DNA of 64,000 nucleotides, taken from an uncultured Thermoanaerobaculia bacterium. GTDB lineage: Bacteria; Acidobacteriota; Thermoanaerobaculia; Thermoanaerobaculales; Sulfomarinibacteraceae. Location: positions 66,545 through 130,544 of the forward strand of contig CAZXMW010000001.1 of NCBI GenBank assembly GCA_964641415.1, written 5' to 3'. The notes beneath the pieces are model-generated. The model had not been told where the DNA came from and made no database searches. It saw only the letters and a program-made list of their open reading frames with translations. Each line of letters opens with the position of its first letter. The stretch's first letter is position 1. Positions 1 to 64,000 of the stretch are shown here, in pieces. Both the position numbers and the translations under genes were made by a program.

Positions 1-2
1 CC

Positions 3-341
3 GGAGAGATCGCCGGGTGCACGTGGACCTGCACCGCGGGCCCCGGCTCGAGCTGCGCCGCTGCCGGCACGGCGCCCCCGTTCGGCGAGGCCGTGGACCT
101 GGGCGCTCCCGGAGTCGCGTTCTTCGAGCTCGCCTGCGCCCTGGACCCCTCGGCCGCCGGCGGCTCGGCGACCGTGGCCGCCTCGGTGTCGGCACCCTCG
201 AGCTTCATCGACCCGGATCTCGACAACAACCAGGCGGTGGCGACGACCGAGATTCCGATTCCGGTGCTCCTGCAGCGTTTCACCGTCGAGTCACGGTCAC
301 CGTCCGGCGCCTGCCCTCACGATCGTGGCGGGGCGGAGTGA
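3..341 (+). CDS. 3' end of a surface protein with the same DUF11-like repeat unit as the giant adhesins (5' end outside window)
   Basis: Frame 3 is open from the window edge to TGA 339-341. The translation GCTWTCTAGPGSSCAAAGT...VDLGAPGVAFFELACALDP...DPDLDNNQAVATTE matches the 'TW(T/S)C..G..C...G...VDLAPG.S.TF...DP...DN.A' unit repeated in the downstream giant proteins. Confidence 0.55.
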   Translation, partial: GEIAGCTWTCTAGPGSSCAAAGTAPPFGEAVDLGAPGVAFFELACALDPSAAGGSATVAASVSAPSSFIDPDLDNNQAVATTEIPIPVLLQRFTVESRSPSGACPHDRGGAE

Positions 342-411
342 GTGAGGGCACGAGAGCACGAGAGCACGACGTGGTCGATGCGATCTTGAGGCACCTCGAT
401 CGCATTTTCTC

Positions 412-427
412 GTGTGACCTGTATCAC
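412..427 (+). promoter_or_regulatory. CRP/FNR-family-like palindrome TGTGACCTGTATCACC (TGTGA-N6-TCAC), 138 nt upstream of adhesin gene 1
   Basis: 9/10 match to the TGTGA-N6-TCACA half-sites. The same core GTGACCTGTATCAC recurs at 12944-12957, at the identical distance from the second adhesin start. It is followed 12 nt later by a conserved GTGGAACC box (439-446). Confidence 0.4.
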
Positions 428-549
428 CCGACCCCGGTCGTGGAACCGACGAACAGTATGCGTCTGGATTCGACCGTTCGTCACCCACAGCATCAGCGCT
501 TCCGGAGGCTTGGATCCGGCGCTGAAGCCATCGCGCCGGGAGGCCCGTC

Positions 550-3500
550 ATGTTCTCGAGCTTCAGCGTGTCGCCGAGCCGCACAACTGTGATCCGCACC
601 GGACTGGCAGCTTTGTCTCTTGCCCTGGCCTTGTCGGCGGCATCGCCCGTCGAGGCCCAGTGCACCGTCGACTTCACGTGGTCGCCCTCGGCCGTCTACC
701 AGGGCACCACGGTGAGCTTCAATGCGACCGGGGCGACCAGCGGCACCGCCTTCAACTTCAACGACGGCAACCTGCCGTCGGGGTGGGTGGTCGGCGGCGG
801 CTACACCGTCGGCGCCGAGACCTGTGCCACCTCATACATGAACTGGAACAGCACCAACTTCTACTGGGCCTCGACTGCGGGTTCGGGGACGCCATACATC
901 GAGACCAGCGGCGTCGACGTATCCGGAGGCGGATCGATCGATTTCATCATGGCCTACGCGATTCAGGGCGGCAGCTCGCCGTGCGAAGGGCCTGACGCGT
1001 CCGGCGAGGGCGTGTACCTGGAGTACTCGACCAACGGCGGCGCCTCATGGACGCAGATCAACTACTGGGACCCCAACGGCGGTAGCGTTGGAAGCAATCC
1101 CTTCGCCGGCACCTGGACGACCGTGGCCCAATCGATCCCGTCCGGCGCGCGGACCACCAACACCAAGTTCCGCTGGATCCAGAAGAACTCCTCGGGCTCG
1201 GCGTACGACAACTGGGGCATCGACGAGGTCGCAATCAGCGGCGTCAGCTCCACCGACTGGATCACCGGGTACTCGTGGACCTTCGGGGATGGCGGAACGT
1301 CGAGCGTTGAGGACCCGACGCACAGCTACTCCTCTCCCGGAGCCAAGTCGGTCAGCGCGACCGTGTCCACACACCTCGGCTGCACCTACACCCGTACCAA
1401 GTCACTCACCGTCACCAACCGCCTGCCCACCACCAACCCCGTCAGCTTCAACGGCAGCACCATCTCTTGGACCTACGCCGACGCCGACGGCAACGGTCAG
1501 GCCCAGTACGAGGTCGAGGTCTGGCAGGGCGGGACACGCGTGTGGGATCCTGCCGTCGGATCCGGGGGCGCATCGTCGTTGGCATACGGAGGCCCATCGT
1601 TGGCGCCGGCAACGACCTACACCGCACAGGTGCGGGCGTTTGACGGCTATAACTGGGGTGGCTGGTCGTCGGCGAGCTACACGACACCTGCCGAGCACAC
1701 CTTGAGCGTCTCGCGCGCGGGAACCGGATCCGGCACGGTAATCTCGAGCCCGGCCGGCATCGACTGCGGCAGCGACTGCTCCGAGAGCTACGTCCACGGA
1801 ACTCCGGTCAATCTCACCGCAACCCCTGCAGTCGGCTCTCTGTTCACCGGCTGGTCGGGCGGCGCTTGCAGCGGCACCGGCGTCTGTTCAATCACCCTCA
1901 ATGCAAACACCACCGTCACCGCCAACTTCGCGAGCCCGGTGGCCGACAGCTACAGCTTCGACGAGGACGTCTCGAAGACCATCGCCGCACCCGGCGTCCT
2001 GGGCAACGACGCTGCCACGGGGCTCACGGCCGCGCTCGACTCGGGGCCCTCGAACGAGGCGAGCTTCACCTTCAACGCGGACGGGTCGTTCACCTACCAG
2101 GCCGCGCCGAACTGGAACGGCGCCGACAGCTTCACCTACGCGCTGAGCAACGGCAGCAGCACCTCCAGCGCGGCCACGGTCACCCTCAACGTCGCTGCGG
2201 TCGACGACTCGCCGACGCTCACGGCGTCCGGCGCCGCGAACACCTTCGTCGAGGATCTGGCCGCCGTTTTCGCCGACGATTCGATCCTTCTCGAGGACAT
2301 CGACGGCCCGAACCTCGATGGGGCCAAGGTCTCCATCTCCGGCGGCTTCGTCGCCGGCGAGGACTGGCTCGACTACACCCCGACCTCCGGCATCTCCGGC
2401 AGCTACGACGGTGGAACGGGTGTGCTGAGCTTGTCAGGCTCCGGAACCGCAGCGGCCTACCAGGCGGCCTTCCGCGCCGTGACGTACCGCAACTCCAACA
2501 GCTCCCTGCCCGACGAAGGGGACCGCACCGTTACCTTCTCCATCGGCGAGAGCACGCTGTACTCCCCCGACACCGGGCACTACTACGAGTTCGTCACGTC
2601 CAGCGGCATTTCGTGGACGGACGCAAAGAACGCCGCCGAGGCCCGGAGCTACTATGGCCTCCAGGGCTACCTCGTCACTGCCACCTCGAGCGCCGAGAAC
2701 ACCTTCGTCGCCTCGAAGCTTCAGGGCCAGGGCTGGATCGGCGCCAGCGACGCGGGCTCCGAGAACGTCTGGATCTGGGCCACCGGTCCCGAGAACGGCA
2801 CCCAGTTCTGGCAGGGTCTCGCGGACGGCTATGTCGTCGGCGGCGAGTACAACAACTGGGCCTCGGGCGAGCCCAACAACGCCGGCGGCGAGGACTACGC
2901 CCACTACCTGACCAACGGTGAGTGGAACGACTACCCCGTCCAGCTGAGCGGAATCAGCGGTTACGTCGTCGAGTACGGCGGCATGCCGGGCGACCCGGCA
3001 GTCGTGTCTCTCACGGCCGACGTCACCGTTCACGTTCAGGAGGTCAACGATCCGCCCGTCGCCAACCCCGATTCAACGACGGTGATCGAGGACGGCTCGG
3101 TCACCATTCCCGTTCTCGGCAACGACACCGACATCGACGACGGCACCCCGACCATCATCGGGGTCACCCAGGGTTCCATCGGCGCCGTAGCCCACAACGG
3201 CAGCACCGTCACGTACACACCGAACGCCGACGCCAACGGACCCGATTCCTTCACCTACACGATCAGCGACGGACGCGGCGGCGCCGCGACCGGCGCCGTG
3301 ACCGTCACGGTAACCCCGGTGGCCGACATCTCCATCGGCGACGTCACACAGAACGAGGGCAGCGGCGGTGGAACCACCGCTTTCGTGTTCACGGTGAGCC
3401 TGGACGAGCCGGCGTCGACCACGGTGCAGATTCCTTGGTCCACGGCCGACGGGACCGCCCTGGCCGGCGAAGACTACACTGCCGCCTCGAACACCCTGAC

Positions 3501-6500
3501 CCTGACCGTCGGACAGTCCTCCGGGACCATCTCGATCGCGGTCGGCGCCGACGAGAAGCACGAGCTCGACGAGAGTTTCGTGGTCAACCTCGGGGCGCCG
3601 GTCAACGGTTCACTGGTCGATGGCCAGGGCGCGGCGACCGTGGCCAACGACGACCCTGAACCGACCCTCTCGGTAGATGATCCCGTTGTCGCTGAGGCCA
3701 CCGGTTCGGCAACGACCCTCGTGTTCACCGTCAGTCTGGATCGGCCCTCGTACCAAATCGTCACCGTCAGCGTCGCGACCTCGGATGGAGATGCCGAGGC
3801 CGGCGCGGACTACGTCGCGATCCCGCCGACAACGATCACGTTTGCGGCCACCGAGACCGTACAGACGGTGCCGGTGACCGTCATCGGCGACGACCTCGAC
3901 GAGCTTGACGAGACCCTCCAGCTCGACCTGAGCTCTCCGGTCAACGCGACCATCGCCGACTCGACCGGCGTCGGAACCATCACCGACGACGACGACACCC
4001 CGACCCTGGCGGTGGCGGACCTCACGGTGGACGAGAACGACGGCGGCGGCGCAGCTCTGGTGCAGGTCACCCTGACCGGCAAGAGCCAGCGCACCATCAC
4101 CGTGGATGCGGCCACCTCCGACGGCGACGCGGCGGCGGGCGCCGACTACACGGCGCAGACGACGACCTTCACGTGGCTCAGTGGCGAGACCGGCGCCCAG
4201 ACCCTGTCGGTCCCGATCACCGACGACGGCGAGGACGAGGCCGACGAGTCCTTCACCGTTTCGTTGTCCTCGGCCGAGGCCGCGACCATCGCGGACGCCG
4301 ATGCGGCCGTCACCATCCGCGACAACGACGCCGATGTCGGCATCAGCAAGACCGACGACTCCGATCTGGCGATCCCGGGCACCCCGCTGACCTACACCAT
4401 CGTGGTCAGCAACCCCGGCCACCACCAGGTCAACGGCGCGACTGTGGCCGACGTCCTGCCACCCGAGGTGCTCGGCGCCACCTGGACCTGCTCCGCCACC
4501 TCGGGCTCGGTCTGTGGTGCGGCGTCCGGGTCAGGCGACATCAACACCACGGTCGACATGGCCCCCGGCGGCTCGGCCACTTTCATCCTCGACGGCACCG
4601 TGTCCGAGACCGGCGAGGGCACGCTCGTGAACACCGCGACGGTGACGCTCGCCCCGGGCTTCCTCTCCGATCCGGACACGAGCGACAACACGGCGTCGGA
4701 CAGCTCGCTCATGGAGCGCCACGCCGACCTCGAGATCACCCTGGTCAACGACATGGACCCGATCGTGGTCGGGACCCCGGGCCGCTGGACGGCAACCCTG
4801 ACCAACCACGGGCCGTCCGACGCTCCGGGCGTCCTCGTCAGCTTCGACCTGCCCGCGGGCGCGGTCTGGGACGACGCCTCGCCGGGCGACTGCAGTCAAG
4901 CAGGCGAAACCGTGACCTGCACCGACGTCGCGTCCCTGGACATCGACGAGTCCGCCTCGTTCACTTTCTCTGCCCACCTCACCGAGCTCCCGGACGCCCC
5001 GAACCCGACGGAATTGACCGTCGGTGCGACGGTCGACTTCGACGACGGCCTCGGCGCGGTCGAGGAGAACCCCGCCAACTCCAGCGCCGTCGACTCAGTG
5101 GAAGTGGGTCCGATCGTGGTCAACACGACGGCGGACGACGACGACGGCCGCTGCACGGTGGGCCATTGCAGCCTGCGCGAGGCGATCTCCCTTGCGAACC
5201 TCAACCCTCCCACCGACGACATCCGCTTCGGCATCCCCGAACCCATGGCGACGCATGGGGTCTACCGGATCGGAGTCAACTCGATCGGCCTCGGCAAGCT
5301 ACCGGTGGTGACCGGCGAGACCCGGTTCAGCGGCGAGTCCCAGCCCGGCTTCGAGGGATCTTCGCTGATCGTGGTCGACGGCGCCGCCGCGCCCTTCGGC
5401 GCGACTGGTCTGAGCCTCACTGGAGGCGCCTCGGTGGTGTCCGCCCTGACGGTGGTGGGATTCACCGGCCATGGCGTGATGCTGTCGAACGCAGGCAACA
5501 ACGAAATCTCCGGATGCACGATCGGTGTCGAGGGCGCCGGTGAAACCGCCAACGGCAACCTCGGCAACGGCCTCTACATCCGGAACGTACCGGACACTCA
5601 CGTTCACGACAGCGTCATCGGCGCCAACGGCCGCAGCGGCATCGTCCTCGAAAGCTCGCGCACGACCGGCTCGTCGATCCATGACTGCTTCATCGGCGTC
5701 GGCATCGGCGGCACGACCGCTCTCGGCAATGGCGAGCACGGGATCTACGTTGTCGGCGCCAGCGACAACGATCTTGGTCCGAGCAACCTGATTGCCAACA
5801 ACAACGTCAACGGCATTTTGGTGTCGACCGGGTTGGGCAATCGGATCGAGGGCAACGAGATTCATGGGAACACGTTGTTGGGGATCGACCTAGCGAACGA
5901 CGGTGTGACGGCGAACGACCCGATGGACGGGGACGATGGCGCGAATCATCTGCAGAACTACCCGGTGCTGACGCGGGTGACTGAGGGGAGCGCGGCGACC
6001 GGGATCGTCGGGGATCTTGCGAGCGCGGCGTCGACGGAGTATGCGGTGGAGTTTTTCGCGAGCTCGGCGTGCGATCCGTCGGGTTACGGCGAGGCGGAGA
6101 CGGTGGTGTGGTCGACGACGGTGACGACCGACGCGGGCGGCGGGGTCCATTTCGAGCTGGCGGCGCCGGTGACGGTGACGGCCGGCTGGTACCTGACGGC
6201 GACGGCGACGGATCCGGACGGCAACACCTCTGAGCTGTCGGCGTGTCGCGAGGTCGAGGCGGCGCCTTCGGTATCGATCGGCGATGTGTCGGTCACGGAG
6301 TCGGACGGCGGCACGAGCGTGACGGCGGCGTTTGCGGTGAGCCTGTCGGCGCCGAGCGGTCTACCGGCCGAGGTGTCGTGGTCGACGGCGGACGGCAGTG
6401 CGGTTGCGGGTCTGGACTACCAGGCGGCTGCGGGCACGGTGGGCTTTGCGCCGGGGCAGACGTCGGCGGTGGTGGAGGTCACGGTGCTCGGCGACGATCT

Positions 6501-9500
6501 CGACGAGTTCGACGAGGTCTTCACGGTGGTTCTGGGCTCTGCGCTGGACTGCACGATCGCCGACGGTGTCGGCGAGGGAGTGATCGTCGACCAGGACGAG
6601 CCGCCGAGCTTTGCGATCGACGATCAGACCGTGGCCGAGGGTGCGGCCGGCACGAGTGTGGACGCGGTCTTCACGGTGACGCTGTCGGCGCCATCGGGCA
6701 AGCCGATCACGGTGGACTGGGCGACGGCGGACGGCACGGCGACGGCGGGCGCGGACTACCAGGCGGGCTCGGGCCAGCTGAGCTTCGCGCCGGGCGAGAT
6801 GACGAAGACCGTCGACGTCATGGTCACTGGTGACGACGTCGACGAGTTCGACGAGACCTTCACGGTGGAGCTGACGGGCGAGAGCAACGCGACGCCGGCC
6901 GATGCGTTGGGTCTGGGGACGATCACGGACGACGACGACGAGCCGTCAGTGTCGATCGGCGACCGGACGGTGACGGAAGGCGCGAGCGGGAGCACGGTGG
7001 ATGCGACGTTTACGGTGAGCCTGTCGGCGGTGTCCGGCAAGGCGATCACGGTGGACTGGGCGACGGCGGACGGCGCGGCGACGGCGCCGGCGGACTATGC
7101 TGCGGCGTCCGGTCAGCTGGACTTTGCGCCGGGCGAGACCGAGCACACGGTCGCGGTGACCGTGGCGGGCGACGACGAGGACGAGGGCGATCACGCGGCG
7201 AGCGTGGAGCTGTCGGGTCTGGTCAACGTCGGTGCCGGTGATCTGTCGGGCGATCTTTTGATCACGGACGACGACGCGGACGTCAACATCACGAAGACCG
7301 ACGGTGTGGCCGAGGCGACGCCGGGGACCGGCCACAGCTACACGGTGACGGTGGCGAATCCCGGCAACCATCAGGTCGACGATGCGGTCGTGACGGACAA
7401 CCTGCCGGCGGCCCTGACCGGGACGAGCTGGAGCTGTGTGGCCTCGGGCGGCGCGGCGTGCGACCAGGCCTCGGGGACCGGCAACCTGTCGACCACGGTC
7501 GATCTGGCGCCGGGCAGCTCGGTGACCTTCACCATCGACGGGACCATTGATCCGTCGGCGCGCGGCGCGCTTTCCAACACCGCGACGGTGGCGCTGGTGG
7601 CCGGGCTGCTGGAGGATCCGAATCTCGCGGACAACACGGCTACGGACAACACCAGCCTGGCGCCGGCCATCGATCTTTCGATCGTGAAGTCTGACGACGC
7701 GGACCCGGTGATTGCGGGGGCGGCGCTGGTCTACACCCTCGAGGTGGGCAATGCCGGTCCCTCCGACGCCACCGGCGTCGAGGTGACGGACACCCTGCCG
7801 GCGGGCGTGAGCTTTGTTTCAGCGTCGCCGGGATGTGTCGAGTCGGCCGGGGTGGTGGCGTGCGCGGTGGGCGATCTGGCGGCGACGGCTTCGACGAACA
7901 TGGTCGTAGCGGTCGATGTCGATCCCGAGACGCGCGGCACCATCAGCAACACAGCGGTCGTCTCGGGTGTCGAGACCGACAGCGATCCCGGAAACGATTC
8001 CGACTCCGAGGACACGGTGGTGGAGGCGTCGGCGGATCTCGATCTGGCCAAGGAGGCGCCGGTTTCGGTGAGCCGCGGCGACAGCTTCGATGTTTCGCTG
8101 ACTGTCACGAACCTCGGTCAGTCGGACGCCTTCGGCGTGGTAGTGGACGACCCGACGCCGCAGGGTTTGACTTTCGACGGTGCGACGGCGCCGTGCGATG
8201 GCGGCTTCCCGTGCGATCTGGGCGCCCTGGAAGCGGGCGCGAGCGCGGCGATCACCGTCAGTCTCACCATCCCGGTCGACTACGACGGGCCGGACCCGAT
8301 CACCAACACGGCTTCGGTGTCCGCGGAGACCCCGGACCCGGTATCGGGGAACAACCTGGCGGCGACCACGACGGCGGTCGACCGGACGCCGGAGGCCGAC
8401 CTGGTGGTGGCCAAGAGCGGGCCGCCGACGGTGGCGCCGGGATCTGCGATCACCTGGAGCGTGACGGTGACCAATGACGGTCCGGATCAGGCGAGTGATG
8501 CGGAGCTCGTCGACACGATTCCGGCCGGTCTGGTGTTTGCGTCGGCCTCGACCGGGTGCGGCGAGGCTGCCGGTGTCGTGACCTGTTTGCTGGGCGATCT
8601 GGCGGCTCATGAGAGCGCGACGGTGGCGATCACGGCGACGGTGCCGGTGGACTACGCGGGCTCTGATCCCATCGTCAACACCGCTACGGTCGGCTCGGCG
8701 GTGGCCGATCCGGATGACACGAACGACTCGGACAGTGCGTCCACGGCCCTGGGTGCGGACACGATGGATCTGTCGATCATCAAGACCGCCCCGGAGACCG
8801 CGGAGCTGAGCGATGTGATCACCTACACCCTGACCGTGACCAACCACGGGCCGGCGACGGCGGTGGGCGTCGTCGCGAGCGACGTGCTGCCGGCGGAGGT
8901 GGCGTTTGTCAGCGCTTCTGCGGGCTGTGCCGAGGGCGGTGGTCAGGTGGACTGCGACTTCGGCGATCTGGCGGCGGGCGCGAGCGCGTCGGCGACGATT
9001 GATGTCGAGGTGATCGCGGCGTCGGGTCTGATCGTCAACACGGCGACGGTGGCTGCGATCGGCCCGATCGACGCCGATGCTTCGAACAACGTCTCCTCAG
9101 CCTCGACGGCGGTCGGTGAGCTGCCGGCCGACGTGGCGGTGACCGTCGATCTGCCGGACGAGGCGGTGCCGGGGCGGGAGCTGCCGGCGACGGTGGTGGT
9201 GACCAACCACGGGCCGGCCGCGGCCTCCGGGGTGAGCCTGGACGTCCCGGCGCCTGCCGGGCTGGCCGAGCTTGGGGTGAGCGCCCCGTGCTCGTCCGGA
9301 TTCCCGTGCAGCCTCGGCGATCTCGCCGCCGGCTCGTCGCGGATCGTGACGGTCAGCTATGCGGTGTCGTCGGACTACGCGGGTCCGGACCCGATCGTGG
9401 TGAGCGCAACCGCGACCACGCTGACGACCGACGCCGATCCGGCGAACGACACCGGAACGGCAACGACGCCGGTGCTGCGGCTGGTCGATCTGGCCGTGGA

Positions 9501-12500
9501 TCTGGTGGACCTGCCGGATCCGGTGGTGGCGGGCAGCGGAGTTGGAAACCTCGGCTACACGCTGACTCTGGTCAACGCTGGTCCGACCGACGCGTCGAAC
9601 GCGACCGTCGATCTCGGCACGGTGCTGCCGGCCGGGGTGAGCGTGGTTTCGGTGACGCCGGTGAGCGGCAGCTGGGCTGGGTCGACCTGGACGGTGGCGT
9701 CGCTGCCGGCGGGGGGCTCTGAGAGCCTGATCATGCTGCTGACGGTGGACGCGACGGCGGCGCACGGGGCCATTATTTCGGCGACTGCGACCGTGACCGG
9801 CGCGGCTGAGGTCCTGATCAACTTCGGCGACGACACGGCGACCGAGATGACGACGGTCACGCGGGCGGTGGATCTCATCGTGGACGTGGCCGAGAGCGCG
9901 GACCCGGTGGTCGCGGGCTCGGGCGCCGGGAACGTCGTCCACACGGTGACCGTGACCAACGCCGGTCCGTCGATGGCGACGGGCGTGGTCCTCAGCGAGA
10001 TACTGACGCTGCCGGCGGGCGCGAGCCTGGACTCGGCGACGCCGAGTCAGGGCGGCTATGCGGTCCCGGCGTGGACGGTGGGCGAGCTGCCCGTGGGCGC
10101 GTCGGCGACGCTGACCATGGTGGTCACGGCCTCGGCCGACGCGGCCGACGGCTCGACGGTGGATTCCAGCGCGGCGGTCACGGCCGCCAACGAGGCACTG
10201 GTCAACACCGGCGACGACGCGGACTTTGAGAGCACGACCATCAACCGCGAGGTGGACCTGGCGGTGGCGGTGACGGAGAGCGTCGACCCGGTGGTCGCGG
10301 GCTCGGGCGCGGGCAACCTCACTCATGTCGTGACCGTCACCAATCACGGTCCGTCGTTTGCGACCTCGCTGGGGCTCGACGTCACGGCCGCTCTGCCTTC
10401 GGGGGTGATCCTCGACTCGGCGGTGGCGAGCCAGGGCGGTTTCGTGGCTCCGGCGTGGACGGTGGGCGAGCTGCCCGTGGGCGCGTCGGCGACCCTGACC
10501 CTGACCTTCAGCGTCGGGGAAGAGGCCGTGGACGGCGCCGAGATCACGACCGGCGCGGCGGTTTCCGGCGCGGCCGAGACCATCGTCAACCCGGGCGACG
10601 ACGCGGCTGTCGAGGCCACCACGGTGAGCCGTGAGCACGACGTCTCGGTGACCATCACCGAGTCGGTCGACCCGGTGGCGGCGGGTGCGCCGTCGCCGAG
10701 CCTGACCTACGTCGTGATCGCCCGCAACTTCGGTCCATCGGGCGTCTCCGGGCTCACTCTCGACGTCGCGACGACGCTGCCGGCGGGCGTGGTGATCGAG
10801 GACATCATTCCCTCGGCGGGGGTTTTCGCCGACCCGACGTGGACGGTGGGCGAGCTGGGCAACGGAGCGAGCGAGACGCTGACCATCCAGCTCGGGGTGT
10901 CGAGCGCGGCGGCGGACGGCTCGCAGATCAGCTGCGGGGCGGGCGTCACGGCGGCATCCGGCACGCTCCTCAACCCCGGGGACGACTCGGCGCTTGAGGT
11001 CACCACGGTGATCGCCGAGGCGGACCTCGAGCTGGCGGCGGCTCAGAGCGTCGACCCGGTCGTCGCGGGCTCGGGCGCCGGCAATCTGGTGCACACTGTG
11101 ACCGTCACCAACCATGGTCCGTCGGACGCCCTCGCGACCGCGGTCGACATCGCCGTCGTTCTGCCTGCGGGAGCGACCCTGGACAGCGTTGTGCCGAGTG
11201 CGGGCGGCTGGGCCGACCCGGTTTGGACGGTGGGCGACCTGGCGTCCGGGGCGTCGGCTTCGGTGGAGCTGGTGTACACCGTCGGTGCGTCGGCGGCGGC
11301 CGGCGGCGCGATCGAGCTGGCGGCGGCGGCGACGGCCTCGGTGTCGCTCGTCAACCCCACCAACGACGCAGTCGCGGTGTCGACCCTGGTCGACGCGCTG
11401 ACCGACCTCGAGCTCGACAAGTCCGACGGCGAGGACCCGCTCGTCAGCGGTCCCGACCTCGCCTACACCCTCGAGGTCCTCAACCACGGTCCCTCAGACT
11501 CCACCGGCGCAACGGTCGTCGACATGCTGCCCGCCGAGGCCTCCTTCGTGTCGGCCTCGCCGGGCTGCGTCCACGACTCGGGCACGGTGACCTGCGCGCT
11601 GAGCGGGGTCGCGGCCGGCGCCTCGGCCCTGCTCGTCATCGAGGTCACGGTCGACCCGACCGCGCCCTTCATCGACAACACCGCCTCCGTGGCCGCCGAC
11701 GAGCCGGACCCCGTCCCGGGCAACGACGCCGACACCGAACGGACGACCCTCGACGTGGTCCCGCCGCAAGTCGACCATCTCCTGTCCACAGCCTCCGACG
11801 ACGACGGCGTCCTCGACGAGTGCGACACCATCACCGGTGAAATCGTCACCCTCGGCGTCGTCTTCGACGAGATCATGCACGACCCGCCGGGCGACACCGA
11901 GCCCCTCGACGTCACCAGCCCCGACGCCTACCTCCTGGTCGGCGCCGGCCCCGACGCCGACATCGACACCGTCGACTGCTCCGGCGTCCTCGGCGACGAC
12001 ATCGCCGTCCCCGTCGATGCGGTCGGCTACTCGGCCGCCTCGAGCACCGCGACCCTGTCCTTCCCCTACCCCGTGACCCTCAGCCACGACCTGCACCGCT
12101 TCGTCCTGTGCGCGGACCGCCTCGCCGACCGCGCCGGCAACCTCCTCGACGGCGACGGCAACGGCTCTCCCGGCGACCACCACGTCACCACCTTCAGGGT
12201 CGACGCCCACAACCTCTTCGACAACGGGCACCTCGACTGCTCTCTCGACGCGTGGACCGCCGTCTCGACCTTGCCCGAGGAGATCGAGTACGACCCCGCC
12301 GACGTCGACGACTCCTCCCTCTCCGGCTCCGCCCACATCACCTACCTCGCACCTCAGCCCTACATCGGCGTCAGCCAGTGCAGGCCTCTCGACGGCGCCC
12401 ACGACCTCACCCTCGCCGCCGAGATCGCCCTCCATCCCACCAGCAACTACACCGCCACCATCCACCTCCAGTGCCTCTCCTTCGACACCACCGACTGCTC

Positions 12501-12768
12501 CGGCGCCCCCGTCGACGGCGACGCCGCTGAAATCCTCATCCCCAACCCCTCCGGCGCCTGGCTCCATGTCGAGGCCCCGCTCCTCTCCGCCGAGGCCACC
12601 GCCTCCATCGCCTGCGACGTCCTCATCGTCGACCCCGAAGGCGGCTTCAACGAGGCCTATCTCGACAACCTCCACCTCTTCGACCACGGACCTGCCCACC
12701 TCAACGCCATCTTCACCGACGGCTTCGAGTCAGGAACGACATCCGCATGGAGTTCCTCCACCCCCTGA
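550..12768 (+). CDS. Giant secreted multidomain adhesin-like protein (4072 aa)
   Basis: ATG 550 has GGGAGG at 538-543. Signal peptide is ...ALALSAASPVEAQ. Domains readable in the translation: PKD (WTFGDGGTS...HSY), InlB-B-repeat-like (GTGSGTVISSPAGIDCGSDC...FTGWSGGACSG), cadherin-like/VCBS (NDPPVANPD..), and a C-type lectin. There are also 6 Calx-beta units (..STADG.A.AG.DY..), a CSLREAI right-handed beta-helix, about 20 DUF11-like repeats (..TNHGPSDA..) and a CBM-like C-terminus ending DGFESGTTSAWS. Confidence 0.9.
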   Translation: MFSSFSVSPSRTTVIRTGLAALSLALALSAASPVEAQCTVDFTWSPSAVYQGTTVSFNATGATSGTAFNFNDGNLPSGWVVGGGYTVGAETCATSYMNWNSTNFYWASTAGSGTPYIETSGVDVSGGGSIDFIMAYAIQGGSSPCEGPDASGEGVYLEYSTNGGASWTQINYWDPNGGSVGSNPFAGTWTTVAQSIPSGARTTNTKFRWIQKNSSGSAYDNWGIDEVAISGVSSTDWITGYSWTFGDGGTSSVEDPTHSYSSPGAKSVSATVSTHLGCTYTRTKSLTVTNRLPTTNPVSFNGSTISWTYADADGNGQAQYEVEVWQGGTRVWDPAVGSGGASSLAYGGPSLAPATTYTAQVRAFDGYNWGGWSSASYTTPAEHTLSVSRAGTGSGTVISSPAGIDCGSDCSESYVHGTPVNLTATPAVGSLFTGWSGGACSGTGVCSITLNANTTVTANFASPVADSYSFDEDVSKTIAAPGVLGNDAATGLTAALDSGPSNEASFTFNADGSFTYQAAPNWNGADSFTYALSNGSSTSSAATVTLNVAAVDDSPTLTASGAANTFVEDLAAVFADDSILLEDIDGPNLDGAKVSISGGFVAGEDWLDYTPTSGISGSYDGGTGVLSLSGSGTAAAYQAAFRAVTYRNSNSSLPDEGDRTVTFSIGESTLYSPDTGHYYEFVTSSGISWTDAKNAAEARSYYGLQGYLVTATSSAENTFVASKLQGQGWIGASDAGSENVWIWATGPENGTQFWQGLADGYVVGGEYNNWASGEPNNAGGEDYAHYLTNGEWNDYPVQLSGISGYVVEYGGMPGDPAVVSLTADVTVHVQEVNDPPVANPDSTTVIEDGSVTIPVLGNDTDIDDGTPTIIGVTQGSIGAVAHNGSTVTYTPNADANGPDSFTYTISDGRGGAATGAVTVTVTPVADISIGDVTQNEGSGGGTTAFVFTVSLDEPASTTVQIPWSTADGTALAGEDYTAASNTLTLTVGQSSGTISIAVGADEKHELDESFVVNLGAPVNGSLVDGQGAATVANDDPEPTLSVDDPVVAEATGSATTLVFTVSLDRPSYQIVTVSVATSDGDAEAGADYVAIPPTTITFAATETVQTVPVTVIGDDLDELDETLQLDLSSPVNATIADSTGVGTITDDDDTPTLAVADLTVDENDGGGAALVQVTLTGKSQRTITVDAATSDGDAAAGADYTAQTTTFTWLSGETGAQTLSVPITDDGEDEADESFTVSLSSAEAATIADADAAVTIRDNDADVGISKTDDSDLAIPGTPLTYTIVVSNPGHHQVNGATVADVLPPEVLGATWTCSATSGSVCGAASGSGDINTTVDMAPGGSATFILDGTVSETGEGTLVNTATVTLAPGFLSDPDTSDNTASDSSLMERHADLEITLVNDMDPIVVGTPGRWTATLTNHGPSDAPGVLVSFDLPAGAVWDDASPGDCSQAGETVTCTDVASLDIDESASFTFSAHLTELPDAPNPTELTVGATVDFDDGLGAVEENPANSSAVDSVEVGPIVVNTTADDDDGRCTVGHCSLREAISLANLNPPTDDIRFGIPEPMATHGVYRIGVNSIGLGKLPVVTGETRFSGESQPGFEGSSLIVVDGAAAPFGATGLSLTGGASVVSALTVVGFTGHGVMLSNAGNNEISGCTIGVEGAGETANGNLGNGLYIRNVPDTHVHDSVIGANGRSGIVLESSRTTGSSIHDCFIGVGIGGTTALGNGEHGIYVVGASDNDLGPSNLIANNNVNGILVSTGLGNRIEGNEIHGNTLLGIDLANDGVTANDPMDGDDGANHLQNYPVLTRVTEGSAATGIVGDLASAASTEYAVEFFASSACDPSGYGEAETVVWSTTVTTDAGGGVHFELAAPVTVTAGWYLTATATDPDGNTSELSACREVEAAPSVSIGDVSVTESDGGTSVTAAFAVSLSAPSGLPAEVSWSTADGSAVAGLDYQAAAGTVGFAPGQTSAVVEVTVLGDDLDEFDEVFTVVLGSALDCTIADGVGEGVIVDQDEPPSFAIDDQTVAEGAAGTSVDAVFTVTLSAPSGKPITVDWATADGTATAGADYQAGSGQLSFAPGEMTKTVDVMVTGDDVDEFDETFTVELTGESNATPADALGLGTITDDDDEPSVSIGDRTVTEGASGSTVDATFTVSLSAVSGKAITVDWATADGAATAPADYAAASGQLDFAPGETEHTVAVTVAGDDEDEGDHAASVELSGLVNVGAGDLSGDLLITDDDADVNITKTDGVAEATPGTGHSYTVTVANPGNHQVDDAVVTDNLPAALTGTSWSCVASGGAACDQASGTGNLSTTVDLAPGSSVTFTIDGTIDPSARGALSNTATVALVAGLLEDPNLADNTATDNTSLAPAIDLSIVKSDDADPVIAGAALVYTLEVGNAGPSDATGVEVTDTLPAGVSFVSASPGCVESAGVVACAVGDLAATASTNMVVAVDVDPETRGTISNTAVVSGVETDSDPGNDSDSEDTVVEASADLDLAKEAPVSVSRGDSFDVSLTVTNLGQSDAFGVVVDDPTPQGLTFDGATAPCDGGFPCDLGALEAGASAAITVSLTIPVDYDGPDPITNTASVSAETPDPVSGNNLAATTTAVDRTPEADLVVAKSGPPTVAPGSAITWSVTVTNDGPDQASDAELVDTIPAGLVFASASTGCGEAAGVVTCLLGDLAAHESATVAITATVPVDYAGSDPIVNTATVGSAVADPDDTNDSDSASTALGADTMDLSIIKTAPETAELSDVITYTLTVTNHGPATAVGVVASDVLPAEVAFVSASAGCAEGGGQVDCDFGDLAAGASASATIDVEVIAASGLIVNTATVAAIGPIDADASNNVSSASTAVGELPADVAVTVDLPDEAVPGRELPATVVVTNHGPAAASGVSLDVPAPAGLAELGVSAPCSSGFPCSLGDLAAGSSRIVTVSYAVSSDYAGPDPIVVSATATTLTTDADPANDTGTATTPVLRLVDLAVDLVDLPDPVVAGSGVGNLGYTLTLVNAGPTDASNATVDLGTVLPAGVSVVSVTPVSGSWAGSTWTVASLPAGGSESLIMLLTVDATAAHGAIISATATVTGAAEVLINFGDDTATEMTTVTRAVDLIVDVAESADPVVAGSGAGNVVHTVTVTNAGPSMATGVVLSEILTLPAGASLDSATPSQGGYAVPAWTVGELPVGASATLTMVVTASADAADGSTVDSSAAVTAANEALVNTGDDADFESTTINREVDLAVAVTESVDPVVAGSGAGNLTHVVTVTNHGPSFATSLGLDVTAALPSGVILDSAVASQGGFVAPAWTVGELPVGASATLTLTFSVGEEAVDGAEITTGAAVSGAAETIVNPGDDAAVEATTVSREHDVSVTITESVDPVAAGAPSPSLTYVVIARNFGPSGVSGLTLDVATTLPAGVVIEDIIPSAGVFADPTWTVGELGNGASETLTIQLGVSSAAADGSQISCGAGVTAASGTLLNPGDDSALEVTTVIAEADLELAAAQSVDPVVAGSGAGNLVHTVTVTNHGPSDALATAVDIAVVLPAGATLDSVVPSAGGWADPVWTVGDLASGASASVELVYTVGASAAAGGAIELAAAATASVSLVNPTNDAVAVSTLVDALTDLELDKSDGEDPLVSGPDLAYTLEVLNHGPSDSTGATVVDMLPAEASFVSASPGCVHDSGTVTCALSGVAAGASALLVIEVTVDPTAPFIDNTASVAADEPDPVPGNDADTERTTLDVVPPQVDHLLSTASDDDGVLDECDTITGEIVTLGVVFDEIMHDPPGDTEPLDVTSPDAYLLVGAGPDADIDTVDCSGVLGDDIAVPVDAVGYSAASSTATLSFPYPVTLSHDLHRFVLCADRLADRAGNLLDGDGNGSPGDHHVTTFRVDAHNLFDNGHLDCSLDAWTAVSTLPEEIEYDPADVDDSSLSGSAHITYLAPQPYIGVSQCRPLDGAHDLTLAAEIALHPTSNYTATIHLQCLSFDTTDCSGAPVDGDAAEILIPNPSGAWLHVEAPLLSAEATASIACDVLIVDPEGGFNEAYLDNLHLFDHGPAHLNAIFTDGFESGTTSAWSSSTP
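2560..2982 (+). other. C-type lectin-like domain inside adhesin 1 with EPN and WND sugar/Ca2+ motifs
   Basis: The translation reads YSPDTGHYYEFVTSSGISWTDAKNAAE...GYLVTATSSAENTFV...WIGASD...NNWASGEPNNAGGEDYAHYL.NGEWNDYP. EPN is encoded at 2869-2877 and WND at 2923-2931, both in frame with ATG 550. Confidence 0.6.
9484..11400 (+). repeat. Five tandem coding repeats of about 128 aa (about 384 bp) of the DUF11-like unit (VDL.V.V.ES.DPVVAGSGAGN..HTVTVTN.GPS...WTVGELP.GAS.TL...)
   Basis: Read in the translation. Units 2 and 3 share identical DNA cores (cggcgtggacggtgggcgagctgcccgtgggcgcgtcggcgac at 10067 and 10451, offset 384). A twin array lies at 20263-22179. Confidence 0.7.
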
Positions 12769-12795
12769 CCCCTCGACCCTCCCAACCCTCCTCCC

Positions 12796-12829
12796 GCGCC
12801 CGGGGCAGCCCCCCGGGCGCCCCTTTTTC
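12796..12829 (+). terminator. Rho-independent terminator candidate after adhesin 1
   Basis: Perfect 10-bp GC stem GCGCCCGGGG (12796-12805) / CCCCGGGCGC (12811-12820) with a 5-nt loop, followed by CCCTTTTTCC. It lies 28 nt after the stop codon. Confidence 0.7.
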
Positions 12830-12942
12830 CTGACCCGGCCGGCAACAAAAAGCTCCCGGCTGTCAGGCCAACGCCGTCCACGAATGACGGCCGCGGAACG
12901 CGAGGCCTCGGTGACCGGTCCGAGCGGGAACGGAAAAATCCC

Positions 12943-12958
12943 GGTGACCTGTATCACA
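12943..12958 (+). promoter_or_regulatory. CRP/FNR-family-like palindrome GGTGACCTGTATCACA upstream of adhesin gene 2
   Basis: 9/10 match to TGTGA-N6-TCACA with the identical spacer CCTGTA. It lies 138 nt upstream of ATG 13081, the same distance as site 412-427 from ATG 550. A GTGGAACC box at 12970-12977 has the same spacing. Confidence 0.4.
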
Positions 12959-13080
12959 ACCGGACGTCTGTGGAACCAATGACCGGAATGGAAGCGCTCA
13001 AGCCTCAAGCCTCATTGGTCGGATCGACGACAACCGTGATCCTGCCCACCATCGGAACAGCTTTCCAGCGGAGGTCATCC

Positions 13081-16000
13081 ATGTTCGCCACCAGCTCTCG
13101 CCGGGTCGTCTCACTCGTAATGCTTCTCATCCTCACTCTCGCGATTCCGGGATGGGTCCTTGCCGAGCCCGAAGACGCCGCGGTCCTGGTTGAGACGCGG
13201 AAAGCGGGAGCTCGGATGCTCCTCGATCCCGACGACATCCTGGTTGCGATTCCCGAGGCAACGGCGATTGCCGAGCTCGGTCTCGCCCCCGGGGCGGCCG
13301 TGGAGCTTCCGGAAGGAAGCCCCTTCCGCGTCGACGGCAGTCTCCTCGTCGCTGCTCGCCAGCTCGTCTTTGATGCCTCCGGCGTCCACACCGTGACCAT
13401 CGTCAGCGCGGATGGAGATCGCGAGCAGGTCGAGATCATGCTGCCCCTCGTCGCCGGGCCCGAAACCAAGACCATGGTCGGAAACGAGGTCTTCCTCCAG
13501 GGCTCGTACGTCGAGGTCGGCATGGCGGAAGGCGGCTTCTTCGGAACCTCGGGCGCCGCTCCGACCGGCTTCCACGAAATCGGGCGCAGCACGCTCGGTT
13601 TCGTCGCCGACTACGGCCGCGACGGCTGGACCACCGGCAGCCCGGCGCAGACCGGCGACTACTTCCTGCCCGGCAGCCCCTTCGAGGGCTGGTCGGTGAA
13701 GTGGGACGAGGGCGGCACCGTCTACGGCAACTTCGGCGGCACCACTCAGAACTTCCCGATGCAGGCAGTCACCGAAACCAGCGCCGGTTCGACCCAGGCC
13801 GCGGCCTGGGTCGGCGAGCTCACGACCGGCTCCGGGAGTCTGCGGGCGCTTCAGAATGTTGCCTTCGAGTCCGATGACCTGTTCTTCGTCATGAGCGTGA
13901 CCCTCGAGAACATCGGCTCGACCACCCTGACCAACGTCCGCTACCTGCGCAGCGTCGACCCCGACCAGGAGGTCGACCTCGGAGGCGACTACTCGACCCT
14001 CAACTCGGTTCACTACCAGCCGGGCACCACCGGCAACCCGGACAAGGCCTTGGTCGTGGCCAACGGCCAGATCTGGGGGCTGACCCTGGGCCTCGGGACC
14101 TTCGACAGCCGGGCGGTTGTGACCACCGAAAGCCCCTGGCCGCAAGACCCCGACGCCGTCATCGGCTCGCCCGAGGCGCCCTCTCCGTCGAGCCCGACCA
14201 ACGCCGACGCCGCCATCGCACTGGCCTTCAGTCTGGGCGACCTCGCTCCCGGCCAGACGGTCTCCTTCAGCTACGCCTACATCCTCAACGCCGACGACCT
14301 GGACGTAGCTCTCGGCAACCTCGAGGCGGTGACGATCCTCCAGCCCGGCGGCACGATCTCGGGAACCAACGTCCCCTTCCACGCCACCACGAGCGACCCG
14401 GCCAACACAACCCAGGTCGAGTTCTTCATCAACGGCACCAGCATCGGGTTCGATACCACGCCGGACGCGGGCGGCGTCTTCGGCCTCACCTTCAACTCCA
14501 CCGACTACCCCAACGGCACCCTCTACAAGTTCCTCAAGGCCGAGGCGACCTTTGCCGACGGTTCCAAAGCCTCCAAGAGCGCCACCGTGACGATCGCCAA
14601 CGACGGCCCCCCCGTGGTCTTTGTGACTCCGATCTCGGGGGCCAGCGTCGACGGCGACGACCTCCCGGTCGAGGTGGAGGGGACCGACCCGCTCCATCTC
14701 CCCGCCAGCGTCAGTTTCTTCCGCGAGACCTCGGGGACCGGCTCGATCTTCCTCGGCGAGATCACGAGCGCGCCTTTCGCCACGACCTACGACACCTCGG
14801 ACCTGCCGACTGACGAGACCGTGGTTCTCAAGGCGATCGCCACCGACTCGGTGGGCAACGAGACCGTCATCTACACCTCGGTCACCACCGCGATCAACTA
14901 TCCGCCGACCGACATCACCCTGAGCCCGACCTCGGTGCCGGAGAACAGCCTCGGCGGAACCCTGGTCGGGACCCTTGACACCATCGACCCCAATACCTGG
15001 GACACCTTTACCTACGAGCTGCTCGATGATGCGGGCGGCCGTTTTCAGATCTCGGGCGGCCAGCTGCAGGTGGCGCCGGGCGCCGACCTCAACTACGAGG
15101 TCGCTTCGAGCCACTCCATCGAGGTCCGCAGCACCGACTCCGGCGGCCATCAGGTCGGCAGGGTCTTCACGATCACGGTCATCAACGTCGCCGAGCCGCT
15201 GATCTCGGTCGCGGACCTGACGGTCTCTGAGGGCGATGGGACGGCCGAGGTCGTCCTGACTCTCGCCGACCCGTCGGCAAGCCCGACCTCCGTCACCTGC
15301 GCGACCTCCGACGGGACCGCGGTGGCGGTCGAGGACTACACGGCGACCTCGGCGATCGTGACCTGGCCCGGCGGATCCGGTGGCGCCCAAGTGTGCTCCG
15401 TGCCGATCGTCGACGACGGCCGTTATGCGCCGTCCGAGAGCTTCAGCGTCACGCTTTCATCACCGGTCAACGGCGAGATCACCGACGGCTCGGCGGTGGT
15501 CACGATCACGGACGACGACGACCCGCCCACCATCGACGCCGACGCCGACCGAACGGTCGACGAGACCGACGGCTCGATCGAGCTCACCGTGACCATGACG
15601 AACCAGTGCGAGCAGACGGTGACGGTCGACGCCGCGACTGCCGACGGCTCCGCGTTGGCGGGGTCGGACTACACGTCGGTCAGCACAGTGCTGACCTGGT
15701 CCGCGGGCGAGGACGGCCCACGCACCGTGACGGTGACCATCACCGACGACGACATCGACGAGGACGACGAAGCCTTCAGTCTCGAGCTCGCCAACCCGGT
15801 CAACGCCGCCATCGGCGACGGCCAGACCGGTGTCACCATCACCGACGACGAGCTCGTGGTCAACACCACGTCGGACCACAACGACGGGGCCTGCACGGTC
15901 GCCGACTGCACGCTGCGCGAGGCGATTTTGGCCTCGAACGCGAGAGCTCAGGACGACACGATCCGGTTCGCCATTCCGGCCGGAATGGCGAGCGGAGGAA

Positions 16001-19000
16001 TCTACACGATCCGGGTCGGGGGTCCGAGCGGCTCGCTCGGGACGCTGCCGGTCATGACCGACCAGGTCGTCATCGACGGACCGAGTCAGCCGGGGTACGC
16101 GGGCGATCCGATCATCGAGCTCGACGGAACACTGGCCGGATTCGGGAGCAACGGGCTCACCGTCCTTGCCGGTTCGTCGGTTGTCGACTCCCTCGTCGTC
16201 AACCGTTTCGAGGGCCACGGAGTCTACCTCGCCGGCGCCGGCGGAGATCAGGTTCTCGGGTGTCGGATCGGCATCGACTCGGGGGGCCTCTCGCCGCTGT
16301 CGAACGGCGGCAACGGCATCTACATTCGCGATGTGCCGAACACGGTCATCGGCGGTGCGGCCGCGGGCCAGGGCAACCTGATCGGCGCCAACGGGCTCAG
16401 CGGCATCGCCGTCGAGTCGGCAGGCGCGGTTGACGGCACGATCGAGGGCAACGTCATCGGCGTCGGTAGCGACGGGGCCACCCGGCTCGGCAACGGTCGC
16501 CACGGTATTCACATCCTCGGCGCCTCGAACACGACGATTGGAGGAGCCGATGCCGGCGCGGGCAACACCATTGCCAACAACAACGTCAACGGCATTTTGG
16601 TGTCGACCGGGTTGGGCAATCGGATCGAGGGCAACGAGATTCATGGGAACACGTTGTTGGGGATCGACCTAGCGAACGACGGTGTGACGGCGAACGACCC
16701 GATGGACGGGGACGATGGCGCGAATCATCTGCAGAACTACCCGGTGCTGACGCGGGTGACTGAGGGGAGCGCGGCGACCGGGATCGTCGGGGATCTTGCG
16801 AGCGCGGCGTCGACGGAGTATGCGGTGGAGTTTTTCGCGAGCTCGGCGTGCGATCCGTCGGGTTACGGCGAGGCGGAGACGGTGGTGTGGTCGACGACGG
16901 TGACGACCGACGCGGGCGGCGGGGTCCATTTCGAGCTGGCGGCGCCGGTGACGGTGACGGCCGGCTGGTACCTGACGGCGACGGCGACGGATCCGGACGG
17001 CAACACCTCTGAGCTGTCGGCGTGTCGCGAGGTCGAGGCGGCGCCTTCGGTATCGATCGGCGATGTGTCGGTCACGGAGTCGGACGGCGGCACGAGCGTG
17101 ACGGCGGCGTTTGCGGTGAGCCTGTCGGCGCCGAGCGGTCTACCGGCCGAGGTGTCGTGGTCGACGGCGGACGGCAGTGCGGTTGCGGGTCTGGACTACC
17201 AGGCGGCTGCGGGCACGGTGGGCTTTGCGCCGGGGCAGACGTCGGCGGTGGTGGAGGTCACGGTGCTCGGCGACGATCTCGACGAGTTCGACGAGGTCTT
17301 CACGGTGGTTCTGGGCTCTGCGCTGGACTGCACGATCGCCGACGGTGTCGGCGAGGGAGTGATCGTCGACCAGGACGAGCCGCCGAGCTTTGCGATCGAC
17401 GATCAGACCGTGGCCGAGGGTGCGGCCGGCACGAGTGTGGACGCGGTCTTCACGGTGACGCTGTCGGCGCCATCGGGCAAGCCGATCACGGTGGACTGGG
17501 CGACGGCGGACGGCACGGCGACGGCGGGCGCGGACTACCAGGCGGGCTCGGGCCAGCTGAGCTTCGCGCCGGGCGAGATGACGAAGACCGTCGACGTCAT
17601 GGTCACTGGTGACGACGTCGACGAGTTCGACGAGACCTTCACGGTGGAGCTGACGGGCGAGAGCAACGCGACGCCGGCCGATGCGTTGGGTCTGGGGACG
17701 ATCACGGACGACGACGACGAGCCGTCAGTGTCGATCGGCGACCGGACGGTGACGGAAGGCGCGAGCGGGAGCACGGTGGATGCGACGTTTACGGTGAGCC
17801 TGTCGGCGGTGTCCGGCAAGGCGATCACGGTGGACTGGGCGACGGCGGACGGCGCGGCGACGGCGCCGGCGGACTATGCTGCGGCGTCCGGTCAGCTGGA
17901 CTTTGCGCCGGGCGAGACCGAGCACACGGTCGCGGTGACCGTGGCGGGCGACGACGAGGACGAGGGCGATCACGCGGCGAGCGTGGAGCTGTCGGGTCTG
18001 GTCAACGTCGGTGCCGGTGATCTGTCGGGCGATCTTTTGATCACGGACGACGACGCGGACGTCAACATCACGAAGACCGACGGTGTGGCCGAGGCGACGC
18101 CGGGGACCGGCCACAGCTACACGGTGACGGTGGCGAATCCCGGCAACCATCAGGTCGACGATGCGGTCGTGACGGACAACCTGCCGGCGGCCCTGACCGG
18201 GACGAGCTGGAGCTGTGTGGCCTCGGGCGGCGCGGCGTGCGACCAGGCCTCGGGGACCGGCAACCTGTCGACCACGGTCGATCTGGCGCCGGGCAGCTCG
18301 GTGACCTTCACCATCGACGGGACCATTGATCCGTCGGCGCGCGGCGCGCTTTCCAACACCGCGACGGTGGCGCTGGTGGCCGGGCTGCTGGAGGATCCGA
18401 ATCTCGCGGACAACACGGCTACGGACAACACCAGCCTGGCGCCGGCCATCGATCTTTCGATCGTGAAGTCTGACGACGCGGACCCGGTGATTGCGGGGGC
18501 GGCGCTGGTCTACACCCTCGAGGTGGGCAATGCCGGTCCCTCCGACGCCACCGGCGTCGAGGTGACGGACACCCTGCCGGCGGGCGTGAGCTTTGTTTCA
18601 GCGTCGCCGGGATGTGTCGAGTCGGCCGGGGTGGTGGCGTGCGCGGTGGGCGATCTGGCGGCGACGGCTTCGACGAACATGGTCGTAGCGGTCGATGTCG
18701 ATCCCGAGACGCGCGGCACCATCAGCAACACAGCGGTCGTCTCGGGTGTCGAGACCGACAGCGATCCCGGAAACGATTCCGACTCCGAGGACACGGTGGT
18801 GGAGGCGTCGGCGGATCTCGATCTGGCCAAGGAGGCGCCGGTTTCGGTGAGCCGCGGCGACAGCTTCGATGTTTCGCTGACTGTCACGAACCTCGGTCAG
18901 TCGGACGCCTTCGGCGTGGTAGTGGACGACCCGACGCCGCAGGGTTTGACTTTCGACGGTGCGACGGCGCCGTGCGATGGCGGCTTCCCGTGCGATCTGG

Positions 19001-22000
19001 GCGCCCTGGAAGCGGGCGCGAGCGCGGCGATCACCGTCAGTCTCACCATCCCGGTCGACTACGACGGGCCGGACCCGATCACCAACACGGCTTCGGTGTC
19101 CGCGGAGACCCCGGACCCGGTATCGGGGAACAACCTGGCGGCGACCACGACGGCGGTCGACCGGACGCCGGAGGCCGACCTGGTGGTGGCCAAGAGCGGG
19201 CCGCCGACGGTGGCGCCGGGATCTGCGATCACCTGGAGCGTGACGGTGACCAATGACGGTCCGGATCAGGCGAGTGATGCGGAGCTCGTCGACACGATTC
19301 CGGCCGGTCTGGTGTTTGCGTCGGCCTCGACCGGGTGCGGCGAGGCTGCCGGTGTCGTGACCTGTTTGCTGGGCGATCTGGCGGCTCATGAGAGCGCGAC
19401 GGTGGCGATCACGGCGACGGTGCCGGTGGACTACGCGGGCTCTGATCCCATCGTCAACACCGCTACGGTCGGCTCGGCGGTGGCCGATCCGGATGACACG
19501 AACGACTCGGACAGTGCGTCCACGGCCCTGGGTGCGGACACGATGGATCTGTCGATCATCAAGACCGCCCCGGAGACCGCGGAGCTGAGCGATGTGATCA
19601 CCTACACCCTGACCGTGACCAACCACGGGCCGGCGACGGCGGTGGGCGTCGTCGCGAGCGACGTGCTGCCGGCGGAGGTGGCGTTTGTCAGCGCTTCTGC
19701 GGGCTGTGCCGAGGGCGGTGGTCAGGTGGACTGCGACTTCGGCGATCTGGCGGCGGGCGCGAGCGCGTCGGCGACGATTGATGTCGAGGTGATCGCGGCG
19801 TCGGGTCTGATCGTCAACACGGCGACGGTGGCTGCGATCGGCCCGATCGACGCCGATGCTTCGAACAACGTCTCCTCAGCCTCGACGGCGGTCGGTGAGC
19901 TGCCGGCCGACGTGGCGGTGACCGTCGATCTGCCGGACGAGGCGGTGCCGGGGCGGGAGCTGCCGGCGACGGTGGTGGTGACCAACCACGGGCCGGCCGC
20001 GGCCTCCGGGGTGAGCCTGGACGTCCCGGCGCCTGCCGGGCTGGCCGAGCTTGGGGTGAGCGCCCCGTGCTCGTCCGGATTCCCGTGCAGCCTCGGCGAT
20101 CTCGCCGCCGGCTCGTCGCGGATCGTGACGGTCAGCTATGCGGTGTCGTCGGACTACGCGGGTCCGGACCCGATCGTGGTGAGCGCAACCGCGACCACGC
20201 TGACGACCGACGCCGATCCGGCGAACGACACCGGAACGGCAACGACGCCGGTGCTGCGGCTGGTCGATCTGGCCGTGGATCTGGTGGACCTGCCGGATCC
20301 GGTGGTGGCGGGCAGCGGAGTTGGAAACCTCGGCTACACGCTGACTCTGGTCAACGCTGGTCCGACCGACGCGTCGAACGCGACCGTCGATCTCGGCACG
20401 GTGCTGCCGGCCGGGGTGAGCGTGGTTTCGGTGACGCCGGTGAGCGGCAGCTGGGCTGGGTCGACCTGGACGGTGGCGTCGCTGCCGGCGGGGGGCTCTG
20501 AGAGCCTGATCATGCTGCTGACGGTGGACGCGACGGCGGCGCACGGGGCCATTATTTCGGCGACTGCGACCGTGACCGGCGCGGCTGAGGTCCTGATCAA
20601 CTTCGGCGACGACACGGCGACCGAGATGACGACGGTCACGCGGGCGGTGGATCTCATCGTGGACGTGGCCGAGAGCGCGGACCCGGTGGTCGCGGGCTCG
20701 GGCGCCGGGAACGTCGTCCACACGGTGACCGTGACCAACGCCGGTCCGTCGATGGCGACGGGCGTGGTCCTCAGCGAGATACTGACGCTGCCGGCGGGCG
20801 CGAGCCTGGACTCGGCGACGCCGAGTCAGGGCGGCTATGCGGTCCCGGCGTGGACGGTGGGCGAGCTGCCCGTGGGCGCGTCGGCGACGCTGACCATGGT
20901 GGTCACGGCCTCGGCCGACGCGGCCGACGGCTCGACGGTGGATTCCAGCGCGGCGGTCACGGCCGCCAACGAGGCACTGGTCAACACCGGCGACGACGCG
21001 GACTTTGAGAGCACGACCATCAACCGCGAGGTGGACCTGGCGGTGGCGGTGACGGAGAGCGTCGACCCGGTGGTCGCGGGCTCGGGCGCGGGCAACCTCA
21101 CTCATGTCGTGACCGTCACCAATCACGGTCCGTCGTTTGCGACCTCGCTGGGGCTCGACGTCACGGCCGCTCTGCCTTCGGGGGTGATCCTCGACTCGGC
21201 GGTGGCGAGCCAGGGCGGTTTCGTGGCTCCGGCGTGGACGGTGGGCGAGCTGCCCGTGGGCGCGTCGGCGACCCTGACCCTGACCTTCAGCGTCGGGGAA
21301 GAGGCCGTGGACGGCGCCGAGATCACGACCGGCGCGGCGGTTTCCGGCGCGGCCGAGACCATCGTCAACCCGGGCGACGACGCGGCTGTCGAGGCCACCA
21401 CGGTGAGCCGTGAGCACGACGTCTCGGTGACCATCACCGAGTCGGTCGACCCGGTGGCGGCGGGTGCGCCGTCGCCGAGCCTGACCTACGTCGTGATCGC
21501 CCGCAACTTCGGTCCATCGGGCGTCTCCGGGCTCACTCTCGACGTCGCGACGACGCTGCCGGCGGGCGTGGTGATCGAGGACATCATTCCCTCGGCGGGG
21601 GTTTTCGCCGACCCGACGTGGACGGTGGGCGAGCTGGGCAACGGAGCGAGCGAGACGCTGACCATCCAGCTCGGGGTGTCGAGCGCGGCGGCGGACGGCT
21701 CGCAGATCAGCTGCGGGGCGGGCGTCACGGCGGCATCCGGCACGCTCCTCAACCCCGGGGACGACTCGGCGCTTGAGGTCACCACGGTGATCGCCGAGGC
21801 GGACCTCGAGCTGGCGGCGGCTCAGAGCGTCGACCCGGTCGTCGCGGGCTCGGGCGCCGGCAATCTGGTGCACACTGTGACCGTCACCAACCATGGTCCG
21901 TCGGACGCCCTCGCGACCGCGGTCGACATCGCCGTCGTTCTGCCTGCGGGAGCGACCCTGGACAGCGTTGTGCCGAGTGCGGGCGGCTGGGCCGACCCGG

Positions 22001-23547
22001 TTTGGACGGTGGGCGACCTGGCGTCCGGGGCGTCGGCTTCGGTGGAGCTGGTGTACACCGTCGGTGCGTCGGCGGCGGCCGGCGGCGCGATCGAGCTGGC
22101 GGCGGCGGCGACGGCCTCGGTGTCGCTCGTCAACCCCACCAACGACGCAGTCGCGGTGTCGACCCTGGTCGACGCGCTGACCGACCTCGAGCTCGACAAG
22201 TCCGACGGCGAGGACCCGCTCGTCAGCGGTCCCGACCTCGCCTACACCCTCGAGGTCCTCAACCACGGTCCCTCAGACTCCACCGGCGCAACGGTCGTCG
22301 ACATGCTGCCCGCCGAGGCCTCCTTCGTGTCGGCCTCGCCGGGCTGCGTCCACGACTCGGGCACGGTGACCTGCGCGCTGAGCGGGGTCGCGGCCGGCGC
22401 CTCGGCCCTGCTCGTCATCGAGGTCACGGTCGACCCGACCGCGCCCTTCATCGACAACACCGCCTCCGTGGCCGCCGACGAGCCGGACCCCGTCCCGGGC
22501 AACGACGCCGACACCGAACGGACGACCCTCGACGTGGTCCCGCCGCAAGTCGACCATCTCCTGTCCACAGCCTCCGACGACGACGGCGTCCTCGACGAGT
22601 GCGACACCATCACCGGTGAAATCGTCACCCTCGGCGTCGTCTTCGACGAGATCATGCACGACCCGCCGGGCGACACCGAGCCCCTCGACGTCACCAGCCC
22701 CGACGCCTACCTCCTGGTCGGCGCCGGCCCCGACGCCGACATCGACACCGTCGACTGCTCCGGCGTCCTCGGCGACGACATCGCCGTCCCCGTCGATGCG
22801 GTCGGCTACTCGGCCGCCTCGAGCACCGCGACCCTGTCCTTCCCCTACCCCGTGACCCTCAGCCACGACCTGCACCGCTTCGTCCTGTGCGCGGACCGCC
22901 TCGCCGACCGCGCCGGCAACCTCCTCGACGGCGACGGCAACGGCTCTCCCGGCGACCACCACGTCACCACCTTCAGGGTCGACGCCCACAACCTCTTCGA
23001 CAACGGGCACCTCGACTGCTCTCTCGACGCGTGGACCGCCGTCTCGACCTTGCCCGAGGAGATCGAGTACGACCCCGCCGACGTCGACGACTCCTCCCTC
23101 TCCGGCTCCGCCCACATCACCTACCTCGCACCTCAGCCCTACATCGGCGTCAGCCAGTGCAGGCCTCTCGACGGCGCCCACGACCTCACCCTCGCCGCCG
23201 AGATCGCCCTCCATCCCACCAGCAACTACACCGCCACCATCCACCTCCAGTGCCTCTCCTTCGACACCACCGACTGCTCCGGCGCCCCCGTCGACGGCGA
23301 CGCCGCTGAAATCCTCATCCCCAACCCCTCCGGCGCCTGGCTCCATGTCGAGGCCCCGCTCCTCTCCGCCGAGGCCACCGCCTCCATCGCCTGCGACGTC
23401 CTCATCGTCGACCCCGAAGGCGGCTTCAACGAGGCCTATCTCGACAACCTCCACCTCTTCGACCACGGACCTGCCCACCTCAACGCCATCTTCACCGACG
23501 GCTTCGAGTCAGGAACGACATCCGCATGGAGTTCCTCCACCCCCTGA
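13081..23547 (+). CDS. Giant secreted multidomain adhesin-like protein 2 (about 3488 aa; ORF opens at GTG 12970)
   Basis: ATG 13081 has GGAGG at 13070-13074 and starts a signal peptide MFATSSRRVVSLVMLLILTLAIPGWVLAEP. The unique N-terminal third has an unassigned domain of about 430 aa, 2 Ig-like units, a cadherin domain (PENSLGGTLVGTLDTIDPN..), Calx-beta units and a CTLREAI beta-helix. From nt 16570 onward the translation is identical to adhesin 1. Confidence 0.9.
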   Translation: MFATSSRRVVSLVMLLILTLAIPGWVLAEPEDAAVLVETRKAGARMLLDPDDILVAIPEATAIAELGLAPGAAVELPEGSPFRVDGSLLVAARQLVFDASGVHTVTIVSADGDREQVEIMLPLVAGPETKTMVGNEVFLQGSYVEVGMAEGGFFGTSGAAPTGFHEIGRSTLGFVADYGRDGWTTGSPAQTGDYFLPGSPFEGWSVKWDEGGTVYGNFGGTTQNFPMQAVTETSAGSTQAAAWVGELTTGSGSLRALQNVAFESDDLFFVMSVTLENIGSTTLTNVRYLRSVDPDQEVDLGGDYSTLNSVHYQPGTTGNPDKALVVANGQIWGLTLGLGTFDSRAVVTTESPWPQDPDAVIGSPEAPSPSSPTNADAAIALAFSLGDLAPGQTVSFSYAYILNADDLDVALGNLEAVTILQPGGTISGTNVPFHATTSDPANTTQVEFFINGTSIGFDTTPDAGGVFGLTFNSTDYPNGTLYKFLKAEATFADGSKASKSATVTIANDGPPVVFVTPISGASVDGDDLPVEVEGTDPLHLPASVSFFRETSGTGSIFLGEITSAPFATTYDTSDLPTDETVVLKAIATDSVGNETVIYTSVTTAINYPPTDITLSPTSVPENSLGGTLVGTLDTIDPNTWDTFTYELLDDAGGRFQISGGQLQVAPGADLNYEVASSHSIEVRSTDSGGHQVGRVFTITVINVAEPLISVADLTVSEGDGTAEVVLTLADPSASPTSVTCATSDGTAVAVEDYTATSAIVTWPGGSGGAQVCSVPIVDDGRYAPSESFSVTLSSPVNGEITDGSAVVTITDDDDPPTIDADADRTVDETDGSIELTVTMTNQCEQTVTVDAATADGSALAGSDYTSVSTVLTWSAGEDGPRTVTVTITDDDIDEDDEAFSLELANPVNAAIGDGQTGVTITDDELVVNTTSDHNDGACTVADCTLREAILASNARAQDDTIRFAIPAGMASGGIYTIRVGGPSGSLGTLPVMTDQVVIDGPSQPGYAGDPIIELDGTLAGFGSNGLTVLAGSSVVDSLVVNRFEGHGVYLAGAGGDQVLGCRIGIDSGGLSPLSNGGNGIYIRDVPNTVIGGAAAGQGNLIGANGLSGIAVESAGAVDGTIEGNVIGVGSDGATRLGNGRHGIHILGASNTTIGGADAGAGNTIANNNVNGILVSTGLGNRIEGNEIHGNTLLGIDLANDGVTANDPMDGDDGANHLQNYPVLTRVTEGSAATGIVGDLASAASTEYAVEFFASSACDPSGYGEAETVVWSTTVTTDAGGGVHFELAAPVTVTAGWYLTATATDPDGNTSELSACREVEAAPSVSIGDVSVTESDGGTSVTAAFAVSLSAPSGLPAEVSWSTADGSAVAGLDYQAAAGTVGFAPGQTSAVVEVTVLGDDLDEFDEVFTVVLGSALDCTIADGVGEGVIVDQDEPPSFAIDDQTVAEGAAGTSVDAVFTVTLSAPSGKPITVDWATADGTATAGADYQAGSGQLSFAPGEMTKTVDVMVTGDDVDEFDETFTVELTGESNATPADALGLGTITDDDDEPSVSIGDRTVTEGASGSTVDATFTVSLSAVSGKAITVDWATADGAATAPADYAAASGQLDFAPGETEHTVAVTVAGDDEDEGDHAASVELSGLVNVGAGDLSGDLLITDDDADVNITKTDGVAEATPGTGHSYTVTVANPGNHQVDDAVVTDNLPAALTGTSWSCVASGGAACDQASGTGNLSTTVDLAPGSSVTFTIDGTIDPSARGALSNTATVALVAGLLEDPNLADNTATDNTSLAPAIDLSIVKSDDADPVIAGAALVYTLEVGNAGPSDATGVEVTDTLPAGVSFVSASPGCVESAGVVACAVGDLAATASTNMVVAVDVDPETRGTISNTAVVSGVETDSDPGNDSDSEDTVVEASADLDLAKEAPVSVSRGDSFDVSLTVTNLGQSDAFGVVVDDPTPQGLTFDGATAPCDGGFPCDLGALEAGASAAITVSLTIPVDYDGPDPITNTASVSAETPDPVSGNNLAATTTAVDRTPEADLVVAKSGPPTVAPGSAITWSVTVTNDGPDQASDAELVDTIPAGLVFASASTGCGEAAGVVTCLLGDLAAHESATVAITATVPVDYAGSDPIVNTATVGSAVADPDDTNDSDSASTALGADTMDLSIIKTAPETAELSDVITYTLTVTNHGPATAVGVVASDVLPAEVAFVSASAGCAEGGGQVDCDFGDLAAGASASATIDVEVIAASGLIVNTATVAAIGPIDADASNNVSSASTAVGELPADVAVTVDLPDEAVPGRELPATVVVTNHGPAAASGVSLDVPAPAGLAELGVSAPCSSGFPCSLGDLAAGSSRIVTVSYAVSSDYAGPDPIVVSATATTLTTDADPANDTGTATTPVLRLVDLAVDLVDLPDPVVAGSGVGNLGYTLTLVNAGPTDASNATVDLGTVLPAGVSVVSVTPVSGSWAGSTWTVASLPAGGSESLIMLLTVDATAAHGAIISATATVTGAAEVLINFGDDTATEMTTVTRAVDLIVDVAESADPVVAGSGAGNVVHTVTVTNAGPSMATGVVLSEILTLPAGASLDSATPSQGGYAVPAWTVGELPVGASATLTMVVTASADAADGSTVDSSAAVTAANEALVNTGDDADFESTTINREVDLAVAVTESVDPVVAGSGAGNLTHVVTVTNHGPSFATSLGLDVTAALPSGVILDSAVASQGGFVAPAWTVGELPVGASATLTLTFSVGEEAVDGAEITTGAAVSGAAETIVNPGDDAAVEATTVSREHDVSVTITESVDPVAAGAPSPSLTYVVIARNFGPSGVSGLTLDVATTLPAGVVIEDIIPSAGVFADPTWTVGELGNGASETLTIQLGVSSAAADGSQISCGAGVTAASGTLLNPGDDSALEVTTVIAEADLELAAAQSVDPVVAGSGAGNLVHTVTVTNHGPSDALATAVDIAVVLPAGATLDSVVPSAGGWADPVWTVGDLASGASASVELVYTVGASAAAGGAIELAAAATASVSLVNPTNDAVAVSTLVDALTDLELDKSDGEDPLVSGPDLAYTLEVLNHGPSDSTGATVVDMLPAEASFVSASPGCVHDSGTVTCALSGVAAGASALLVIEVTVDPTAPFIDNTASVAADEPDPVPGNDADTERTTLDVVPPQVDHLLSTASDDDGVLDECDTITGEIVTLGVVFDEIMHDPPGDTEPLDVTSPDAYLLVGAGPDADIDTVDCSGVLGDDIAVPVDAVGYSAASSTATLSFPYPVTLSHDLHRFVLCADRLADRAGNLLDGDGNGSPGDHHVTTFRVDAHNLFDNGHLDCSLDAWTAVSTLPEEIEYDPADVDDSSLSGSAHITYLAPQPYIGVSQCRPLDGAHDLTLAAEIALHPTSNYTATIHLQCLSFDTTDCSGAPVDGDAAEILIPNPSGAWLHVEAPLLSAEATASIACDVLIVDPEGGFNEAYLDNLHLFDHGPAHLNAIFTDGFESGTTSAWSSSTP

Positions 23548-23699
23548 CCCCTCGACCCTCCCAACCCTCCTCCCGCGCCCGGGGCAGCCCCCCGGGCGCC
23601 CCTTTTTCCTGACCCGGCCGGCAACAAAAAGCTCCCGGCTGTCAGGCCAACGCCGTCCACGAATGACGGCCGCGGAACGCGAGGCCTCGGTGACCGGTC
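16570..23699. repeat. Copy 2 of the 7,130-bp direct repeat
   Basis: See copy 1; offset is +10,779 bp and the spacer between copies is 3,649 bp. Confidence 0.9.
23575..23608 (+). terminator. Rho-independent terminator candidate after adhesin 2 (part of the repeat)
   Basis: Same GCGCCCGGGG-cagcc-CCCCGGGCGC hairpin plus T5 run as at 12796-12829. Confidence 0.7.
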
Positions 23700-23856
23700 A
23701 CCAAGGTCCTGCGGTCATCGGCCACGGCGGGCGGGTGTGCCGGAGGCTGACAGCTGACAGCCGACAGCCGACAGCTGAGGGCTTGAAACCTCAGACCGCC
23801 GGCTCGGCCACCAGCTTCGTAGGCGCCATCCCAGCGTCACCAGGGTCCGTCCGGAG

Positions 23857-24363
23857 TCACTGAACCCGTGGCCTGCGACCCTGCCAGAAAGCGATGGCGT
23901 CGGGGCTCCCGAGCTCGACACCCTTCAGCACCGCCACGGCGTCCGCGATCAGCTCTGCGGGATTTGCGCCAGCCGCCTCCTCTCCGGTGACGACCCGGAC
24001 GCCGACCCGAACGCTGCTTTGTCGACCGGCGACGGCGCGAACCCCGTCGATCATCGACCTGCCATCGGCTTCCGAGAGGTCCGACAAGACGATCGCCAAC
24101 CGGTGCGATCCGATCCTGGCGACCAGGTCTTCACGCCTCACGACCGAGCACACCGCGCCCGCGATCATGGTCGGATCCGAATCCTCTTCAGGCTCGATCA
24201 CGACGACGTGGAGCGTGCCTTCGGTTCTCTCGGCTCGTCCGAGTTCGCGGTCGAGCTCACGCAGGAGCAGGCGAAGGTTGGCGAGCCCAGTCATCTCGTC
24301 GATGGCCGTGCAGCTCGCCAAGCGCGATGCCAGACGGACGACGTCATCGCTTCGCGTCACCAT
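23857..24363 (-). CDS. Stand-alone degenerate GGDEF-fold protein (168 aa from ATG 24363; ORF opens at 24459)
   Basis: DEMTGLANLRLLLRELDRELGRAER resembles the D.LTGL.NRR start of GGDEF domains. The signature position reads RIGSHRLAIVL instead of R.GGDEF..L. Confidence 0.6.
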   Translation of the reverse strand: MVTRSDDVVRLASRLASCTAIDEMTGLANLRLLLRELDRELGRAERTEGTLHVVVIEPEEDSDPTMIAGAVCSVVRREDLVARIGSHRLAIVLSDLSEADGRSMIDGVRAVAGRQSSVRVGVRVVTGEEAAGANPAELIADAVAVLKGVELGSPDAIAFWQGRRPRVQ

Positions 24364-24786
24364 TCGGCCCCGACAGGAATTGCAGCGATTGCGACGAGAA
24401 GGAACGGCCGCGCCAAGAAATCTCGGGTGACCTGCGTCCTCGGCCACTCGCGTCGGCACGCATCCGGACGCCGGCAGCGCCCGCGTCTCGACGGCAGGAT
24501 GCAGCTCCGGATGCGCTTCAACAGATTACGACCGCTGCGGTTACCGCATGATCGAACATATTGGGGGCTTCTCAAGGTTCCTCTCCGTCATCGCCGTAGC
24601 GCCCGGCGTCGCCGCGCGCTGCTGCAAGACCTCGAAGAGAGGTACCGCGGCTCCCGGAATTTCGTACGCCCCAGTGAACCGGCGACGATGACCGCCATCC
24701 TCGAGCCAGCCGTCGGTGGACTGGCGCCGGTACCGGCGGGCGGCTGCGCTCTTCGCCTGCGAGGGGGCGGTCGGCTCTTCTGAAAG

Positions 24787-24803
24787 TGTCCGGATTCCGG
24801 TCA
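24787..24803 (+). promoter_or_regulatory. Putative enhancer (UAS) palindrome TGTCCGGATTCCGGTCA
   Basis: 16/17 identical to the site at 38206-38222. Its centre lies about 83 nt upstream of the predicted sigma-54 start site. Confidence 0.5.
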
Positions 24804-24851
24804 CCTGGGCACTCACGGCCCGTCATTCCATCCTCCTAATAACAAAGAACC

Positions 24852-24867
24852 TGGCACGTCTCTTGCC
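24852..24867 (+). promoter_or_regulatory. Sigma-54 (-24/-12) promoter TGGCACgtctcTTGCc
   Basis: Exact TGGCAC-N5-TTGC with GG at 24853-54 and GC at 24865-66 (canonical spacing). It lies 30 nt upstream of the ECF sigma ATG. Confidence 0.7.
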
Positions 24868-24896
24868 ATTGACCCGATGTGGAGAGGGAGGAAAGT

Positions 24897-25583
24897 ATGA
24901 TCGCCGATCCTGATGCGGCCTCCGTGAGTCACCGTTCGACGAACCCGACCTCGGCAACAGCCATGGGTGTCGAGGCTGACGACGATCAGCGCCGAGAGGC
25001 TGCCCTCACCGACGAGCAGGCACAGCGCCTTCTGTCGAGGTTCGCGACCGGAGACGAACGAGCGTTCGACCGTCTGGTTGCCGCCTTTTCGCCGCTCCTG
25101 TACAGCGTGTTCCTGCGCTCGTACCGTTTGTCGCTCGACGACGCCGACGACCTCTGCCAGGAGGTTCTTCTCCAGCTCACGATCAATGCCACCACGATCC
25201 GCAACGTCCGGCCGTGGCTTCTGGGGACAGCCATCAACCAGGCGCGGAAGCGAGTTCGGAAGCTCATCCGCGATCGAAGTTTGGCTACGATGTACAAGCA
25301 CGACTGTGAATCGACGGTTTCTCCCGATCTCGACGAAGAGCGAGACCTCGTCTGGCGCGCACTCGGTGGGCAGCGCCACGGCGACCGGCAGATCCTCACC
25401 ATGATCTACGTCGAGGAGCTCAGCTATCAGGAGACCGCGAATCGCCTGGGATGCCCCATCGGCTCGGTTGGACCCACTCGGTGCCGCGCCCTCGCGCGCC
25501 TGGAAAAATCCCTGTGCGAGCTCGACCCGTCGTTATCTTCCTCCGCCAGCCGGAACGTCGACAGCTCGTCCCGAGCGGCGTGA
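24897..25583 (+). CDS. ECF-type sigma-70 family RNA polymerase sigma factor (228 aa)
   Basis: ATG 24897 has GGGAGG at 24886-24891. Region 2 reads ERAFDRLVAAFSPLLYSVFLRSY.LSLDDADDLCQEVLLQL. Region 4 HTH reads ILTMIYVEELSYQETANRLGCPIGSVGPTRCRALARL. Confidence 0.85.
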   Translation: MIADPDAASVSHRSTNPTSATAMGVEADDDQRREAALTDEQAQRLLSRFATGDERAFDRLVAAFSPLLYSVFLRSYRLSLDDADDLCQEVLLQLTINATTIRNVRPWLLGTAINQARKRVRKLIRDRSLATMYKHDCESTVSPDLDEERDLVWRALGGQRHGDRQILTMIYVEELSYQETANRLGCPIGSVGPTRCRALARLEKSLCELDPSLSSSASRNVDSSSRAA

Positions 25584-25634
25584 CCATCCGGGTCCGCTGC
25601 AGTTCCCGGTTGCCTCTGACCCTGCGCGCTGACG

Positions 25635-25880
25635 TCAAGCCCCTGTTCCCCTCCAGAACGCGACGAGGTCGAGCTCGACCCTGTGGCCGGAAACCACGTC
25701 GTCGCCGTCGACGGCCGCGAGCTCCCGGGCTTCGACAACCCATGCCGTTTGCTGCAGCATCTCGGCTCGCCGTTCGCCCAGGCCGTCGCCGGCGCCGCGA
25801 GCTTTGAGGTCGCAGCAGTGGGAGTGGCAGTGACGCTGGCGCCACCCACGTGGCGGGCGTAGAATGAACAGCGTCATCAT
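25635..25880 (-). CDS. Hypothetical small Cys/His-rich protein (81 aa), weak call
   Basis: ATGATG start with GGAG 5 nt upstream, G/C-rich third codon positions, and no competing plus-strand gene. Contains RHCHSHCCD. No family recognised. Confidence 0.3.
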   Translation of the reverse strand: MMTLFILRPPRGWRQRHCHSHCCDLKARGAGDGLGERRAEMLQQTAWVVEARELAAVDGDDVVSGHRVELDLVAFWRGTGA

Positions 25881-25921
25881 CTGACTCCGGTCGCACCCGG
25901 AGCTGTCACGAGGAGGTCATC

Positions 25922-27061
25922 ATGCGAAGCACGAGAGCGATCGTCACCGTCGCGGTGCTCGGGATCCTGGTCCCGGCGCTTGCCCAGGGCGCCATCGTCC
26001 AGTACAACGACCGCGCCAGCTGGCTGGCCGCTATCGGCGGCGCCCCGGATGCCCAGGAGGACTTCCAGGGCTTCGCCGTCGACACCCCCTTCCGGGCTGC
26101 GGCGCTGGCCATGGGAATCGGCGCCATCGGCCAGGCCGGCCTCGACCAGGCGTTCCGCAACGAGGTCGACGCCCCGCCCCTCCAGTTCACCGACAACAAC
26201 GGAACTACCCATGCGTCGTGCTTCGTCAACTACCCGGACAGCGGCGCCGGGTCCGAGACCAACGTCGAGATCGTCTTCAGCCAGCCGGTCAGCGCCTGGG
26301 GCGGCGACTTCAACGGCGTGCTCGGCGGCGAGCTGCTGGCCATCGACGTCGACGGCCTCGATCGGGCCGTCATCGCCACCCTGCTGCCGGCGGCTGACAC
26401 CACGTTCCTCGGCTTCGTCGCCGACGCCGGCGAGCAGATCGACCTCGTCATCTTCCGCGCCCAGAACCAGAACCCGGGCGGCGGCGGCGAGGGCTTCGGC
26501 GCCGACAACCTCGCGGTGGTCTGGGCAACCGCCCCGGCCGGTGCAGCGGTATCCGGCGCCAAGACCGTCGACGGCAACTTCTGGCCCGGCGGCTCGATCA
26601 GCTACCAGGTCGTGCTGGCGAACGCCGGTCCCGGCGACCAGGGCGACAATCCCGGCGACGAGCTCGTTGACGCCCTGCCGCCCGAGATCGCCCTCACCGG
26701 CGCCAGCGCCTCGTCCGGTACCGCCGCCGCCGACCTCGGGACCAACACCGTGACCTGGAACGGGTCGATTCCCGCCGCCGGCTCGGTCACCGTCCAGATC
26801 ACCGCCGTGGTGGGTTCGCCGCCGGTCGGCACAGTGGTCTCCAACCAGGGCGCCATCAGCTTCGACGGCGACGGCAACGGCAGCAACGAGACCCAGGTCC
26901 CGACCGACGACCCAAGCCTGCCCGGCGCCGACGATCCGACCTCGTTCACGGTGGTGGAGCAGCAAGCGATCCCGACCCTGGGCACCCTCGGCCTGCTGAT
27001 GTTGGTGGGAGTTCTCGCCGGAACCGGGTTCGTGCTGCTGCGCTGGCGGCTGGCGGGCTGA
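25922..27061 (+). CDS. Secreted DUF11-like protein with IPTL-CTERM sorting signal (379 aa)
   Basis: AGGAGG lies upstream of ATG 25922. Signal peptide is ..VLGILVPALAQG. A DUF11-like unit is present (GSISYQVVLANAGPGDQGDNPGDELVDALPP...). The C-terminus AIPTLGTLGLLMLVGVLAGTGFVLLRWRLAG is IPTL, a hydrophobic helix and a basic tail. Confidence 0.85.
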   Translation: MRSTRAIVTVAVLGILVPALAQGAIVQYNDRASWLAAIGGAPDAQEDFQGFAVDTPFRAAALAMGIGAIGQAGLDQAFRNEVDAPPLQFTDNNGTTHASCFVNYPDSGAGSETNVEIVFSQPVSAWGGDFNGVLGGELLAIDVDGLDRAVIATLLPAADTTFLGFVADAGEQIDLVIFRAQNQNPGGGGEGFGADNLAVVWATAPAGAAVSGAKTVDGNFWPGGSISYQVVLANAGPGDQGDNPGDELVDALPPEIALTGASASSGTAAADLGTNTVTWNGSIPAAGSVTVQITAVVGSPPVGTVVSNQGAISFDGDGNGSNETQVPTDDPSLPGADDPTSFTVVEQQAIPTLGTLGLLMLVGVLAGTGFVLLRWRLAG

Positions 27062-27250
27062 ACGGGCCGAGCCGACCGATCGGTCCTGGTCTTCGTCTCC
27101 AACGCCGAGCACGGCCCGGCGGTCAACAACTCGGACGAGAGCTTCGAGGTTGCCCTCTAGTACTCGGGGGCGCCGTGCGTCGCCCGTGGCCACGCCGTCG
27201 ATCCCCAGGAAGCCACGATCGGTCTCCAGGACGCCATAGCGGCGCCTACC

Positions 27251-29557
27251 TCACGATCGTTGCGGGGCGGAGTGAGCGAGGGCCTTGCGGATGGCTGAGG
27301 CGAGGTCGGCGATGGAGTGGGGCTTGGGCAGGAAGAACGTGCCCGACGAGTGCTTCAGCTGGTCCAGGAAGCCGGGGCCGGCGTAGCCGGACGTGAACAC
27401 GAAACCCAGGTCCGGGCGCAGCTCACGGACCCGTTCGAAGAGCTCCCGCCCTCCGACCTCGGGCATGGTCACGTCGCTGAGCACGGCGTCGATCTCCAGG
27501 TCCGGGTCGCTCATCATGTCGATGGCGACGCGGCCGTTCTCGGCCTGGACCACGGTGTAGCCGAGCGCCTCGAGCATCCTGACCTGCGTCTCCCGAACCC
27601 GGGTCTCGTCCTCGACGACCAGGACGGACTCGCCGCCGCCGGCCGGCGACGGCGGCTGCGGCGGCTGCTCGGCCTCGGGCGCCACGTCGGCCAGCGGCAA
27701 GTAGAGGTCGAAGGTGGTGCCGGCGCCGGGGCTGCTGTCGATGTCGACGATCCCGGCGTGCTGGCGGACGATGCCGTAGACGCTCGCGAGGCTCAGCCCG
27801 AGGGACTCCCCACGGTTCTTGATGCTGAAGAACGGGTCGAAGATGCGCTCTCTGGTCTCGGCGTCCATGCCGACCCCGGTGTCCGCCACCCGGAGCCGCA
27901 CGTAGCGACCCTCCTTCGCCTCGGCGTGCGCGGCAAGGAGAAGGGCGTCGGCCGTCACGTCGGTGGCCGAGAGGGTGATCACGCCGCCGTCCGGCATCGC
28001 TTCCCGGGCGTTGACGACCAGGTTCAGAATCGCCTGCCCCAGCTGTCCGCGGTCGCCGCGGATGACCAGCGGGCGATCCGTCTTCACGAGCTCGATCCGG
28101 ATCGACTCCGGCACCATTCGCCGCATCCGCTCCGACTCCACCTGAAGGAAGCGCCCCGCGTCGAACGGCGCCATCTCCAGGGTCTGCTGCTGGGCGACGG
28201 CGAGCAGGCGCCGGCTCAGGTCGGCGCCCCGGGAGACCTCCTCGCGGAGGGTCACGAGCTCGGGTGCGGCGGCGAGAGAGTCCGGCAGCTGCAGCTCGAG
28301 GACGTCGACCGCTCCTGAAACCGTCATCAGGAGGTTGTTGAGGTCGTGGGCGATGCCGCCGGCAAGCCGGCTCAGGGCTTCGAGCTTGTGGCTCCGGTTG
28401 AGCTGCTCGGTGATCTCGCGCTCCGCGGTGACGTCGCGCTTGACGGCGACGTAGGCGGTGATGCTGCCGGCGTCGTCGAGCACGGGCGAGATGGTCGCCT
28501 CCTCCTGGAACAGGCTGCCGTCTCGCCGCAGGTTGACCAGGCAGCCGGACCACACCCTGCCGCTCGAGATCGTCTGCCAGAGGTGCTCGTAGAACGCATC
28601 GTCGTGGCGACCGCTCTTGAGGATTCGCGGGTTGGCGCCGACCGCCTCCTCCGCGGCGTAACCGGTGAGCCGCTCGAAGGCGGGGTTGACGTAACGGATC
28701 GTGCCGTCGGGGTCGGTGATGACCACCGACTCGGACGCCTGCTCGATGGCGGTCGCCAGGAGGGCCTGACTCTCCCTGAAGCGCTCGATCTCCGTGACGT
28801 CCGTCAGCACCGCGAAGGTGCCGGCGACGGCGCCGCCGGCGTCGGTCAGCCGCTGGGGCGAGACCAGCACCTCGACCCGGTCGCCGTCCGCGGCGACGCA
28901 GGTGAGGCGATACGGGTCGTTGTCGCCGCCGGCCCGACGCTGCGCGGACTGCTCGAGCAGCACGCCCCGGCTCTCGTCCGTGAGGTGGTCGGTGAGCGGC
29001 CGGCCCAGAAGCTCGTCGCTGGTCCGGCCGAGCATGCGGCAGAGAGCTTCGTTGACGAAGGTCAGGTTGCCGTCCGGATCGTCCGCCGCCAGCCCGTCGG
29101 TCATGGTCTCGACCAGGGCTCGGAACCTGGACTCGGTCTCCTCGAGAGACGTCCTGACCCCGGCGTCGTCGGTGATGTCGATGCCGGTCCCGACGATGAA
29201 CGCGACCCGGCCGTCGGGGCCGGCGACGGTGGTGTTGGACCACGACAGGAGGCGCTTCTCACCGTCCTTGCTCCGCCAGTGGTTTTCGTGGCGATCGGGA
29301 ACCCCGTGCTCCCGGAGTTCGTGGAACGCCGCCGCGAGGCGGTCGACCTCGTCCTCGGGGACCAGAAGCTCCCAGAAGACGCGATTCCGGACCTCGTCGG
29401 CCCGGTAGCCGCTTGTCCTCTCGCAGGCCCGGTTGAACACCACGATCCGTCCGTCGGGGTCGAGCACGACGATCAGGTTGTCGGCGACGTCGAGGATTGC
29501 CTGCAGGAGGTCGAGCTGCAGTGGGGCGTCTCCGGCGCGCAGGTCGTGTCCGGTCAC
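27251..29557 (-). CDS. Hybrid sensor histidine kinase: 3 PAS, HisKA, HATPase, receiver (768 aa)
   Basis: Three PAS-like blocks (..VVLDPDGRIVVFNRACERTSGY.., ..DPDGNLTFVNEALCRMLG.., ..ITDPDGTIRYVNPAFERLTGY..). H-box is LAGGIAHDLNNLL; ATP boxes are NLVVNAREAM, DTGVGM, GLGLS. Receiver reads VLVVEDE...DAVLSDVTMPE. Confidence 0.9.
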   Translation of the reverse strand: MTGHDLRAGDAPLQLDLLQAILDVADNLIVVLDPDGRIVVFNRACERTSGYRADEVRNRVFWELLVPEDEVDRLAAAFHELREHGVPDRHENHWRSKDGEKRLLSWSNTTVAGPDGRVAFIVGTGIDITDDAGVRTSLEETESRFRALVETMTDGLAADDPDGNLTFVNEALCRMLGRTSDELLGRPLTDHLTDESRGVLLEQSAQRRAGGDNDPYRLTCVAADGDRVEVLVSPQRLTDAGGAVAGTFAVLTDVTEIERFRESQALLATAIEQASESVVITDPDGTIRYVNPAFERLTGYAAEEAVGANPRILKSGRHDDAFYEHLWQTISSGRVWSGCLVNLRRDGSLFQEEATISPVLDDAGSITAYVAVKRDVTAEREITEQLNRSHKLEALSRLAGGIAHDLNNLLMTVSGAVDVLELQLPDSLAAAPELVTLREEVSRGADLSRRLLAVAQQQTLEMAPFDAGRFLQVESERMRRMVPESIRIELVKTDRPLVIRGDRGQLGQAILNLVVNAREAMPDGGVITLSATDVTADALLLAAHAEAKEGRYVRLRVADTGVGMDAETRERIFDPFFSIKNRGESLGLSLASVYGIVRQHAGIVDIDSSPGAGTTFDLYLPLADVAPEAEQPPQPPSPAGGGESVLVVEDETRVRETQVRMLEALGYTVVQAENGRVAIDMMSDPDLEIDAVLSDVTMPEVGGRELFERVRELRPDLGFVFTSGYAGPGFLDQLKHSSGTFFLPKPHSIADLASAIRKALAHSAPQRS

Positions 29558-29749
29558 GGCGACCTCTGACGCGACTGATGCCGTTCGCCGGCAACCAGCG
29601 GCACGATTGGTCTCATCACGTTGACCTGCCTGCCTACCGAATGGGTGGAATCTCCCGCCAGGGGCGGGGACGCCGGTGACCGATTGGGCGAGTCGGCGAC
29701 CGGTACGAGCCGGCGCTTCGTCCGGGGCCCCAGAACAGCGGTCATTCTA

Positions 29750-32710
29750 TCAGCAACCGTCACCATCGCTGCCGCGCAGTCGATCCAGGTAGAGACCGAG
29801 CCACCGCGACGCCGTCGCGTGCCCGGCCTGAAGAGCGTCGAAGAGGGCGCTGCACGCGGCGCCGTCGTGGTCCTCGGCAGCTCGCTGGAGGCGGCTGGCG
29901 AGGTCGGAGACGCGATCGGCGCCGATGTTCCCCGCGCTTCCCTTGACGGCATGGGCGTCGGATCGGACCGACTCCAGGTCCCGGTCGCCGAGAGCCCGAG
30001 CGATGCTCGCCATGCGCTTGTCGGCCTCCGACAGGTAGAGGGTCAGGATCCGCTCCTCGAAGCGCAGATCGCCCCGGGAGATGGCCTGCAGGCGCTCGAT
30101 CGCCACCGGGTCGGCGGGCTCGGGCGTCTCGGCGGCGGCGGTGGCGTCCGCTTTGGCGCCGCAGTTTTCGCCGCACGGAGGGTCGGCCAGCTGCTCGAGC
30201 GCCCGGGCGAGCTCCCCGCGGTCGATGGGCTTGGAGATGTAGCCGTCCATTCCCGCAGCCAGACACTGCTCCCGGTCTCCCTGGAGCGCTCCGGCGGTGG
30301 TGGCGATGATCGTCGTGTGGCGGTCCTCTCCCTCCAGCTCGCGGATCTTCCGGGTCGCCTCGAAACCGTCCATGATCGGCATCTGACAGTCCATGAGAAC
30401 CACGTCGTAGCGCGCCCCGCGTGCGAGGGCCTCGACCGCGGCGAGACCGTTGTCGGCGATGTCGCACCGGTATCCGAGGCTCTCGAGCATCCGGCTGGCG
30501 ACCTTCCGGTTGACGATGTTGTCCTCGACCACGAGAATCCGGACTCTGGCCCGTCGCGCCTCGTCGAGGGTGTGACGGGTCACCATGGCGGGCTCGACGT
30601 CGGTCGCGGCACTCGCGCCGGTCGAGGTCACCGTCAGGATCGCTTCATGGAGGTCCGCCCGCTTCACCGGCTTGGTCAGATACGCATTGAAGCCGTACTC
30701 CCTCATCCGCTCGCCGTCGCCGAAGGTCGGCATCGAGGTCAGCAGGATGAGCGGGAGCGTAGCGGTTTCCGGGGCTTCCCGGAGCGTCCTGGCGAGGGCG
30801 CCCCCGTCCATTCCAGGCATGCTGAAGTCGAGGATCGCGAGGTCGAAGCTCGGCCGCGGTTCGCTGTCGAAGACCAGATCGAGGGTTTCGGTGCCGCTCG
30901 CCACGGCGACCGTGGTGCATCCCCAAAGCCCGAGGAGCTCCTCCAGCAGGCGGCGATTGGTGCGGTTGTCGTCGACCACGAGAACGTGGAGGTCGTCGAT
31001 GCTGCCGAGGGTCCCGGCGGCGCCCTCGCCTGACCCCGGCGCAGAGCCCAGCATCACGTCGAAGCGGAAGACCGTGCCCTCGCCGACCCGGCTGTCGATG
31101 GTGATGCTCCCTCCCATCGCCTCGATCAGGCGCTTGGCGATGCTCAGGCCGAGGCCGGTGCCGCCGTACTGGCGAGTGGTCGACGTGTCGGCCTGAGTGA
31201 ACGGCTTGAAGACCTCGGTCAGCCGGTCATCGGGGATTCCCACCCCGGTATCCTCGACGCTGAAGTCGAGCCGAACCTTCTCGTTGTCTGAATCGCGGAG
31301 CTTGACCTGAAGGACGACCTCTCCCTGCTCGGTGAACTTGATGGCGTTGTTGAGCAGATTCGTGAACACCTGCCGTAGTCGACCCGGGTCGCCGGCGACC
31401 CGAGGCGGCACCCTGTGATCGACCAGGATCACGAGCTCGATGCCCTTCTCCGCAGCCCGCTGGGCGAGCATGTCGCCGATCTCCTCGACACAGGTGCGCA
31501 CCGAGAACGGGATTGCCTCCAGCTCGAGCGCCTCGGCGTCCATCTTGGAGAAGTCGAGAATGTCGTTGATCACCGCCAGCAGGGTCGAGCCGGAGACGTG
31601 GACGATCTTGACGAACTCCAGCTGGCGGCGGTCGAGCTCGGTTTCCAGGAGCAGGTCGGTCATTCCGATGATGGCGTTGAGCGGGGTCCGGATCTCGTGG
31701 CTGACGTTGGCGAGGAACAGCGACTTGGCCTCGGCCGCGGCCTCGGCGGCGATCTTGGCCTGCGTCAGCTCCTCGATCGCCTTCTCGCGCTCGGTGGTGT
31801 CGCGGACGATGCCGACGGCCCGCCAGCGGCCGCGCAACCGGAGTCGCGACAGCGACAGCTCGACCGGGAACTCGGCGCCGTCCTTGCGAACGGCGGTCAG
31901 CGAGGTCACAGCGCCGATGGCGCTGCCGCCGCCGGTGGCGAAGAAAGTCTCCAACCCTCGCCGGCTCGCCTCGCTGTACCGTTCGGGGGCGATGAGCTCA
32001 TGGAGGTCGGCGCCCAGAGCTTCGGCCGCGCTCCAGCCGAAGATCGACTCCGCCGCTCGGTTCCAGTAGCTGATTCTTGCGCCGTCGTCGATCAGAATGA
32101 TCGCGTCCTGGGCCGAGTCGGTGATCGAGCGGGTCATCTCGAGCTGCTCGCGCAGTGCCGCTTCGGTGGAGCTCTGGGAGGTCCGTGGAATCGTCGTGCT
32201 CGTCGCACTGCGGGCCCGCTGGGCCAGCGCCTCGATGGCGTAGGTGAGGTCCCGAGCGAGCTCGCGAAGCTCGGCAAGCTCGCCGGCGTCGAACCCCGGG
32301 GGCGCCGGCGCGTAGACGCTGACGAGGAGCTTGCGACCGCCGGCCGGTCGGATCAGGAAGCGGGCCGCAGCGGTCGCGGGCGGTTCGCCGGCGCCGGGAT
32401 CGACGGCCTCGTCGAGGACGGTGCATCCGGACGGGGCGCCATCCGGCTTCGCGTCCGGCGAGACGATGGTCCCCGCAACGCCGGCGCCGGCGCCGGCGAC
32501 GATCGAGAAGGCCTCGCTGCCGTGACCGGGCTCGTGGACGGCGGCGGCCGGGTACCCGCCGGCGACCAGTGCGCGGCAGACCTCGTTGAACAGGAAGCTC
32601 TCGGTGCTCGCCCGGATCCATGCTCTGCCGCAGGCTGCGCGCGCGGTGATCGCCCGCTGGAACCCCGTGGGCTCATTGGCGATTGCGCCCGGTTCCGGGT
32701 CCGGCGTCAT
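29750..32710 (-). CDS. Phosphorelay hybrid kinase: GAF-like, PAS, HisKA, HATPase, REC, REC, HPt (986 aa)
   Basis: H-box is SHEIRTPLNAIIGM; ATP boxes are NLLNNAIKFT, DTGVGI, GTGLGLSI. Two receivers (HVLVVDDN.., RILVVEDN..DVVLMDCQMP). The C-terminal HPt reads SDAHAVKGSAGNIGA. Its ATG overlaps the upstream stop (ATGA at 32707-32710). Confidence 0.9.
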   Translation of the reverse strand: MTPDPEPGAIANEPTGFQRAITARAACGRAWIRASTESFLFNEVCRALVAGGYPAAAVHEPGHGSEAFSIVAGAGAGVAGTIVSPDAKPDGAPSGCTVLDEAVDPGAGEPPATAAARFLIRPAGGRKLLVSVYAPAPPGFDAGELAELRELARDLTYAIEALAQRARSATSTTIPRTSQSSTEAALREQLEMTRSITDSAQDAIILIDDGARISYWNRAAESIFGWSAAEALGADLHELIAPERYSEASRRGLETFFATGGGSAIGAVTSLTAVRKDGAEFPVELSLSRLRLRGRWRAVGIVRDTTEREKAIEELTQAKIAAEAAAEAKSLFLANVSHEIRTPLNAIIGMTDLLLETELDRRQLEFVKIVHVSGSTLLAVINDILDFSKMDAEALELEAIPFSVRTCVEEIGDMLAQRAAEKGIELVILVDHRVPPRVAGDPGRLRQVFTNLLNNAIKFTEQGEVVLQVKLRDSDNEKVRLDFSVEDTGVGIPDDRLTEVFKPFTQADTSTTRQYGGTGLGLSIAKRLIEAMGGSITIDSRVGEGTVFRFDVMLGSAPGSGEGAAGTLGSIDDLHVLVVDDNRTNRRLLEELLGLWGCTTVAVASGTETLDLVFDSEPRPSFDLAILDFSMPGMDGGALARTLREAPETATLPLILLTSMPTFGDGERMREYGFNAYLTKPVKRADLHEAILTVTSTGASAATDVEPAMVTRHTLDEARRARVRILVVEDNIVNRKVASRMLESLGYRCDIADNGLAAVEALARGARYDVVLMDCQMPIMDGFEATRKIRELEGEDRHTTIIATTAGALQGDREQCLAAGMDGYISKPIDRGELARALEQLADPPCGENCGAKADATAAAETPEPADPVAIERLQAISRGDLRFEERILTLYLSEADKRMASIARALGDRDLESVRSDAHAVKGSAGNIGADRVSDLASRLQRAAEDHDGAACSALFDALQAGHATASRWLGLYLDRLRGSDGDGC

Positions 32711-33693
32711 GGTTGCCTCTCAGTCCACGGCACGACGACGACTCGGTTGCGCCCTGTCGCCTTGGCGCGATACAGCGCCCGGTCCGCCTCCTCGATGAGG
32801 GCGGCCGCCGCGACCGGCGCCGTCTGAGGGTACAGCACACCACCGAGGCTGATGCCGACTTCGATCGGCCCGGCGTCGGTCACGATCGGAGCCGACCGAA
32901 CGCCGATTCGGATGCGTTCCGCGACCTTTTGAAGCCCGCCGAGATCGCAGGCGGTGACGATGATGAGGAACTCCTCGCCGCCGATCCGCCCGACCTCGTC
33001 CTGGCAGCGTAAGAGCCCTCGAGTCCGCCGGACGCTCTCGACCAGGACCTCGTCGCCGACGGTGTGGCCGTGGGTATCGTTGACCATCTTGAAGTGGTCG
33101 AGGTCGGCCATCAGCACGCCGATTCCACGCCCGTCGCGATCACGGTCCCTGCGGGCGAGCTCCTTGTCGAGCAGCTCGAGGATGAAGCGGCGGTTCCAGA
33201 TTCCGGTCAGGGCGTCGGTGATCGCGAGCTCGCGAAGGGCCTCCCGCGCGCGGGTCAGCTCGTTCATGAGATCGATGACCCGACGGCCGGCTCGCAACCG
33301 GACCTCGAGCTCGTGGGGTTGGAACGGCTTACCGACGAAGTCGTCCGCGCCGGCCTCCATCGCCTCGACCAGCCGCTCGGACTCGGTCAGGGCGGTGAGC
33401 ACGATGACGTAGGTGTAGGGCGCGTCGACCCGGGAGCGCAGCCGGCGGCAGACGTCGACTCCGTGGACTCCGGGCATCATCCAATCCACGATCGCGAGCT
33501 GGGGGGCGTCGTCGCGCTCCAGGGCCTCGAGGGTCCGCGTACCGTCCTCGGCGATCACCGTTTCATAGCCCCACGACTCGACCAGCCTTCGGAGAATATC
33601 CCTCGAGACCACGTCGTCCTCCGCCACCAGAACCCGCACCTGTCGTGCCGGGCCCGGATCGGCCGGAACGAGGTCGGCGGCGTTCTGGATCAT
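32707..33693 (-). CDS. Response regulator-diguanylate cyclase, REC-GGDEF (328 aa from ATG 33693)
   Basis: Receiver reads VRVLVAEDDVV...LAIVDWMMPG. GGDEF domain has DALTGIWNRR, the active-site GGEEF, and an RxxD I-site (RCQD) five residues upstream. Confidence 0.9.
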   Translation of the reverse strand: MIQNAADLVPADPGPARQVRVLVAEDDVVSRDILRRLVESWGYETVIAEDGTRTLEALERDDAPQLAIVDWMMPGVHGVDVCRRLRSRVDAPYTYVIVLTALTESERLVEAMEAGADDFVGKPFQPHELEVRLRAGRRVIDLMNELTRAREALRELAITDALTGIWNRRFILELLDKELARRDRDRDGRGIGVLMADLDHFKMVNDTHGHTVGDEVLVESVRRTRGLLRCQDEVGRIGGEEFLIIVTACDLGGLQKVAERIRIGVRSAPIVTDAGPIEVGISLGGVLYPQTAPVAAAALIEEADRALYRAKATGRNRVVVVPWTERQP

Positions 33694-33712
33694 GATCGCA
33701 CCGGCCTGTGCC

Positions 33713-34480
33713 TCACGTTCTCGGGCCGGTGGCGGTCGCCGCCGGGAGCGACAGTCGCCAGCACGAGCCGAGGGCGCCGTCCGCGGCGAAGCGCAGGCCG
33801 CCCCCGAAGGCCGCGAATACGGCCGCAGCGACCCCGACAGGGTCATCGCCTCCCGGAGAGTGAGTCGTTGAGCTGTCGGCGGCCTCCTTCAGCCGCCTCC
33901 AGACATCGGTGTCAGCCCGGTCGGCCTTGACCCAGCCGACGCTGAGGACGACCCGGGTCGGCTCGGCGTCCGGCGTCGGCGACTCGCCGTCGAGAGTAAC
34001 CCGGAGATAACCTGGCGGAGTCGCCCGCTCACCGGCAGCGAGTTCGATCACGGTCTTCACGGCAGGAAAGAGGCGAACGGGGTCGACAGCGACGACCGGT
34101 CCCTCCGCGTCCACCGCCTGGCTGACCGGCAGCTCGCCCGCGCACGCCGACCGGACCAGCTTCAGAGCCTCCTTGACGATCGGATGAATCTGGATCAAAA
34201 CGACACCGTCCCCGCTCGGGTGGGCGCTCTCGAGGATCATCCGGTTCAAGAGCTCGCACCGGTCGGCGGCCTCCTGGATGCGGTCGAGCTTTGGCGATGC
34301 CGGGTGGCCGGCGCCGACCTCCATCTGCGCCAGCTCTGAGAAGCCGCGAATGACGAACAGCCAGTTGTTGACCTCGTGGGCGACCGCAGCTGCGATATGC
34401 CCGAGCACGGACAGACGCTCGCTGGAGTCGCCGACATCGTCGCCGGATGGACGCGACATCGTGTCGTTCGAGCTGCTCAT
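33713..34480 (-). CDS. Histidine-kinase-like protein with H-box but degenerate ATP-binding domain (255 aa from ATG 34480)
   Basis: GGAG lies upstream of ATG 34480. H-box is LGHIAAAVAHEVNNWL. I could not find N, G1 (DxGxG) or G2 (GxGLG) boxes in the C-terminal half. Confidence 0.65.
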   Translation of the reverse strand: MSSSNDTMSRPSGDDVGDSSERLSVLGHIAAAVAHEVNNWLFVIRGFSELAQMEVGAGHPASPKLDRIQEAADRCELLNRMILESAHPSGDGVVLIQIHPIVKEALKLVRSACAGELPVSQAVDAEGPVVAVDPVRLFPAVKTVIELAAGERATPPGYLRVTLDGESPTPDAEPTRVVLSVGWVKADRADTDVWRRLKEAADSSTTHSPGGDDPVGVAAAVFAAFGGGLRFAADGALGSCWRLSLPAATATGPRT

Positions 34481-34687
34481 GTCCAAAGCTCCATCCTTGC
34501 CCGGACCAGCCGGGCGCCGCTGACCGGTGTTGGTCCCTGACCGGCTCGCGCTGCCTGCGTCGGTTGACCTGCTCGCGCTCGGGACATCGGCACGCATGCC
34601 GGCGCCGGTCAGCGGCGCCCGGTGACGGACGCCTCGACGCTCAGGCGGTCGCTGTCGGCGGGGGCAGGGCCGCCACCTTCGCTTCTT

Positions 34688-34696
34688 TGATAAAAT
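34688..34696 (+). promoter_or_regulatory. Extended -10-like element TGaTAAAAT upstream of the HD-GYP gene
   Basis: An AT-rich island in GC-rich DNA, 74 nt upstream of ATG 34770. No convincing -35. Confidence 0.25.
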
Positions 34697-34769
34697 GATA
34701 CCACGCAGGAGGTTTTGCGCACGATCGAGCGGCATCTGATAGGCTTGATTGTCGAGGGGAGACCTCAAG

Positions 34770-35783
34770 ATGCTCGATCACAGGGGAAAGGTTCTCGCCA
34801 TAGACGACGACCCCAACGTTCTCGAGCTGATGGCTGCGGCGCTGGGTAAGGTGGGCTACGAGGTTTGGCAGAGTGTGGACGGAATGGCCGGGTATCTGCT
34901 CGCGATGGAGCATCGGCCGGACGTGATCCTCCTCGACCTCAAGATGCCGGGCGCCGACGGCATCGAGATCTGCCGCATGCTCAAGGGCAATGCCGAGACC
35001 AGCCTGATTCCCGTGATCTTCCTGACCGGCCACGGCTCGCGGCAATCCAGGATCGAGGCTCTCGACGCCGGCGCCAGCGACTTCCTGACCAAGCCCACCG
35101 ACCTCATGGAGCTCGAAGCCAGGGTCCGCAATCTGGTCGCCTTCCATCGCATGACCCTCGAGCTCGACTCGGCGGAGCAGGTCATCTTCACCTTCGCCAA
35201 GGCCCTTGAAGCTCGCGACCGCGAGACCGGCGATCACTGTGCGCGGCTCGCGCGCCTGTCGGTACGGCTCGGAGAGCGTCTCGGACTCGATGACGAGCAG
35301 CTGACGGCTCTCCGGCGCGGCGGCTACCTTCACGACGTCGGCAAGATCGGGATTCCCGACGCGGTCCTGCTCAAGCCCGGCCGGCTCGACCGCGACGAGT
35401 GGGAGATGATCAAGCGCCACTCGGAGCTCGGCTGGGAGATCTGCAGGCCGTTGCACAGCCTGGGACCGGTGCTGCCGCTCATTCGACATCACCACGAGCG
35501 CTACGACGGAACCGGCTATCCCGACGGCCTGTCCGGCGAGGAGATCCCCCTGCTGGCCCGGATCTTCCAGGTCGTCGATGTCTTCGACGCGTTGACCAAC
35601 GACCGCAGCTACCGGAAAGGCGAGCCGGTGGAGAGCGCGCTCGAGGTCATTCTCGAGGAGACTCGGCTCGGTTTCTGGGATCGGGAGATCGTCGGGGAGT
35701 TCGTCGACATGATTCGAACCGAGGGAGCTGGGGAGCCCCCGCAGGGCATGTCGACCGAGTCGCGTCATGCGGCTCTGAACTGA
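34770..35783 (+). CDS. Response regulator with HD-GYP phosphodiesterase domain (RpfG-like, 337 aa)
   Basis: Receiver reads KVLAIDDDPNV...VILLDLKMPG. HD-GYP motifs are HCARLA, GGYLHDVGKIGIPD and HHERYDGTGYPDGL. Confidence 0.9.
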   Translation: MLDHRGKVLAIDDDPNVLELMAAALGKVGYEVWQSVDGMAGYLLAMEHRPDVILLDLKMPGADGIEICRMLKGNAETSLIPVIFLTGHGSRQSRIEALDAGASDFLTKPTDLMELEARVRNLVAFHRMTLELDSAEQVIFTFAKALEARDRETGDHCARLARLSVRLGERLGLDDEQLTALRRGGYLHDVGKIGIPDAVLLKPGRLDRDEWEMIKRHSELGWEICRPLHSLGPVLPLIRHHHERYDGTGYPDGLSGEEIPLLARIFQVVDVFDALTNDRSYRKGEPVESALEVILEETRLGFWDREIVGEFVDMIRTEGAGEPPQGMSTESRHAALN

Positions 35784-35870
35784 ACAGAACTCAGCCAAGC
35801 CAAGCCAAGCTAAGATGAGTGATTCCAGCGGATGCAAGATGCCGAGACCACCGTTGATCTGATGTCGGAA

Positions 35871-36269
35871 TCAGGCGTCTGAGAGCAGGGCCGCAATCTC
35901 GGCGAGCAGGTCGTCGAGCTCGAACGGCTTGTAGATCACCCGGTCGGGCTTGGCGAAGTCCTGGAACAGCTGCTCGCGCTCGGGGTCGCTGCTCAGATCT
36001 CGGGCGGTGAGTAGGGCGATGCGGTTCGGCCTCTCGTAGACCCCCGCCGCCTCGTCCTCGCGAAGGATCCGGGCCACGCGATACCCGTTCTCCCTCGGCA
36101 TCATGACGTCGAGCAGGATGACGTCCGGTTTCGCGACCCGGGCCGCGCCGATGGCCTCGAAGCCGTTGGCGGCGGTGACCACCGAGTAGCCGGCGCGTTC
36201 CAGTGCGACGTGGGTGGTGTCGCGGATGTCCGGGTCGTCGTCGACCACGAGAATCGTCGCTTCGCTCAT
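35871..36269 (-). CDS. Single-domain CheY-like response regulator (132 aa)
   Basis: MSEATILVVDDDPDI...PDVILLDVMMP. Its ATG overlaps the upstream kinase stop (ATGA at 36266-36269). Confidence 0.9.
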   Translation of the reverse strand: MSEATILVVDDDPDIRDTTHVALERAGYSVVTAANGFEAIGAARVAKPDVILLDVMMPRENGYRVARILREDEAAGVYERPNRIALLTARDLSSDPEREQLFQDFAKPDRVIYKPFELDDLLAEIAALLSDA

Positions 36270-37951
36270 GCTTCCTCCTGGATTGTCTCGTCCCTCGTCA
36301 TGGCGCGGCTGATGAGTGCGCCGCCGTGGTCGCCATCCTCCGGGTAGCCCGCCGGCCCGAGGACCCGAGGCGGTGTCGCGCTCGAGCTTCTTGGGTCCTT
36401 GAAGCTACTGGCGATGGCCGCCGCGAGCTTGCGGCGGACCACCCACGCGCTCGCGAGGGGCGTGCTCAGGAGCACGGCGATCACCCGATCATGGGCAGGC
36501 TGCCGACAGACCACATCCAGGGATCGCGGCAACAGCCGGTCGACCATGTCGGCGACGGCGTCAAAACGCCCGCTGGTGCGAGCCGGCCGGGCGGCTTGCG
36601 CCGGATCGCCGCACTCGACGACGAGGATGGAAAAGTACGGGTGGGCCCGGAACGAGCTTCGGACTTGGTTTTCGAACGCGATCGTTTCGGTCGCCCGCTC
36701 CGACGGCCGGGGCAGGGCGAAGAAGAACCTGGAGCCCGCTCCGGGCTCGGACTCGACTTCGAGCTCGCTGCCGTGACCGCGGATCAGGTCGCGGCAGATA
36801 GTGAGACCGAGGCCGGTTCCCTTGGGTTTGTCGTCGGCCGTGCCGCCGGCCTGGTAGAAGGGCTCGAAGATCTTGACCTGGTCGGTGGTTTCGAGTCCGA
36901 CGCCGGTATCGCTGACCGCGACGGTGACCCCGTGATCACCCGCGGCCTCCGCGCTCACCGTCACGGCGCCGCCCTCGGGCGTCGCCTTGATGGCGTTGCT
37001 CACGAGGTTGACGACGACCTGCTCGATGCGGGCCGCATCCGCAAATGCCTCGAGCTCCCCGTCGACGCCGTCGACGCTCAGCTCGACGCCCGACGCCGCC
37101 GCCTGGGGACCGAACGGGTCGACGATCTCGGCCAGGAAGCTCTGAAGCCGGACCGGTCCTGGAGAGATGGTCAGTGAGCCCGACTCGGCCTTCGCCATGT
37201 CGAGGAGGTCGGAGACGATGAGCTGGAGACGGTCTGCGTTGCGCCGGATCATCTGCAGAAATCGCGCGTTGGCCTCGGGCTCGGCGACGGGGTCGATGAG
37301 CGAGGTCGCGTTCTTGATCGCCGTGAGCGGGCTCTTGAGCTCGTGGGACACGGTGGAGACGAACTTCGACTTGATGTCGCTCTGCCGCCGCAGCTCCTCG
37401 TTGGCCGCCGCGAGGGCGCGCCGGTTGCGCTCGAGGCTCTCGATGATCGCCTGCTCCTTGCTCACCCGGTGGCGCTCGCGACGCAGCCGGTCGACCAGGT
37501 AGCCGTAGAAGATCGCCACCGAGAACAGGAACGGCAGGCGGATCAGGGTCTGGGTCGTCACGACCTCGTCGACGCCGCCGGTGCGCGCCACGAGCACGAC
37601 GTAGGCGAAGCAGACCACGGCCACGCCGAGGGCGATGAGGCGGATGTTCTCGCCGACGCCGGCGAGAAAGAGCACGAAGAAGTAGAGATAGAAGAACTCC
37701 GAGGTGAAGCGGCCGGTCGCGAGCAGGGCGATGGTGATCCACGCCGTGTCGACGACGACGGTGACGGCAATGAGCCAGGGCGAGTGCAGCACCCGCACCG
37801 GCAGGCCGAGGGCGCAGACGTTCGACAGGATCACCACCACCAACAGAACCATCAGCGGCGCCGGCACCGACCGCGACCCGAACTCGGCGATGAGCAGGTA
37901 GCTGGTCGCGATGATGAGGGTGAAGCGCAGCAGGATGAACGAGCGGTCCAT
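36266..37951 (-). CDS. Membrane histidine kinase with C-terminal degenerate GGDEF-fold extension (561 aa from ATG 37951; ORF opens at 38050)
   Basis: About 6 hydrophobic helices. H-box is SHELKSPLTAI; ATP boxes are NLVSNAIKAT, DTGVGL, GTGLGLTI. A tail of about 170 aa follows the GGDEF topology (YFSILVVECGD...LDVVCRQPAHDRVIAVLLST...) with PAHDR in place of GGDEF. Confidence 0.85.
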   Translation of the reverse strand: MDRSFILLRFTLIIATSYLLIAEFGSRSVPAPLMVLLVVVILSNVCALGLPVRVLHSPWLIAVTVVVDTAWITIALLATGRFTSEFFYLYFFVLFLAGVGENIRLIALGVAVVCFAYVVLVARTGGVDEVVTTQTLIRLPFLFSVAIFYGYLVDRLRRERHRVSKEQAIIESLERNRRALAAANEELRRQSDIKSKFVSTVSHELKSPLTAIKNATSLIDPVAEPEANARFLQMIRRNADRLQLIVSDLLDMAKAESGSLTISPGPVRLQSFLAEIVDPFGPQAAASGVELSVDGVDGELEAFADAARIEQVVVNLVSNAIKATPEGGAVTVSAEAAGDHGVTVAVSDTGVGLETTDQVKIFEPFYQAGGTADDKPKGTGLGLTICRDLIRGHGSELEVESEPGAGSRFFFALPRPSERATETIAFENQVRSSFRAHPYFSILVVECGDPAQAARPARTSGRFDAVADMVDRLLPRSLDVVCRQPAHDRVIAVLLSTPLASAWVVRRKLAAAIASSFKDPRSSSATPPRVLGPAGYPEDGDHGGALISRAMTRDETIQEEA

Positions 37952-38128
37952 GATCGGCGAGCCCGAGCCCGCGACCTGGTCCGCGACGGGGCTGTCCGGT
38001 AATCTGCTCACGCGCGCTCCAAACCTGGAAGCTCGATCCGGCCACTGCACTTCATTCTACCCGAAGCTCCACCCGGAACGACGTTTCCGGCTCGGCGCCA
38101 GAGTCAGAGGGCCGCGTCGTCCGGGCGG

Positions 38129-38145
38129 CGTTCGGTTTCCGGACA
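38129..38145 (+). promoter_or_regulatory. Second, weaker UAS-like site CGTTCGGTTTCCGGACA
   Basis: 14/17 match to TGTCCGGATTCCGGACA; lies 77 bp upstream of the perfect site. Confidence 0.35.
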
Positions 38146-38205
38146 GGGCATCGGACGGGCGGTCACGCAACGGCGGCGGGGCGGATCGGGCGGTCGGGGA
38201 AGTAT

Positions 38206-38222
38206 TGTCCGGATTCCGGACA
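38206..38222 (+). promoter_or_regulatory. Perfect 8-1-8 palindrome TGTCCGGATTCCGGACA (putative enhancer for the sigma-54 activator)
   Basis: Perfect inverted repeat. Its centre lies about 173 nt upstream of the predicted sigma-54 start site. Close variants occur at 24787 and 44916. Confidence 0.55.
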
Positions 38223-38360
38223 GTGTGCCGGGCGCGGTCGAGAATGAAGCGATGGCGGGCCCTTCCATGCGATCGGCCGGCGCCTGTCCCATTTCGCGAC
38301 GGTTGTCCCGAAACGGGAAGGCGGCGACGGCAGCCGCCGGAGATCCGCAGGCCGAGAACC

Positions 38361-38376
38361 TGGCATGGACCTTGCT
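38361..38376 (+). promoter_or_regulatory. Sigma-54 (-24/-12) promoter TGGCATggaccTTGCT
   Basis: GG at 38362-63 and GC at 38374-75 with canonical spacing. It lies upstream of the fimbrial operon, giving a leader of about 150 nt. Confidence 0.7.
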
Positions 38377-38538
38377 GTCATGTTCGGGCATGAAGTGTGT
38401 CGGTTCCCTCCGCCGCGGGCACAACCCCCTCCGCCGAGCTCGACAGGGCGAGGTCGAGAGTGGCGTCGCAGCCCGTTCGTCAACCCAGAAAACCACGCCG
38501 GCAACCCCGGCAGGACCTTCGTTCAAGGGAGAAGAGAA

Positions 38539-39126
38539 ATGAAGAAGATCGTTGTTGCGTGTTTGCTCGTTGTGGGTGCGTTCCTGGTCGCGCCGGGCTC
38601 GGCCTCGGCCCAGGCGACCGGTGACGTGGACGTCTCGATCACCGTCAACGGGTTCGTGATCCTGTACTACTACGACACCGTGGCGATCACCATCCCCTCC
38701 AACGTGATGGCCCAGGCTCTCGCGGGCGCCGACGCCAACGGCGGCGTCGGGAGCCCTCTCGGGTCCATGGCCGCGACGTCGCTCGGCGCGGGCGTTCTGA
38801 CTGCGCCCAACGCGACCGCTCCCGGTGGCACCGCGCCCGGCAGCGACGCCACCCTGACCATTCAGAACGCGTGGTCGATCCGCGGCCTCACCGCCAACGG
38901 CGTCGATGTCGCCGTGCTCGACAACGGCAACGACCTGACCCACGCGAGCGCGGGCACGATCGAAGTCGACCAGGCTCGCTGCGCCGGTTCCTGCACCGAC
39001 CTCGACCCCACGCTCGGGTCGGTGCTGAGCGGCGGCGTCGAGCTCGACCTGGACTTCGCGGGCGTCACAGGCCCCGGGACCTTCTCGAGCGCGGCCACGT
39101 ACACCATCACGGCGACCGTGCTGTAG
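38539..39126 (+). CDS. Secreted fimbrial-subunit-like protein A (195 aa)
   Basis: AAGGGAGAAG RBS precedes ATG 38539. Signal peptide is MKKIVVACLLVVGAFLVAPGSASA. The protein is Gly/Ala/Thr-rich and beta-type, has one Cys pair (CAGSC), and is first gene of a chaperone-usher-like operon. Confidence 0.7.
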   Translation: MKKIVVACLLVVGAFLVAPGSASAQATGDVDVSITVNGFVILYYYDTVAITIPSNVMAQALAGADANGGVGSPLGSMAATSLGAGVLTAPNATAPGGTAPGSDATLTIQNAWSIRGLTANGVDVAVLDNGNDLTHASAGTIEVDQARCAGSCTDLDPTLGSVLSGGVELDLDFAGVTGPGTFSSAATYTITATVL

Positions 39127-39148
39127 AAGGTGTCTGCGAGGTCGAGCC

Positions 39149-39778
39149 ATGAAGCCGACCGGCTTTGATCGCGACCGGGACCGGGTGCTGCGCCCGGTCC
39201 CGGTGGTCGTGGTTGCCGCCGTCGCCACAGTCTTTTTCTTGGCGGCGGCGGCGCCGGCCGAGGCACAATCGCCGCGCGGCGCCGACCTCCGGGCCGGCTC
39301 GAGCGAGCTCTGGATCGAACGGCACGCCCGGCTCGAGCCCGTGACGTCGGTCGACTTCGGCGGCGGCGCCGGCGCCCGGCCCGAGCAAGCGCCGGAGTCT
39401 CTCGCCACCTCCCTCGGCGGCCGGGGCCGCCTGACGACCGGGTTCGCGGCGCCCCCGGTCGGACCCTCGACCTTTGTCGTCCGGCGCGAGGTCGACGGCC
39501 TCTGGCGGGTTCGCAGCCGTGGCCCGGGCGCGGCGGTCGCGACGCGGGTCGACTATGATTTCATCGGGGCCAACGGTGAGCCCGGCGTGCTGAGCCACGT
39601 CACCGACGACCGGTCGGTGATCCCGGTACGGGTCGTCGAGCTGCCGCAGCGGGTCAGGGAACGCCCGGGCGGCGGGGCCACCGTGGAAGGAGGGGTCATG
39701 CTGGAGATGGACTTGGCTCGGGCTCGGGAGGCGGGCGGCTACGGCGGGACCTTGCTGGTCACCGTCGTCCAGCTGTGA
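39149..39778 (+). CDS. Secreted fimbrial-subunit-like protein B (209 aa)
   Basis: Signal-anchor reads VVVVAAVATVFFLAAAAPAEAQ. The C-terminal strand GGYGGTLLVTVVQL resembles the terminal beta-strand of pilus subunits. It starts 22 nt after the previous gene. Confidence 0.6.
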   Translation: MKPTGFDRDRDRVLRPVPVVVVAAVATVFFLAAAAPAEAQSPRGADLRAGSSELWIERHARLEPVTSVDFGGGAGARPEQAPESLATSLGGRGRLTTGFAAPPVGPSTFVVRREVDGLWRVRSRGPGAAVATRVDYDFIGANGEPGVLSHVTDDRSVIPVRVVELPQRVRERPGGGATVEGGVMLEMDLARAREAGGYGGTLLVTVVQL

Positions 39779-39785
39779 GCCGGCC

Positions 39786-40766
39786 GTGATTCTGCTGACA
39801 CATCAGAGGTCTCCGGTGCACGCGGCGAGCCCTCCAACCTGCGCTCGCCGGGTTCTTCTGTCCGTGGTGTTGATGCTCGCTGCGGCGCCGGCTCTCGCCC
39901 AGATCGGCGTCAGCCCGCCGCGCACCGAGTTCAGTCTCGACGACGGTCGGGCGACCCACACCATCCGGGTCTTCAACGTCGGCGGCGAGACCGTCGAGGT
40001 CGCGGTGGAGATCAGCCACTGGGATCTGGACGAGGACAACCGGGTCCGGATCATCCCGCCCACGGAGCAGTCGCTCGACCAGTGGCTGGTCGTCAACCCG
40101 CTGCGCTTCACCCTGGCGCCGGGCGGCGCCCAGGCGGTTCGTCTCGCCGCCCGGCCCCGGGTCGAGCCTGAGCCGGGCGAGCACCGGGCGCTGCTGTACT
40201 TTCGGCAGATCCCCCCGACGCACGAGGATGGCTCGGTCGACGGCACCAAGGTCCTGTTTCGGCTCGGGACCTCGGTGATCGGCCTCGCGCAACCGGTCGT
40301 CCGGGAAGCGGTGGTTCATGAGATGACCGTCGAAGCATCGGGGATCCGGGTCGACATCGAGAGCCTCGGCAACACCCATGTGCGCCTCGCCGGTCAATGG
40401 GCGGTGTGGCCGGCCGAGGTCTACCCGGGGCGAGAGAAGACCGGGCCCATCGAGGGCCTGGAAACAGATGAAGAGGTTGCGCTGCCGGACGGCGTCGTCG
40501 CGGCCCGGATGCTGAGCTCGCTGCCGGTCCTTCCGGGAACGCGGCGGGTGATCCCGACCGGCTTCGGCCTGCCCCTGGAGCCCGGCGCCTACGTCGTCGA
40601 CGTGCACGGCGAGGTCGCCGGGGTCGACGTCGGCGGCGCGTTCGAGATGACCGTGGAGCCGCCGCCGGACGACGAGCCGATGTCGACTCCCGCGCCCGTC
40701 CCGACGCCGGCTCCGACGCTACCGCCGGCAGACGAGCCGGAGGCTGCGCCCACCGACGGCGGGTAG
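39786..40766 (+). CDS. PapD-like periplasmic pilus chaperone with Pro/Ala-rich tail (326 aa)
   Basis: A signal peptide is followed by IGVSPPRTEFSLDDGRATHTIRVFNVGGETVEVAVEISHW...LVVNPLRFTLAPGGAQAVRLAARP, the typical chaperone N-domain pattern. The tail reads PPPDDEPMSTPAPVPTPAPTLPPADEPEAAP. Confidence 0.7.
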   Translation: MILLTHQRSPVHAASPPTCARRVLLSVVLMLAAAPALAQIGVSPPRTEFSLDDGRATHTIRVFNVGGETVEVAVEISHWDLDEDNRVRIIPPTEQSLDQWLVVNPLRFTLAPGGAQAVRLAARPRVEPEPGEHRALLYFRQIPPTHEDGSVDGTKVLFRLGTSVIGLAQPVVREAVVHEMTVEASGIRVDIESLGNTHVRLAGQWAVWPAEVYPGREKTGPIEGLETDEEVALPDGVVAARMLSSLPVLPGTRRVIPTGFGLPLEPGAYVVDVHGEVAGVDVGGAFEMTVEPPPDDEPMSTPAPVPTPAPTLPPADEPEAAPTDGG

Positions 40767-40776
40767 GGCCCGGTTC

Positions 40777-43365
40777 ATGGGGGGCTCCGTGCGGGCGAGA
40801 ACGGCGCCGGTTGCCGCGCTGCTTGCGGTCACTGTGCTCGCAGCGCTCCCGGCGTCGGCGGCGTCCATCGCCGCGACTCTCCTCGCCGACATCGCGCCGG
40901 CCGAGACCGGCATCCTGGTCGGCGTGATCGTCAACGGCGTCGAGGTCGGCTCGGTCGAGGTCGTGCGACGGGACGGCGAGCTGCTGCTGCCGCTGGTCGA
41001 GGTCGTCGAGCTCATCGGCGCCGAGCTCGAGGAGGCCGACGGCGCCGTGGCCGTGTCGACGCCGATTGGGCGCGTGACGCTCGCGCTTGACGAGGTCGTC
41101 CGCGTCGACGGCGTGCTGATGGCGCCGTTCGAACTCTTCGAGGCGCGGCTCGCGACCGGTGTCGCCTTCGACCGCCAGGAGTTCGCCCTGCTCTTCGACG
41201 TGCCGTGGTCGCGGCCGGGCGAGGCGCCGGGAGCGGCGGCAGCCGCCGAGCTCGGCCCCGCTGATTTCACCCCGCCGGCAGCGACCCTGGCCACGCTGCA
41301 GGCCGACCTCCGGGCCGCCCGCGAGTCCGGGCGGGACGTCTACCAGACCTCGACGGTGGCCGAGGGCCGGCTCGCCTCGGGCTGGTGGCGGGTCCGTTAC
41401 GAAGACGACCTCGACACCTCTCATCGCTTCGAGGAGTACTCGTGGCTGCGGACCAGCGGCCGCCGCCAGCTCCTGCTCGGCCACCAACGGCTGCGGCTGC
41501 ACCCGATCTTCGACAGTCTCGAGCTCACCGGCGCCCAGCTCGCCTACACCAACGTCGACCTCGACTCCTTCAGCCGGTCGCGGGAGGCGCGCGAGTTGCT
41601 GTCGCGGCGCATGCAGTCGGTGACCACGGTGCGGGGCTTCGGGCCGCCGGGCGGGCTTGCCGAAATTCGAATCGACGGCGTCCCCCTCGACCGCCGGACC
41701 ATCGCGCTGAACGGCACCTACGAGTTCACCCAGGTACTGCTGCCGTCGCGCCAGGCGACCCGGATCGAGGTCTACGTCTACGACCGCTCGAACCTGCTCA
41801 TCCCGGTGGCGATCGTCGACGAGACCCGGCGCGCCTTCGACCTGCTGATGGAGGACGGCGCGGTCGTCCACCAGGGCGGGCTCGGCAGCCAGGGCAACCT
41901 GGCGGACGATCAGCGGGAGGTCGCCGGCGACGGCGAGCTCGCGGGCTTCTACCAGCTCCGCTACGGCGTCAGCGACCGGCTGACGGTGGAGGCCGCCGCC
42001 CAGCGGGTCGCCGGTCGTGACCAGCTCCAGGCCGGGGTCGTCGCCCGCCTCGGCGCGGGCTTGGTCGCCTCGCTCGGCGCCGTCGCCTCCGACGAGGCCC
42101 TCGGCTACGACCTCGAGCTCAGCGGCCAGTGGGACCGGTGGTGGCTGCAGGGGAGGTCCTACGAGACCGAGGAGGGCTTTCGGGTGGCGAGCCCCGACCG
42201 CGAGTTCGACCACTATCTCGAGCTCGGGCTCGACGCGGGCCGCCGCCTCGACCTGTCCCTGATCGCCCGCCGCCGGGACGGTCCGACCGGCGAGGCCGAC
42301 TACCTCCTGCCGGCGGTCAGCTGGCGGCCGGTCGATTCGATGTCGGTGCGGATCCGACCCGACCTCGACGGCCGCTACATGGGCAACCTGTGGTGGCGGA
42401 TCGACCGTCGAAGCCGGCTCGGCGTCGACGTCCTCGAGGACCTGTCGACCAGCGCCGAGCTGTCCCGCGACGTCGGCGCAAGGAGTACAGTTCGTCTCGG
42501 CGCCGACCTTCGCTCCGGTCTCCCCGACCGCTACTCGGCGACGTACGAGACCGACCTGGATCTCGCTGCCAGGACGACGCTTTCGGCCGGCGCCCTGGTC
42601 GCCGACGGCGAGCTCGGCTACGAGGCCCGGGCGACCATCGGCATCGATCCCGGTTTTCTGGTCAACGTCGAGATCCGCGACGACCCCTCGCTGCGCGGCT
42701 TCGGCGAGGACTCGGGCCGGCGCTACTTCGTCGGGATGTCCATCGACCTCGGCTTCGCCGGTGGGCGCATCATCCCGGCCCACCGCGGCGCGGTCCGCGA
42801 CGACCGGGGCGCCATCGCCGGGGTCGTCCGGGCGGCCGAGGACAGCGCCGGCAGGCGCCGCCTCGACAACGTGCTGGTGCTCGTCGACGGCGCCCGCGGC
42901 GGCCGCACCGACGCCAGCGGGACCTTCTTCGCCGGCCGCCTCGCCGCCGGCCTGCACGTGGTCGAGCTCGACAGCGAGAACCTGCCCATCGAGCTGGTGC
43001 CCGACCGCAGCCGGTGGCTCGTGGAGGTGGCGCCGGGCGCCGTGACCAGAGTCGACTTCACGGTCCATGCCGAGTACGGCATCGCCGGCCGGGTCACCGA
43101 TGCCGCGGGCCGGGCGCTGCCGGGGTGGACGGTGGCGGTGCTCGACTCAGCCGGCCGGGTGGTCGGCCGGGCCACGACCGACCGCTTCGGGCTGTACCGC
43201 GTCGACGGCATGCCGACCGGCGTCTACCAGGTCGGGGTGCTCGACGATCCCACGGCCGAGACGCCCGAGACCCTGGCGACCCGGGAGATCGAGATCGTCG
43301 ACGACTTCCTGTTCGGTCAGGACCTGATGCTGCCGTTCGAGGTTCCGGCGCCTCCTGAGAGCTGA
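40777..43365 (+). CDS. Outer-membrane usher-like protein with two C-terminal carboxypeptidase-regulatory-like beta-sandwich units (862 aa)
   Basis: Signal peptide present. The usher-like N-domain reads VGVIVNGVEVGSVEVVRRDGELLLPLVEVVELIG. A long Tyr/Arg/Asp-rich beta-barrel-like middle follows. C-terminal units read GAIAGVVRAAEDSAGRR..GTFFAGRLAAGLHVVEL and GIAGRVTDAAGRALPGWTVAVLDSAGRVVGRATTDRFGLYRVDGMPTGVYQV. Confidence 0.65.
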   Translation: MGGSVRARTAPVAALLAVTVLAALPASAASIAATLLADIAPAETGILVGVIVNGVEVGSVEVVRRDGELLLPLVEVVELIGAELEEADGAVAVSTPIGRVTLALDEVVRVDGVLMAPFELFEARLATGVAFDRQEFALLFDVPWSRPGEAPGAAAAAELGPADFTPPAATLATLQADLRAARESGRDVYQTSTVAEGRLASGWWRVRYEDDLDTSHRFEEYSWLRTSGRRQLLLGHQRLRLHPIFDSLELTGAQLAYTNVDLDSFSRSREARELLSRRMQSVTTVRGFGPPGGLAEIRIDGVPLDRRTIALNGTYEFTQVLLPSRQATRIEVYVYDRSNLLIPVAIVDETRRAFDLLMEDGAVVHQGGLGSQGNLADDQREVAGDGELAGFYQLRYGVSDRLTVEAAAQRVAGRDQLQAGVVARLGAGLVASLGAVASDEALGYDLELSGQWDRWWLQGRSYETEEGFRVASPDREFDHYLELGLDAGRRLDLSLIARRRDGPTGEADYLLPAVSWRPVDSMSVRIRPDLDGRYMGNLWWRIDRRSRLGVDVLEDLSTSAELSRDVGARSTVRLGADLRSGLPDRYSATYETDLDLAARTTLSAGALVADGELGYEARATIGIDPGFLVNVEIRDDPSLRGFGEDSGRRYFVGMSIDLGFAGGRIIPAHRGAVRDDRGAIAGVVRAAEDSAGRRRLDNVLVLVDGARGGRTDASGTFFAGRLAAGLHVVELDSENLPIELVPDRSRWLVEVAPGAVTRVDFTVHAEYGIAGRVTDAAGRALPGWTVAVLDSAGRVVGRATTDRFGLYRVDGMPTGVYQVGVLDDPTAETPETLATREIEIVDDFLFGQDLMLPFEVPAPPES

Positions 43366-43384
43366 CGGGGTCGGCGCCTCGGGC

Positions 43385-44752
43385 TCACCGGAGCCCGAGC
43401 TGGTCCAGCTTGGTGTACAGGGTCGACCGTGAAATTCCGAGGATCTTGGAAGTGCGCTGGATGTTGCTGCCGGTGGCCTCGAGGACCCGGCCGATGTGCT
43501 CCGCCTCGACCTCGGCCAGGGTCCGGTCGGTGGCCCAGTCCGAGGCTCGGCGCGGCCGCAGGGTGTCGGGCAGGTGGGCGGGGTTGAGGGTGGCGCCGTC
43601 GCCGGCCCGGATCAGGGCCGACTCGACCACGTTGCGCAGCTCGCGCGCGTTGCCGGGCCACGGGTACTTGAGCAGCAGCTCCTGGGCCCGCGCCGAGATT
43701 CGGGTGACCCGCCGCCGGACCACGGGATTGAGCTCGCCGATGAAGTGGTGGGCGAGCTCGAGAACGTCTTCGTCGCGATCCCGCAGCGGCGGGATGTCGA
43801 TCCGGAAGACGTTGAAGCGGTAGTACAGATCGGCTCGAAAACGCCCCGAAGCGACCTCCTCGCCGAGGTCGCTGTGGCTGGCGACGATGAGGCGGACGTC
43901 GGTGGAGATCTCCCGGACCCCGCCGACTCTCCGGAAGGTCTGGCTCTCCACCGCCTTGAGCAGCTTGCTCTGGGCCTGCAGGTTGAGCTCGGCGATCTCG
44001 TCGAGAAACACGGTCCCGCCGCGGGCGATCTCGAGCAGGCCGGGCTTGCGGTCGGTGGCGCTCGTGAACGCGCCCTTCTCGTGCCCGAACAGCTCCGACT
44101 CCACCAGCTGCTCGGGCAGGCTCGCGCAGTTGACCACCGTCAGCGGGCCCGTGGCCCGCCGCGAAAGCCGGTGAATGCCGCGGGCGACGATGTCCTTGCC
44201 GGTTCCGGTCTCGCCGTGGAGGACGACCGCCGAGTCGGTCTCGGCGACCGCCGCGACCAGCTCGCGCACCCCGGCGATGGCGTCGCTTCCGCCGACCAGC
44301 TCGGACAGCACGCCGTTGTGCGCGGCCCGCGACGTGTTCGCAGCCTGGTAGATCGAGACCCGGGACAGCGCCCGGTGGCGCTCGAGGGTCTGACCGACGG
44401 CGCTGAGCAGCACATCGAACGACACCGGTTTCGGCAGGAAGTTGTCGGCGCCGCGGAGCATCGCCTCGACCACGGTCCGGGTGTCGGTCTGCCCGGTGAG
44501 GATGATCACCGAGATCAGCTCGTCGCTGTCCTTGATCGTCGGCAGCACGTCGATGCCGTCCTGGTCGGGCAGGCCGAGGTCGAGCAGGACCAGCTCCGGA
44601 TCGTGGCGGGCGAGGTGGTCGAGAGCGGCCTGCGCCGCCCCCACGGTTGTCACCGAGTAGCCCTCGGCTGTCAGCCATTCGGACAGCATCTCGGCGGTGC
44701 GCGGGTCGTCCTCGACGACGAGGACGCGACCGGTGGCTGGTTGTGACGCCAT
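43385..44752 (-). CDS. NtrC-family sigma-54-dependent response regulator: REC, AAA+, Fis-HTH (455 aa from ATG 44752; ORF opens at 44875)
   Basis: Receiver reads RVLVVEDDPRTAEML...LVLLDLGLPDQDG. Walker A is GETGTGK. The sigma-54 contact loop reads GHEKGAFTSA, a GAFTGA variant. The C-terminal HTH reads NIQRTSKILGISRSTLYTKLDQLGL. Confidence 0.9.
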   Translation of the reverse strand: MASQPATGRVLVVEDDPRTAEMLSEWLTAEGYSVTTVGAAQAALDHLARHDPELVLLDLGLPDQDGIDVLPTIKDSDELISVIILTGQTDTRTVVEAMLRGADNFLPKPVSFDVLLSAVGQTLERHRALSRVSIYQAANTSRAAHNGVLSELVGGSDAIAGVRELVAAVAETDSAVVLHGETGTGKDIVARGIHRLSRRATGPLTVVNCASLPEQLVESELFGHEKGAFTSATDRKPGLLEIARGGTVFLDEIAELNLQAQSKLLKAVESQTFRRVGGVREISTDVRLIVASHSDLGEEVASGRFRADLYYRFNVFRIDIPPLRDRDEDVLELAHHFIGELNPVVRRRVTRISARAQELLLKYPWPGNARELRNVVESALIRAGDGATLNPAHLPDTLRPRRASDWATDRTLAEVEAEHIGRVLEATGSNIQRTSKILGISRSTLYTKLDQLGLR

Positions 44753-44812
44753 GTCGGTCTCAATTGTACCTGATGTCGCCGGGTTGTCACAGGCGTCCGA
44801 AGCCGGGACGCC

Positions 44813-44829
44813 TGGCCGGAATCCGGACA
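44813..44829 (+). promoter_or_regulatory. UAS-like site TGGCCGGAATCCGGACA, with an extra CCGGACA half-site at 44834-44840
   Basis: 15/17 match to TGTCCGGATTCCGGACA. It lies 61 nt upstream of the activator gene start, a position compatible with autoregulation. Confidence 0.4.
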
Positions 44830-44915
44830 GTCCCCGGACATCCGCCCCGACGCCGCCCAGGACGCCCGACAGCACGGGCGAGGGCCGACTCCGGCTCCTG
44901 CCGCGCCGGCGAGAG

Positions 44916-44932
44916 TGTCCGGATATTGGACA
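44916..44932 (+). promoter_or_regulatory. UAS palindrome TGTCCGGATATTGGACA
   Basis: TGTCC-N7-GGACA, 14/17 match to the 38206 site (GTGTCC...GGACAC if extended). Its centre lies about 113 nt upstream of the predicted start site of the 45011 sigma-54 promoter. Confidence 0.5.
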
Positions 44933-44983
44933 CTTTCTGAGTCGGTTCCGGAGTCGTCTGTGAGGTTTTAACTATTTGAGAAA

Positions 44984-44996
44984 CAATAACTTGATG
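44984..44996 (-). promoter_or_regulatory. IHF-like site CATCAAGTTATTG in an AT-rich island between UAS and sigma-54 promoter
   Basis: Matches WATCAA-N4-TTR except the first base. It sits inside a conspicuous AT-rich stretch (about 44961-45005) in otherwise GC-rich DNA. Confidence 0.3.
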
Positions 44997-45010
44997 ACTT
45001 CTTGACGGAG

Positions 45011-45026
45011 TGGCATCGGACTTGCT
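45011..45026 (+). promoter_or_regulatory. Sigma-54 (-24/-12) promoter TGGCATcggacTTGCT
   Basis: GG at 45012-13 and GC at 45024-25 with canonical spacing. GGAGG (45043-47) and ATG 45053 follow. Confidence 0.7.
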
Positions 45027-45052
45027 CAGGTTCGGGGTACACGGAGGCTACG

Positions 45053-45457
45053 ATGATCCGCCGACCTGCGACGTCCCAGACCGAGCCCGCCACCCGCGCG
45101 GCCCTCCTGGGCCTGTGCTCCCTCGCCCTCCCGATCGCCCTCCTGGTCAGCCCACCCCCCGTCGCAGGCGCGTCCGGATCGGTGTCCGTCACGATTCGTG
45201 TCGAGGTCGACCCGGTCGATCTCCACGGCGGTGGTCTCCTCGATGGCGCGCGCGCAGGCGCCGACGAGGTCGCCGCCCTGCTCGCCCCGGTCCTACGCCG
45301 ATCGTTGGCGGCGCGCTATGCGCCTTCCGAGATCGACCGGATCGTCGACTCCGTCGCCGACGACTGCGTCGTCGTGCGAGACGGCGAGGTCGTTGCGCGG
45401 ACATCGACCGATCCGGCGTCGCTGAGCCGCGACGGCGAGAGTGTGTTCATCCTCTGA
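45053..45457 (+). CDS. Small secreted protein of unknown function (134 aa)
   Basis: ATG 45053 follows GGAGG. Signal peptide is ...ALLGLCSLALPIALLVSPPPVAGASG. It is the first gene behind the sigma-54 promoter. No family recognised. Confidence 0.6.
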   Translation: MIRRPATSQTEPATRAALLGLCSLALPIALLVSPPPVAGASGSVSVTIRVEVDPVDLHGGGLLDGARAGADEVAALLAPVLRRSLAARYAPSEIDRIVDSVADDCVVVRDGEVVARTSTDPASLSRDGESVFIL

Positions 45458-45544
45458 ACACCGCAGGATCATGAAAGGGCAAGGAAGGGGCGAGAGCAGC
45501 CATGGCAGCCGGCTGGTTCGGGCGACGCAAGGTGGTACCCTGAA

Positions 45545-48055
45545 ATGAGCATGCCGGTTCGAAGCAACAAGCTCGCCATGCCGCCCGAGCAGGCGATGCG
45601 CGCGCTGCGGCGCGGCGAGTTCGAGTCCAGCGATGAGCGCGACTGGCTGCTCGACGTGGTCAGCCAGGCGCAGGTCTCCGAGCCGCGCGAGTTTCTCTGG
45701 ATGCTGTTCACGCCCGACCGTTCGCTGCGCGAAGCGGGCTCGGAGCTGGCCCGCGGTTGCCGCGACGTGACGCTGGTGGATCGCTTCGTCGAGCACTGCC
45801 GGCGCGCGCCGGACGCCGCGGTTCGTGCCGCCTGCGCGGGCCTGTTCGCGGCTGCTGTGCCGGGTACCGAGCAACGCCTGCTCGAGCTGGCGTCGTGCGA
45901 CGACCCGATTGTCGCCGGTCTGGTCAACCGCATCGCCGCAGAGGCGCCGCCGTCGAGGGCGCTCGAACCTCTGTACTGGCAGCTCGCACGCTCCGGCGCC
46001 ACCGCCGGCCAGCGCGTCGTCTTCATCGAGCGGCTCGCGGCCCTGGGCCTCGACCAGGGCGGCCTGGACCGGTGGCGGGAGCTCGCCGACGACGAGGAGA
46101 CGCCGGTGCGCGAGGCGGCGCTGAGCGTGCTCGCGGCGACGGCCGCAGAGAGCTGTGTGGAGCTCCTGATCGCGGCGTTGCCGGAGGTCGGATACGGGGT
46201 CCAGCAGCACCTCATCGCCGGTATCGCGAGCGTCGCCGTCGCCCGGGGTCCCGAGTTCGCCGACCGCGTCCTGCCCCTGATGGCATCCGGCGATCCCGGG
46301 ACCCGGACCGCCGTGCTCAAGATCCTGCTGCAGATGGGGGACCGGAGGGAGCTGGTCAAACGATATCTGAACTTCTCGCGCACGCTCGCGGGCTGGATCC
46401 GGGACCGCGCGCTCGAGTCGATGCGGGAGTTCGGCCCCGATCTCGCCGAGCCGACCATCGAGCTGCTCGGCGATCCCGACGAGTCGGTGCGGGGCGCGGC
46501 GGTCCTGGTTGCGAGCTCCTTCGAGGACCCGAGGGTCGTGCCGGCCACCCTGCCGTTGCTCGAGGACCCGGACTGGTGGGTGAGGATCACCGCCGCCGAA
46601 AGCCTGGGCCGGATCGGCGACCCCCGGGCGGTTGCCGCCCTGTGCGAGGTGCTCGACGAGCCCGAGACGCGGTGGGCGGCAGTGGAGGCCCTCGGGCGGA
46701 TCGGCGATGCCCGGGCGCTGCCGGCGCTCGGCAAGCTGCTCAAGGACCCCGCCGCCGAGGTCCGCATCGAGGTCCTGCTCGCGCTGCGCAACTTCCGGCA
46801 CCCGCGCATCCTCAAGGTGATCACCGGGGTCGCGGCCAACGATCCCGACCGAGTCGTGCGGGCGCGCGCCCTGGAGATTGCCGAGGAGCTCGCGACCCGC
46901 GACGAGACCGAGCTCGACGACCACAAGGCGCTGAAGGCCCGGGCGCACCGGCTCGGGGTGTCCGACGGCGAGCCGAGGCTCCACGGCCTGCTCGTGACGA
47001 CCCGGGAGCGGGAGGCATCGGACCTCCACCTGTCGGTCGGATGCGAGCCCACGATCAGGCTCGGCGCCGATCTCATCGGGCTCGGCGGGCCGCCCATGAC
47101 CGCCGCCGACACCGAGATCCTGGTTCGCGGCATCCTCACCGAGGACCAGCTGTCTCGATTGCGGCGGGACCGCCAGATCGACCTCTGCTACTACATCCCC
47201 CGGGCCGGCCGCTACCGGGCCAACGTCTTCGTGGACCACAAGGGGACCAATGCCGTCTTCCGGGTCATCGCCGAAAAGCCGCCGACGATCACCGACGTCG
47301 GCCTGCCCTCGCACGTCGCGGACATCGCATCCCACCACCAGGGGCTGGTGCTCGTGTGCGGTCCGGCAGGCAGCGGCAAGACCACCACCCTCGCCGCCCT
47401 GGTCAACCTGTTCAACGAGACCAGGCACCTGCACGTGATCACCCTCGAGGATCCGGTGGAGTTCGTGCATCCGTTCAAGAACTGTCTCGTCAACCAGCGC
47501 GAGGTCGGCAGCCACACGCGGTCCTTCGCCCGGGCGCTGCGGGCGGCCCTGCGCGAGGATCCCGACCTGATCATGATCGGCGACCTGCGCGACACCGAGG
47601 CGATGGCTCTCGCCCTGACCGCGGCCGAGACCGGCCACATCGTCTTCGGCACCCTCAACTCGGTGGACGCGGTCAAGGCGGTGGGCCGCGTCATCTCGTC
47701 GTTTCCGGCCAGCCGGCAGGCGCAGATCCGCGCCGCCCTCGCCGACTCGCTGCGGCTCGTGATCGCGCAGCGGCTGCTGCCAGGGACCGAACCCGGGGCG
47801 CGGGTCGCCTGCTTCGAGATCCTCAAGGGCACGCTGTCGGTGAGCCACCTGATTCGCGAGGACAAGCTCGTCCAGCTGACCTCGGCGATGCAGGTGGGAC
47901 GGAGCAAGGGCATGCAGCTGTTCGACGACGCCCTCAAAGACCTGGTCCGCCGTGAGCGGATCGCGCCCGAGACCGCCTACCTCGCCGCCAACGACAAGGA
48001 CGCCTTCGAGCCGCTGGTGTCGGAGGAGTTCCTCGCGAGCCGGACCTTCCTGTGA
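45545..48055 (+). CDS. HEAT-repeat domain fused to a PilT-family hexameric ATPase (836 aa)
   Basis: The N-terminal 470 aa or so carry PBS-lyase/HEAT-like repeats (DPDWWVRITAAESLGRIGDPRAVAALCEVLDEP..WAAVEALGRIGDARALPALGKLLKDPAAEVR). The C-terminal PilT core reads EASDLHLSVGCEPTIRL, Walker A GPAGSGKTT, HVITLEDPVEFVH, REVGSHT.SFARALRAALREDPDLIMIGDLRD, GHIVFGTLNS. Confidence 0.85.
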   Translation: MSMPVRSNKLAMPPEQAMRALRRGEFESSDERDWLLDVVSQAQVSEPREFLWMLFTPDRSLREAGSELARGCRDVTLVDRFVEHCRRAPDAAVRAACAGLFAAAVPGTEQRLLELASCDDPIVAGLVNRIAAEAPPSRALEPLYWQLARSGATAGQRVVFIERLAALGLDQGGLDRWRELADDEETPVREAALSVLAATAAESCVELLIAALPEVGYGVQQHLIAGIASVAVARGPEFADRVLPLMASGDPGTRTAVLKILLQMGDRRELVKRYLNFSRTLAGWIRDRALESMREFGPDLAEPTIELLGDPDESVRGAAVLVASSFEDPRVVPATLPLLEDPDWWVRITAAESLGRIGDPRAVAALCEVLDEPETRWAAVEALGRIGDARALPALGKLLKDPAAEVRIEVLLALRNFRHPRILKVITGVAANDPDRVVRARALEIAEELATRDETELDDHKALKARAHRLGVSDGEPRLHGLLVTTREREASDLHLSVGCEPTIRLGADLIGLGGPPMTAADTEILVRGILTEDQLSRLRRDRQIDLCYYIPRAGRYRANVFVDHKGTNAVFRVIAEKPPTITDVGLPSHVADIASHHQGLVLVCGPAGSGKTTTLAALVNLFNETRHLHVITLEDPVEFVHPFKNCLVNQREVGSHTRSFARALRAALREDPDLIMIGDLRDTEAMALALTAAETGHIVFGTLNSVDAVKAVGRVISSFPASRQAQIRAALADSLRLVIAQRLLPGTEPGARVACFEILKGTLSVSHLIREDKLVQLTSAMQVGRSKGMQLFDDALKDLVRRERIAPETAYLAANDKDAFEPLVSEEFLASRTFL

Positions 48056-48068
48056 GGGTGGTGGCGAC

Positions 48069-49130
48069 GTGACCGAGAAACGCCGGATCGACCGTTTTCT
48101 GAAGCTGATGAACGACCGGGGTGCGTCCGACTTCCACCTCACGGTCGGCCGGCCGCCCATGCTCCGGGTCTCCGGGGCGATTCAGCAGGTCCGCTACCGG
48201 ACCATCCGGGAGGTCGACTTCACCGAGCTCCTGGAGCCCGTCACGCCGGCCGAGGCGTGGGCCGAGTTCCAGGACACCGGCGACGCCGACTTCGCGTACG
48301 AGCTGCCGGACGTCGCTCGCTTCAGGGTCAACCTGTTCCGCCAGCAGCGCGGCTCGGGAGCGGTGCTCAGGGTCGTGCCGTCGAGGATCATGAATCTGGA
48401 GCAGCTCGGCCTGCCCCGGCAGATCCGCCGCGTGGTCGACATCCGCAGTGGGCTCGTGCTGGTCACCGGGCCCACCGGTTCCGGCAAGTCGACCACGCTG
48501 GCCGCGATCATCGACCTCATCAACGAGACTCGCAGCTTCCACATCATCACCATCGAGGAGCCGATCGAGTTCGTCCACCACAACAAGCGCAGCATCATTC
48601 ACCAGCGCGAGGTCGGTCGCCACGCGGCGAGCTTCACCGATGCGCTCCGGGTCGCCGGCCGACAGGATCCCGACATGATCCTGGTCGGCGAGATGCGCGA
48701 CTCGGAGACGATCTCGATGGCCCTCCAGGCGGCGGAGAAGGGGACCATCGTCTTCGGCACCCTGCACACGAACTCGGCGGTCCGGACGGTAGATCGGATC
48801 GTCAACTCGTTCCCCGCCGACGAGCAGGCTGGGATTCGCGGCGTTCTCGGCGACAGCCTGCGGGCGGTCATCGCCCAGCAGCTCCTGCCGCGGGTCAACG
48901 GCGGGCGGGTCGCGGCGATCGAGTTCTTCCTCGGCTCGCCGGCATCGGCGAACATCATCCGCGAGGGCCGCAGCTCGCAGCTGACCTCGCTCATCCAGAC
49001 CGGCGTCAGGGACGGCATGATCGAGATGGACCAGTCGATCCGCGCTCTCTACGAAGCGGGCGTCGTCAGCGGCCGCGCCGCCTACGACAAAGCCATCGAC
49101 AAGGAGCAGTTCAAGGACCTGCCGAGATGA
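48069..49130 (+). CDS. pilT: PilT-type twitching-motility/retraction ATPase (353 aa from GTG 48069; ORF opens at 47952)
   Basis: GASDFHLTVGRPPMLRVSGAIQQV, Walker A GPTGSGKSTT, HIITIEEPIEFVH, REVGRHAASFTDALRVAGRQDPDMILVGEMRD, GTIVFGTLHTNSA, NIIREGR. GTG 48069 lies 14 nt after the upstream stop. Confidence 0.9.
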   Translation: MTEKRRIDRFLKLMNDRGASDFHLTVGRPPMLRVSGAIQQVRYRTIREVDFTELLEPVTPAEAWAEFQDTGDADFAYELPDVARFRVNLFRQQRGSGAVLRVVPSRIMNLEQLGLPRQIRRVVDIRSGLVLVTGPTGSGKSTTLAAIIDLINETRSFHIITIEEPIEFVHHNKRSIIHQREVGRHAASFTDALRVAGRQDPDMILVGEMRDSETISMALQAAEKGTIVFGTLHTNSAVRTVDRIVNSFPADEQAGIRGVLGDSLRAVIAQQLLPRVNGGRVAAIEFFLGSPASANIIREGRSSQLTSLIQTGVRDGMIEMDQSIRALYEAGVVSGRAAYDKAIDKEQFKDLPR

Positions 49131-49270
49131 GCGCCTGAGCGGTCGCGGGTCCGGCCCGGGCGCGGTCGGATGGGCGTGGCGACCCCCCCCCTGCTGCGAC
49201 CCGCCCGGGACGCGGGAGCGGGCCGTGCGCCCGCAGCGCTTTCCTGCCGGAGTCGGCAGCGCCGGGAGCG

Positions 49271-50347
49271 TCAGGTCTCGGGCGCTGCCGCGGCCGAGCG
49301 ACCGCCGCCGAGCAGGCGCCGTGCCGCCTCGATGTCCGGCGCGAAGACGTCGGCGCCGAGCTCCCGCCAGAGCTCGGGCGCGACCCGAAACGCGGCGCCG
49401 CCGAGGACGATTTGCAGCTCGCCGTCGAAGCGGGCGCGCGCTGCCTCGACCAGCCTTCGAACGGACGGGATGTTGAAGAGCATCGTCGTCGAGATCCCGA
49501 GAGTGTCGGCGCGGTGGCCCGCGACCGCGTCGAGCACGCCTTCCAGCGGCAGGTTCGAGCCCAGAAAACGGACCGACCAGCCGTCGCTCTCGAGCACGTC
49601 GGCCACCATCTGGGCGCCGACCTGGTGCAGCTCGCCCTCGACGCCGGTGACCACCATCCGGCCCGTTTCGGCGCCCGTTGCCGGCGCCCGGCCGGAGTCG
49701 ACACGGGCCATGACGTACTGGGTGATGGCGGTCGCCATGTGCTCGTCGGCGACCGTGATCCGGTTGGTCTCCCACCGGCGTCCGACCTCGACCAGCGCCG
49801 GCTGCAGCACCTCGAGGTAGAGCCCGGCCAGGTCGTGGCCGCGGCGGAGGAACTCGTCGGCGACGGTCGACGCGGCCCTGCGGTCGCCGAGCAGGATCGC
49901 CTCGACGAAGACCGCGGCGTCCTCGCCGTAAGCAGGGTCGCGGGCGCCGGGCGCGTCCTCCCCGCAGGTCGCGACGCCGGCTGCAAGCATGGCCCTGACC
50001 GCGCGGCCGGCCTCCGGGTCGAGGCGGTGGTCGAGCAGCCCTGCAATCAGCTCGAGGGACTCGACGAGCGCCGACCGCGGCACCTGCCGCGACTCGAGGA
50101 CCACGGCCGTCCAGCGCACGAAGTCCGTGAAACCGCGCTCGGCGCCGGTCTCGACGGCAGCCGCGAGGAAGCTCATGATGAACGCTGCGTCGTCGCGGGT
50201 GTGACGACGCCCGCGCTCGCCGAACCGCTCGGCGAAGTCCGGATGGCGGTCGAAGTAGATGCGGGTCAGGTCGTCGGCGACGGGATCGCTGAGCTGGCGC
50301 AGCGCCGCGCCCCAGCGCCGGCGGGTCGAGCCATCGACGTGGTTCAT
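49271..50347 (-). CDS. Stand-alone cobalamin (B12)-binding protein with CarH-type photoreceptor motifs (358 aa from ATG 50347)
   Basis: The Wx9EH motif (RWETNRITVADEH) and lower-ligand motif ExHxxG (GELHQVG) are followed by a Rossmann-like B12-binding fold (..GWSVRFLGSNLP...ADTLGISTTM..). No MerR or other HTH domain. ATG lies 2 nt after the upstream stop. Confidence 0.85.
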   Translation of the reverse strand: MNHVDGSTRRRWGAALRQLSDPVADDLTRIYFDRHPDFAERFGERGRRHTRDDAAFIMSFLAAAVETGAERGFTDFVRWTAVVLESRQVPRSALVESLELIAGLLDHRLDPEAGRAVRAMLAAGVATCGEDAPGARDPAYGEDAAVFVEAILLGDRRAASTVADEFLRRGHDLAGLYLEVLQPALVEVGRRWETNRITVADEHMATAITQYVMARVDSGRAPATGAETGRMVVTGVEGELHQVGAQMVADVLESDGWSVRFLGSNLPLEGVLDAVAGHRADTLGISTTMLFNIPSVRRLVEAARARFDGELQIVLGGAAFRVAPELWRELGADVFAPDIEAARRLLGGGRSAAAAPET

Positions 50348-50349
50348 TC

Positions 50350-51279
50350 TCACACCTCGCTCTTTTCCGGTGCGTCGTGGTCGGAGATGCCGAGCTCCCG
50401 GGCACAGTCGGGACAGTAGCCGTGACTGAGGAACAGCGAGTGCGCCTTGAGATAGTCGACCACGGTCTCCCAGCGTAGCTCGCCGGTCTTGACCCGTCCG
50501 CACTCCATACAGATCGGCAGCACCTCCTGAATCTTCTTCAGGTGCCAGTAGGATGTGTTGAGCTCGTTGACGGTCCGCTCGAGCTCGGCGCGCGCCGCCT
50601 CGAGGTCGCGGGCCTTGCGGGCGTCGTCCCGGGTCAGCACGATGAGCTCGGCGTTGAGCTCGAGGAGCTGGCGCCGGAGCTTCGCCTCGCGGCCCCGGGG
50701 CGGCGCCCCGAGAATCAGCGCCCCTCCCGGAACCCGCTGGATGCGGCAGGTGAGAGTTTCAGGCAGGCTCGTCGGGCCGGCGAGGTTGAGCAGGAGCTCG
50801 ACCGGCTCGCCGGCCTCGTCGGCGATCGCGGCGGCGACGGTTCGCGCGTCCGGCTCGGTCAGGAGCTCGGCGACGGGCCGGCCCGCGAGGGCCTGAGGCG
50901 CGGCGCCGAGCAGGTCGGCAATGGCGCCGCTCGCCTCGATCACGGCGCCCTGCCGGTCGACGGCGAGCCAGTGGGCATCCTCGGGATCCGCCAGCAGGCG
51001 CTGCAGCAGCTCCATGGCGCCGGCGGCGAGCCACCCCGAGTCAGGTCTGAGTTCGGCCCCTGAGGTGTCGAAGCGCGCCACGACCTCGACCTTCTCGGGC
51101 TCGGCGTCGAGGAACCGGCCGAGGGCCTCGTCGTCGCTCCACCGCGCCAGGAACTGTCCCCTGGTTTCGCCTGCGCCGATCTCGACGGCCAGGCAGCCGG
51201 GCGTTGCCAGGGCCCGCCCGGCGACCCCGCCGGCATCGCCGGCATCTCGGGCGACAGCGAGGATCGCTGCGACCGTCAT
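50350..51279 (-). CDS. Sensor-like protein: N-terminal alpha/beta domain, PAS-like, coiled coil, C-terminal Cys4/His zinc-ribbon (309 aa from ATG 51279)
   Basis: AAGGTG RBS. The PAS-like block reads WLAVDRQGAVIEASGAIADLLG..LAGRPVAELL. The coiled coil reads AKLRRQLLELNAEL...ELERTVNELN. The C-terminus reads LPICMECGRVKTGELRWETVVDYLKAHSLFLSHGYCPDC. Confidence 0.75.
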   Translation of the reverse strand: MTVAAILAVARDAGDAGGVAGRALATPGCLAVEIGAGETRGQFLARWSDDEALGRFLDAEPEKVEVVARFDTSGAELRPDSGWLAAGAMELLQRLLADPEDAHWLAVDRQGAVIEASGAIADLLGAAPQALAGRPVAELLTEPDARTVAAAIADEAGEPVELLLNLAGPTSLPETLTCRIQRVPGGALILGAPPRGREAKLRRQLLELNAELIVLTRDDARKARDLEAARAELERTVNELNTSYWHLKKIQEVLPICMECGRVKTGELRWETVVDYLKAHSLFLSHGYCPDCARELGISDHDAPEKSEV

Positions 51280-51688
51280 CTCACACCTTTGTCGGGGCTG
51301 AAGACTCTGCCGATCATCTGCCTGTCCATGCCGTGCCTCGCGTCCCATGCAGAGGTCATCATATACCCCACCATCGCGTAGGCCCACGGGGAGGCGTCGC
51401 CGCGCTCGACGTCGACGGCTTCGAAGCTCAGCCCGCCGCTCCGGGGCCGCCGGTTCCGGCTCGTCGTGCATAAAATCGTCATCTTCCTCGCGTCCGGGTG
51501 TGCGTCGTCGTACACTGAGAGCAGGGTGAGGGTCGGTCGACATTGAACGCGTCGAGCCCGGAGCGCGCGACCGGCTTGACAACCCGGTGTCGAACGCAAG
51601 CTCGGCGGGCCCGGAAAGAGGCCGGTCGAGGACGGGAGGCCGGCGACGAGCGGGACCCGGCCCCGAACCAGCCGGATTGGGAGGGTTC

Positions 51689-52450
51689 ATGACCGACCGC
51701 GACGACAGGGCGCGACCGTCACGCCTGGGATCGGTTCCGCGCCAATCCGAAGATCTCGTCGCCCCGAGCGCTGCCGGTCGGCGCGCCGACGACAGCCGGA
51801 CGATCATCGCTGCCCTGCCGACGGAGATTCGCGACAACCTCGAGCGCTCGATCCTCGGGCGCGACGACCTTCACGTCCGCTTCGTCGCCGAGCTCGAGGT
51901 CGCGCTCCAGCTCGTCTACCGCCGGGCGCCTGCTCTGCTGCTCGTCTACGACGCCGGCGCCGGCGAGGTCCCGCGGCTGCTCGCCGGCCTCGAGCGCGCC
52001 GTGAAATCGAACACCTTCCCGGTCATCGTGCTTGCCGAGTTCCCTGACGAGAGCTACCCGCGGATCGTCACTCGGGCCCTGCCGGTGGACATGGACGCCG
52101 GTGAGCTGAGCGTCGTCATCGCCCAGGCGGTCCAGCTGCCCACGCGTGCCCGCCGGCGGCATCTCATTCGGGTCGGTGTCCGCCTCGACGATCCCATCAG
52201 CCTCGCGGCCACGGGCAACACCGTCGACGTCAGCGCTTCCGGCATGCTCATCGAGTGCACCAAGCGGCTTCGGGTCGGCGACCTCTACCAGGTGTCGATC
52301 CTCGGCGTCGGCGACGTGCCGATGCTCAGCCTGCGCCTGGTTCGCGAAGCCGACGCGTCCCACCCCAACCTCCATCGCTACGGCGGCGCCTTCGAGGGCG
52401 TCGAGCCCGACGTGGTCGAAGAGCTGATCCGCCGCCTCGCCGACGCGTGA
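51689..52450 (+). CDS. PilZ-domain c-di-GMP receptor with degenerate receiver-like N-domain (253 aa)
   Basis: GGGAGGG lies upstream of ATG 51689. PilZ motifs are RARRRHLIR (RxxxR) and DVSASGMLIE (D.S..G). The N-domain resembles a receiver (ALLLVYDAG...PVIVLAEF) but lacks the acidic pocket. Confidence 0.8.
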   Translation: MTDRDDRARPSRLGSVPRQSEDLVAPSAAGRRADDSRTIIAALPTEIRDNLERSILGRDDLHVRFVAELEVALQLVYRRAPALLLVYDAGAGEVPRLLAGLERAVKSNTFPVIVLAEFPDESYPRIVTRALPVDMDAGELSVVIAQAVQLPTRARRRHLIRVGVRLDDPISLAATGNTVDVSASGMLIECTKRLRVGDLYQVSILGVGDVPMLSLRLVREADASHPNLHRYGGAFEGVEPDVVEELIRRLADA

Positions 52451-52505
52451 CGGCGTCGCCGCCCGAGCGAGCACCGCTTTTCATTACCGCGGAAGGACTG
52501 CCGGG

Positions 52506-55500
52506 TCAGGACGCGCCGGATGCGTCGAGCATCTGCCTGACCTTGGCTGCCAGGTCCGAATGGGAGAACGGCTTCTGGATGAAGTGGACGCCCTCGTCCA
52601 GGATGCCGCGATGGGCGATCACGTTCGCCGTGTAGCCGGACATGAAGAGCGCCTCCAACCCAGGGTGCAGGGCCAGCAGACGGCCGGCCAGCTCCCGCCC
52701 GGTCATCTCGGGCATGACGACGTCGGTGATCAGGAGATGGATCATCTCCGCGTTGCTCTCGGCCAGGGCGATCGCCTCTGACGGCGAGGCGGCCGGCAGC
52801 ACGGCGTAGCCCAGCCGCTCGAGCATGGTCGCGACCAGCTTGAGCACCAACGGCTCGTCCTCGACGACCAGAACCGTCTCGCCGCCGCTGGCCGGCGCCG
52901 GCGCCGGCTGGCGGCGGTCGACGGCAGCGCCGTGATCACCGACGTGGCGGGGCAGGTAGACCTTCATCGACGTCCCGTGCCCGAGCTCGCTGTAGACGTT
53001 GACGAAGCCGTCGTTCTGCTTGACGATGCCGAACACGGTCGACAGCCCGAGCCCGGTGCCGCGCCCGACGCCCTTGGTTGTGAAGAAGGGCTCGAAGGCG
53101 TTGGCGACGGTCTCCTCGTCCATGCCGTGCCCGTCGTCGCTCACGGCAAGCAGGACGTACGCGCCCGCCCGGAAGCCGGCATGGTCGCGGCAGTACTCCT
53201 CGTCGATGTCGACGTTGGCGGTCTCGATGGTGATCTTGCCGACGCCGTCGATGGCGTCCCGCGCGTTGACGCACAGGTTGGCGAGAATCTGGTCGAGCTG
53301 AGACGGGTCGAGCTTGACCGGCCAGAGTTCGAACCCGGGTTGCCAGACCAGGTCAATATCCTCGCCGATCAGGCGACGGAGCATCCTGAGCATGCCCTCC
53401 ACCGTCGCGTTGAGGTCGAGCACCTCGGGCCTGATGGTCTGCTTCCGGGCGAAGGCCAGCAGCTGTCGGGTGATGTCGGCGGAGCGCCGGGCCGCCTCGA
53501 CGATCTGTCTGAGGTCCTCGCGCAGGGGATCGTCGGCGCCGGTCCTCGACAGGGCGAGCTCCGCGTACCCGCTGATCACGCTCAGCATGTTGTTGTAGTC
53601 GTGGGCGACGCCGCCCGCCAGACGGCCGACGGCCTCGATCTTCTGGGCGTGGTTGAGCTGGGACTCCAGGTTGCGCCGCTCGGCCTCGGTCCGGATGCCG
53701 GCCAGCGCGTAGGCGAAGTCGCCGTTCATCTCCTCAAACAGGCTCAGCTCCTCGTCGTCGACGTCGAGCCGGCCCTCGACGGCCGCCGCCAGGTAGCCGT
53801 ACGTGCGGCCGTCGTGGGTGATGGGGGCGCACAGGGATTGCCCGTCCTCGCAGGCGCCGGCGATCGGGCAGCCGCCGCAGATCTCGGCGCGGTCCTCGAC
53901 GATGATGACATCGTTGACGCTTTTCGCACGCTCGCAGCACGGCGGCAGCTCGCCCTGCTCGAGCATGCCGGCGAGCGGGCGCGAGGCCGCGGCCAGGCCC
54001 TCCATGGCCCACGACACCGGCCGGTCGTCGTCGTCGGTCAGCACGATCAGGGCCGACAGGTAGCCGCGGCTTGCCACCAGCAGCCGGCATCCGGCGGCGA
54101 TGAGACGCTCCGGGTCCCGCTCTCGGACGATGAGCTGGTTGACGTCGCGGATCCCCCGCAGCACCCGGTTGAGGTGCTCGGTCCTGCGCCGTGTGGCGAC
54201 GTGATCGGTGACGTCGACGACGGTGGTCAGGAAGTGCAGCGGCTTTCCGGCAGCGTCCCGCCGGATGGATGCGCTGACGTCGGCCCAGACCTCCGATCCG
54301 TCCTTTGTGAGGTAGCGCTTCTCGAACCTGGCCGCGTCGGTCTCGCCGGAGAGCAGCGGCGCGATCGCTCGTTCGCTCGCCTCGATGTCCTCGGCCGGGG
54401 TGAGGTCGCGCCAGGTCTTGCCTTCGAGCTCGTCGAGGGTGTAGCCCAGGAAGTCCGCGTAGGCCTGGTTGGCGTCGATCTCGCCGGTCGGCAGGGTGAT
54501 CGACTTGCCGACGTTCGCGGCCTCGAACACGTGCTGGAAGCGGTCGAGGCTGTCCTCGAGCTCGCAGGTCCGCTGCGCGACCTGCCGCCGCAACGTCCAG
54601 GACCACGCGAACGCAGCCCCCAGAACCAGCAGCAACGGCACGATCACGACTGCCGAGGCGCGCAGCGCCCTGATCAGCGTCGAGCCGGGCTCCGGGTAGA
54701 CGCCGAGCCACTTACCGTAGATCCGCCGGTAGTCGCCGCTGTGCTCGACGGCCTTGAGCCCCTCGCCGAGCTCGGCCAGCAGCGCCCTCTGTCCCGCAGC
54801 GACCGCGTAGCAGTACTCCGAGCTGAGCAGCGGCGTCTCGTCCGGCACGAGGTCGGTCCAGCCGTTCCTCTCGATCAGGTACAGCGCGGTGATGCGCGAG
54901 ACCAGGGCGCAGTCGTGGCGGCCGCCGGCCAGCTGCCGCAGGGCCTGCTCCTGGTCGTCGACCGCGGTCGCGCGCTGCTCGAGACCGTTGGCCACGACGA
55001 AGTCGTGCAGAATTTCGCCCCGCTCGACGACGATGTCCAGCTGACCGAGCTCCTCGACCGATCGCGGCGCCGGCCGCTCGCCGCGCCGGACGACCGCGAC
55101 GTGGTGGCTCACCGTGTGCGGCTGGGTGAAGTCGAAGGCCAGGTCTCGGTCGGGCGAGTAGAACATCCCCTGCAGGGCGTCGACCCGCCCGTCGTGCAGG
55201 GCGTCGAGCCGCTCGCTCCACAGGCCGAGCCTGATCTCGACGTTGAGCCCGAGCTCGCGGGCGATGGCGCGGGTCAGGTCGACGTTGAAGCCGGCCGGCC
55301 GGCCGTGCTCGTCGAGGAACTCGAAGGGCGGGAAGTTGCGGTCGCCGCCGATCACGATCGGCCGGTCCGGCGGCAGCTGCATGGCGGCGAACCACTCGGC
55401 GTGGAGGCGCCTGAAGGCGCCGTCCGCCATCACGATCGCGAGCCCCTCGTTGAGCAGGGCCAGGGTGTCGCGATCGCCCTCGTGGACGGCGAAGCAGAAG

Positions 55501-56255
55501 TCCTGGACGAAGCCCGCCACCGGCTGCTCGACGACCCGGAGATCGGTCAGGCCGGTCTCTTGAATGAGGCGCAGGGCGACCAGCCGCTGGACGATCACGG
55601 CGTCGTGCAGCCCGTCGGCGAGCTCCCGGAAGGCGACCTCGAAGGTCGGCGTGGTCCGGATGTCGATCTCGAGCGCCTGGCGGCGCAGGAACTCCTCGGC
55701 GTTGTCGCCCGCCATCACCGCCACCCGGCGGCCTTTCAAATCGTTCAGATCGCGGATTGCCAGCTCGTCCTGCCGGACCACGATCGCGCCGTGGAGGGTC
55801 ATGTACGGCACCGTGAAGTCGAACAGGCCTTCGCGCTCCGGAGTCCGGCCGACCAGGGGCAGGGCGTCGACCTCGCCCCGCTCGAGCCAGCCGCGGACCT
55901 CATTCCACGGCCCGGTACGGAAGCTGACGTCGCGCCCCATCGCCGCCAGCGCCGCCCGCATGAGCTCCACCGAGAAGCCCCCGGCGGCGCCGGCGTCGTC
56001 GACCAGGCTGAACGGCGGGTAGTCGAGCTCCGCCGCGGAGCGCAGTGCTTGTCCGCCTCCGTCCGGCTCGCCGGCGGCGGCCGCCGACACGGCAAGCGCC
56101 GTCAGACAGGCCAGGGCGGCCGCGACCCGGCGGCTTGCGGACCTCCGCCGGCCGCGGTCTGCCGCGGCCTTCCGGGTCGATCGGGGCTCTGGTCGTCGGT
56201 CGATCATTTCGTCCGTGGCGATTCTACCTTCGACCCGACCGCTCCGCGTGGACAC
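52506..56255 (-). CDS. Hybrid sensor kinase: 2 periplasmic solute-binding modules, TM, PAS, GAF, HisKA, HATPase, REC (1249 aa; alternative ATG 56207)
   Basis: Two SBP-type-3-like modules ([13 protein letters not shown]..., [16 protein letters not shown]...) and a TM helix [19 protein letters not shown]-box is [14 protein letters not shown] boxes are [23 protein letters not shown]. Receiver reads VLVVEDE...[10 protein letters not shown]. Confidence 0.9.
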
Positions 56256-56306
56256 GATCTCAGCTTCGCCCGAAGCACCTTTCGGGGTCGGGATGGCGGT
56301 TTGCGC

Positions 56307-58679
56307 TCAGTCATCGGGGTCCAGGACCTCTCTCACCTTCGCGGCGAGCTCAGCCATCGAGAACGGCTTCTGGATGAAGTGCGCGCCTTCGTCCAGGACG
56401 CCGTTGCGGGCGATGATGTCGGCGGTGTAGCCGGACATGAAGAGCACCGCGATGCCCGGTCGGAGCTCCGCGACCCGGTCGGCGAGCTCGCGGCCGCTGA
56501 TCTGCGGCATGACGACGTCGGTGAGAAGGAGGTGAATCGGGATCGCGTCGTCGCCGGCGACGGCAAGGGCCTCGTCGGCGGTGCTCGCGGTCAGCACCGT
56601 GAAGCCGAGCCGCTCGAGCAGCTTCCGGCCGACCGCTAGGATCGCCGGGTTGTCCTCGGCCAGCAGCACCGTCTCGCCCGCGGTGGCGCGGGGCGGCTGT
56701 CGGGCCGGCGCCGGGCCGCCGTCGACCGTGCCCTCCCGGCAGGGCAGGAGAATGGTGAAGGTGCTGCCCCGCGCGACCTCGCTGTCGACCCGAACCAGGC
56801 CACCGCTCTGGCGGACGATGCCGAACACGGTGGCGAGGCCGAGACCGGTGCCGACGCCGGTCCCCTTGGTGGTGAAGAAGGGCTCGAAGAGGTGCGACTG
56901 GACCTCCTCGGTCATGCCGCAGCCGTCGTCGGCGACCGACAGGGCCGCGTAGCGCCCGGGCGAGGCCTCCGGGATCGACGCGCAGTCGGCCTCGTCGAGC
57001 TCCTCCGCCCCGGTGGCGATGGTGATGGTTCCGGCGCCCGAGATGGCGTCGCGGGCGTTGACGCACAGATTGGTCACCGCGTGGTCGAGCTGGGCCGGGT
57101 CGACCTCGACCGGGTCGAGGCCGGCGCCCGGCCGCCAGACCAGCTCGACGTCCTCGCCGATGAGCCGGCGCAGCATGGTCAGCAGCCCTTCGACGGCGTC
57201 GTTGAGGTCGAGCAGCTGCGGCGAGATGGTCTGCTTGCGGGCGAAGGCGAGCAGCTGTCGGGTCAGCTCCGCGGACCTGGATGCGGCGGCGTGGATCTCC
57301 ACGAGGTCCTCGGTCCGGGGGTCGTCCGGCGCCGACTCCATGAGGGCAAGCTCGCTGCGGGCCAGGATCACCCCGAGCATGTTGTTGAAGTCGTGGGCGA
57401 CGCCGCCCGCCAGCCGACCCACCGACTCCATCTTCTGGGCCTGGAGCAGCTGCGCCTGCAGCCGCTCGCGCTCGTCCTCCGCGCGCTTGCGATCGGTCAC
57501 GTCGAGGAGGAAGTTGAGGGTCGCCGGCCGGCCCTGCCACTCGACCACGACCGCGCCGATCTCCACCCACCGCACCTCGCCGCTGCGGTGGAGGATCCGG
57601 AACGAGTAGACCTCCGGCAGCTGCTCGCCGGCGAGCCGCTTTAGGTGGTTGTCGACCACCCGGGCGCGGTCTTCGGGGTGGATGTGGTCGGCGAAGGGCG
57701 TGCCCTCGAGCTCCTCGGGCGTGTAGCCGAGCAGGCCAATCGCCTTGCGGTTGACGAAGGCGAAGCGCCCGTCCTGGGCGATGAGTACCAGCTCGTTGGC
57801 GTTCTCGACCAACAGACGGTAGCGCTCCTCGCTCTCCCTCAGCTTGTCGATCGCGCGACGGTGCTCGGTCAGGTCGACGCCGAGACAGGTGACGTCGACG
57901 AAGGCGCCGCGGGCGTCCCGGGTGACGACGTTGGACCAGGCGACGTTGCGGAGCTCGCCCGACCGGGTCACGATCTCGTTCTCGTACGACGTGATGGCGA
58001 CCGAAGGGTCGCTTGCCACCACCGACAGGAAGAACTCGAAGACCTGGGCGCGGATCGCCTTCGGGACGAAGAGCTCGAACCAGTTGCCGCCGAGGACCTC
58101 GTCCTCGCTCCAGCCGGTGAGCTCGAGCAGGTGGGCGTTGGCGAAGACGATCCGGCCCTCGGAGTCGAGCGAGACCCCGATCTGCGGCGTCTCGACCAGG
58201 ATGTTCCGCCACTTGCGCTCGGACTCGACCAAGGCAGCCTCGGCTCGGCTCGCCCGGATCATCGCCGTGCACGCCCTCGGCAAAGGCTGGATCGACGTCA
58301 CGACGTCCTCGGCATAGTCGTCGCTGCGGTTCGCCACGCCGACCACGCCGATCACCTCGTCGCCGGCCAGCAACGGGATCCCCAAGAAGCGCGTGATCGG
58401 CGGGTCGTTTTCGGCGCACCCTCGAAACCGCGGGTCGTGCAGGACGTCGTTGGCGATCACGAGGCGGCGCTCGACGACCGGGGCGCCGGCCAGGGCATCG
58501 AGCTCTTGAAGCTCGGCCCGCTCGGTCTCCAGGTCGTCGAGGAGATCGCCACCCGGAGCTTCCGAAGCGATGTCCAGCAACGCCAGGCGGCGCTTGACCC
58601 ATCGTCCGTCGGGGCCGAGCAGAACCTCGTCGAGGAAGCCGTAGGCGCTGCCGGTCGAGCGGACGAGGATCTCGAGCAT
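56307..58679 (-). CDS. Hybrid sensor kinase: GAF, 2 PAS, HisKA, HATPase, REC (790 aa; possible N-terminal extension, see findings)
   Basis: GAF block reads GFLDEV...GIPLLAGDEVIGVVGVANR. PAS blocks are present. H-box is GGVAHDFNNML; ATP boxes are [23 protein letters not shown]. Receiver reads VLLAEDN...LLLTDVVMPQ. Confidence 0.9.
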   Translation of the reverse strand: MLEILVRSTGSAYGFLDEVLLGPDGRWVKRRLALLDIASEAPGGDLLDDLETERAELQELDALAGAPVVERRLVIANDVLHDPRFRGCAENDPPITRFLGIPLLAGDEVIGVVGVANRSDDYAEDVVTSIQPLPRACTAMIRASRAEAALVESERKWRNILVETPQIGVSLDSEGRIVFANAHLLELTGWSEDEVLGGNWFELFVPKAIRAQVFEFFLSVVASDPSVAITSYENEIVTRSGELRNVAWSNVVTRDARGAFVDVTCLGVDLTEHRRAIDKLRESEERYRLLVENANELVLIAQDGRFAFVNRKAIGLLGYTPEELEGTPFADHIHPEDRARVVDNHLKRLAGEQLPEVYSFRILHRSGEVRWVEIGAVVVEWQGRPATLNFLLDVTDRKRAEDERERLQAQLLQAQKMESVGRLAGGVAHDFNNMLGVILARSELALMESAPDDPRTEDLVEIHAAASRSAELTRQLLAFARKQTISPQLLDLNDAVEGLLTMLRRLIGEDVELVWRPGAGLDPVEVDPAQLDHAVTNLCVNARDAISGAGTITIATGAEELDEADCASIPEASPGRYAALSVADDGCGMTEEVQSHLFEPFFTTKGTGVGTGLGLATVFGIVRQSGGLVRVDSEVARGSTFTILLPCREGTVDGGPAPARQPPRATAGETVLLAEDNPAILAVGRKLLERLGFTVLTASTADEALAVAGDDAIPIHLLLTDVVMPQISGRELADRVAELRPGIAVLFMSGYTADIIARNGVLDEGAHFIQKPFSMAELAAKVREVLDPDD

Positions 58680-58845
58680 CTGGCGGTAGGCGAGTCGGGG
58701 GTTGACCCCTGCGAGAACGAGCTCGTGCGCCCGGTTGACGGCGGCAAGGAGCTCGTTCTGTCTCGCGATCTCGGCGACGCCGGCGTCCGCGTCGACGTTC
58801 GGGCGACCAGTCCGGTCGTTGTCGGCGTTGATGGCTGCCCTCCTC

Positions 58846-61800
58846 TCAGTCTTTCCGCTCCAGCGCCTCGCTGACCTTGATCGCGAGCTCGGCCATGGAG
58901 AACGGCTTCTGGATGAAGTGAACGCCGTCGTCGAGCACGCCCTGGTGGGCGATGACGTCGGCGGTGTAGCCCGACATGAACAGGCGCTTGATCTTCGGGC
59001 ACAGGGACAGCAGGCGGCGCGCCAGGTCGCGGCCGTTCATCTCGGGCATGACGACGTCGGTGATGAGCAGGTCGATGTCGCCGGCGTGCTCCTCGGCGAT
59101 TCGGATCGCCTCGCCCGGCGTCGCCGCGGTGAGCGGCCGATAGCCGAGGCGCTCGAGCATCCGCGCGCCGAGGGCGAGGATCGCGGGCTCGTCCTCGACC
59201 AGCAGAATCGTCTCGTTGCCCGCGGGCGCCGGAAGCGCGGCGTCATCGACCTTCACGGCTCCCGACCCGGCGTGCGCCGGTAGGTAGATCCGGAAGGTGC
59301 TGCCGTGGCCCGGCTCGCTGTAGACGTTGACCGCGCCCCGGTTCTGCCGGACGATGCCGTGCACGGTGGCGAGGCCCAAGCCGGTGCCCTCGCCGACGGC
59401 CTTGGTGGTGAAGAAGGGCTCGAAGATCTTGGCCATGGTGTCGGTGTCCATGCCGGGCCCGTCGTCGCTGACGATGAGCGTGACGTAGTCGCCCGGCGAC
59501 AGCTCGAGGCGACCGGCGTAGGCCTCGTCGTCGATGTACGTCCGACCGGTCTCGATGGTGATGGCGCCGCCGTGGTGGCCGATGGCGTCCCGGGAGTTGA
59601 CCACGAGGTTGGTCAGGAGCTGGTCGAGCTGGGCCGGGTCCAAACGTACCGGAGCGAGCCCGCTTCCCGGCTTCCAGACCAGCTGGATGCTCTCGGTGAC
59701 CAGCCGTCGCAGCATCTTGAGCGCCGTCTCGACGGTCCGGTTGAGGTCGAGCACCCGAAGCGCGATGGTCTGCTTGCGGGCGAAGGCGAGCAGCTGGCCG
59801 GTGAGGTCGGCCGAGCGGCGGGCGGCGGCCGCGATCTCCTCGAGGTCGGAGCGGATCTCGGCGTCGGCGGGCAGCTCGCCGAGGGCGAGCTCGGCGTGGC
59901 CGAGGATGACGTTGAGCTGGTTGTTGAAGTCGTGGGCGACGCCGCCGGCGAGACGGCCGATGGACTCCATCTTGTGGGCCTGAAGAAGCTGGGCCTCGAG
60001 CCGCTTGCGCTCGCTGACGTCGCGCAGGCTGCCGATGATCCGCTCCGGCCGGCCGTCGGCGCCGGGCTGGATCCGGGCCGAGATCGAGCACTCGACCGCA
60101 CCGCCGTCGGGTGTTTTGAGCGCGATCTCGTAGTCCGACACCGCGCCCCGCCGCTCGAGCTCGGTGAGCAGGCGCGCCCGGGCCTCGGGCTCGGCGTAGA
60201 GGTCGAACAGGGACCGTCCGATGAGCTCGTCGCGCCGGTACCCTCCGGACAGCCGCTCGACCGACGGGCTGACGTCGACGATCGTGCCGTCCATGGTGAC
60301 CTCGTAGAATGCGTCCTGGGCGTTCTCGAACAGACCCCGGTAGCGCTGCTCGCTGTCGGCGAGGGCGCTCTCGGTTCGCTTGCGCTCGACGATCTCGCCG
60401 ATCAAGCGGGCGGCGGCGCCGAGCCGCTTCTTGGCGAGCTCGACGATGAACGGCGGCCGGGACTCGTATGCCTCCGCCTGCCGCCGCAGCTCGTCCTCGT
60501 CGACCCGGTAGCGCTCGGCGAGCTCGCGCAGCCGGGCCGGGTCCTGGGGCGGGTCGCCGTAGCCGAAGTTGACCGCGCCGACGACGTCGTCGCCGGCGAC
60601 GACCGGGACGGCGTGGATCCGAAGGCCGCCGTGGCACTCGACGTCGGCGGGCGCGCCGGTCCGGATGCTCTCAAGCGAGGCGTCGCTCCAGCACGACTCG
60701 TGGCACAGCCAGCGGCCGCACGCCAGCGCCTCGCGGTCGTCGTCGGTGTCGCACAGCCGGCGCGACGCCGCGTCGAGGAAGCGGCACCATCCCGACGAGA
60801 AGATGCCGAGGGCGTAGTCGCCGCCGCGCTCGTAGACCGCGGCGGAGGTTCCCAGAAGGTCCAGGTAGTCGGAGACGATGTCGGTCAGCAGCTCGGGGCC
60901 GACCGAGCTGCGGATGAGGCCGTCGGCGTTGAGCCCGGTGAGGTCGCCGTACGGGGGCTCGTAGGACGCCGGGGCCGGCGCCGGCCGGCTGCTCAACAGC
61001 CACTCGATCCGGTGCAGCGCCCGCTCGCCCTCGGCGGTCTCGACCGATTTCCAGACCGCGTCCATGAGCAGGGTCAGCTCGAGGGCGTCGGTGTCGTCGT
61101 AGTCGCCGTCCTTGTTGGCGACGCCGACCACGGCGACGATCCGGTCGCGGTCAAAGACCGGCACCGTGAGAAAGCTCCTCAGGTGGACATGGCCCTCGGG
61201 GACCCCCCTCTTGAGCGGGTGCTCGGCCTGGAAGTCGTTGATGACGATCGGACGGCGCTGGCGCACCGCCTCGCCCCAGATCCCGGTCCGGTCGAGCTCG
61301 TAGCAGGTCTGCGGGTCGGCGACGGAGCACTCTGCCATGACCTCCTTGGACCAGATGTTGAGGACGAGCTCGCGGCGGTCCTCGTCGTAGAAGTAGATGG
61401 AGCCGATCGAGCTTCCGGTCAGCGCGATCGCCCGGTCGAGGGCGTGGTCGAGGAACGCCTGCGTGTCGCCGGCGTCGTGCTGGAGGATCTCGACGATCGC
61501 CTCGAGTCGCTGGTGGTGACGCGCGGCTCGTTGCTCTGCCCGGACGCGTTCGGTGATGTCCCGGAGGGTCCCGATGACGAGCTTGTGTTCGGGGTCGAAT
61601 CGGGCGACCGAGTGGATGTGGCGGACGGCGCCGTCCGACGGGCGCTCGATCTCGAAGACGACGTCGTAGGGTTTCCCGTCGCTGATGAGGCCGTCGAGCG
61701 CGGCGTCGAGCATCTCGCGGTAGCGGGGCAGCGGGATCGCCTGCACGGCCTCGATCGTCCATCGGGCATCGCCGAGCCCGTAGATCCTGTGCGCCTCGGG

Positions 61801-62805
61801 CGACGCGATGACGTCGCCGGTGTCGAGGTCGAAGCGCCACGAGCCGACCTTCGCGATGGCCTGGGCGCGCTCGAGCTCGTCCCGGCTGTCGCGGAGCATC
61901 GCCTCGGCCCGCCTGCGCTCGGTGATGTCGCGAACCGACGCCCACAGGTACTCGAGCTCGCCGGCGTCGTCGCGGACCGCGTAGGCGTGGAGCTCGACCG
62001 GAAAGACCGTGCCGTCCTTGCGGATGTACTCCTTCTCGTAGGCGCCCGACGCGCCGCCGGTCGGGAGGCGCTTGTGCCAGATCTCGGTCGCCTCCCACTC
62101 CCGCCAGCGCTCCGGGGTGATCTGGTAGAAGTCGGCCAGTCCCCGCAGCTCGTCGAGGGAGTAGCCGAGCATGTCGCAGTAGGCCCGGTTGGCGTCGAGG
62201 ATCCGGCCGTCGCCGTCGACCATGACAAAGCCGTCCCGCGAGCCTTCGAAGATCTCCCGGTAGCGCCGGCGGGCGTCCTCGAGGCGCTCGGCCGTGTCGA
62301 TCCTGTGCAGTGCGAAGCCGAGGTCGCCGGCGAGCTCGGCGAACAGGCTCTGCTCCTCGTCGTCGTCGGCGAAGGCGTGGGCAACCGACACCGTGAGCAC
62401 GCCGAAGGTCCGGTTGCCGAACTCGAGACGTCGGCTCAGCACGCTGCGTCCGGCATCAGCTTCTTCCGGCAGAGGACAGTCCTCGCACTCGGCGGCCGGG
62501 TCGGTGAGCGTGACCACGGAGGCGCCCTCGAGGGCGCGTCGCATGCAGGTCGGCCACTTTCCCTCGTCAAGCCGTGCGCGCAGCGCCGCCAGGCCGTCGC
62601 CGAGCCCCGATCCGGTCAGCGCCGCCACCCGGGCGCCGGTCTCGTCGAGCAGCGCGATCCAGGCGTTGTAGTAGCTCAGCCCCTCGGTCAGGACGTCGCA
62701 GGCGCCCTCGATCAGCCGTTGGCGGTCGTTCTCCTTGGTGATCAGCTGGTTGACGTTGCGGATCGCCCGCAGCACCGCGTTGAGCCGCTCGACGTGCTCA
62801 AGCAT
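58846..62805 (-). CDS. Hybrid sensor kinase: GAF, PAS, PAS, GAF, unassigned Cys-rich region, PAS, HisKA, HATPase, REC (1319 aa)
   Basis: H-box is GGVAHDFNNQL; ATP boxes are NLVVNSRDAI, DDGPGM, GTGLGLA. Receiver reads ILLVEDE...[10 protein letters not shown]. Multiple PAS (..DGDGRILDANRAYCDMLGY..) and GAF (..VPVFDRDRIVAVVGVANK..) blocks. Confidence 0.9.
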   Translation of the reverse strand: MLEHVERLNAVLRAIRNVNQLITKENDRQRLIEGACDVLTEGLSYYNAWIALLDETGARVAALTGSGLGDGLAALRARLDEGKWPTCMRRALEGASVVTLTDPAAECEDCPLPEEADAGRSVLSRRLEFGNRTFGVLTVSVAHAFADDDEEQSLFAELAGDLGFALHRIDTAERLEDARRRYREIFEGSRDGFVMVDGDGRILDANRAYCDMLGYSLDELRGLADFYQITPERWREWEATEIWHKRLPTGGASGAYEKEYIRKDGTVFPVELHAYAVRDDAGELEYLWASVRDITERRRAEAMLRDSRDELERAQAIAKVGSWRFDLDTGDVIASPEAHRIYGLGDARWTIEAVQAIPLPRYREMLDAALDGLISDGKPYDVVFEIERPSDGAVRHIHSVARFDPEHKLVIGTLRDITERVRAEQRAARHHQRLEAIVEILQHDAGDTQAFLDHALDRAIALTGSSIGSIYFYDEDRRELVLNIWSKEVMAECSVADPQTCYELDRTGIWGEAVRQRRPIVINDFQAEHPLKRGVPEGHVHLRSFLTVPVFDRDRIVAVVGVANKDGDYDDTDALELTLLMDAVWKSVETAEGERALHRIEWLLSSRPAPAPASYEPPYGDLTGLNADGLIRSSVGPELLTDIVSDYLDLLGTSAAVYERGGDYALGIFSSGWCRFLDAASRRLCDTDDDREALACGRWLCHESCWSDASLESIRTGAPADVECHGGLRIHAVPVVAGDDVVGAVNFGYGDPPQDPARLRELAERYRVDEDELRRQAEAYESRPPFIVELAKKRLGAAARLIGEIVERKRTESALADSEQRYRGLFENAQDAFYEVTMDGTIVDVSPSVERLSGGYRRDELIGRSLFDLYAEPEARARLLTELERRGAVSDYEIALKTPDGGAVECSISARIQPGADGRPERIIGSLRDVSERKRLEAQLLQAHKMESIGRLAGGVAHDFNNQLNVILGHAELALGELPADAEIRSDLEEIAAAARRSADLTGQLLAFARKQTIALRVLDLNRTVETALKMLRRLVTESIQLVWKPGSGLAPVRLDPAQLDQLLTNLVVNSRDAIGHHGGAITIETGRTYIDDEAYAGRLELSPGDYVTLIVSDDGPGMDTDTMAKIFEPFFTTKAVGEGTGLGLATVHGIVRQNRGAVNVYSEPGHGSTFRIYLPAHAGSGAVKVDDAALPAPAGNETILLVEDEPAILALGARMLERLGYRPLTAATPGEAIRIAEEHAGDIDLLITDVVMPEMNGRDLARRLLSLCPKIKRLFMSGYTADVIAHQGVLDDGVHFIQKPFSMAELAIKVSEALERKD

Positions 62806-63133
62806 CGGCGTTCACGGTTTCGCGGAGCTTGGCGGCGAGGTCGGCGAGGAAGAGCGGTTTTTGGATGACGTGCACGCCGTCCTCCAGAATGCCCTTGCGG
62901 GCGATGACGTCGGCAGTGTAGCCGGACATGAAGAGGATCGCGATGCCCGGGCGCAGCGCCGCGACCCGGTCGGCGAGCTCGCGGCCGCCGAGCCCGGGCA
63001 TCACGACGTCGGTGAGGAGCAGGTCGACGGCGGTCGCGAGCTCGGCTGCGGCGCGGACGCGCTCGGAGATATCGGCAGCGCTGCCGTTCCTGGCGTGATG
63101 GCGCGTGTCGCCGGTCGGTCTGTCCGCTGTCAT
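62798..63133 (-). CDS. Receiver-domain fragment lacking the N-terminal acidic pocket (111 aa); truncated paralogue or pseudo-receiver
   Basis: GAGGA lies 6 nt upstream of ATG 63133. It aligns only from beta3 onward (AVDLLLTDVVMPGLGGRELA...[28 protein letters not shown]). An in-frame stop lies 27 nt upstream. It overlaps the next gene start by 8 nt. Confidence 0.55.
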   Translation of the reverse strand: MTADRPTGDTRHHARNGSAADISERVRAAAELATAVDLLLTDVVMPGLGGRELADRVAALRPGIAILFMSGYTADVIARKGILEDGVHVIQKPLFLADLAAKLRETVNADA

Positions 63134-63215
63134 GTCGTGTCCTCGCAGGCGCCTGCCTCATCCAGTGTAGACCACAGACTCCTCTGTCGGCTCCAGAGCC
63201 GGGCCGCGGCGTGCG

Positions 63216-64000
63216 TCACGTGCTCGGCGATTGTCCGTGCTCGAACGTTTCCCGGACCGCTTCCGCAAGAGTCTTGAGGTCGAAGGGCTTCTGCAGGAAC
63301 ACCGTGTTCGCTCCGGCGAGATTCGCGGGCAGGGCGTCGGGCGGCGCGTATCCCGACATGAGGATCGCCCGCAGGCCGGGAATCCTCCTCACGAGCGTGG
63401 CGGCGAGATCGGCGCCCGAGCCGTCGGGCAGGCCGAGGTCGGCCAGGAGCAGGTCCGGGGGCGCCGCCTCGGCCGCCGCCTCCGCTTCGGCCACGTTCGC
63501 CGCTGCCGACACCTCGAGACCGAGCCGGGCGAGGAACCGCTCGAAGACCGCTCGTGCCTGCTCCTGGTCCTCCACCAGCAGCACTCTCAGACCGCGGGCT
63601 GCATCCGGCAACGAACGCCCCCGGGGCGCGTCCTCGTCGCGGTGGCCGGCACTGTCCGGCGACGCCGGGAGCACCACTCGGACCAGGGCCCCCCCGGCCG
63701 CTCCGTCGCGGATCTCCACCCGGCCCTGCAGGCCGGTCGCGATGCCGTGCACGACCGCCAGCCCGAGCCCGGTTCCCTCGCCCGCCTTCTTGGTCGTGAA
63801 AAAGGGCTCGAACACCGCCTCGCGCAGCTCCGGCGGGATCCCGGGGCCGTCGTCCTCGACCTCGATGGCGACGGTTCGGTCGGGGGCGTGCCGCGTCCTG
63901 AGCACGACCTCGCCGCCGTCGGAAACGGCGTCGGCGGCGTTGACCGCCAGGTTGAGAACCACCTGCTCGAGCTGGCCGCGGTCCCCCCGCACGACCACCG
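63216..64000 (-). CDS. Hybrid histidine kinase, C-terminal part only (HATPase and REC); 5' end beyond window
   Basis: LNLAVNAADAV, DDGPGI, GTGLGLAV, then receiver VLLVEDQ...LLLADLGLPDGSG...ILMSGY. The frame is open to the window edge. Confidence 0.85.
   Translation of the reverse strand, partial: VVVRGDRGQLEQVVLNLAVNAADAVSDGGEVVLRTRHAPDRTVAIEVEDDGPGIPPELREAVFEPFFTTKKAGEGTGLGLAVVHGIATGLQGRVEIRDGAAGGALVRVVLPASPDSAGHRDEDAPRGRSLPDAARGLRVLLVEDQEQARAVFERFLARLGLEVSAAANVAEAEAAAEAAPPDLLLADLGLPDGSGADLAATLVRRIPGLRAILMSGYAPPDALPANLAGANTVFLQKPFDLKTLAEAVRETFEHGQSPST

Follow-up and report, generated by a model that had tools for sequence, protein, structure and literature searches.

The locus is located in a 64,000-nt stretch of DNA (the window) from an uncultured Thermoanaerobaculia bacterium. 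Three genes follow one another on the plus strand: sp134 (45053-45457), which encodes 134 aa; the HEAT::PilT fusion (45545-48055), which encodes 836 aa; and PilT2 (48069-49130), which starts with GTG and encodes a product of 353 aa identical to a public gene call. The ORF calls place these three genes where the initial annotation had them, with a gap of 13 nt, and not 14 nt, from the stop of the fusion to the start of PilT2. A terminator-like site was looked for between sp134 and the ATPase genes and none was found. An NtrC-type sigma-54 activator gene (43385-44875, minus strand; Pfam REC, Sigma54_activat and HTH_8) is divergent from sp134. As initially reported, no gene for a pilin, PilB, PilC, PilM-Q or a secretin is present in the 64 kb, according to Pfam searches of the long coding-like ORFs and a prepilin-motif scan. 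The chaperone-usher genes reported at the same time have to be revised: the 862-aa 'usher' displays no usher-domain match, and only a PapD-like chaperone is backed, weakly. In public annotation both ATPases are named merely 'PilT', which hides the HEAT architecture. The exact 836-aa product has no public record, and the contigs matched by window proteins are all short Logan contigs of a single sequencing run.

In the AF2 model of the fusion (mean pLDDT 85), a solenoid leads into a PilT fold. The N-terminal alpha-solenoid (residues 14-467; 45584-46945, plus strand) comprises 28 helices in the AF2 secondary structure, and PBS-lyase/HEAT-type repeats are recognisable in it at about residues 300-450 (Pfam HEAT_2, HEAT and HEAT_PBS over residues ~300-440). 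Its conserved family-specific residues include LAGWxRDRA and DxDWW. The PilT core (residues 478-836; 46976-48055, plus strand) contains the N2D and CTD domains, as supported by alignment to the PilTs of the PDB, by Foldseek and by a motif census. The Pfam domain T2SSE covers this C-terminal part, and Foldseek superposed the model on PilT4 and PaPilT with a TM-score of ~0.9.

The fusion is real, and it is conserved: the search gave more than 700 homologues, the 120 listed are nearly all full length (801 to 998 aa, mostly ~830 aa), and every sufficiently complete relative is a single ORF of ~830 aa with a conserved junction. That the 836-aa ORF is an artefact, with a HEAT-repeat gene and a pilT gene joined by a frameshift or in assembly, is extremely improbable: we found nothing in its favour, and the comparative data rule it out, since the same ORF with the same junction occurs in hundreds of independent assemblies. 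The split into two ORFs that the initial annotation had envisaged was not seen in the relatives checked, nor was a separate HEAT half. A search of the representative library with the N-terminal domain, dominated by generic multi-HEAT proteins, gave no stand-alone homologue of ~470 aa among the best 150 representatives, and its distant collinear matches over the full domain are proteins of ~830-845 aa.

Both proteins fall within the PilT/PilU family defined by TIGR01420 (curated cut-off 319.1 bits), with 385.2 bits over residues 479-818 for the fusion and 425.5 bits for PilT2. The core of the fusion is 44% identical to PaPilT and PilT2 is 49% identical to it. Bit scores are higher against the solved PilTs than against PilU, for the fusion (298 versus 199) as for PilT2 (354 versus 227). 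PilT2 and PaPilT group together in 66 of 100 bootstrap replicates, in a tree built without any PilU sequence. The profiles of PilB (113.7 bits; cut-off 675.65) and GspE (114.3 bits; cut-off 630.25) do not include these ATPases. Both proteins keep close variants of the AIRNLIRE motif (SVSHLIRE and ASANIIRE). On these profile scores and motifs, both are established as full PilT-family ATPases. A link to anti-phage defence was also considered and rejected, as PADLOC gave just weak generic P-loop and HEAT matches.

The catalytic site is modified in both partners. In the fusion, the Walker A (GPAGSGKT, residues 606-613) and the Asp box (EDPVEF) are intact, D680 replaces the catalytic Glu of the Walker B (E204 in PaPilT), and the His box reads ETGH698...TLN705, so that the histidine of the gamma-phosphate is replaced by Asn. 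The complete ATPase core of the initial annotation is therefore correct for the Walker A, the Asp box and the full fold, and incorrect for N705 and D680. In PilT2, the Walker A (GPTGSGKS) and the Asp box (EEPIEF) are intact as well, and the Walker B (GEMRD) keeps the catalytic Glu (E208). T226 occupies the position of PaPilT H222 in its His box and H233 is kept; all the catalytic residues are present save this first histidine, and PilT2 is a near-canonical PilT. Neither protein thus has both His-box histidines of PaPilT (H222 and H229).

These His boxes with a single histidine, without the second one in the fusion and without the first one in PilT2, are found throughout the Acidobacteriota-type pairs examined. 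The second His is kept in none of the 120 Acidobacteriota-type fusions listed (Asn in 87, Ser in 30 and Asp in three), and the Walker B has Asp for Glu in 53 of 117 (about 45%). Among the Myxococcota-type fusions, the second His is kept in 92 of 106, the losses being scattered, and most sequences have the full His box together with the Walker B Glu. All the partner PilTs examined in which the motif could be located lack the first His. The gamma-phosphate is coordinated by H229 in the PilT of P. aeruginosa, where the mutation H229A abolishes twitching and lowers the ATPase activity; with H222A, retraction is slower and the motor detaches from the machine more often. Slow hydrolysis might still be possible with Asn or Ser in place of the gamma-phosphate His and with Asp in place of the Glu.

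In the species-representative genome set, 141 stretches encoding HEAT-PilT were confirmed; the 80 listed come almost all from Acidobacteriota MAGs. Acidobacteriota have hundreds of homologues of ~830 aa, and Myxococcota hold a sister clade of the fusion. Almost every locus with enough downstream sequence has a PilT2 orthologue immediately after the fusion, and the two genes overlap or are separated by short gaps in relatives. The pairing with a second PilT described initially is therefore nearly universal. The survey of genomes proposed at the same time also confirms the conservation of the HEAT-PilT architecture, and shows that PilT2 is its only conserved neighbour: tblastn searches of 81 loci with all the neighbours from the window and a de novo clustering of all flanking ORFs revealed no other, and upstream of the pair are unrelated small exported or membrane proteins that differ between clades, too weak a pattern to support an interpretation. 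All 100 bootstrap replicates recover the HEAT-PilT clade as monophyletic, and likewise the PilT2 clade. The two clades have mirrored topologies (correlation of pairwise identities r = 0.93), which follows from operon co-inheritance alone. These comparisons demonstrate, at the level of gene order and phylogeny, that the two genes have been passed on together in both Acidobacteriota and Myxococcota. No description of HEAT-PilT was found in full-text literature searches; the gene pair is real, widely conserved and unstudied.

A sigma-54 (-24/-12) promoter, TGGCATCGGACTTGCT (45011-45026, plus strand), precedes sp134. It has the form TGGCAT-N5-TTGCT, with the GG of the -24 element, the GC of the -12 element and the correct spacing; sites of this type have a background rate of 0.019 per 700 nt. 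The site is adjacent to the activator gene and is kept upstream of the sp134 homologues in the related loci L082 and L083, where a homologue of the activator occupies the same divergent position. The sigma-54 promoter predicted here by the initial annotation is thus real by comparative evidence. The palindrome TGTCCGGA(A/T)TCCGGACA is present at 44813-44829 and 44916-44932, both copies being putative binding sites of the activator. The window contains nine matches to this palindrome for 0.33 expected, all upstream of three sigma-54-type sites with one exception (53688, intragenic, three mismatches), and related motifs are present in L082 and L083. In L082, a separate sigma-54 site for the ATPase pair lies directly upstream of HEAT-PilT, with the same palindrome upstream.

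The two other sigma-54-type sites precede distinct genes of the plus strand. Palindrome copies at 38129 and 38206 and a perfect site (38361-38376) are found ahead of a cluster encoding the PapD-like protein and a large outer protein (38365-43365; PapD_N match at 39786-40766), and a further copy of the palindrome (24787-24803) with a one-mismatch site (24852-24867) is found ahead of an ECF sigma gene (24879-25583), an arrangement with an analogue upstream of the ECF sigma gene of L083. Co-regulation of the pair with fimbriae and an ECF sigma, suggested initially, is plausible in view of these sites and their common palindrome. In the lineage of the window, the pair would be placed under a sigma-54/NtrC-type regulon that also drives sp134, the fimbria-like cluster and the ECF sigma gene, and would hence be switched on together with other surface structures. 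In 36 other Acidobacteriota loci, the region upstream of the pair gave no sigma-54 site; this predicted control is confined to the close relatives of the window.

The protein sp134 has an N-terminus that resembles a signal peptide (judged by eye), no match in Pfam or NCBIfam and a poor AF2 model (pLDDT 54). Just four homologous sequences were found besides that of the window (P0122, L082, L083), none of them in the 81 loci of more distant relatives, and in L082 the homologue lies 8.5 kb from the ATPase pair. From this distribution sp134 is lineage-specific and outside the conserved module, of which it had been taken to be a member.

Type IV pilus genes are not found near the pair in most Acidobacteriota loci. 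Because pilT and pilU often sit away from the other pil genes, their absence is weak evidence. PilW-type minor-pilin genes are divergent from the pair and adjoin it in six loci of a divergent clade (L093-L098), of which L098 has the fullest annotated set (fimU/pilW/pilX/pilY1-like genes). The operon of L088 contains a canonical pilT and a pilU-like gene alongside the pair, as well as additional genes for ATPases and HEAT proteins, and has no pilus platform gene; a metagenome scan for this operon recovered mostly ordinary PilTs through one generic pattern, and only its few full-length matches were informative. MshEN-type pilB-like genes are near the pair in L082, L083 and L076. A third PilT paralogue located 4-5 kb upstream in L018, L029, L057 and L062 was rejected as a pilus link, its neighbours being glycosyltransferase-like, O-antigen-ligase-like (Wzy_C) and GSDH-like. 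The linkage to pilus genes comes mainly from the divergent clade, whose fusion keeps a complete His box; function could vary between clades.

Compared with known PilTs (P. aeruginosa PilT and G. metallireducens PilT4), both proteins have the full N2D and CTD core, score above the TIGR01420 cut-off and keep the Walker A, the Asp box and AIRNLIRE-like motifs. They differ in the N-terminal HEAT solenoid of ~470 aa, in the loss of the gamma-phosphate His and the catalytic Glu from the window fusion and of the first His-box His from PilT2, and in their occurrence as a pair in nearly all loci. In the PilT-PilU system, also made of adjacent, co-expressed PilT-family paralogues, PilU is dependent on PilT and is linked by it to the machine, a division of labour that resembles the one proposed here. 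However, PilT and PilU each have all the conserved ATPase motifs, the scores of the two window proteins are not PilU-like, and PilU has a short C-terminal extension whereas the fusion has an N-terminal repeat domain. PilB, PilF and MshE share with the fusion an extra N-terminal domain on a secretion-ATPase core, and in PilB-type proteins partner-binding or ligand-binding domains occupy the position of the HEAT arm; but the core of the fusion is of PilT type (only 114 bits with the PilB profile, for a cut-off of 676) and contains no detected MshEN or GSPII domain. The PBS-lyase/HEAT proteins CpcE/F and NblB have the type of repeat seen at about residues 300-450. This resemblance is limited to the repeats (54 bits for a cut-off of 300), with no sign of lyase function.

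In the most likely reading, the pair serves type IV pili as an accessory motor or adaptor module, and is not a new kind of machine. We give a probability of about 0.5 to a more precise reading for type IVa pili, in which the motor work would fall to PilT2, while HEAT-PilT, able to bind ATP but impaired in hydrolysis, would act as an adaptor or regulator. PilT2 would hydrolyse ATP; HEAT-PilT would bind ATP, oligomerise and hydrolyse it poorly, and its solenoid arm of ~450 aa would serve to anchor the motor on the type IVa pilus machine, to localise it there or to regulate it. PilT as the bridge between PilU and the machine would be the nearest analogue. As a more tentative proposal, the two proteins might form an obligate two-component motor of the PilT family, where a hydrolysis-dead, nucleotide-binding HEAT subunit is co-assembled with a catalytic subunit, either in a mixed ring, on the pattern of F1-ATPase with its non-catalytic and catalytic subunits, or in two stacked rings.

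It is rather unlikely that HEAT-PilT and PilT2 are two independent, ordinary PilT paralogues, each an active homohexamer with tolerated motif changes and with the HEAT arm used for localisation or timing. Many bacteria do have multiple PilT paralogues with partial, additive roles in motility (M. xanthus has four), and most Myxococcota-type fusions retain the catalytic residues of the His box and the Walker B; but the loss of the gamma-phosphate His in 120 of 120 listed Acidobacteriota fusions and the frequent change of Glu to Asp speak against this reading, and interdependence is suggested by the strictness of the pairing and its co-inheritance in two phyla, as it is by the gene overlaps and short gaps. 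A module separate from pili, in which HEAT-organised ATPases would power or regulate secretion, signalling or another surface structure of the sigma-54 regulon, appears improbable. The initial annotation suggested such a role, which agrees with the lack of pilus genes in the 64-kb window and in the flanks of most relatives, with the co-regulation of the pair and a non-type-IV fimbria-like cluster in the window lineage, and with the composition of L088. Against it, both proteins belong to the PilT family and keep AIRNLIRE variants, and in several relatives the pair adjoins minor-pilin (pilY1 in L098), canonical pilT and pilB-like genes, which makes a separate role less likely. As for a role in the fimbria-like cluster, chaperone-usher fibres need no cytoplasmic ATPase.

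How several motors of the PilT family cooperate is under active study in the type IV pilus field. The pair looks like a natural division of labour between a protein with a degrading catalytic site and a gained protein-binding arm and a catalytically equipped partner, and it allows the idea of an adaptor or pseudo-enzyme subunit to be tested within the PilT motor family. If the two-component motor were true, Acidobacteriota and Myxococcota would own a clutch-like or regulated retraction motor, with the first known pseudo-ATPase subunit of the secretion-ATPase superfamily. Conserved across at least two phyla, the pair may help to explain the surface behaviour of Acidobacteriota, an abundant and poorly studied phylum of soils.

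The three genes at positions 45053-49130 all lie on the forward strand of the window, whose G+C content is ~70%. They encode sp134 (45053-45457), a protein of 134 aa with a signal-peptide-like N-terminus, the fusion HEAT-PilT (45545-48055; 836 aa) and PilT2 (48069-49130; 353 aa, GTG start). The PilT2 product corresponds exactly to a public gene call, and its start codon is separated from the stop of the fusion by 13 nt, not by the 14 nt reported initially. Pfam places HEAT_2, HEAT and HEAT_PBS repeats at residues ~300-440 of the fusion, and the domain T2SSE in its C-terminal part and over the whole span of PilT2. The two ATPases score above the curated cut-off (319 bits) of the PilT/PilU family NCBIfam TIGR01420, with 385 bits for the fusion and 425 bits for PilT2, and far under the cut-offs of the PilB, GspE, DotB and VirB11 profiles; sp134 has no match among the Pfam and NCBIfam profiles. 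These ORFs, domains and TIGR01420 scores confirm the initial annotation of a HEAT-repeat::PilT fusion accompanied by a second PilT and an upstream small protein.

The possibility that the fusion was an artefact was also considered in the initial annotation. Among 5.8 billion proteins searched, 727 matched the fusion; the best 120 (801-998 aa, mostly ~830 aa; query coverage 94-100%, identity 55-75%) display the HEAT-PilT architecture in a single ORF, which argues against an artefact. Scanning one genome per species confirmed 141 stretches encoding the fusion; among the 80 stretches listed, almost all are Acidobacteriota MAGs (Thermoanaerobaculia, Vicinamibacteria and Holophagae). A sister clade of fusions of ~825-845 aa is found in Myxococcota. 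The N-terminal domain is conserved end to end, with family-specific motifs also outside the recognisable HEAT repeats. Used alone in a profile-free search, this domain recovered distant, collinear proteins ~830-845 aa long; among the best 150 representatives, none consisted of the N-domain alone. The AlphaFold2 model of the fusion, built with 62 sequences (mean pLDDT 85), displays 28 helices arranged as a solenoid (residues 14-467), then a PilT fold with a TM of ~0.9 to G. metallireducens PilT4 and P. aeruginosa PilT. Judged from these sequences, the fusion is real and old.

In nearly every locus extending far enough, a PilT2 orthologue (63-74% identical) is found directly downstream of the fusion, and in some loci the two genes overlap. 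Neither tblastn with the neighbours from the window nor de novo clustering of all flanking ORFs detected any other conserved neighbour, only these two genes and their shadow ORFs; the annotated flanks in relatives are housekeeping or miscellaneous genes. In the neighbour-joining tree, the fusion cores form one clade and the PilT2 proteins another (each in 100 of 100 bootstrap replicates), with mirrored branching and without being sisters; in 66 of the 100 replicates, PilT2 branches with P. aeruginosa PilT (PaPilT) and a canonical PilT. Over 15 loci, the pairwise identities of the two proteins are correlated with r = 0.93. The conserved unit is the two-gene pair HEAT-PilT and PilT2. Small proteins unrelated between clades, recalling the position of sp134, are encoded by genes that immediately precede the pair, in the same orientation, in three groups of relatives' loci (L042, L043, L050-L052, L059, L063, L064, L071 and L081; L007, L019, L023, L024, L027 and L078; L018, L020, L022, L029, L057 and L062). 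Depending on the clade, they are a ~160-aa signal-peptide protein, a DUF4136-like lipoprotein or a ~130-aa C-terminally anchored protein.

The active-site residues were read from an ungapped alignment to PaPilT. The fusion keeps the Walker A residue K612 and the Asp box EDPVEF; D680 occupies the position of the catalytic E204 of PaPilT and, in the His box, H698 corresponds to H222 but N705 replaces H229. PilT2 keeps K140, E208 and H233 (H229 in PaPilT) and has T226 at the position of H222. In P. aeruginosa PilT, H229 coordinates the gamma-phosphate and its mutation to alanine abolishes twitching and lowers the ATPase activity; the H222A mutant retracts more slowly and dissociates more frequently from the machine. 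The second His is missing in all 120 Acidobacteriota-type fusions (N in 87, S in 30, D in 3), and an Asp is found in Walker B in 53 of 117. Among the Myxococcota-type fusions, 92 of 106 keep the second His and the losses (N or Q) are scattered. The partner PilT lacks the first His in every examined pair with a findable motif, the most divergent pairs included. This distribution suggests that the first-His loss is ancestral to the pair and that the catalytic site of the HEAT subunit decayed secondarily and repeatedly, a pattern expected if its hydrolysis were dispensable and its nucleotide binding and assembly retained.

Pfam scans of the long, coding-like ORFs and a prepilin-motif scan detected no pilin, PilB, PilC, PilM-Q or secretin gene in the 64 kb, as the initial annotation had noted from the sequence. 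This absence carries little weight, since pilT and pilU often map away from the remaining pil genes. The proposal of a PilT paralogue system acting outside pili is not favoured, since minor-pilin, canonical PilT, PilU-like and PilB-like genes adjoin the pair or lie near it in several relatives. The six loci L093-L098, all from a divergent clade, have divergently oriented PilW-type minor-pilin genes beside the pair; a FimU/GspH-like gene occurs in four of them and a PilX-like gene in three, and L098 further encodes a protein of 2161 aa that includes a PilY1 beta-propeller domain. The operon of L088 (3615-13859) includes, besides the pair and further genes, a PilU-like ATPase and a canonical PilT scoring 377 bits against PaPilT. 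L076, and also L082 and L083, the loci closest to the window, have a gene for an MshEN-type PilB-like ATPase in the vicinity of the pair. An anti-phage defence system was rejected, as PADLOC gave no match.

Several of these loci have features of their own. In L088, PilT2 bears a ~280-aa low-complexity N-extension, probably disordered, and the PilU-like ATPase (564 aa) a 200-aa C-extension; further products of the operon are a Lon substrate-binding-domain protein, a protein of 303 aa resembling the PilT N-domain at its N-terminus, and a stand-alone HEAT protein (476 aa) with a weak relationship to the arm of the fusion. Alongside the PilB-like ATPase, both L082 (5567-9614) and L083 (8218-10631) encode a STAS-domain protein, and L082 additionally has a response regulator and a GAF-SpoIIE phosphatase. 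This gene content suggests control by partner switching; all of these genes are absent from the window. In L092, on a contig presumably of Myxococcota given the neighbouring families (DUF6068, FG-GAP, Ser/Thr kinase), two PilT-type cores in tandem share a single 740-aa ORF (6277-8499). The first core is degenerate, the second is canonical with AIRNLIRE, and a HEAT-PilT/PilT2 pair lies 1.5 kb downstream of this ORF.

A sigma-54-type site, TGGCAT-N5-TTGCT, is located at 45011 beside a divergent REC-Sigma54_activat-HTH_8 gene, and no terminator was found between sp134 and the ATPase genes. The arrangement of site, activator and sp134 recurs in L082 and L083 (72-75% identical). In L082, sp134 and the activator are 8.5 kb away from the pair; there, the pair is preceded by a sigma-54 site of its own, 104 nt before the start of HEAT-PilT, and by the upstream palindrome of the window. 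Further perfect or one-mismatch sites precede a PapD-like cluster (38361) and an ECF sigma gene (24852), the window containing four such sites versus 1.0 expected. The palindrome TGTCCGGA(A/T)TCCGGACA (nine matches in the window versus 0.33 expected) is found upstream of these three promoters; its sole match elsewhere (53688, three mismatches), inside a gene, is probably due to chance. The sites, the palindrome and their conservation in L082 and L083 support, for the lineage of the window, the proposed sigma-54 control and the co-regulation with the fimbriae-like cluster and the ECF sigma. This control is limited to that lineage: in 36 other Acidobacteriota loci, no sigma-54 site precedes the pair, and only four sp134 homologues were found besides that of the window.

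The cluster following the site at 38361 (38365-43365, forward strand) includes a weak PapD_N chaperone match (39786-40766), two unannotated proteins of ~210-250 aa and an 862-aa protein in which CarboxypepD_reg is the sole domain and no usher domain was matched; this cluster could encode an atypical, chaperone-usher-like fibre system. Two adjacent giant ORFs on the forward strand (526-12768 and 12769-23547; about 4080 and 3525-3590 aa), with 14 and 12 DUF11/CLIPPER repeats and Calx-beta, cadherin-like and Ig-like domains, are probably giant surface adhesins. A dense signalling island (27251-38050 and 49271-63157) comprises several hybrid histidine kinases (600-1320 aa), GGDEF (32707-33846) and HD-GYP-type (34749-35783) response regulators, a PilZ protein (~51587-52450) and a B12-binding-domain protein (49271-50347) adjoining a PAS protein.

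HEAT-PilT/PilT2 is a genuine, conserved and uncharacterised two-gene module of the PilT family. Of the distinct undescribed module proposed initially, the conserved pair stands, and full-text literature searches found no paper on the HEAT-PilT architecture; the pair is not a new kind of system. Most likely, the two proteins serve type IVa pili in an accessory capacity, as a retraction or adaptor pair, and we put the probability of their association with type IV pili at about 0.65-0.7. At roughly even odds, PilT2 would be the motor and HEAT-PilT the adaptor. The closest described system is PilT-PilU, where PilT bridges PilU to the machine.

Follow-up and report, generated by a model that had tools for sequence, protein, structure and literature searches.

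Two adjacent genes on the minus strand of the window, the 64,000-nucleotide stretch of Thermoanaerobaculia DNA analysed here, encode a cobalamin-type photoreceptor and a PAS protein with a Cys-rich C-terminus:

50350 to 51279, minus strand: partner gene, 309 aa, encoding a degenerate ABM domain, a PAS domain, a long helix and a Cys4/His tail
49271 to 50347, minus strand: photocobilin-type photoreceptor gene, 358 aa, encoding a photoglobin domain, a four-helix bundle and a Rossmann-type B12 domain
50345 to 50358, minus strand: gene junction, with a Shine-Dalgarno-like hexamer, the stop codon, a 2-nt spacer and the ATG

The 309-aa gene is transcribed first and is followed after 2 nt by the 358-aa gene, so that the two open reading frames lie as the preliminary description had placed them. 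The TGA stop codon of the first gene (50350-50352) is preceded by the Shine-Dalgarno-like hexamer GAGGTG (50353-50358) and separated from the ATG of the second (50345-50347) by exactly 2 nt (GA), a layout that suggests translational coupling of the pair. No sites were returned by a promoter and terminator scan of positions 48900-51800. None of the window genes scanned encodes a bilin-producing enzyme, and no photosynthesis genes lie near the pair. The flanking genes code for an ATPase resembling PilT and for a PilZ protein (Pfam), as noted before; the link to surface behaviour drawn from them rests on this local context, and the PilT/PilZ linkage is absent from every related locus.

The sensor protein: cobalamin module and photoglobin domain

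The 358-aa protein consists of three domains:

49967 to 50332, minus strand: five-helix photoglobin (predicted bilin-binding) domain, residues 6-127, with T50, D53, W79 and L84
49694 to 49924, minus strand: B12-binding_2 four-helix bundle, residues 142-218 (PF02607), carrying GxxW and Wx9EH
49307 to 49660, minus strand: Rossmann-type B12-binding domain, residues 230-347 (PF02310), carrying the axial His motif and G263xxxP267

Pfam identifies B12-binding_2 (PF02607) at residues 147-215 (E 1e-15) and B12-binding (PF02310) at residues 230-338 (E 5e-21). The first domain carries the adenosyl-pocket motif RWETNRITVADEH (W192-x9-E202-H203, positions 49739-49774) and the second the lower axial His motif GELHQVG (E239-x-H241-xx-G244, here E239-L-H241-Q-V-G244, positions 49616-49633). 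Both motifs, Wx9EH and ExHxxG, had been read as hallmarks of B12 photoreceptors, and they are invariant across 46 homologs, the invariant residues being G189, W192, E202 and H203 in the B12-binding_2 domain and E239, H241, G244 and G263 in the Rossmann domain. The light-response signatures defined by SignatureFinder (GxxW, EH, GxxH and GxxxP; PMC11796333) are all present, as G189xxW192, E202-H203, G238xxH241 and G263xxxP267, and are invariant or nearly so in the same 46 homologs. Two photocobilins are its best relatives in the PDB, 8j2w (E 5e-29, or 2e-51 in a profile search) and 8j2y, and the AlphaFold2 model (pLDDT 93, pTM 0.89) superposes on them in Foldseek with an rmsd of 1.8 Å; over 8j2w, 8jbs and 5c8a the rmsd ranges from 1.8 to 3.7 Å. 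No helix-turn-helix (HTH) family was matched in Pfam or NCBIfam. These data support the earlier reading of the protein as a light-responsive cobalamin module of the CarH type that lacks a DNA-binding domain; for this module, AdoCbl binding and photochemistry are expected by homology. With CarH, LitR and CtMerR (5C8D, 3WHP, 8JBS) the protein shares the cobalamin fold (Foldseek target-normalised TM-scores about 0.8) and the light-response signature residues, but it lacks their MerR HTH and has an extra bilin-type domain. CarH proper, a MerR-family repressor, is ruled out by the missing HTH and by the globin-like five-helix domain found at the N-terminus. Moreover, the residue after W192 is E193, where CarH has the His of its bis-His light state (as described in PMC10979010). 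Because no His stands beside the conserved Trp, the protein is unlikely to form such a bis-His state in the light.

The N-terminal extension of about 140 residues, previously considered AerR-like, proves to be a phycobiliprotein-like photoglobin domain. It comprises five helices in the AlphaFold2 model (residues 6-127), and a profile built from the 46 homologs matches the bilin domain of SasPcob over positions 5-132 (i-E 1e-8) and, with its N-terminal domain, allophycocyanin and smURFP (E 1e-6 to 1e-3). It is these matches to phycobiliproteins and to the SasPcob bilin domain that rule out the AerR-like reading of the extension. D53 (codon at 50189-50191), W79 (50111-50113) and L84 are invariant in the 46 homologs, and the first two align, after a +6 numbering offset, with D270 and W296, which contact the bilin in SasPcob. 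The domain also matches the photoglobin family (Schneider et al., 2022; PMC8717448), in which Cys/Ser/Thr, Asp and Leu occupy the ligand positions, matched here by T50, D53 and L84, and which is fused to B12-binding_2 and B12-binding in two described orders, one of which is found here. Since its N-terminal domain is phycobiliprotein-like, the 358-aa protein is a photocobilin with permuted domain order, and as such of an already known kind. Judged by its sequence, the photoglobin domain most likely holds a bilin, although the domain of AbPcob is an example of weak biliverdin binding.

The 358-aa protein resembles the characterised photocobilins, represented by SasPcob and AbDPcob (PMC10979010, Zhang et al., 2024; 8J2W, 8J2X, 8J2Y), in several respects: B12-binding_2 and Rossmann domains form a CarH-like unit that carries the W-x-EH and E/DxH motifs, a phycobiliprotein-like bilin domain of five helices is fused to this unit and has the important Asp and Trp, and a DNA-binding domain is lacking, the stand-alone form being thought to work via protein-protein interaction (PMC10979010). 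However, the 358-aa protein is only about 35% identical to SasPcob and AbDPcob, and in both the B12 module comes first and the bilin domain last, whereas here the globin domain is N-terminal. A group with a C-terminal B12 module is predicted in that report from AlphaFold models, and neither of the photocobilins characterised in it is so ordered (PMC10979010). An AerR/PpaA antirepressor was also considered and ruled out, since AerR (7te2) is matched at E 2.8e-6 against 5e-29 for photocobilins and the neighbouring gene encodes no PpsR homolog.

The partner protein and its Cys4/His tail

Four elements make up the 309-aa protein:

51055 to 51279, minus strand: degenerate ABM-like domain, residues 1-75, from alignment with ABM-bearing homologs and AlphaFold2
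50704 to 50982, minus strand: PAS domain, residues 100-192, with Pfam PAS and PAS_4 above the gathering score
50527 to 50691, minus strand: single long signalling helix, residues 197-251 (55 residues), with the conserved motif LNxELxVLxRE
50404 to 50553, minus strand: tail, residues 243-292, SYWHLKKIQEVLPIC-x2-C-x9-W-x15-H-G-Y-C-P-x-C, conserved in homologs

The vestigial ABM domain had been missed in the preliminary description. It is predicted by AlphaFold2 to fold as beta-alpha-beta-beta-alpha-beta (pLDDT 50-83) and is not matched by Pfam ABM even at E up to 10; a conserved Trp- and His-bearing segment of 20 residues, WHxSxxHxxSHxGIPxGLKL, is deleted relative to ABM-bearing homologs. About half of the homologs keep a full N-terminal ABM domain that matches the ABM model, and the partner forms of about 230 aa and those with REC have none. 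The closest models to the ABM of the homologs are IsdG/HmuQ-type monooxygenases, all with scores far below the family cutoffs, from which the domain of the 309-aa protein differs in being truncated and undetectable by Pfam. Both ABM and PAS are named among photoglobin neighbours (PMC8717448).

The PAS-like core recognised earlier is a genuine PAS domain, with an AlphaFold2 pLDDT above 90, and PAS domains are the only Foldseek matches of the whole model, including those of FixL, PpsR and LOV proteins. What had been described as a heptad-rich linker is one continuous 55-residue helix, probably a dimeric coiled coil, and in paralogous architectures the same helix leads into GGDEF or HisKA.

The CxxC...H...CPxC arrangement at the C-terminus is likewise borne out. 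In 37 homologs W245, K249, Q251, P255, C257, C260, W270, H286, C289 and P290 are invariant, and C292 is kept in 36. AlphaFold2 models the tail, which is not basic, as a beta-hairpin followed by the N-terminus of a helix (pLDDT about 72), with C257xxC260 on the hairpin (254-264) and C289PxC292 opening the helix (290-295), and the predicted fold is zinc-knuckle or treble-clef-like. On the strength of the four (nearly) invariant Cys and of this model of moderate confidence, the tail is probably a zinc finger. Similar ends had been said to occur on PAS sensors in other bacteria, and in fact a profile of the tail matches 21,745 protein clusters; it also terminates REC, CHASE4, MASE6 and PocR-PAS-GAF proteins. 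Nothing credible was found for the local type or for the 'CKKIRDD' type in Pfam and NCBIfam scans (E up to 10), and a profile search of the PDB gave only a marginal match to the Stc1 zinc finger (2luy, E 0.036). In the literature, full-text queries with tail sequence strings returned 0 papers, and nothing relevant came up under keywords for an output domain of the zinc-ribbon type. The words 'zinc' and 'ribbon' do not occur in the full text of the photoglobin survey, which mentions no Cys-rich or zinc domain (PMC8717448), and the supplements of the photocobilin paper mention neither ABM nor zinc (PMC10979010). Near tail proteins without a B12 gene, the only recurring neighbours are generic genes for two-component systems and sigma-54 activators. 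A ZAS anti-sigma reading of the tail was rejected, as the spacing is H-x2-C-x2-C here and H-x3-C-x2-C in ZAS, and none of the scanned window genes encodes a sigma factor.

Conservation of the gene pair and a candidate light-signalling module

The co-occurrence of the two genes extends across phyla. Where the tail is of the close subtype (53 genome loci), a B12-domain gene lies directly downstream at 47, mostly with a 4-nt overlap (ATGA or GTGA), and is missing at 6. In all five homologs examined individually, a B12 gene of about 350-380 aa directly follows the partner gene while the flanking genes vary each time. The pair spans at least eight phylum-level groups and is carried by a cultured organism, Enhygromyxa salina DSM 15201. 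The coupling is kept where REC replaces PAS, in REC-helix-tail proteins of Enhygromyxa, Verrucomicrobiota and Desulfuromonadales. Sequence and structure prediction thus establish the conserved gene coupling as they do the folds and motifs. Seen from the sensor, the association is looser: the tail is encoded upstream at only 17 of 68 related photocobilin loci, and the sensor is therefore not dedicated to a PAS-helix-tail partner. At related loci without the tail, an ABM-PAS-helix scaffold encoded upstream ends in GGDEF or in HisKA-HATPase-REC-Hpt. The exchange of the tail for GGDEF or a histidine kinase on the same PAS-helix scaffold indicates that the tail occupies the output position.

The reading that we favour, at slightly better than even chances, is that the pair forms a translationally coupled two-protein light-signalling module in which the photocobilin sensor acts on the PAS-helix-tail protein and the tail serves as output. 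By homology, the CarH-type domain would bind AdoCbl, with H241 as lower ligand and W192, E202 and H203 in the adenosyl pocket, and would pack against the N-terminal photoglobin domain with its bilin (D53, W79, L84). Either green light, through AdoCbl, or red light, through the bilin, would then cleave the Co-C bond and alter the dimer interface of the sensor; light-driven Co-C cleavage and a dimer-interface change have been shown experimentally for SasPcob and AbDPcob (PMC10979010). Having no output domain of its own, the sensor most likely acts by protein-protein contact on the 309-aa protein encoded upstream, and stand-alone photocobilins have been reported to modulate a diguanylate cyclase in trans in a light-state-dependent manner (PMC10979010). 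The 309-aa protein would be a dimeric PAS/long-helix protein whose output element, the Cys4/His tail, would bind a target. The contact between sensor and partner and the direction of signalling, and likewise zinc binding by the tail and its output role, are suggested by domain swaps together with the organisation of the operon. In AerR-CrtJ and AppA-PpsR, too, an output-less cobalamin-fold sensor acts on a separate PAS/helix protein, and the PAS domain and helix of the partner resemble PpsR N-Q-PAS1 (4hh2, 4hh3; Foldseek); however, AerR is only weakly similar to the 358-aa protein (E 3e-6 against 5e-29 for photocobilins), and the partner differs from CrtJ/PpsR in having no HTH and in not being a homolog. 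The partners given in the photocobilin report are STAS, SpoIIE and DGC, as against a PAS-helix-Cys4 protein here, and the function of stand-alone photocobilins is called unclear in it (PMC10979010). A translationally coupled partner gene that recurs across phyla is a concrete candidate for what they control.

The upstream protein might instead serve the photoreceptor, its ABM/PAS part supplying or sensing a tetrapyrrole (heme to bilin, in the manner of IsdG/HmuQ) and handing the chromophore to the photoglobin domain, with co-translation for that purpose. The full ABM domain in about half of the partner homologs speaks for this, as do its proximity, although below cutoffs, to the NCBIfam HmuQ and IsdG-type heme oxygenase models, the ABM-only genes directly upstream of related photocobilins, a heme oxygenase fusion after the B12 gene at one locus, and the naming of ABM and heme oxygenase as photoglobin neighbours (PMC8717448). 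Nevertheless, we consider this improbable: the ABM of the window protein is degenerate, escapes Pfam and has lost the Trp/His-rich segment, partners of about 230 aa and with REC remain coupled to the B12 gene without any ABM, and chromophore supply does not account for the strong conservation of helix and tail. Also, judged by eye, the full ABM domains appear to carry Ser at the position of the catalytic Asn of IsdG/MhuD. Permuted photocobilins with recurrent ABM or heme-oxygenase neighbours suggest operons with built-in chromophore supply, which, if true, would be useful in optogenetic tool design.

Direct contact between the tail and the cobalamin domain is another reading to which we give little chance: the tail would dock there or supply a Cys/His ligand to the photolysed cobalt, the sensor would hold it back or set it free, and it would be the tail, not the PAS domain or helix, that the sensor specifically binds. 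The B12 gene follows the tail whether the input domain is PAS or REC, identity across phyla is 60-80% for the B12-linked tail subtype as against 30-40% for PAS, and, the bis-His-forming His of CarH being missing (W192-E193), the upper ligand could come in trans. However, related photocobilins are also paired with tail-less PAS-helix proteins (GGDEF, HK and truncated forms), the light state of SasPcob is described as simply water- or hydroxide-ligated, and no natural tail-B12 fusion was seen among 10 long or two-tail representatives (Pfam). A broader proposal, which we offer tentatively and with some doubt, is that the PIC-x2-C...W...HG-x-CP-x-C block could be a new and very common zinc-finger output domain of bacterial sensors, and its 'KIQEVLPIC' subtype an effector or docking element reserved for B12/bilin photoreceptors, possibly in direct contact with photolysed cobalamin. 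If so, the tail would supply the missing output of stand-alone photocobilins. This short Cys4/His domain ends tens of thousands of PAS, REC, CHASE4 and MASE6 sensors and has neither a family model nor a structure, and identification of its target would give an annotation to many sensors now counted as "output-less".

Lastly, it is quite unlikely that the B12 protein senses the supply of cobalamin or the redox state instead of light, or that two independent sensors are merely co-transcribed: B12-binding domains of the same fold do act as corrinoid carriers without a light role (MtbC, MetH) and relatives of the AerR and AppA type (PDB matches 7te2, 4heh) take up redox signals as well, but every light-response signature residue is invariant in the homologs, the closest solved relatives are demonstrated photoreceptors, the fused bilin-type domain favours light sensing, and a 4-nt overlap kept across phyla argues against an accidental neighbourhood.

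The sensor protein and its globin domain

The pair is encoded on the minus strand, where both open reading frames were recovered as the preliminary description had drawn them:

50350-51279, minus strand: partner gene (309-aa protein), TGA stop at 50350-50352
49271-50347, minus strand: sensor gene (358-aa protein), ATG at 50345-50347, end at 49271

The 2-nt spacer between this stop and start reads GA, all motifs quoted in that description are found in the two proteins, and a Shine-Dalgarno-like hexamer (GAGGTG) lies within the final codons of the 309-aa gene, ahead of the 358-aa gene. A 68-aa ORF (51276-51482, minus strand) that has a 4-nt overlap with the partner's start codon is a called gene on a public Logan contig (L001, 1111-1317); it is without any family match, and its composition looks like that of an out-of-frame artefact of high-GC sequence.

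The 358-aa protein had been described as a CarH-type B12 module lacking a DNA-binding domain, which the searches bear out: the proposed Pfam scan detects both B12-binding_2 (147-215) and B12-binding (230-338) and no DNA-binding domain. Its top PDB relatives by a wide margin are photocobilins, i.e., CarH-type cobalamin modules fused to a phycobiliprotein-like photoglobin (bilin) domain, namely SasPcob (8j2w, E 5e-29) and AbPcob (8j2y), with lower scores for CtMerR, methionine synthase, CarH (E about 3e-9) and AerR (3e-6). A second alignment from this search places residues 44-107 on the globin domain that binds biliverdin at the C-terminus of SasPcob. Using a profile of 46 full-length homologs the N-terminal match reaches an i-E of 1e-8, and profile positions 5-132 also match allophycocyanin, phycocyanin and smURFP (E 1e-6 to 3e-3). 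The helical N-terminal extension, previously likened to AerR, is thus better read as a photoglobin domain.

Conserved residues are in line with this assignment. The bilin-binding residues of SasPcob, Asp270 and Trp296 (PMC10979010), align with D53 and W79 once the offset of 6 between PDB and paper numbering is corrected (the paper's His108, the lower ligand, is numbered 102 in the PDB chain), and T50, D53 and L84 are the counterparts of the photoglobin ligand positions Cys/Ser/Thr, Asp and Leu (PMC8717448). D53, W79 and L84 are invariant across the sensor family, as are the residues of the quoted cobalamin motifs (W192, E202, H203, E239, H241 and G244), and all four SignatureFinder light-response elements (GxxW, EH, GxxH and GxxxP; PMC11796333) are present. 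The AlphaFold2 model, a confident one (pLDDT 93, pTM 0.89), opens with five helices (6-127), which are followed by a four-helix bundle (142-218) and then a Rossmann domain; in Foldseek its cobalamin module fits both 8j2w and 8j2y with an rmsd of 1.8 A. Because of these domain matches, PDB relatives, conserved residues and predicted fold, the 358-aa protein is, as judged from sequence and model, a photocobilin with an N-terminal globin domain, in which bilin and cobalamin binding is predicted. The sensor half of the pair is therefore of a known kind: the photocobilin paper had already predicted a group whose B12 module is C-terminal, and both domain orders are reported in the photoglobin paper.

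The partner protein and its cysteine-rich tail

The AlphaFold2 model of the 309-aa protein (pLDDT 80) has four parts:

N-terminal part: weak beta-alpha-beta-beta-alpha-beta unit
Residues 100-192: PAS domain, confident
Residues 197-251: single unbroken helix
C-terminal tail, small: C257xxC260 on a beta-hairpin, C289PxC292 at a helix start

The layout of this Cys4/His tail appears treble-clef-like, at a pLDDT of about 72 only. In the alignment of partner homologs, W245, K249, Q251, P255, C257, C260, W270, H286, C289 and P290 are invariant. The 84 homologs occur in two size forms: the smaller, near 230 aa, consists of PAS, helix and tail, and the larger, near 330 aa, has in addition an N-terminal Pfam ABM domain, under the JGI name "heme-degrading monooxygenase HmoA". 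Residues 1-75 of the 309-aa protein align to this domain and lack its conserved 20-residue Trp/His-rich segment, and Pfam detects no ABM there. For a full ABM homolog the nearest models are HmuQ and IsdG-type heme oxygenases, at scores far under their cutoffs. That the ABM/PAS protein supplies the chromophore to the photoreceptor is an unlikely reading.

Neither the local tail nor its "CKKIRDD" type matches any Pfam or NCBIfam model, even at E up to 10; no PDB chain matches (best, the Stc1 zinc finger 2luy, E 0.036), and the motif strings have no occurrence in the literature searched. With an E cutoff of 1e-3, 21,745 representative clusters nevertheless match a profile built from 28 tail sequences, and 13,022 still do so at 1e-10. 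Tail-bearing proteins have as input domains REC, REC x2 (in which case two tails are present), CHASE4, MASE6, Reg_prop/Y_Y_Y, PocR-PAS-GAF or ABM-PAS, which bears out the earlier remark on similar Cys-rich ends of sensors elsewhere. Tail proteins without a B12 neighbor are located in ordinary two-component clusters, among which no specific conserved neighbor was found. Several proteins of about 500-550 aa (P0209, P0211, P0222, P0252 and others) carry two tail copies each; P0222 is REC-tail-REC-tail, and several have no Pfam domain.

Conservation of the pair and a possible signaling route

All five partner homologs examined individually directly precede a B12 gene of 353-381 aa, in flanks unrelated from case to case (KaiB/KaiC/hybrid kinase, toxin-antitoxin or restriction genes). 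A locus scan with one genome per species yielded 70 loci, 53 with close-subtype ('KIQEVLPIC') tails and 17 with distant ones. The co-occurrence proposed as a check is found at 47 of the 53, where a B12-domain gene lies immediately downstream on the same strand (exceptions: L038, L046, L050, L057, L059 and L061), and at none of the 17; as the scan patterns were tail peptides, these figures sample the close subtype alone. The commonest junction is a 4-nt ATGA or GTGA overlap. The pair occurs in Acidobacteriota, Gemmatimonadota, Planctomycetota, Armatimonadota, Verrucomicrobiota, Myxococcota, Desulfuromonadales and one gammaproteobacterial MAG, and the link is kept where REC replaces PAS (Enhygromyxa salina, Verrucomicrobiota and Desulfuromonadales); the Desulfuromonadales B12 protein has no globin domain and is followed by a heme oxygenase fusion. 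This conserved coupling of a photocobilin to a very widespread unannotated Cys4/His tail is undescribed within the papers and family libraries searched.

Viewed from the photocobilin, the link is looser. Of 80 metagenomic loci with close photocobilin relatives, 68 extend upstream by 350 nt or more, and only 17 of these 68 show the tail there. Other upstream partners are ABM-PAS-helix-GGDEF, PAS-helix-HisKA-HATPase-REC-Hpt, ABM alone, ABM-PAS and PAS-helix without tail; the PAS domain and the helix motif LNNELAVLxRE match the scaffold of the 309-aa protein. The tail occupies the position of the GGDEF or kinase core in these paralogous architectures, which is the main argument for regarding it as a putative output element. 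It is improbable that the tail instead docks directly to cobalamin or acts as its ligand. In a neighbor-joining tree of B12 domains, with partner labels from imperfect regular expressions, GGDEF-linked sensors form one clade and tail-linked ones are scattered over the remainder.

According to the photocobilin report (PMC10979010), the dark state is a head-to-tail dimer, the Co-C bond is photolysed by green light directly and by red light via biliverdin, and illumination causes monomerisation; a fused diguanylate cyclase is activated more than 10-fold, and stand-alone photocobilins modulate that cyclase in trans. By homology, light would alter the contact of the 358-aa sensor with the dimeric 309-aa PAS-helix protein and so switch the paired tails of the latter; the contact, its direction and a target for the tail are putative. 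Non-photic or independent sensing by the pair is the least likely reading.

Several loci show further arrangements. At L139, L141, L148, L149, L158 and L162, stand-alone ABM proteins (about 100-180 aa) with a conserved WHxSHxYxxSHxGIPKGLKL segment are encoded just upstream of the B12 gene, abutting or overlapping the start of the related photocobilin gene, an arrangement that hints at a dedicated accessory protein, heme-degrading or bilin-related. L081 (585-4391; contig of L053, a deltaproteobacterial MAG) encodes REC-GGDEF, REC-helix-tail, a 215-aa globin-less B12 protein and a 429-aa heme oxygenase with an additional C-terminal region. L044 and L052 have a photoglobin-like stretch about 0.9 kb past the B12 gene. 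At L002 (1548-7753) the tail protein and the photocobilin are encoded in the same direction as KaiB, a KaiC-like ATPase and a PAS hybrid kinase, some of the genes with overlapping ends; here light may feed into a Kai-type clock. The photocobilin ORF of L013 (652-2574) reaches 640 aa by running on into the catalytic domain of a microbial-type poly-ADP-ribose glycohydrolase (PARG), either as a true fusion or by assembly read-through. Because L054 (2917-3489; Verrucomicrobiota MAG, tail region REC-helix-tail) and L063 (719-1258; Vicinamibacterales MAG) carry a tail-less ABM/PAS-like gene about 1.4-1.7 kb upstream of the photocobilin-preceding tail region, all three partner types can share one locus.

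Surrounding genes

The window is rich in surface-behavior and c-di-GMP signaling genes (two giant DUF11/Calx-beta proteins, REC-GGDEF, REC-HD-GYP, two PilT-like ATPases, PilZ and many hybrid kinases), and a surface-behavior role in this organism is possible. The preliminary hint of light or cobalamin input into such behavior is unsupported by conservation, because none of the related loci shares the PilT/PilZ neighbors. The earlier interpretation is supported in part: the CarH-type module and its coupling to the partner are retained, and the AerR-like extension is not.

The tandem giant ORFs (550-12768, plus strand, 4072 aa; 12970-23547, plus strand, 3525 aa) contain 12-14 DUF11 repeats, 5-6 Calx-beta domains and cadherin-like, Big_9 and PKD domains, and are probably huge surface adhesins. 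In an 836-aa protein (45545-48055, plus strand), HEAT/PBS-lyase-type repeats are joined to a PilT-like T2SSE ATPase; judged from ORF coordinates, the gene for this protein overlaps a second, ordinary PilT-like gene (47952-49130, plus strand) by about 100 nt, and the true start of the latter may lie further downstream. A dense signaling island (27251-38050 and 52506-63998) contains a single REC protein and at least six histidine kinases, some of them hybrid. Its members include:

32707-33846: REC-GGDEF
34749-35783: REC-HD-GYP
52506-56255: kinase with two SBP_bac_3 domains
58846-62805: kinase with a PocR domain
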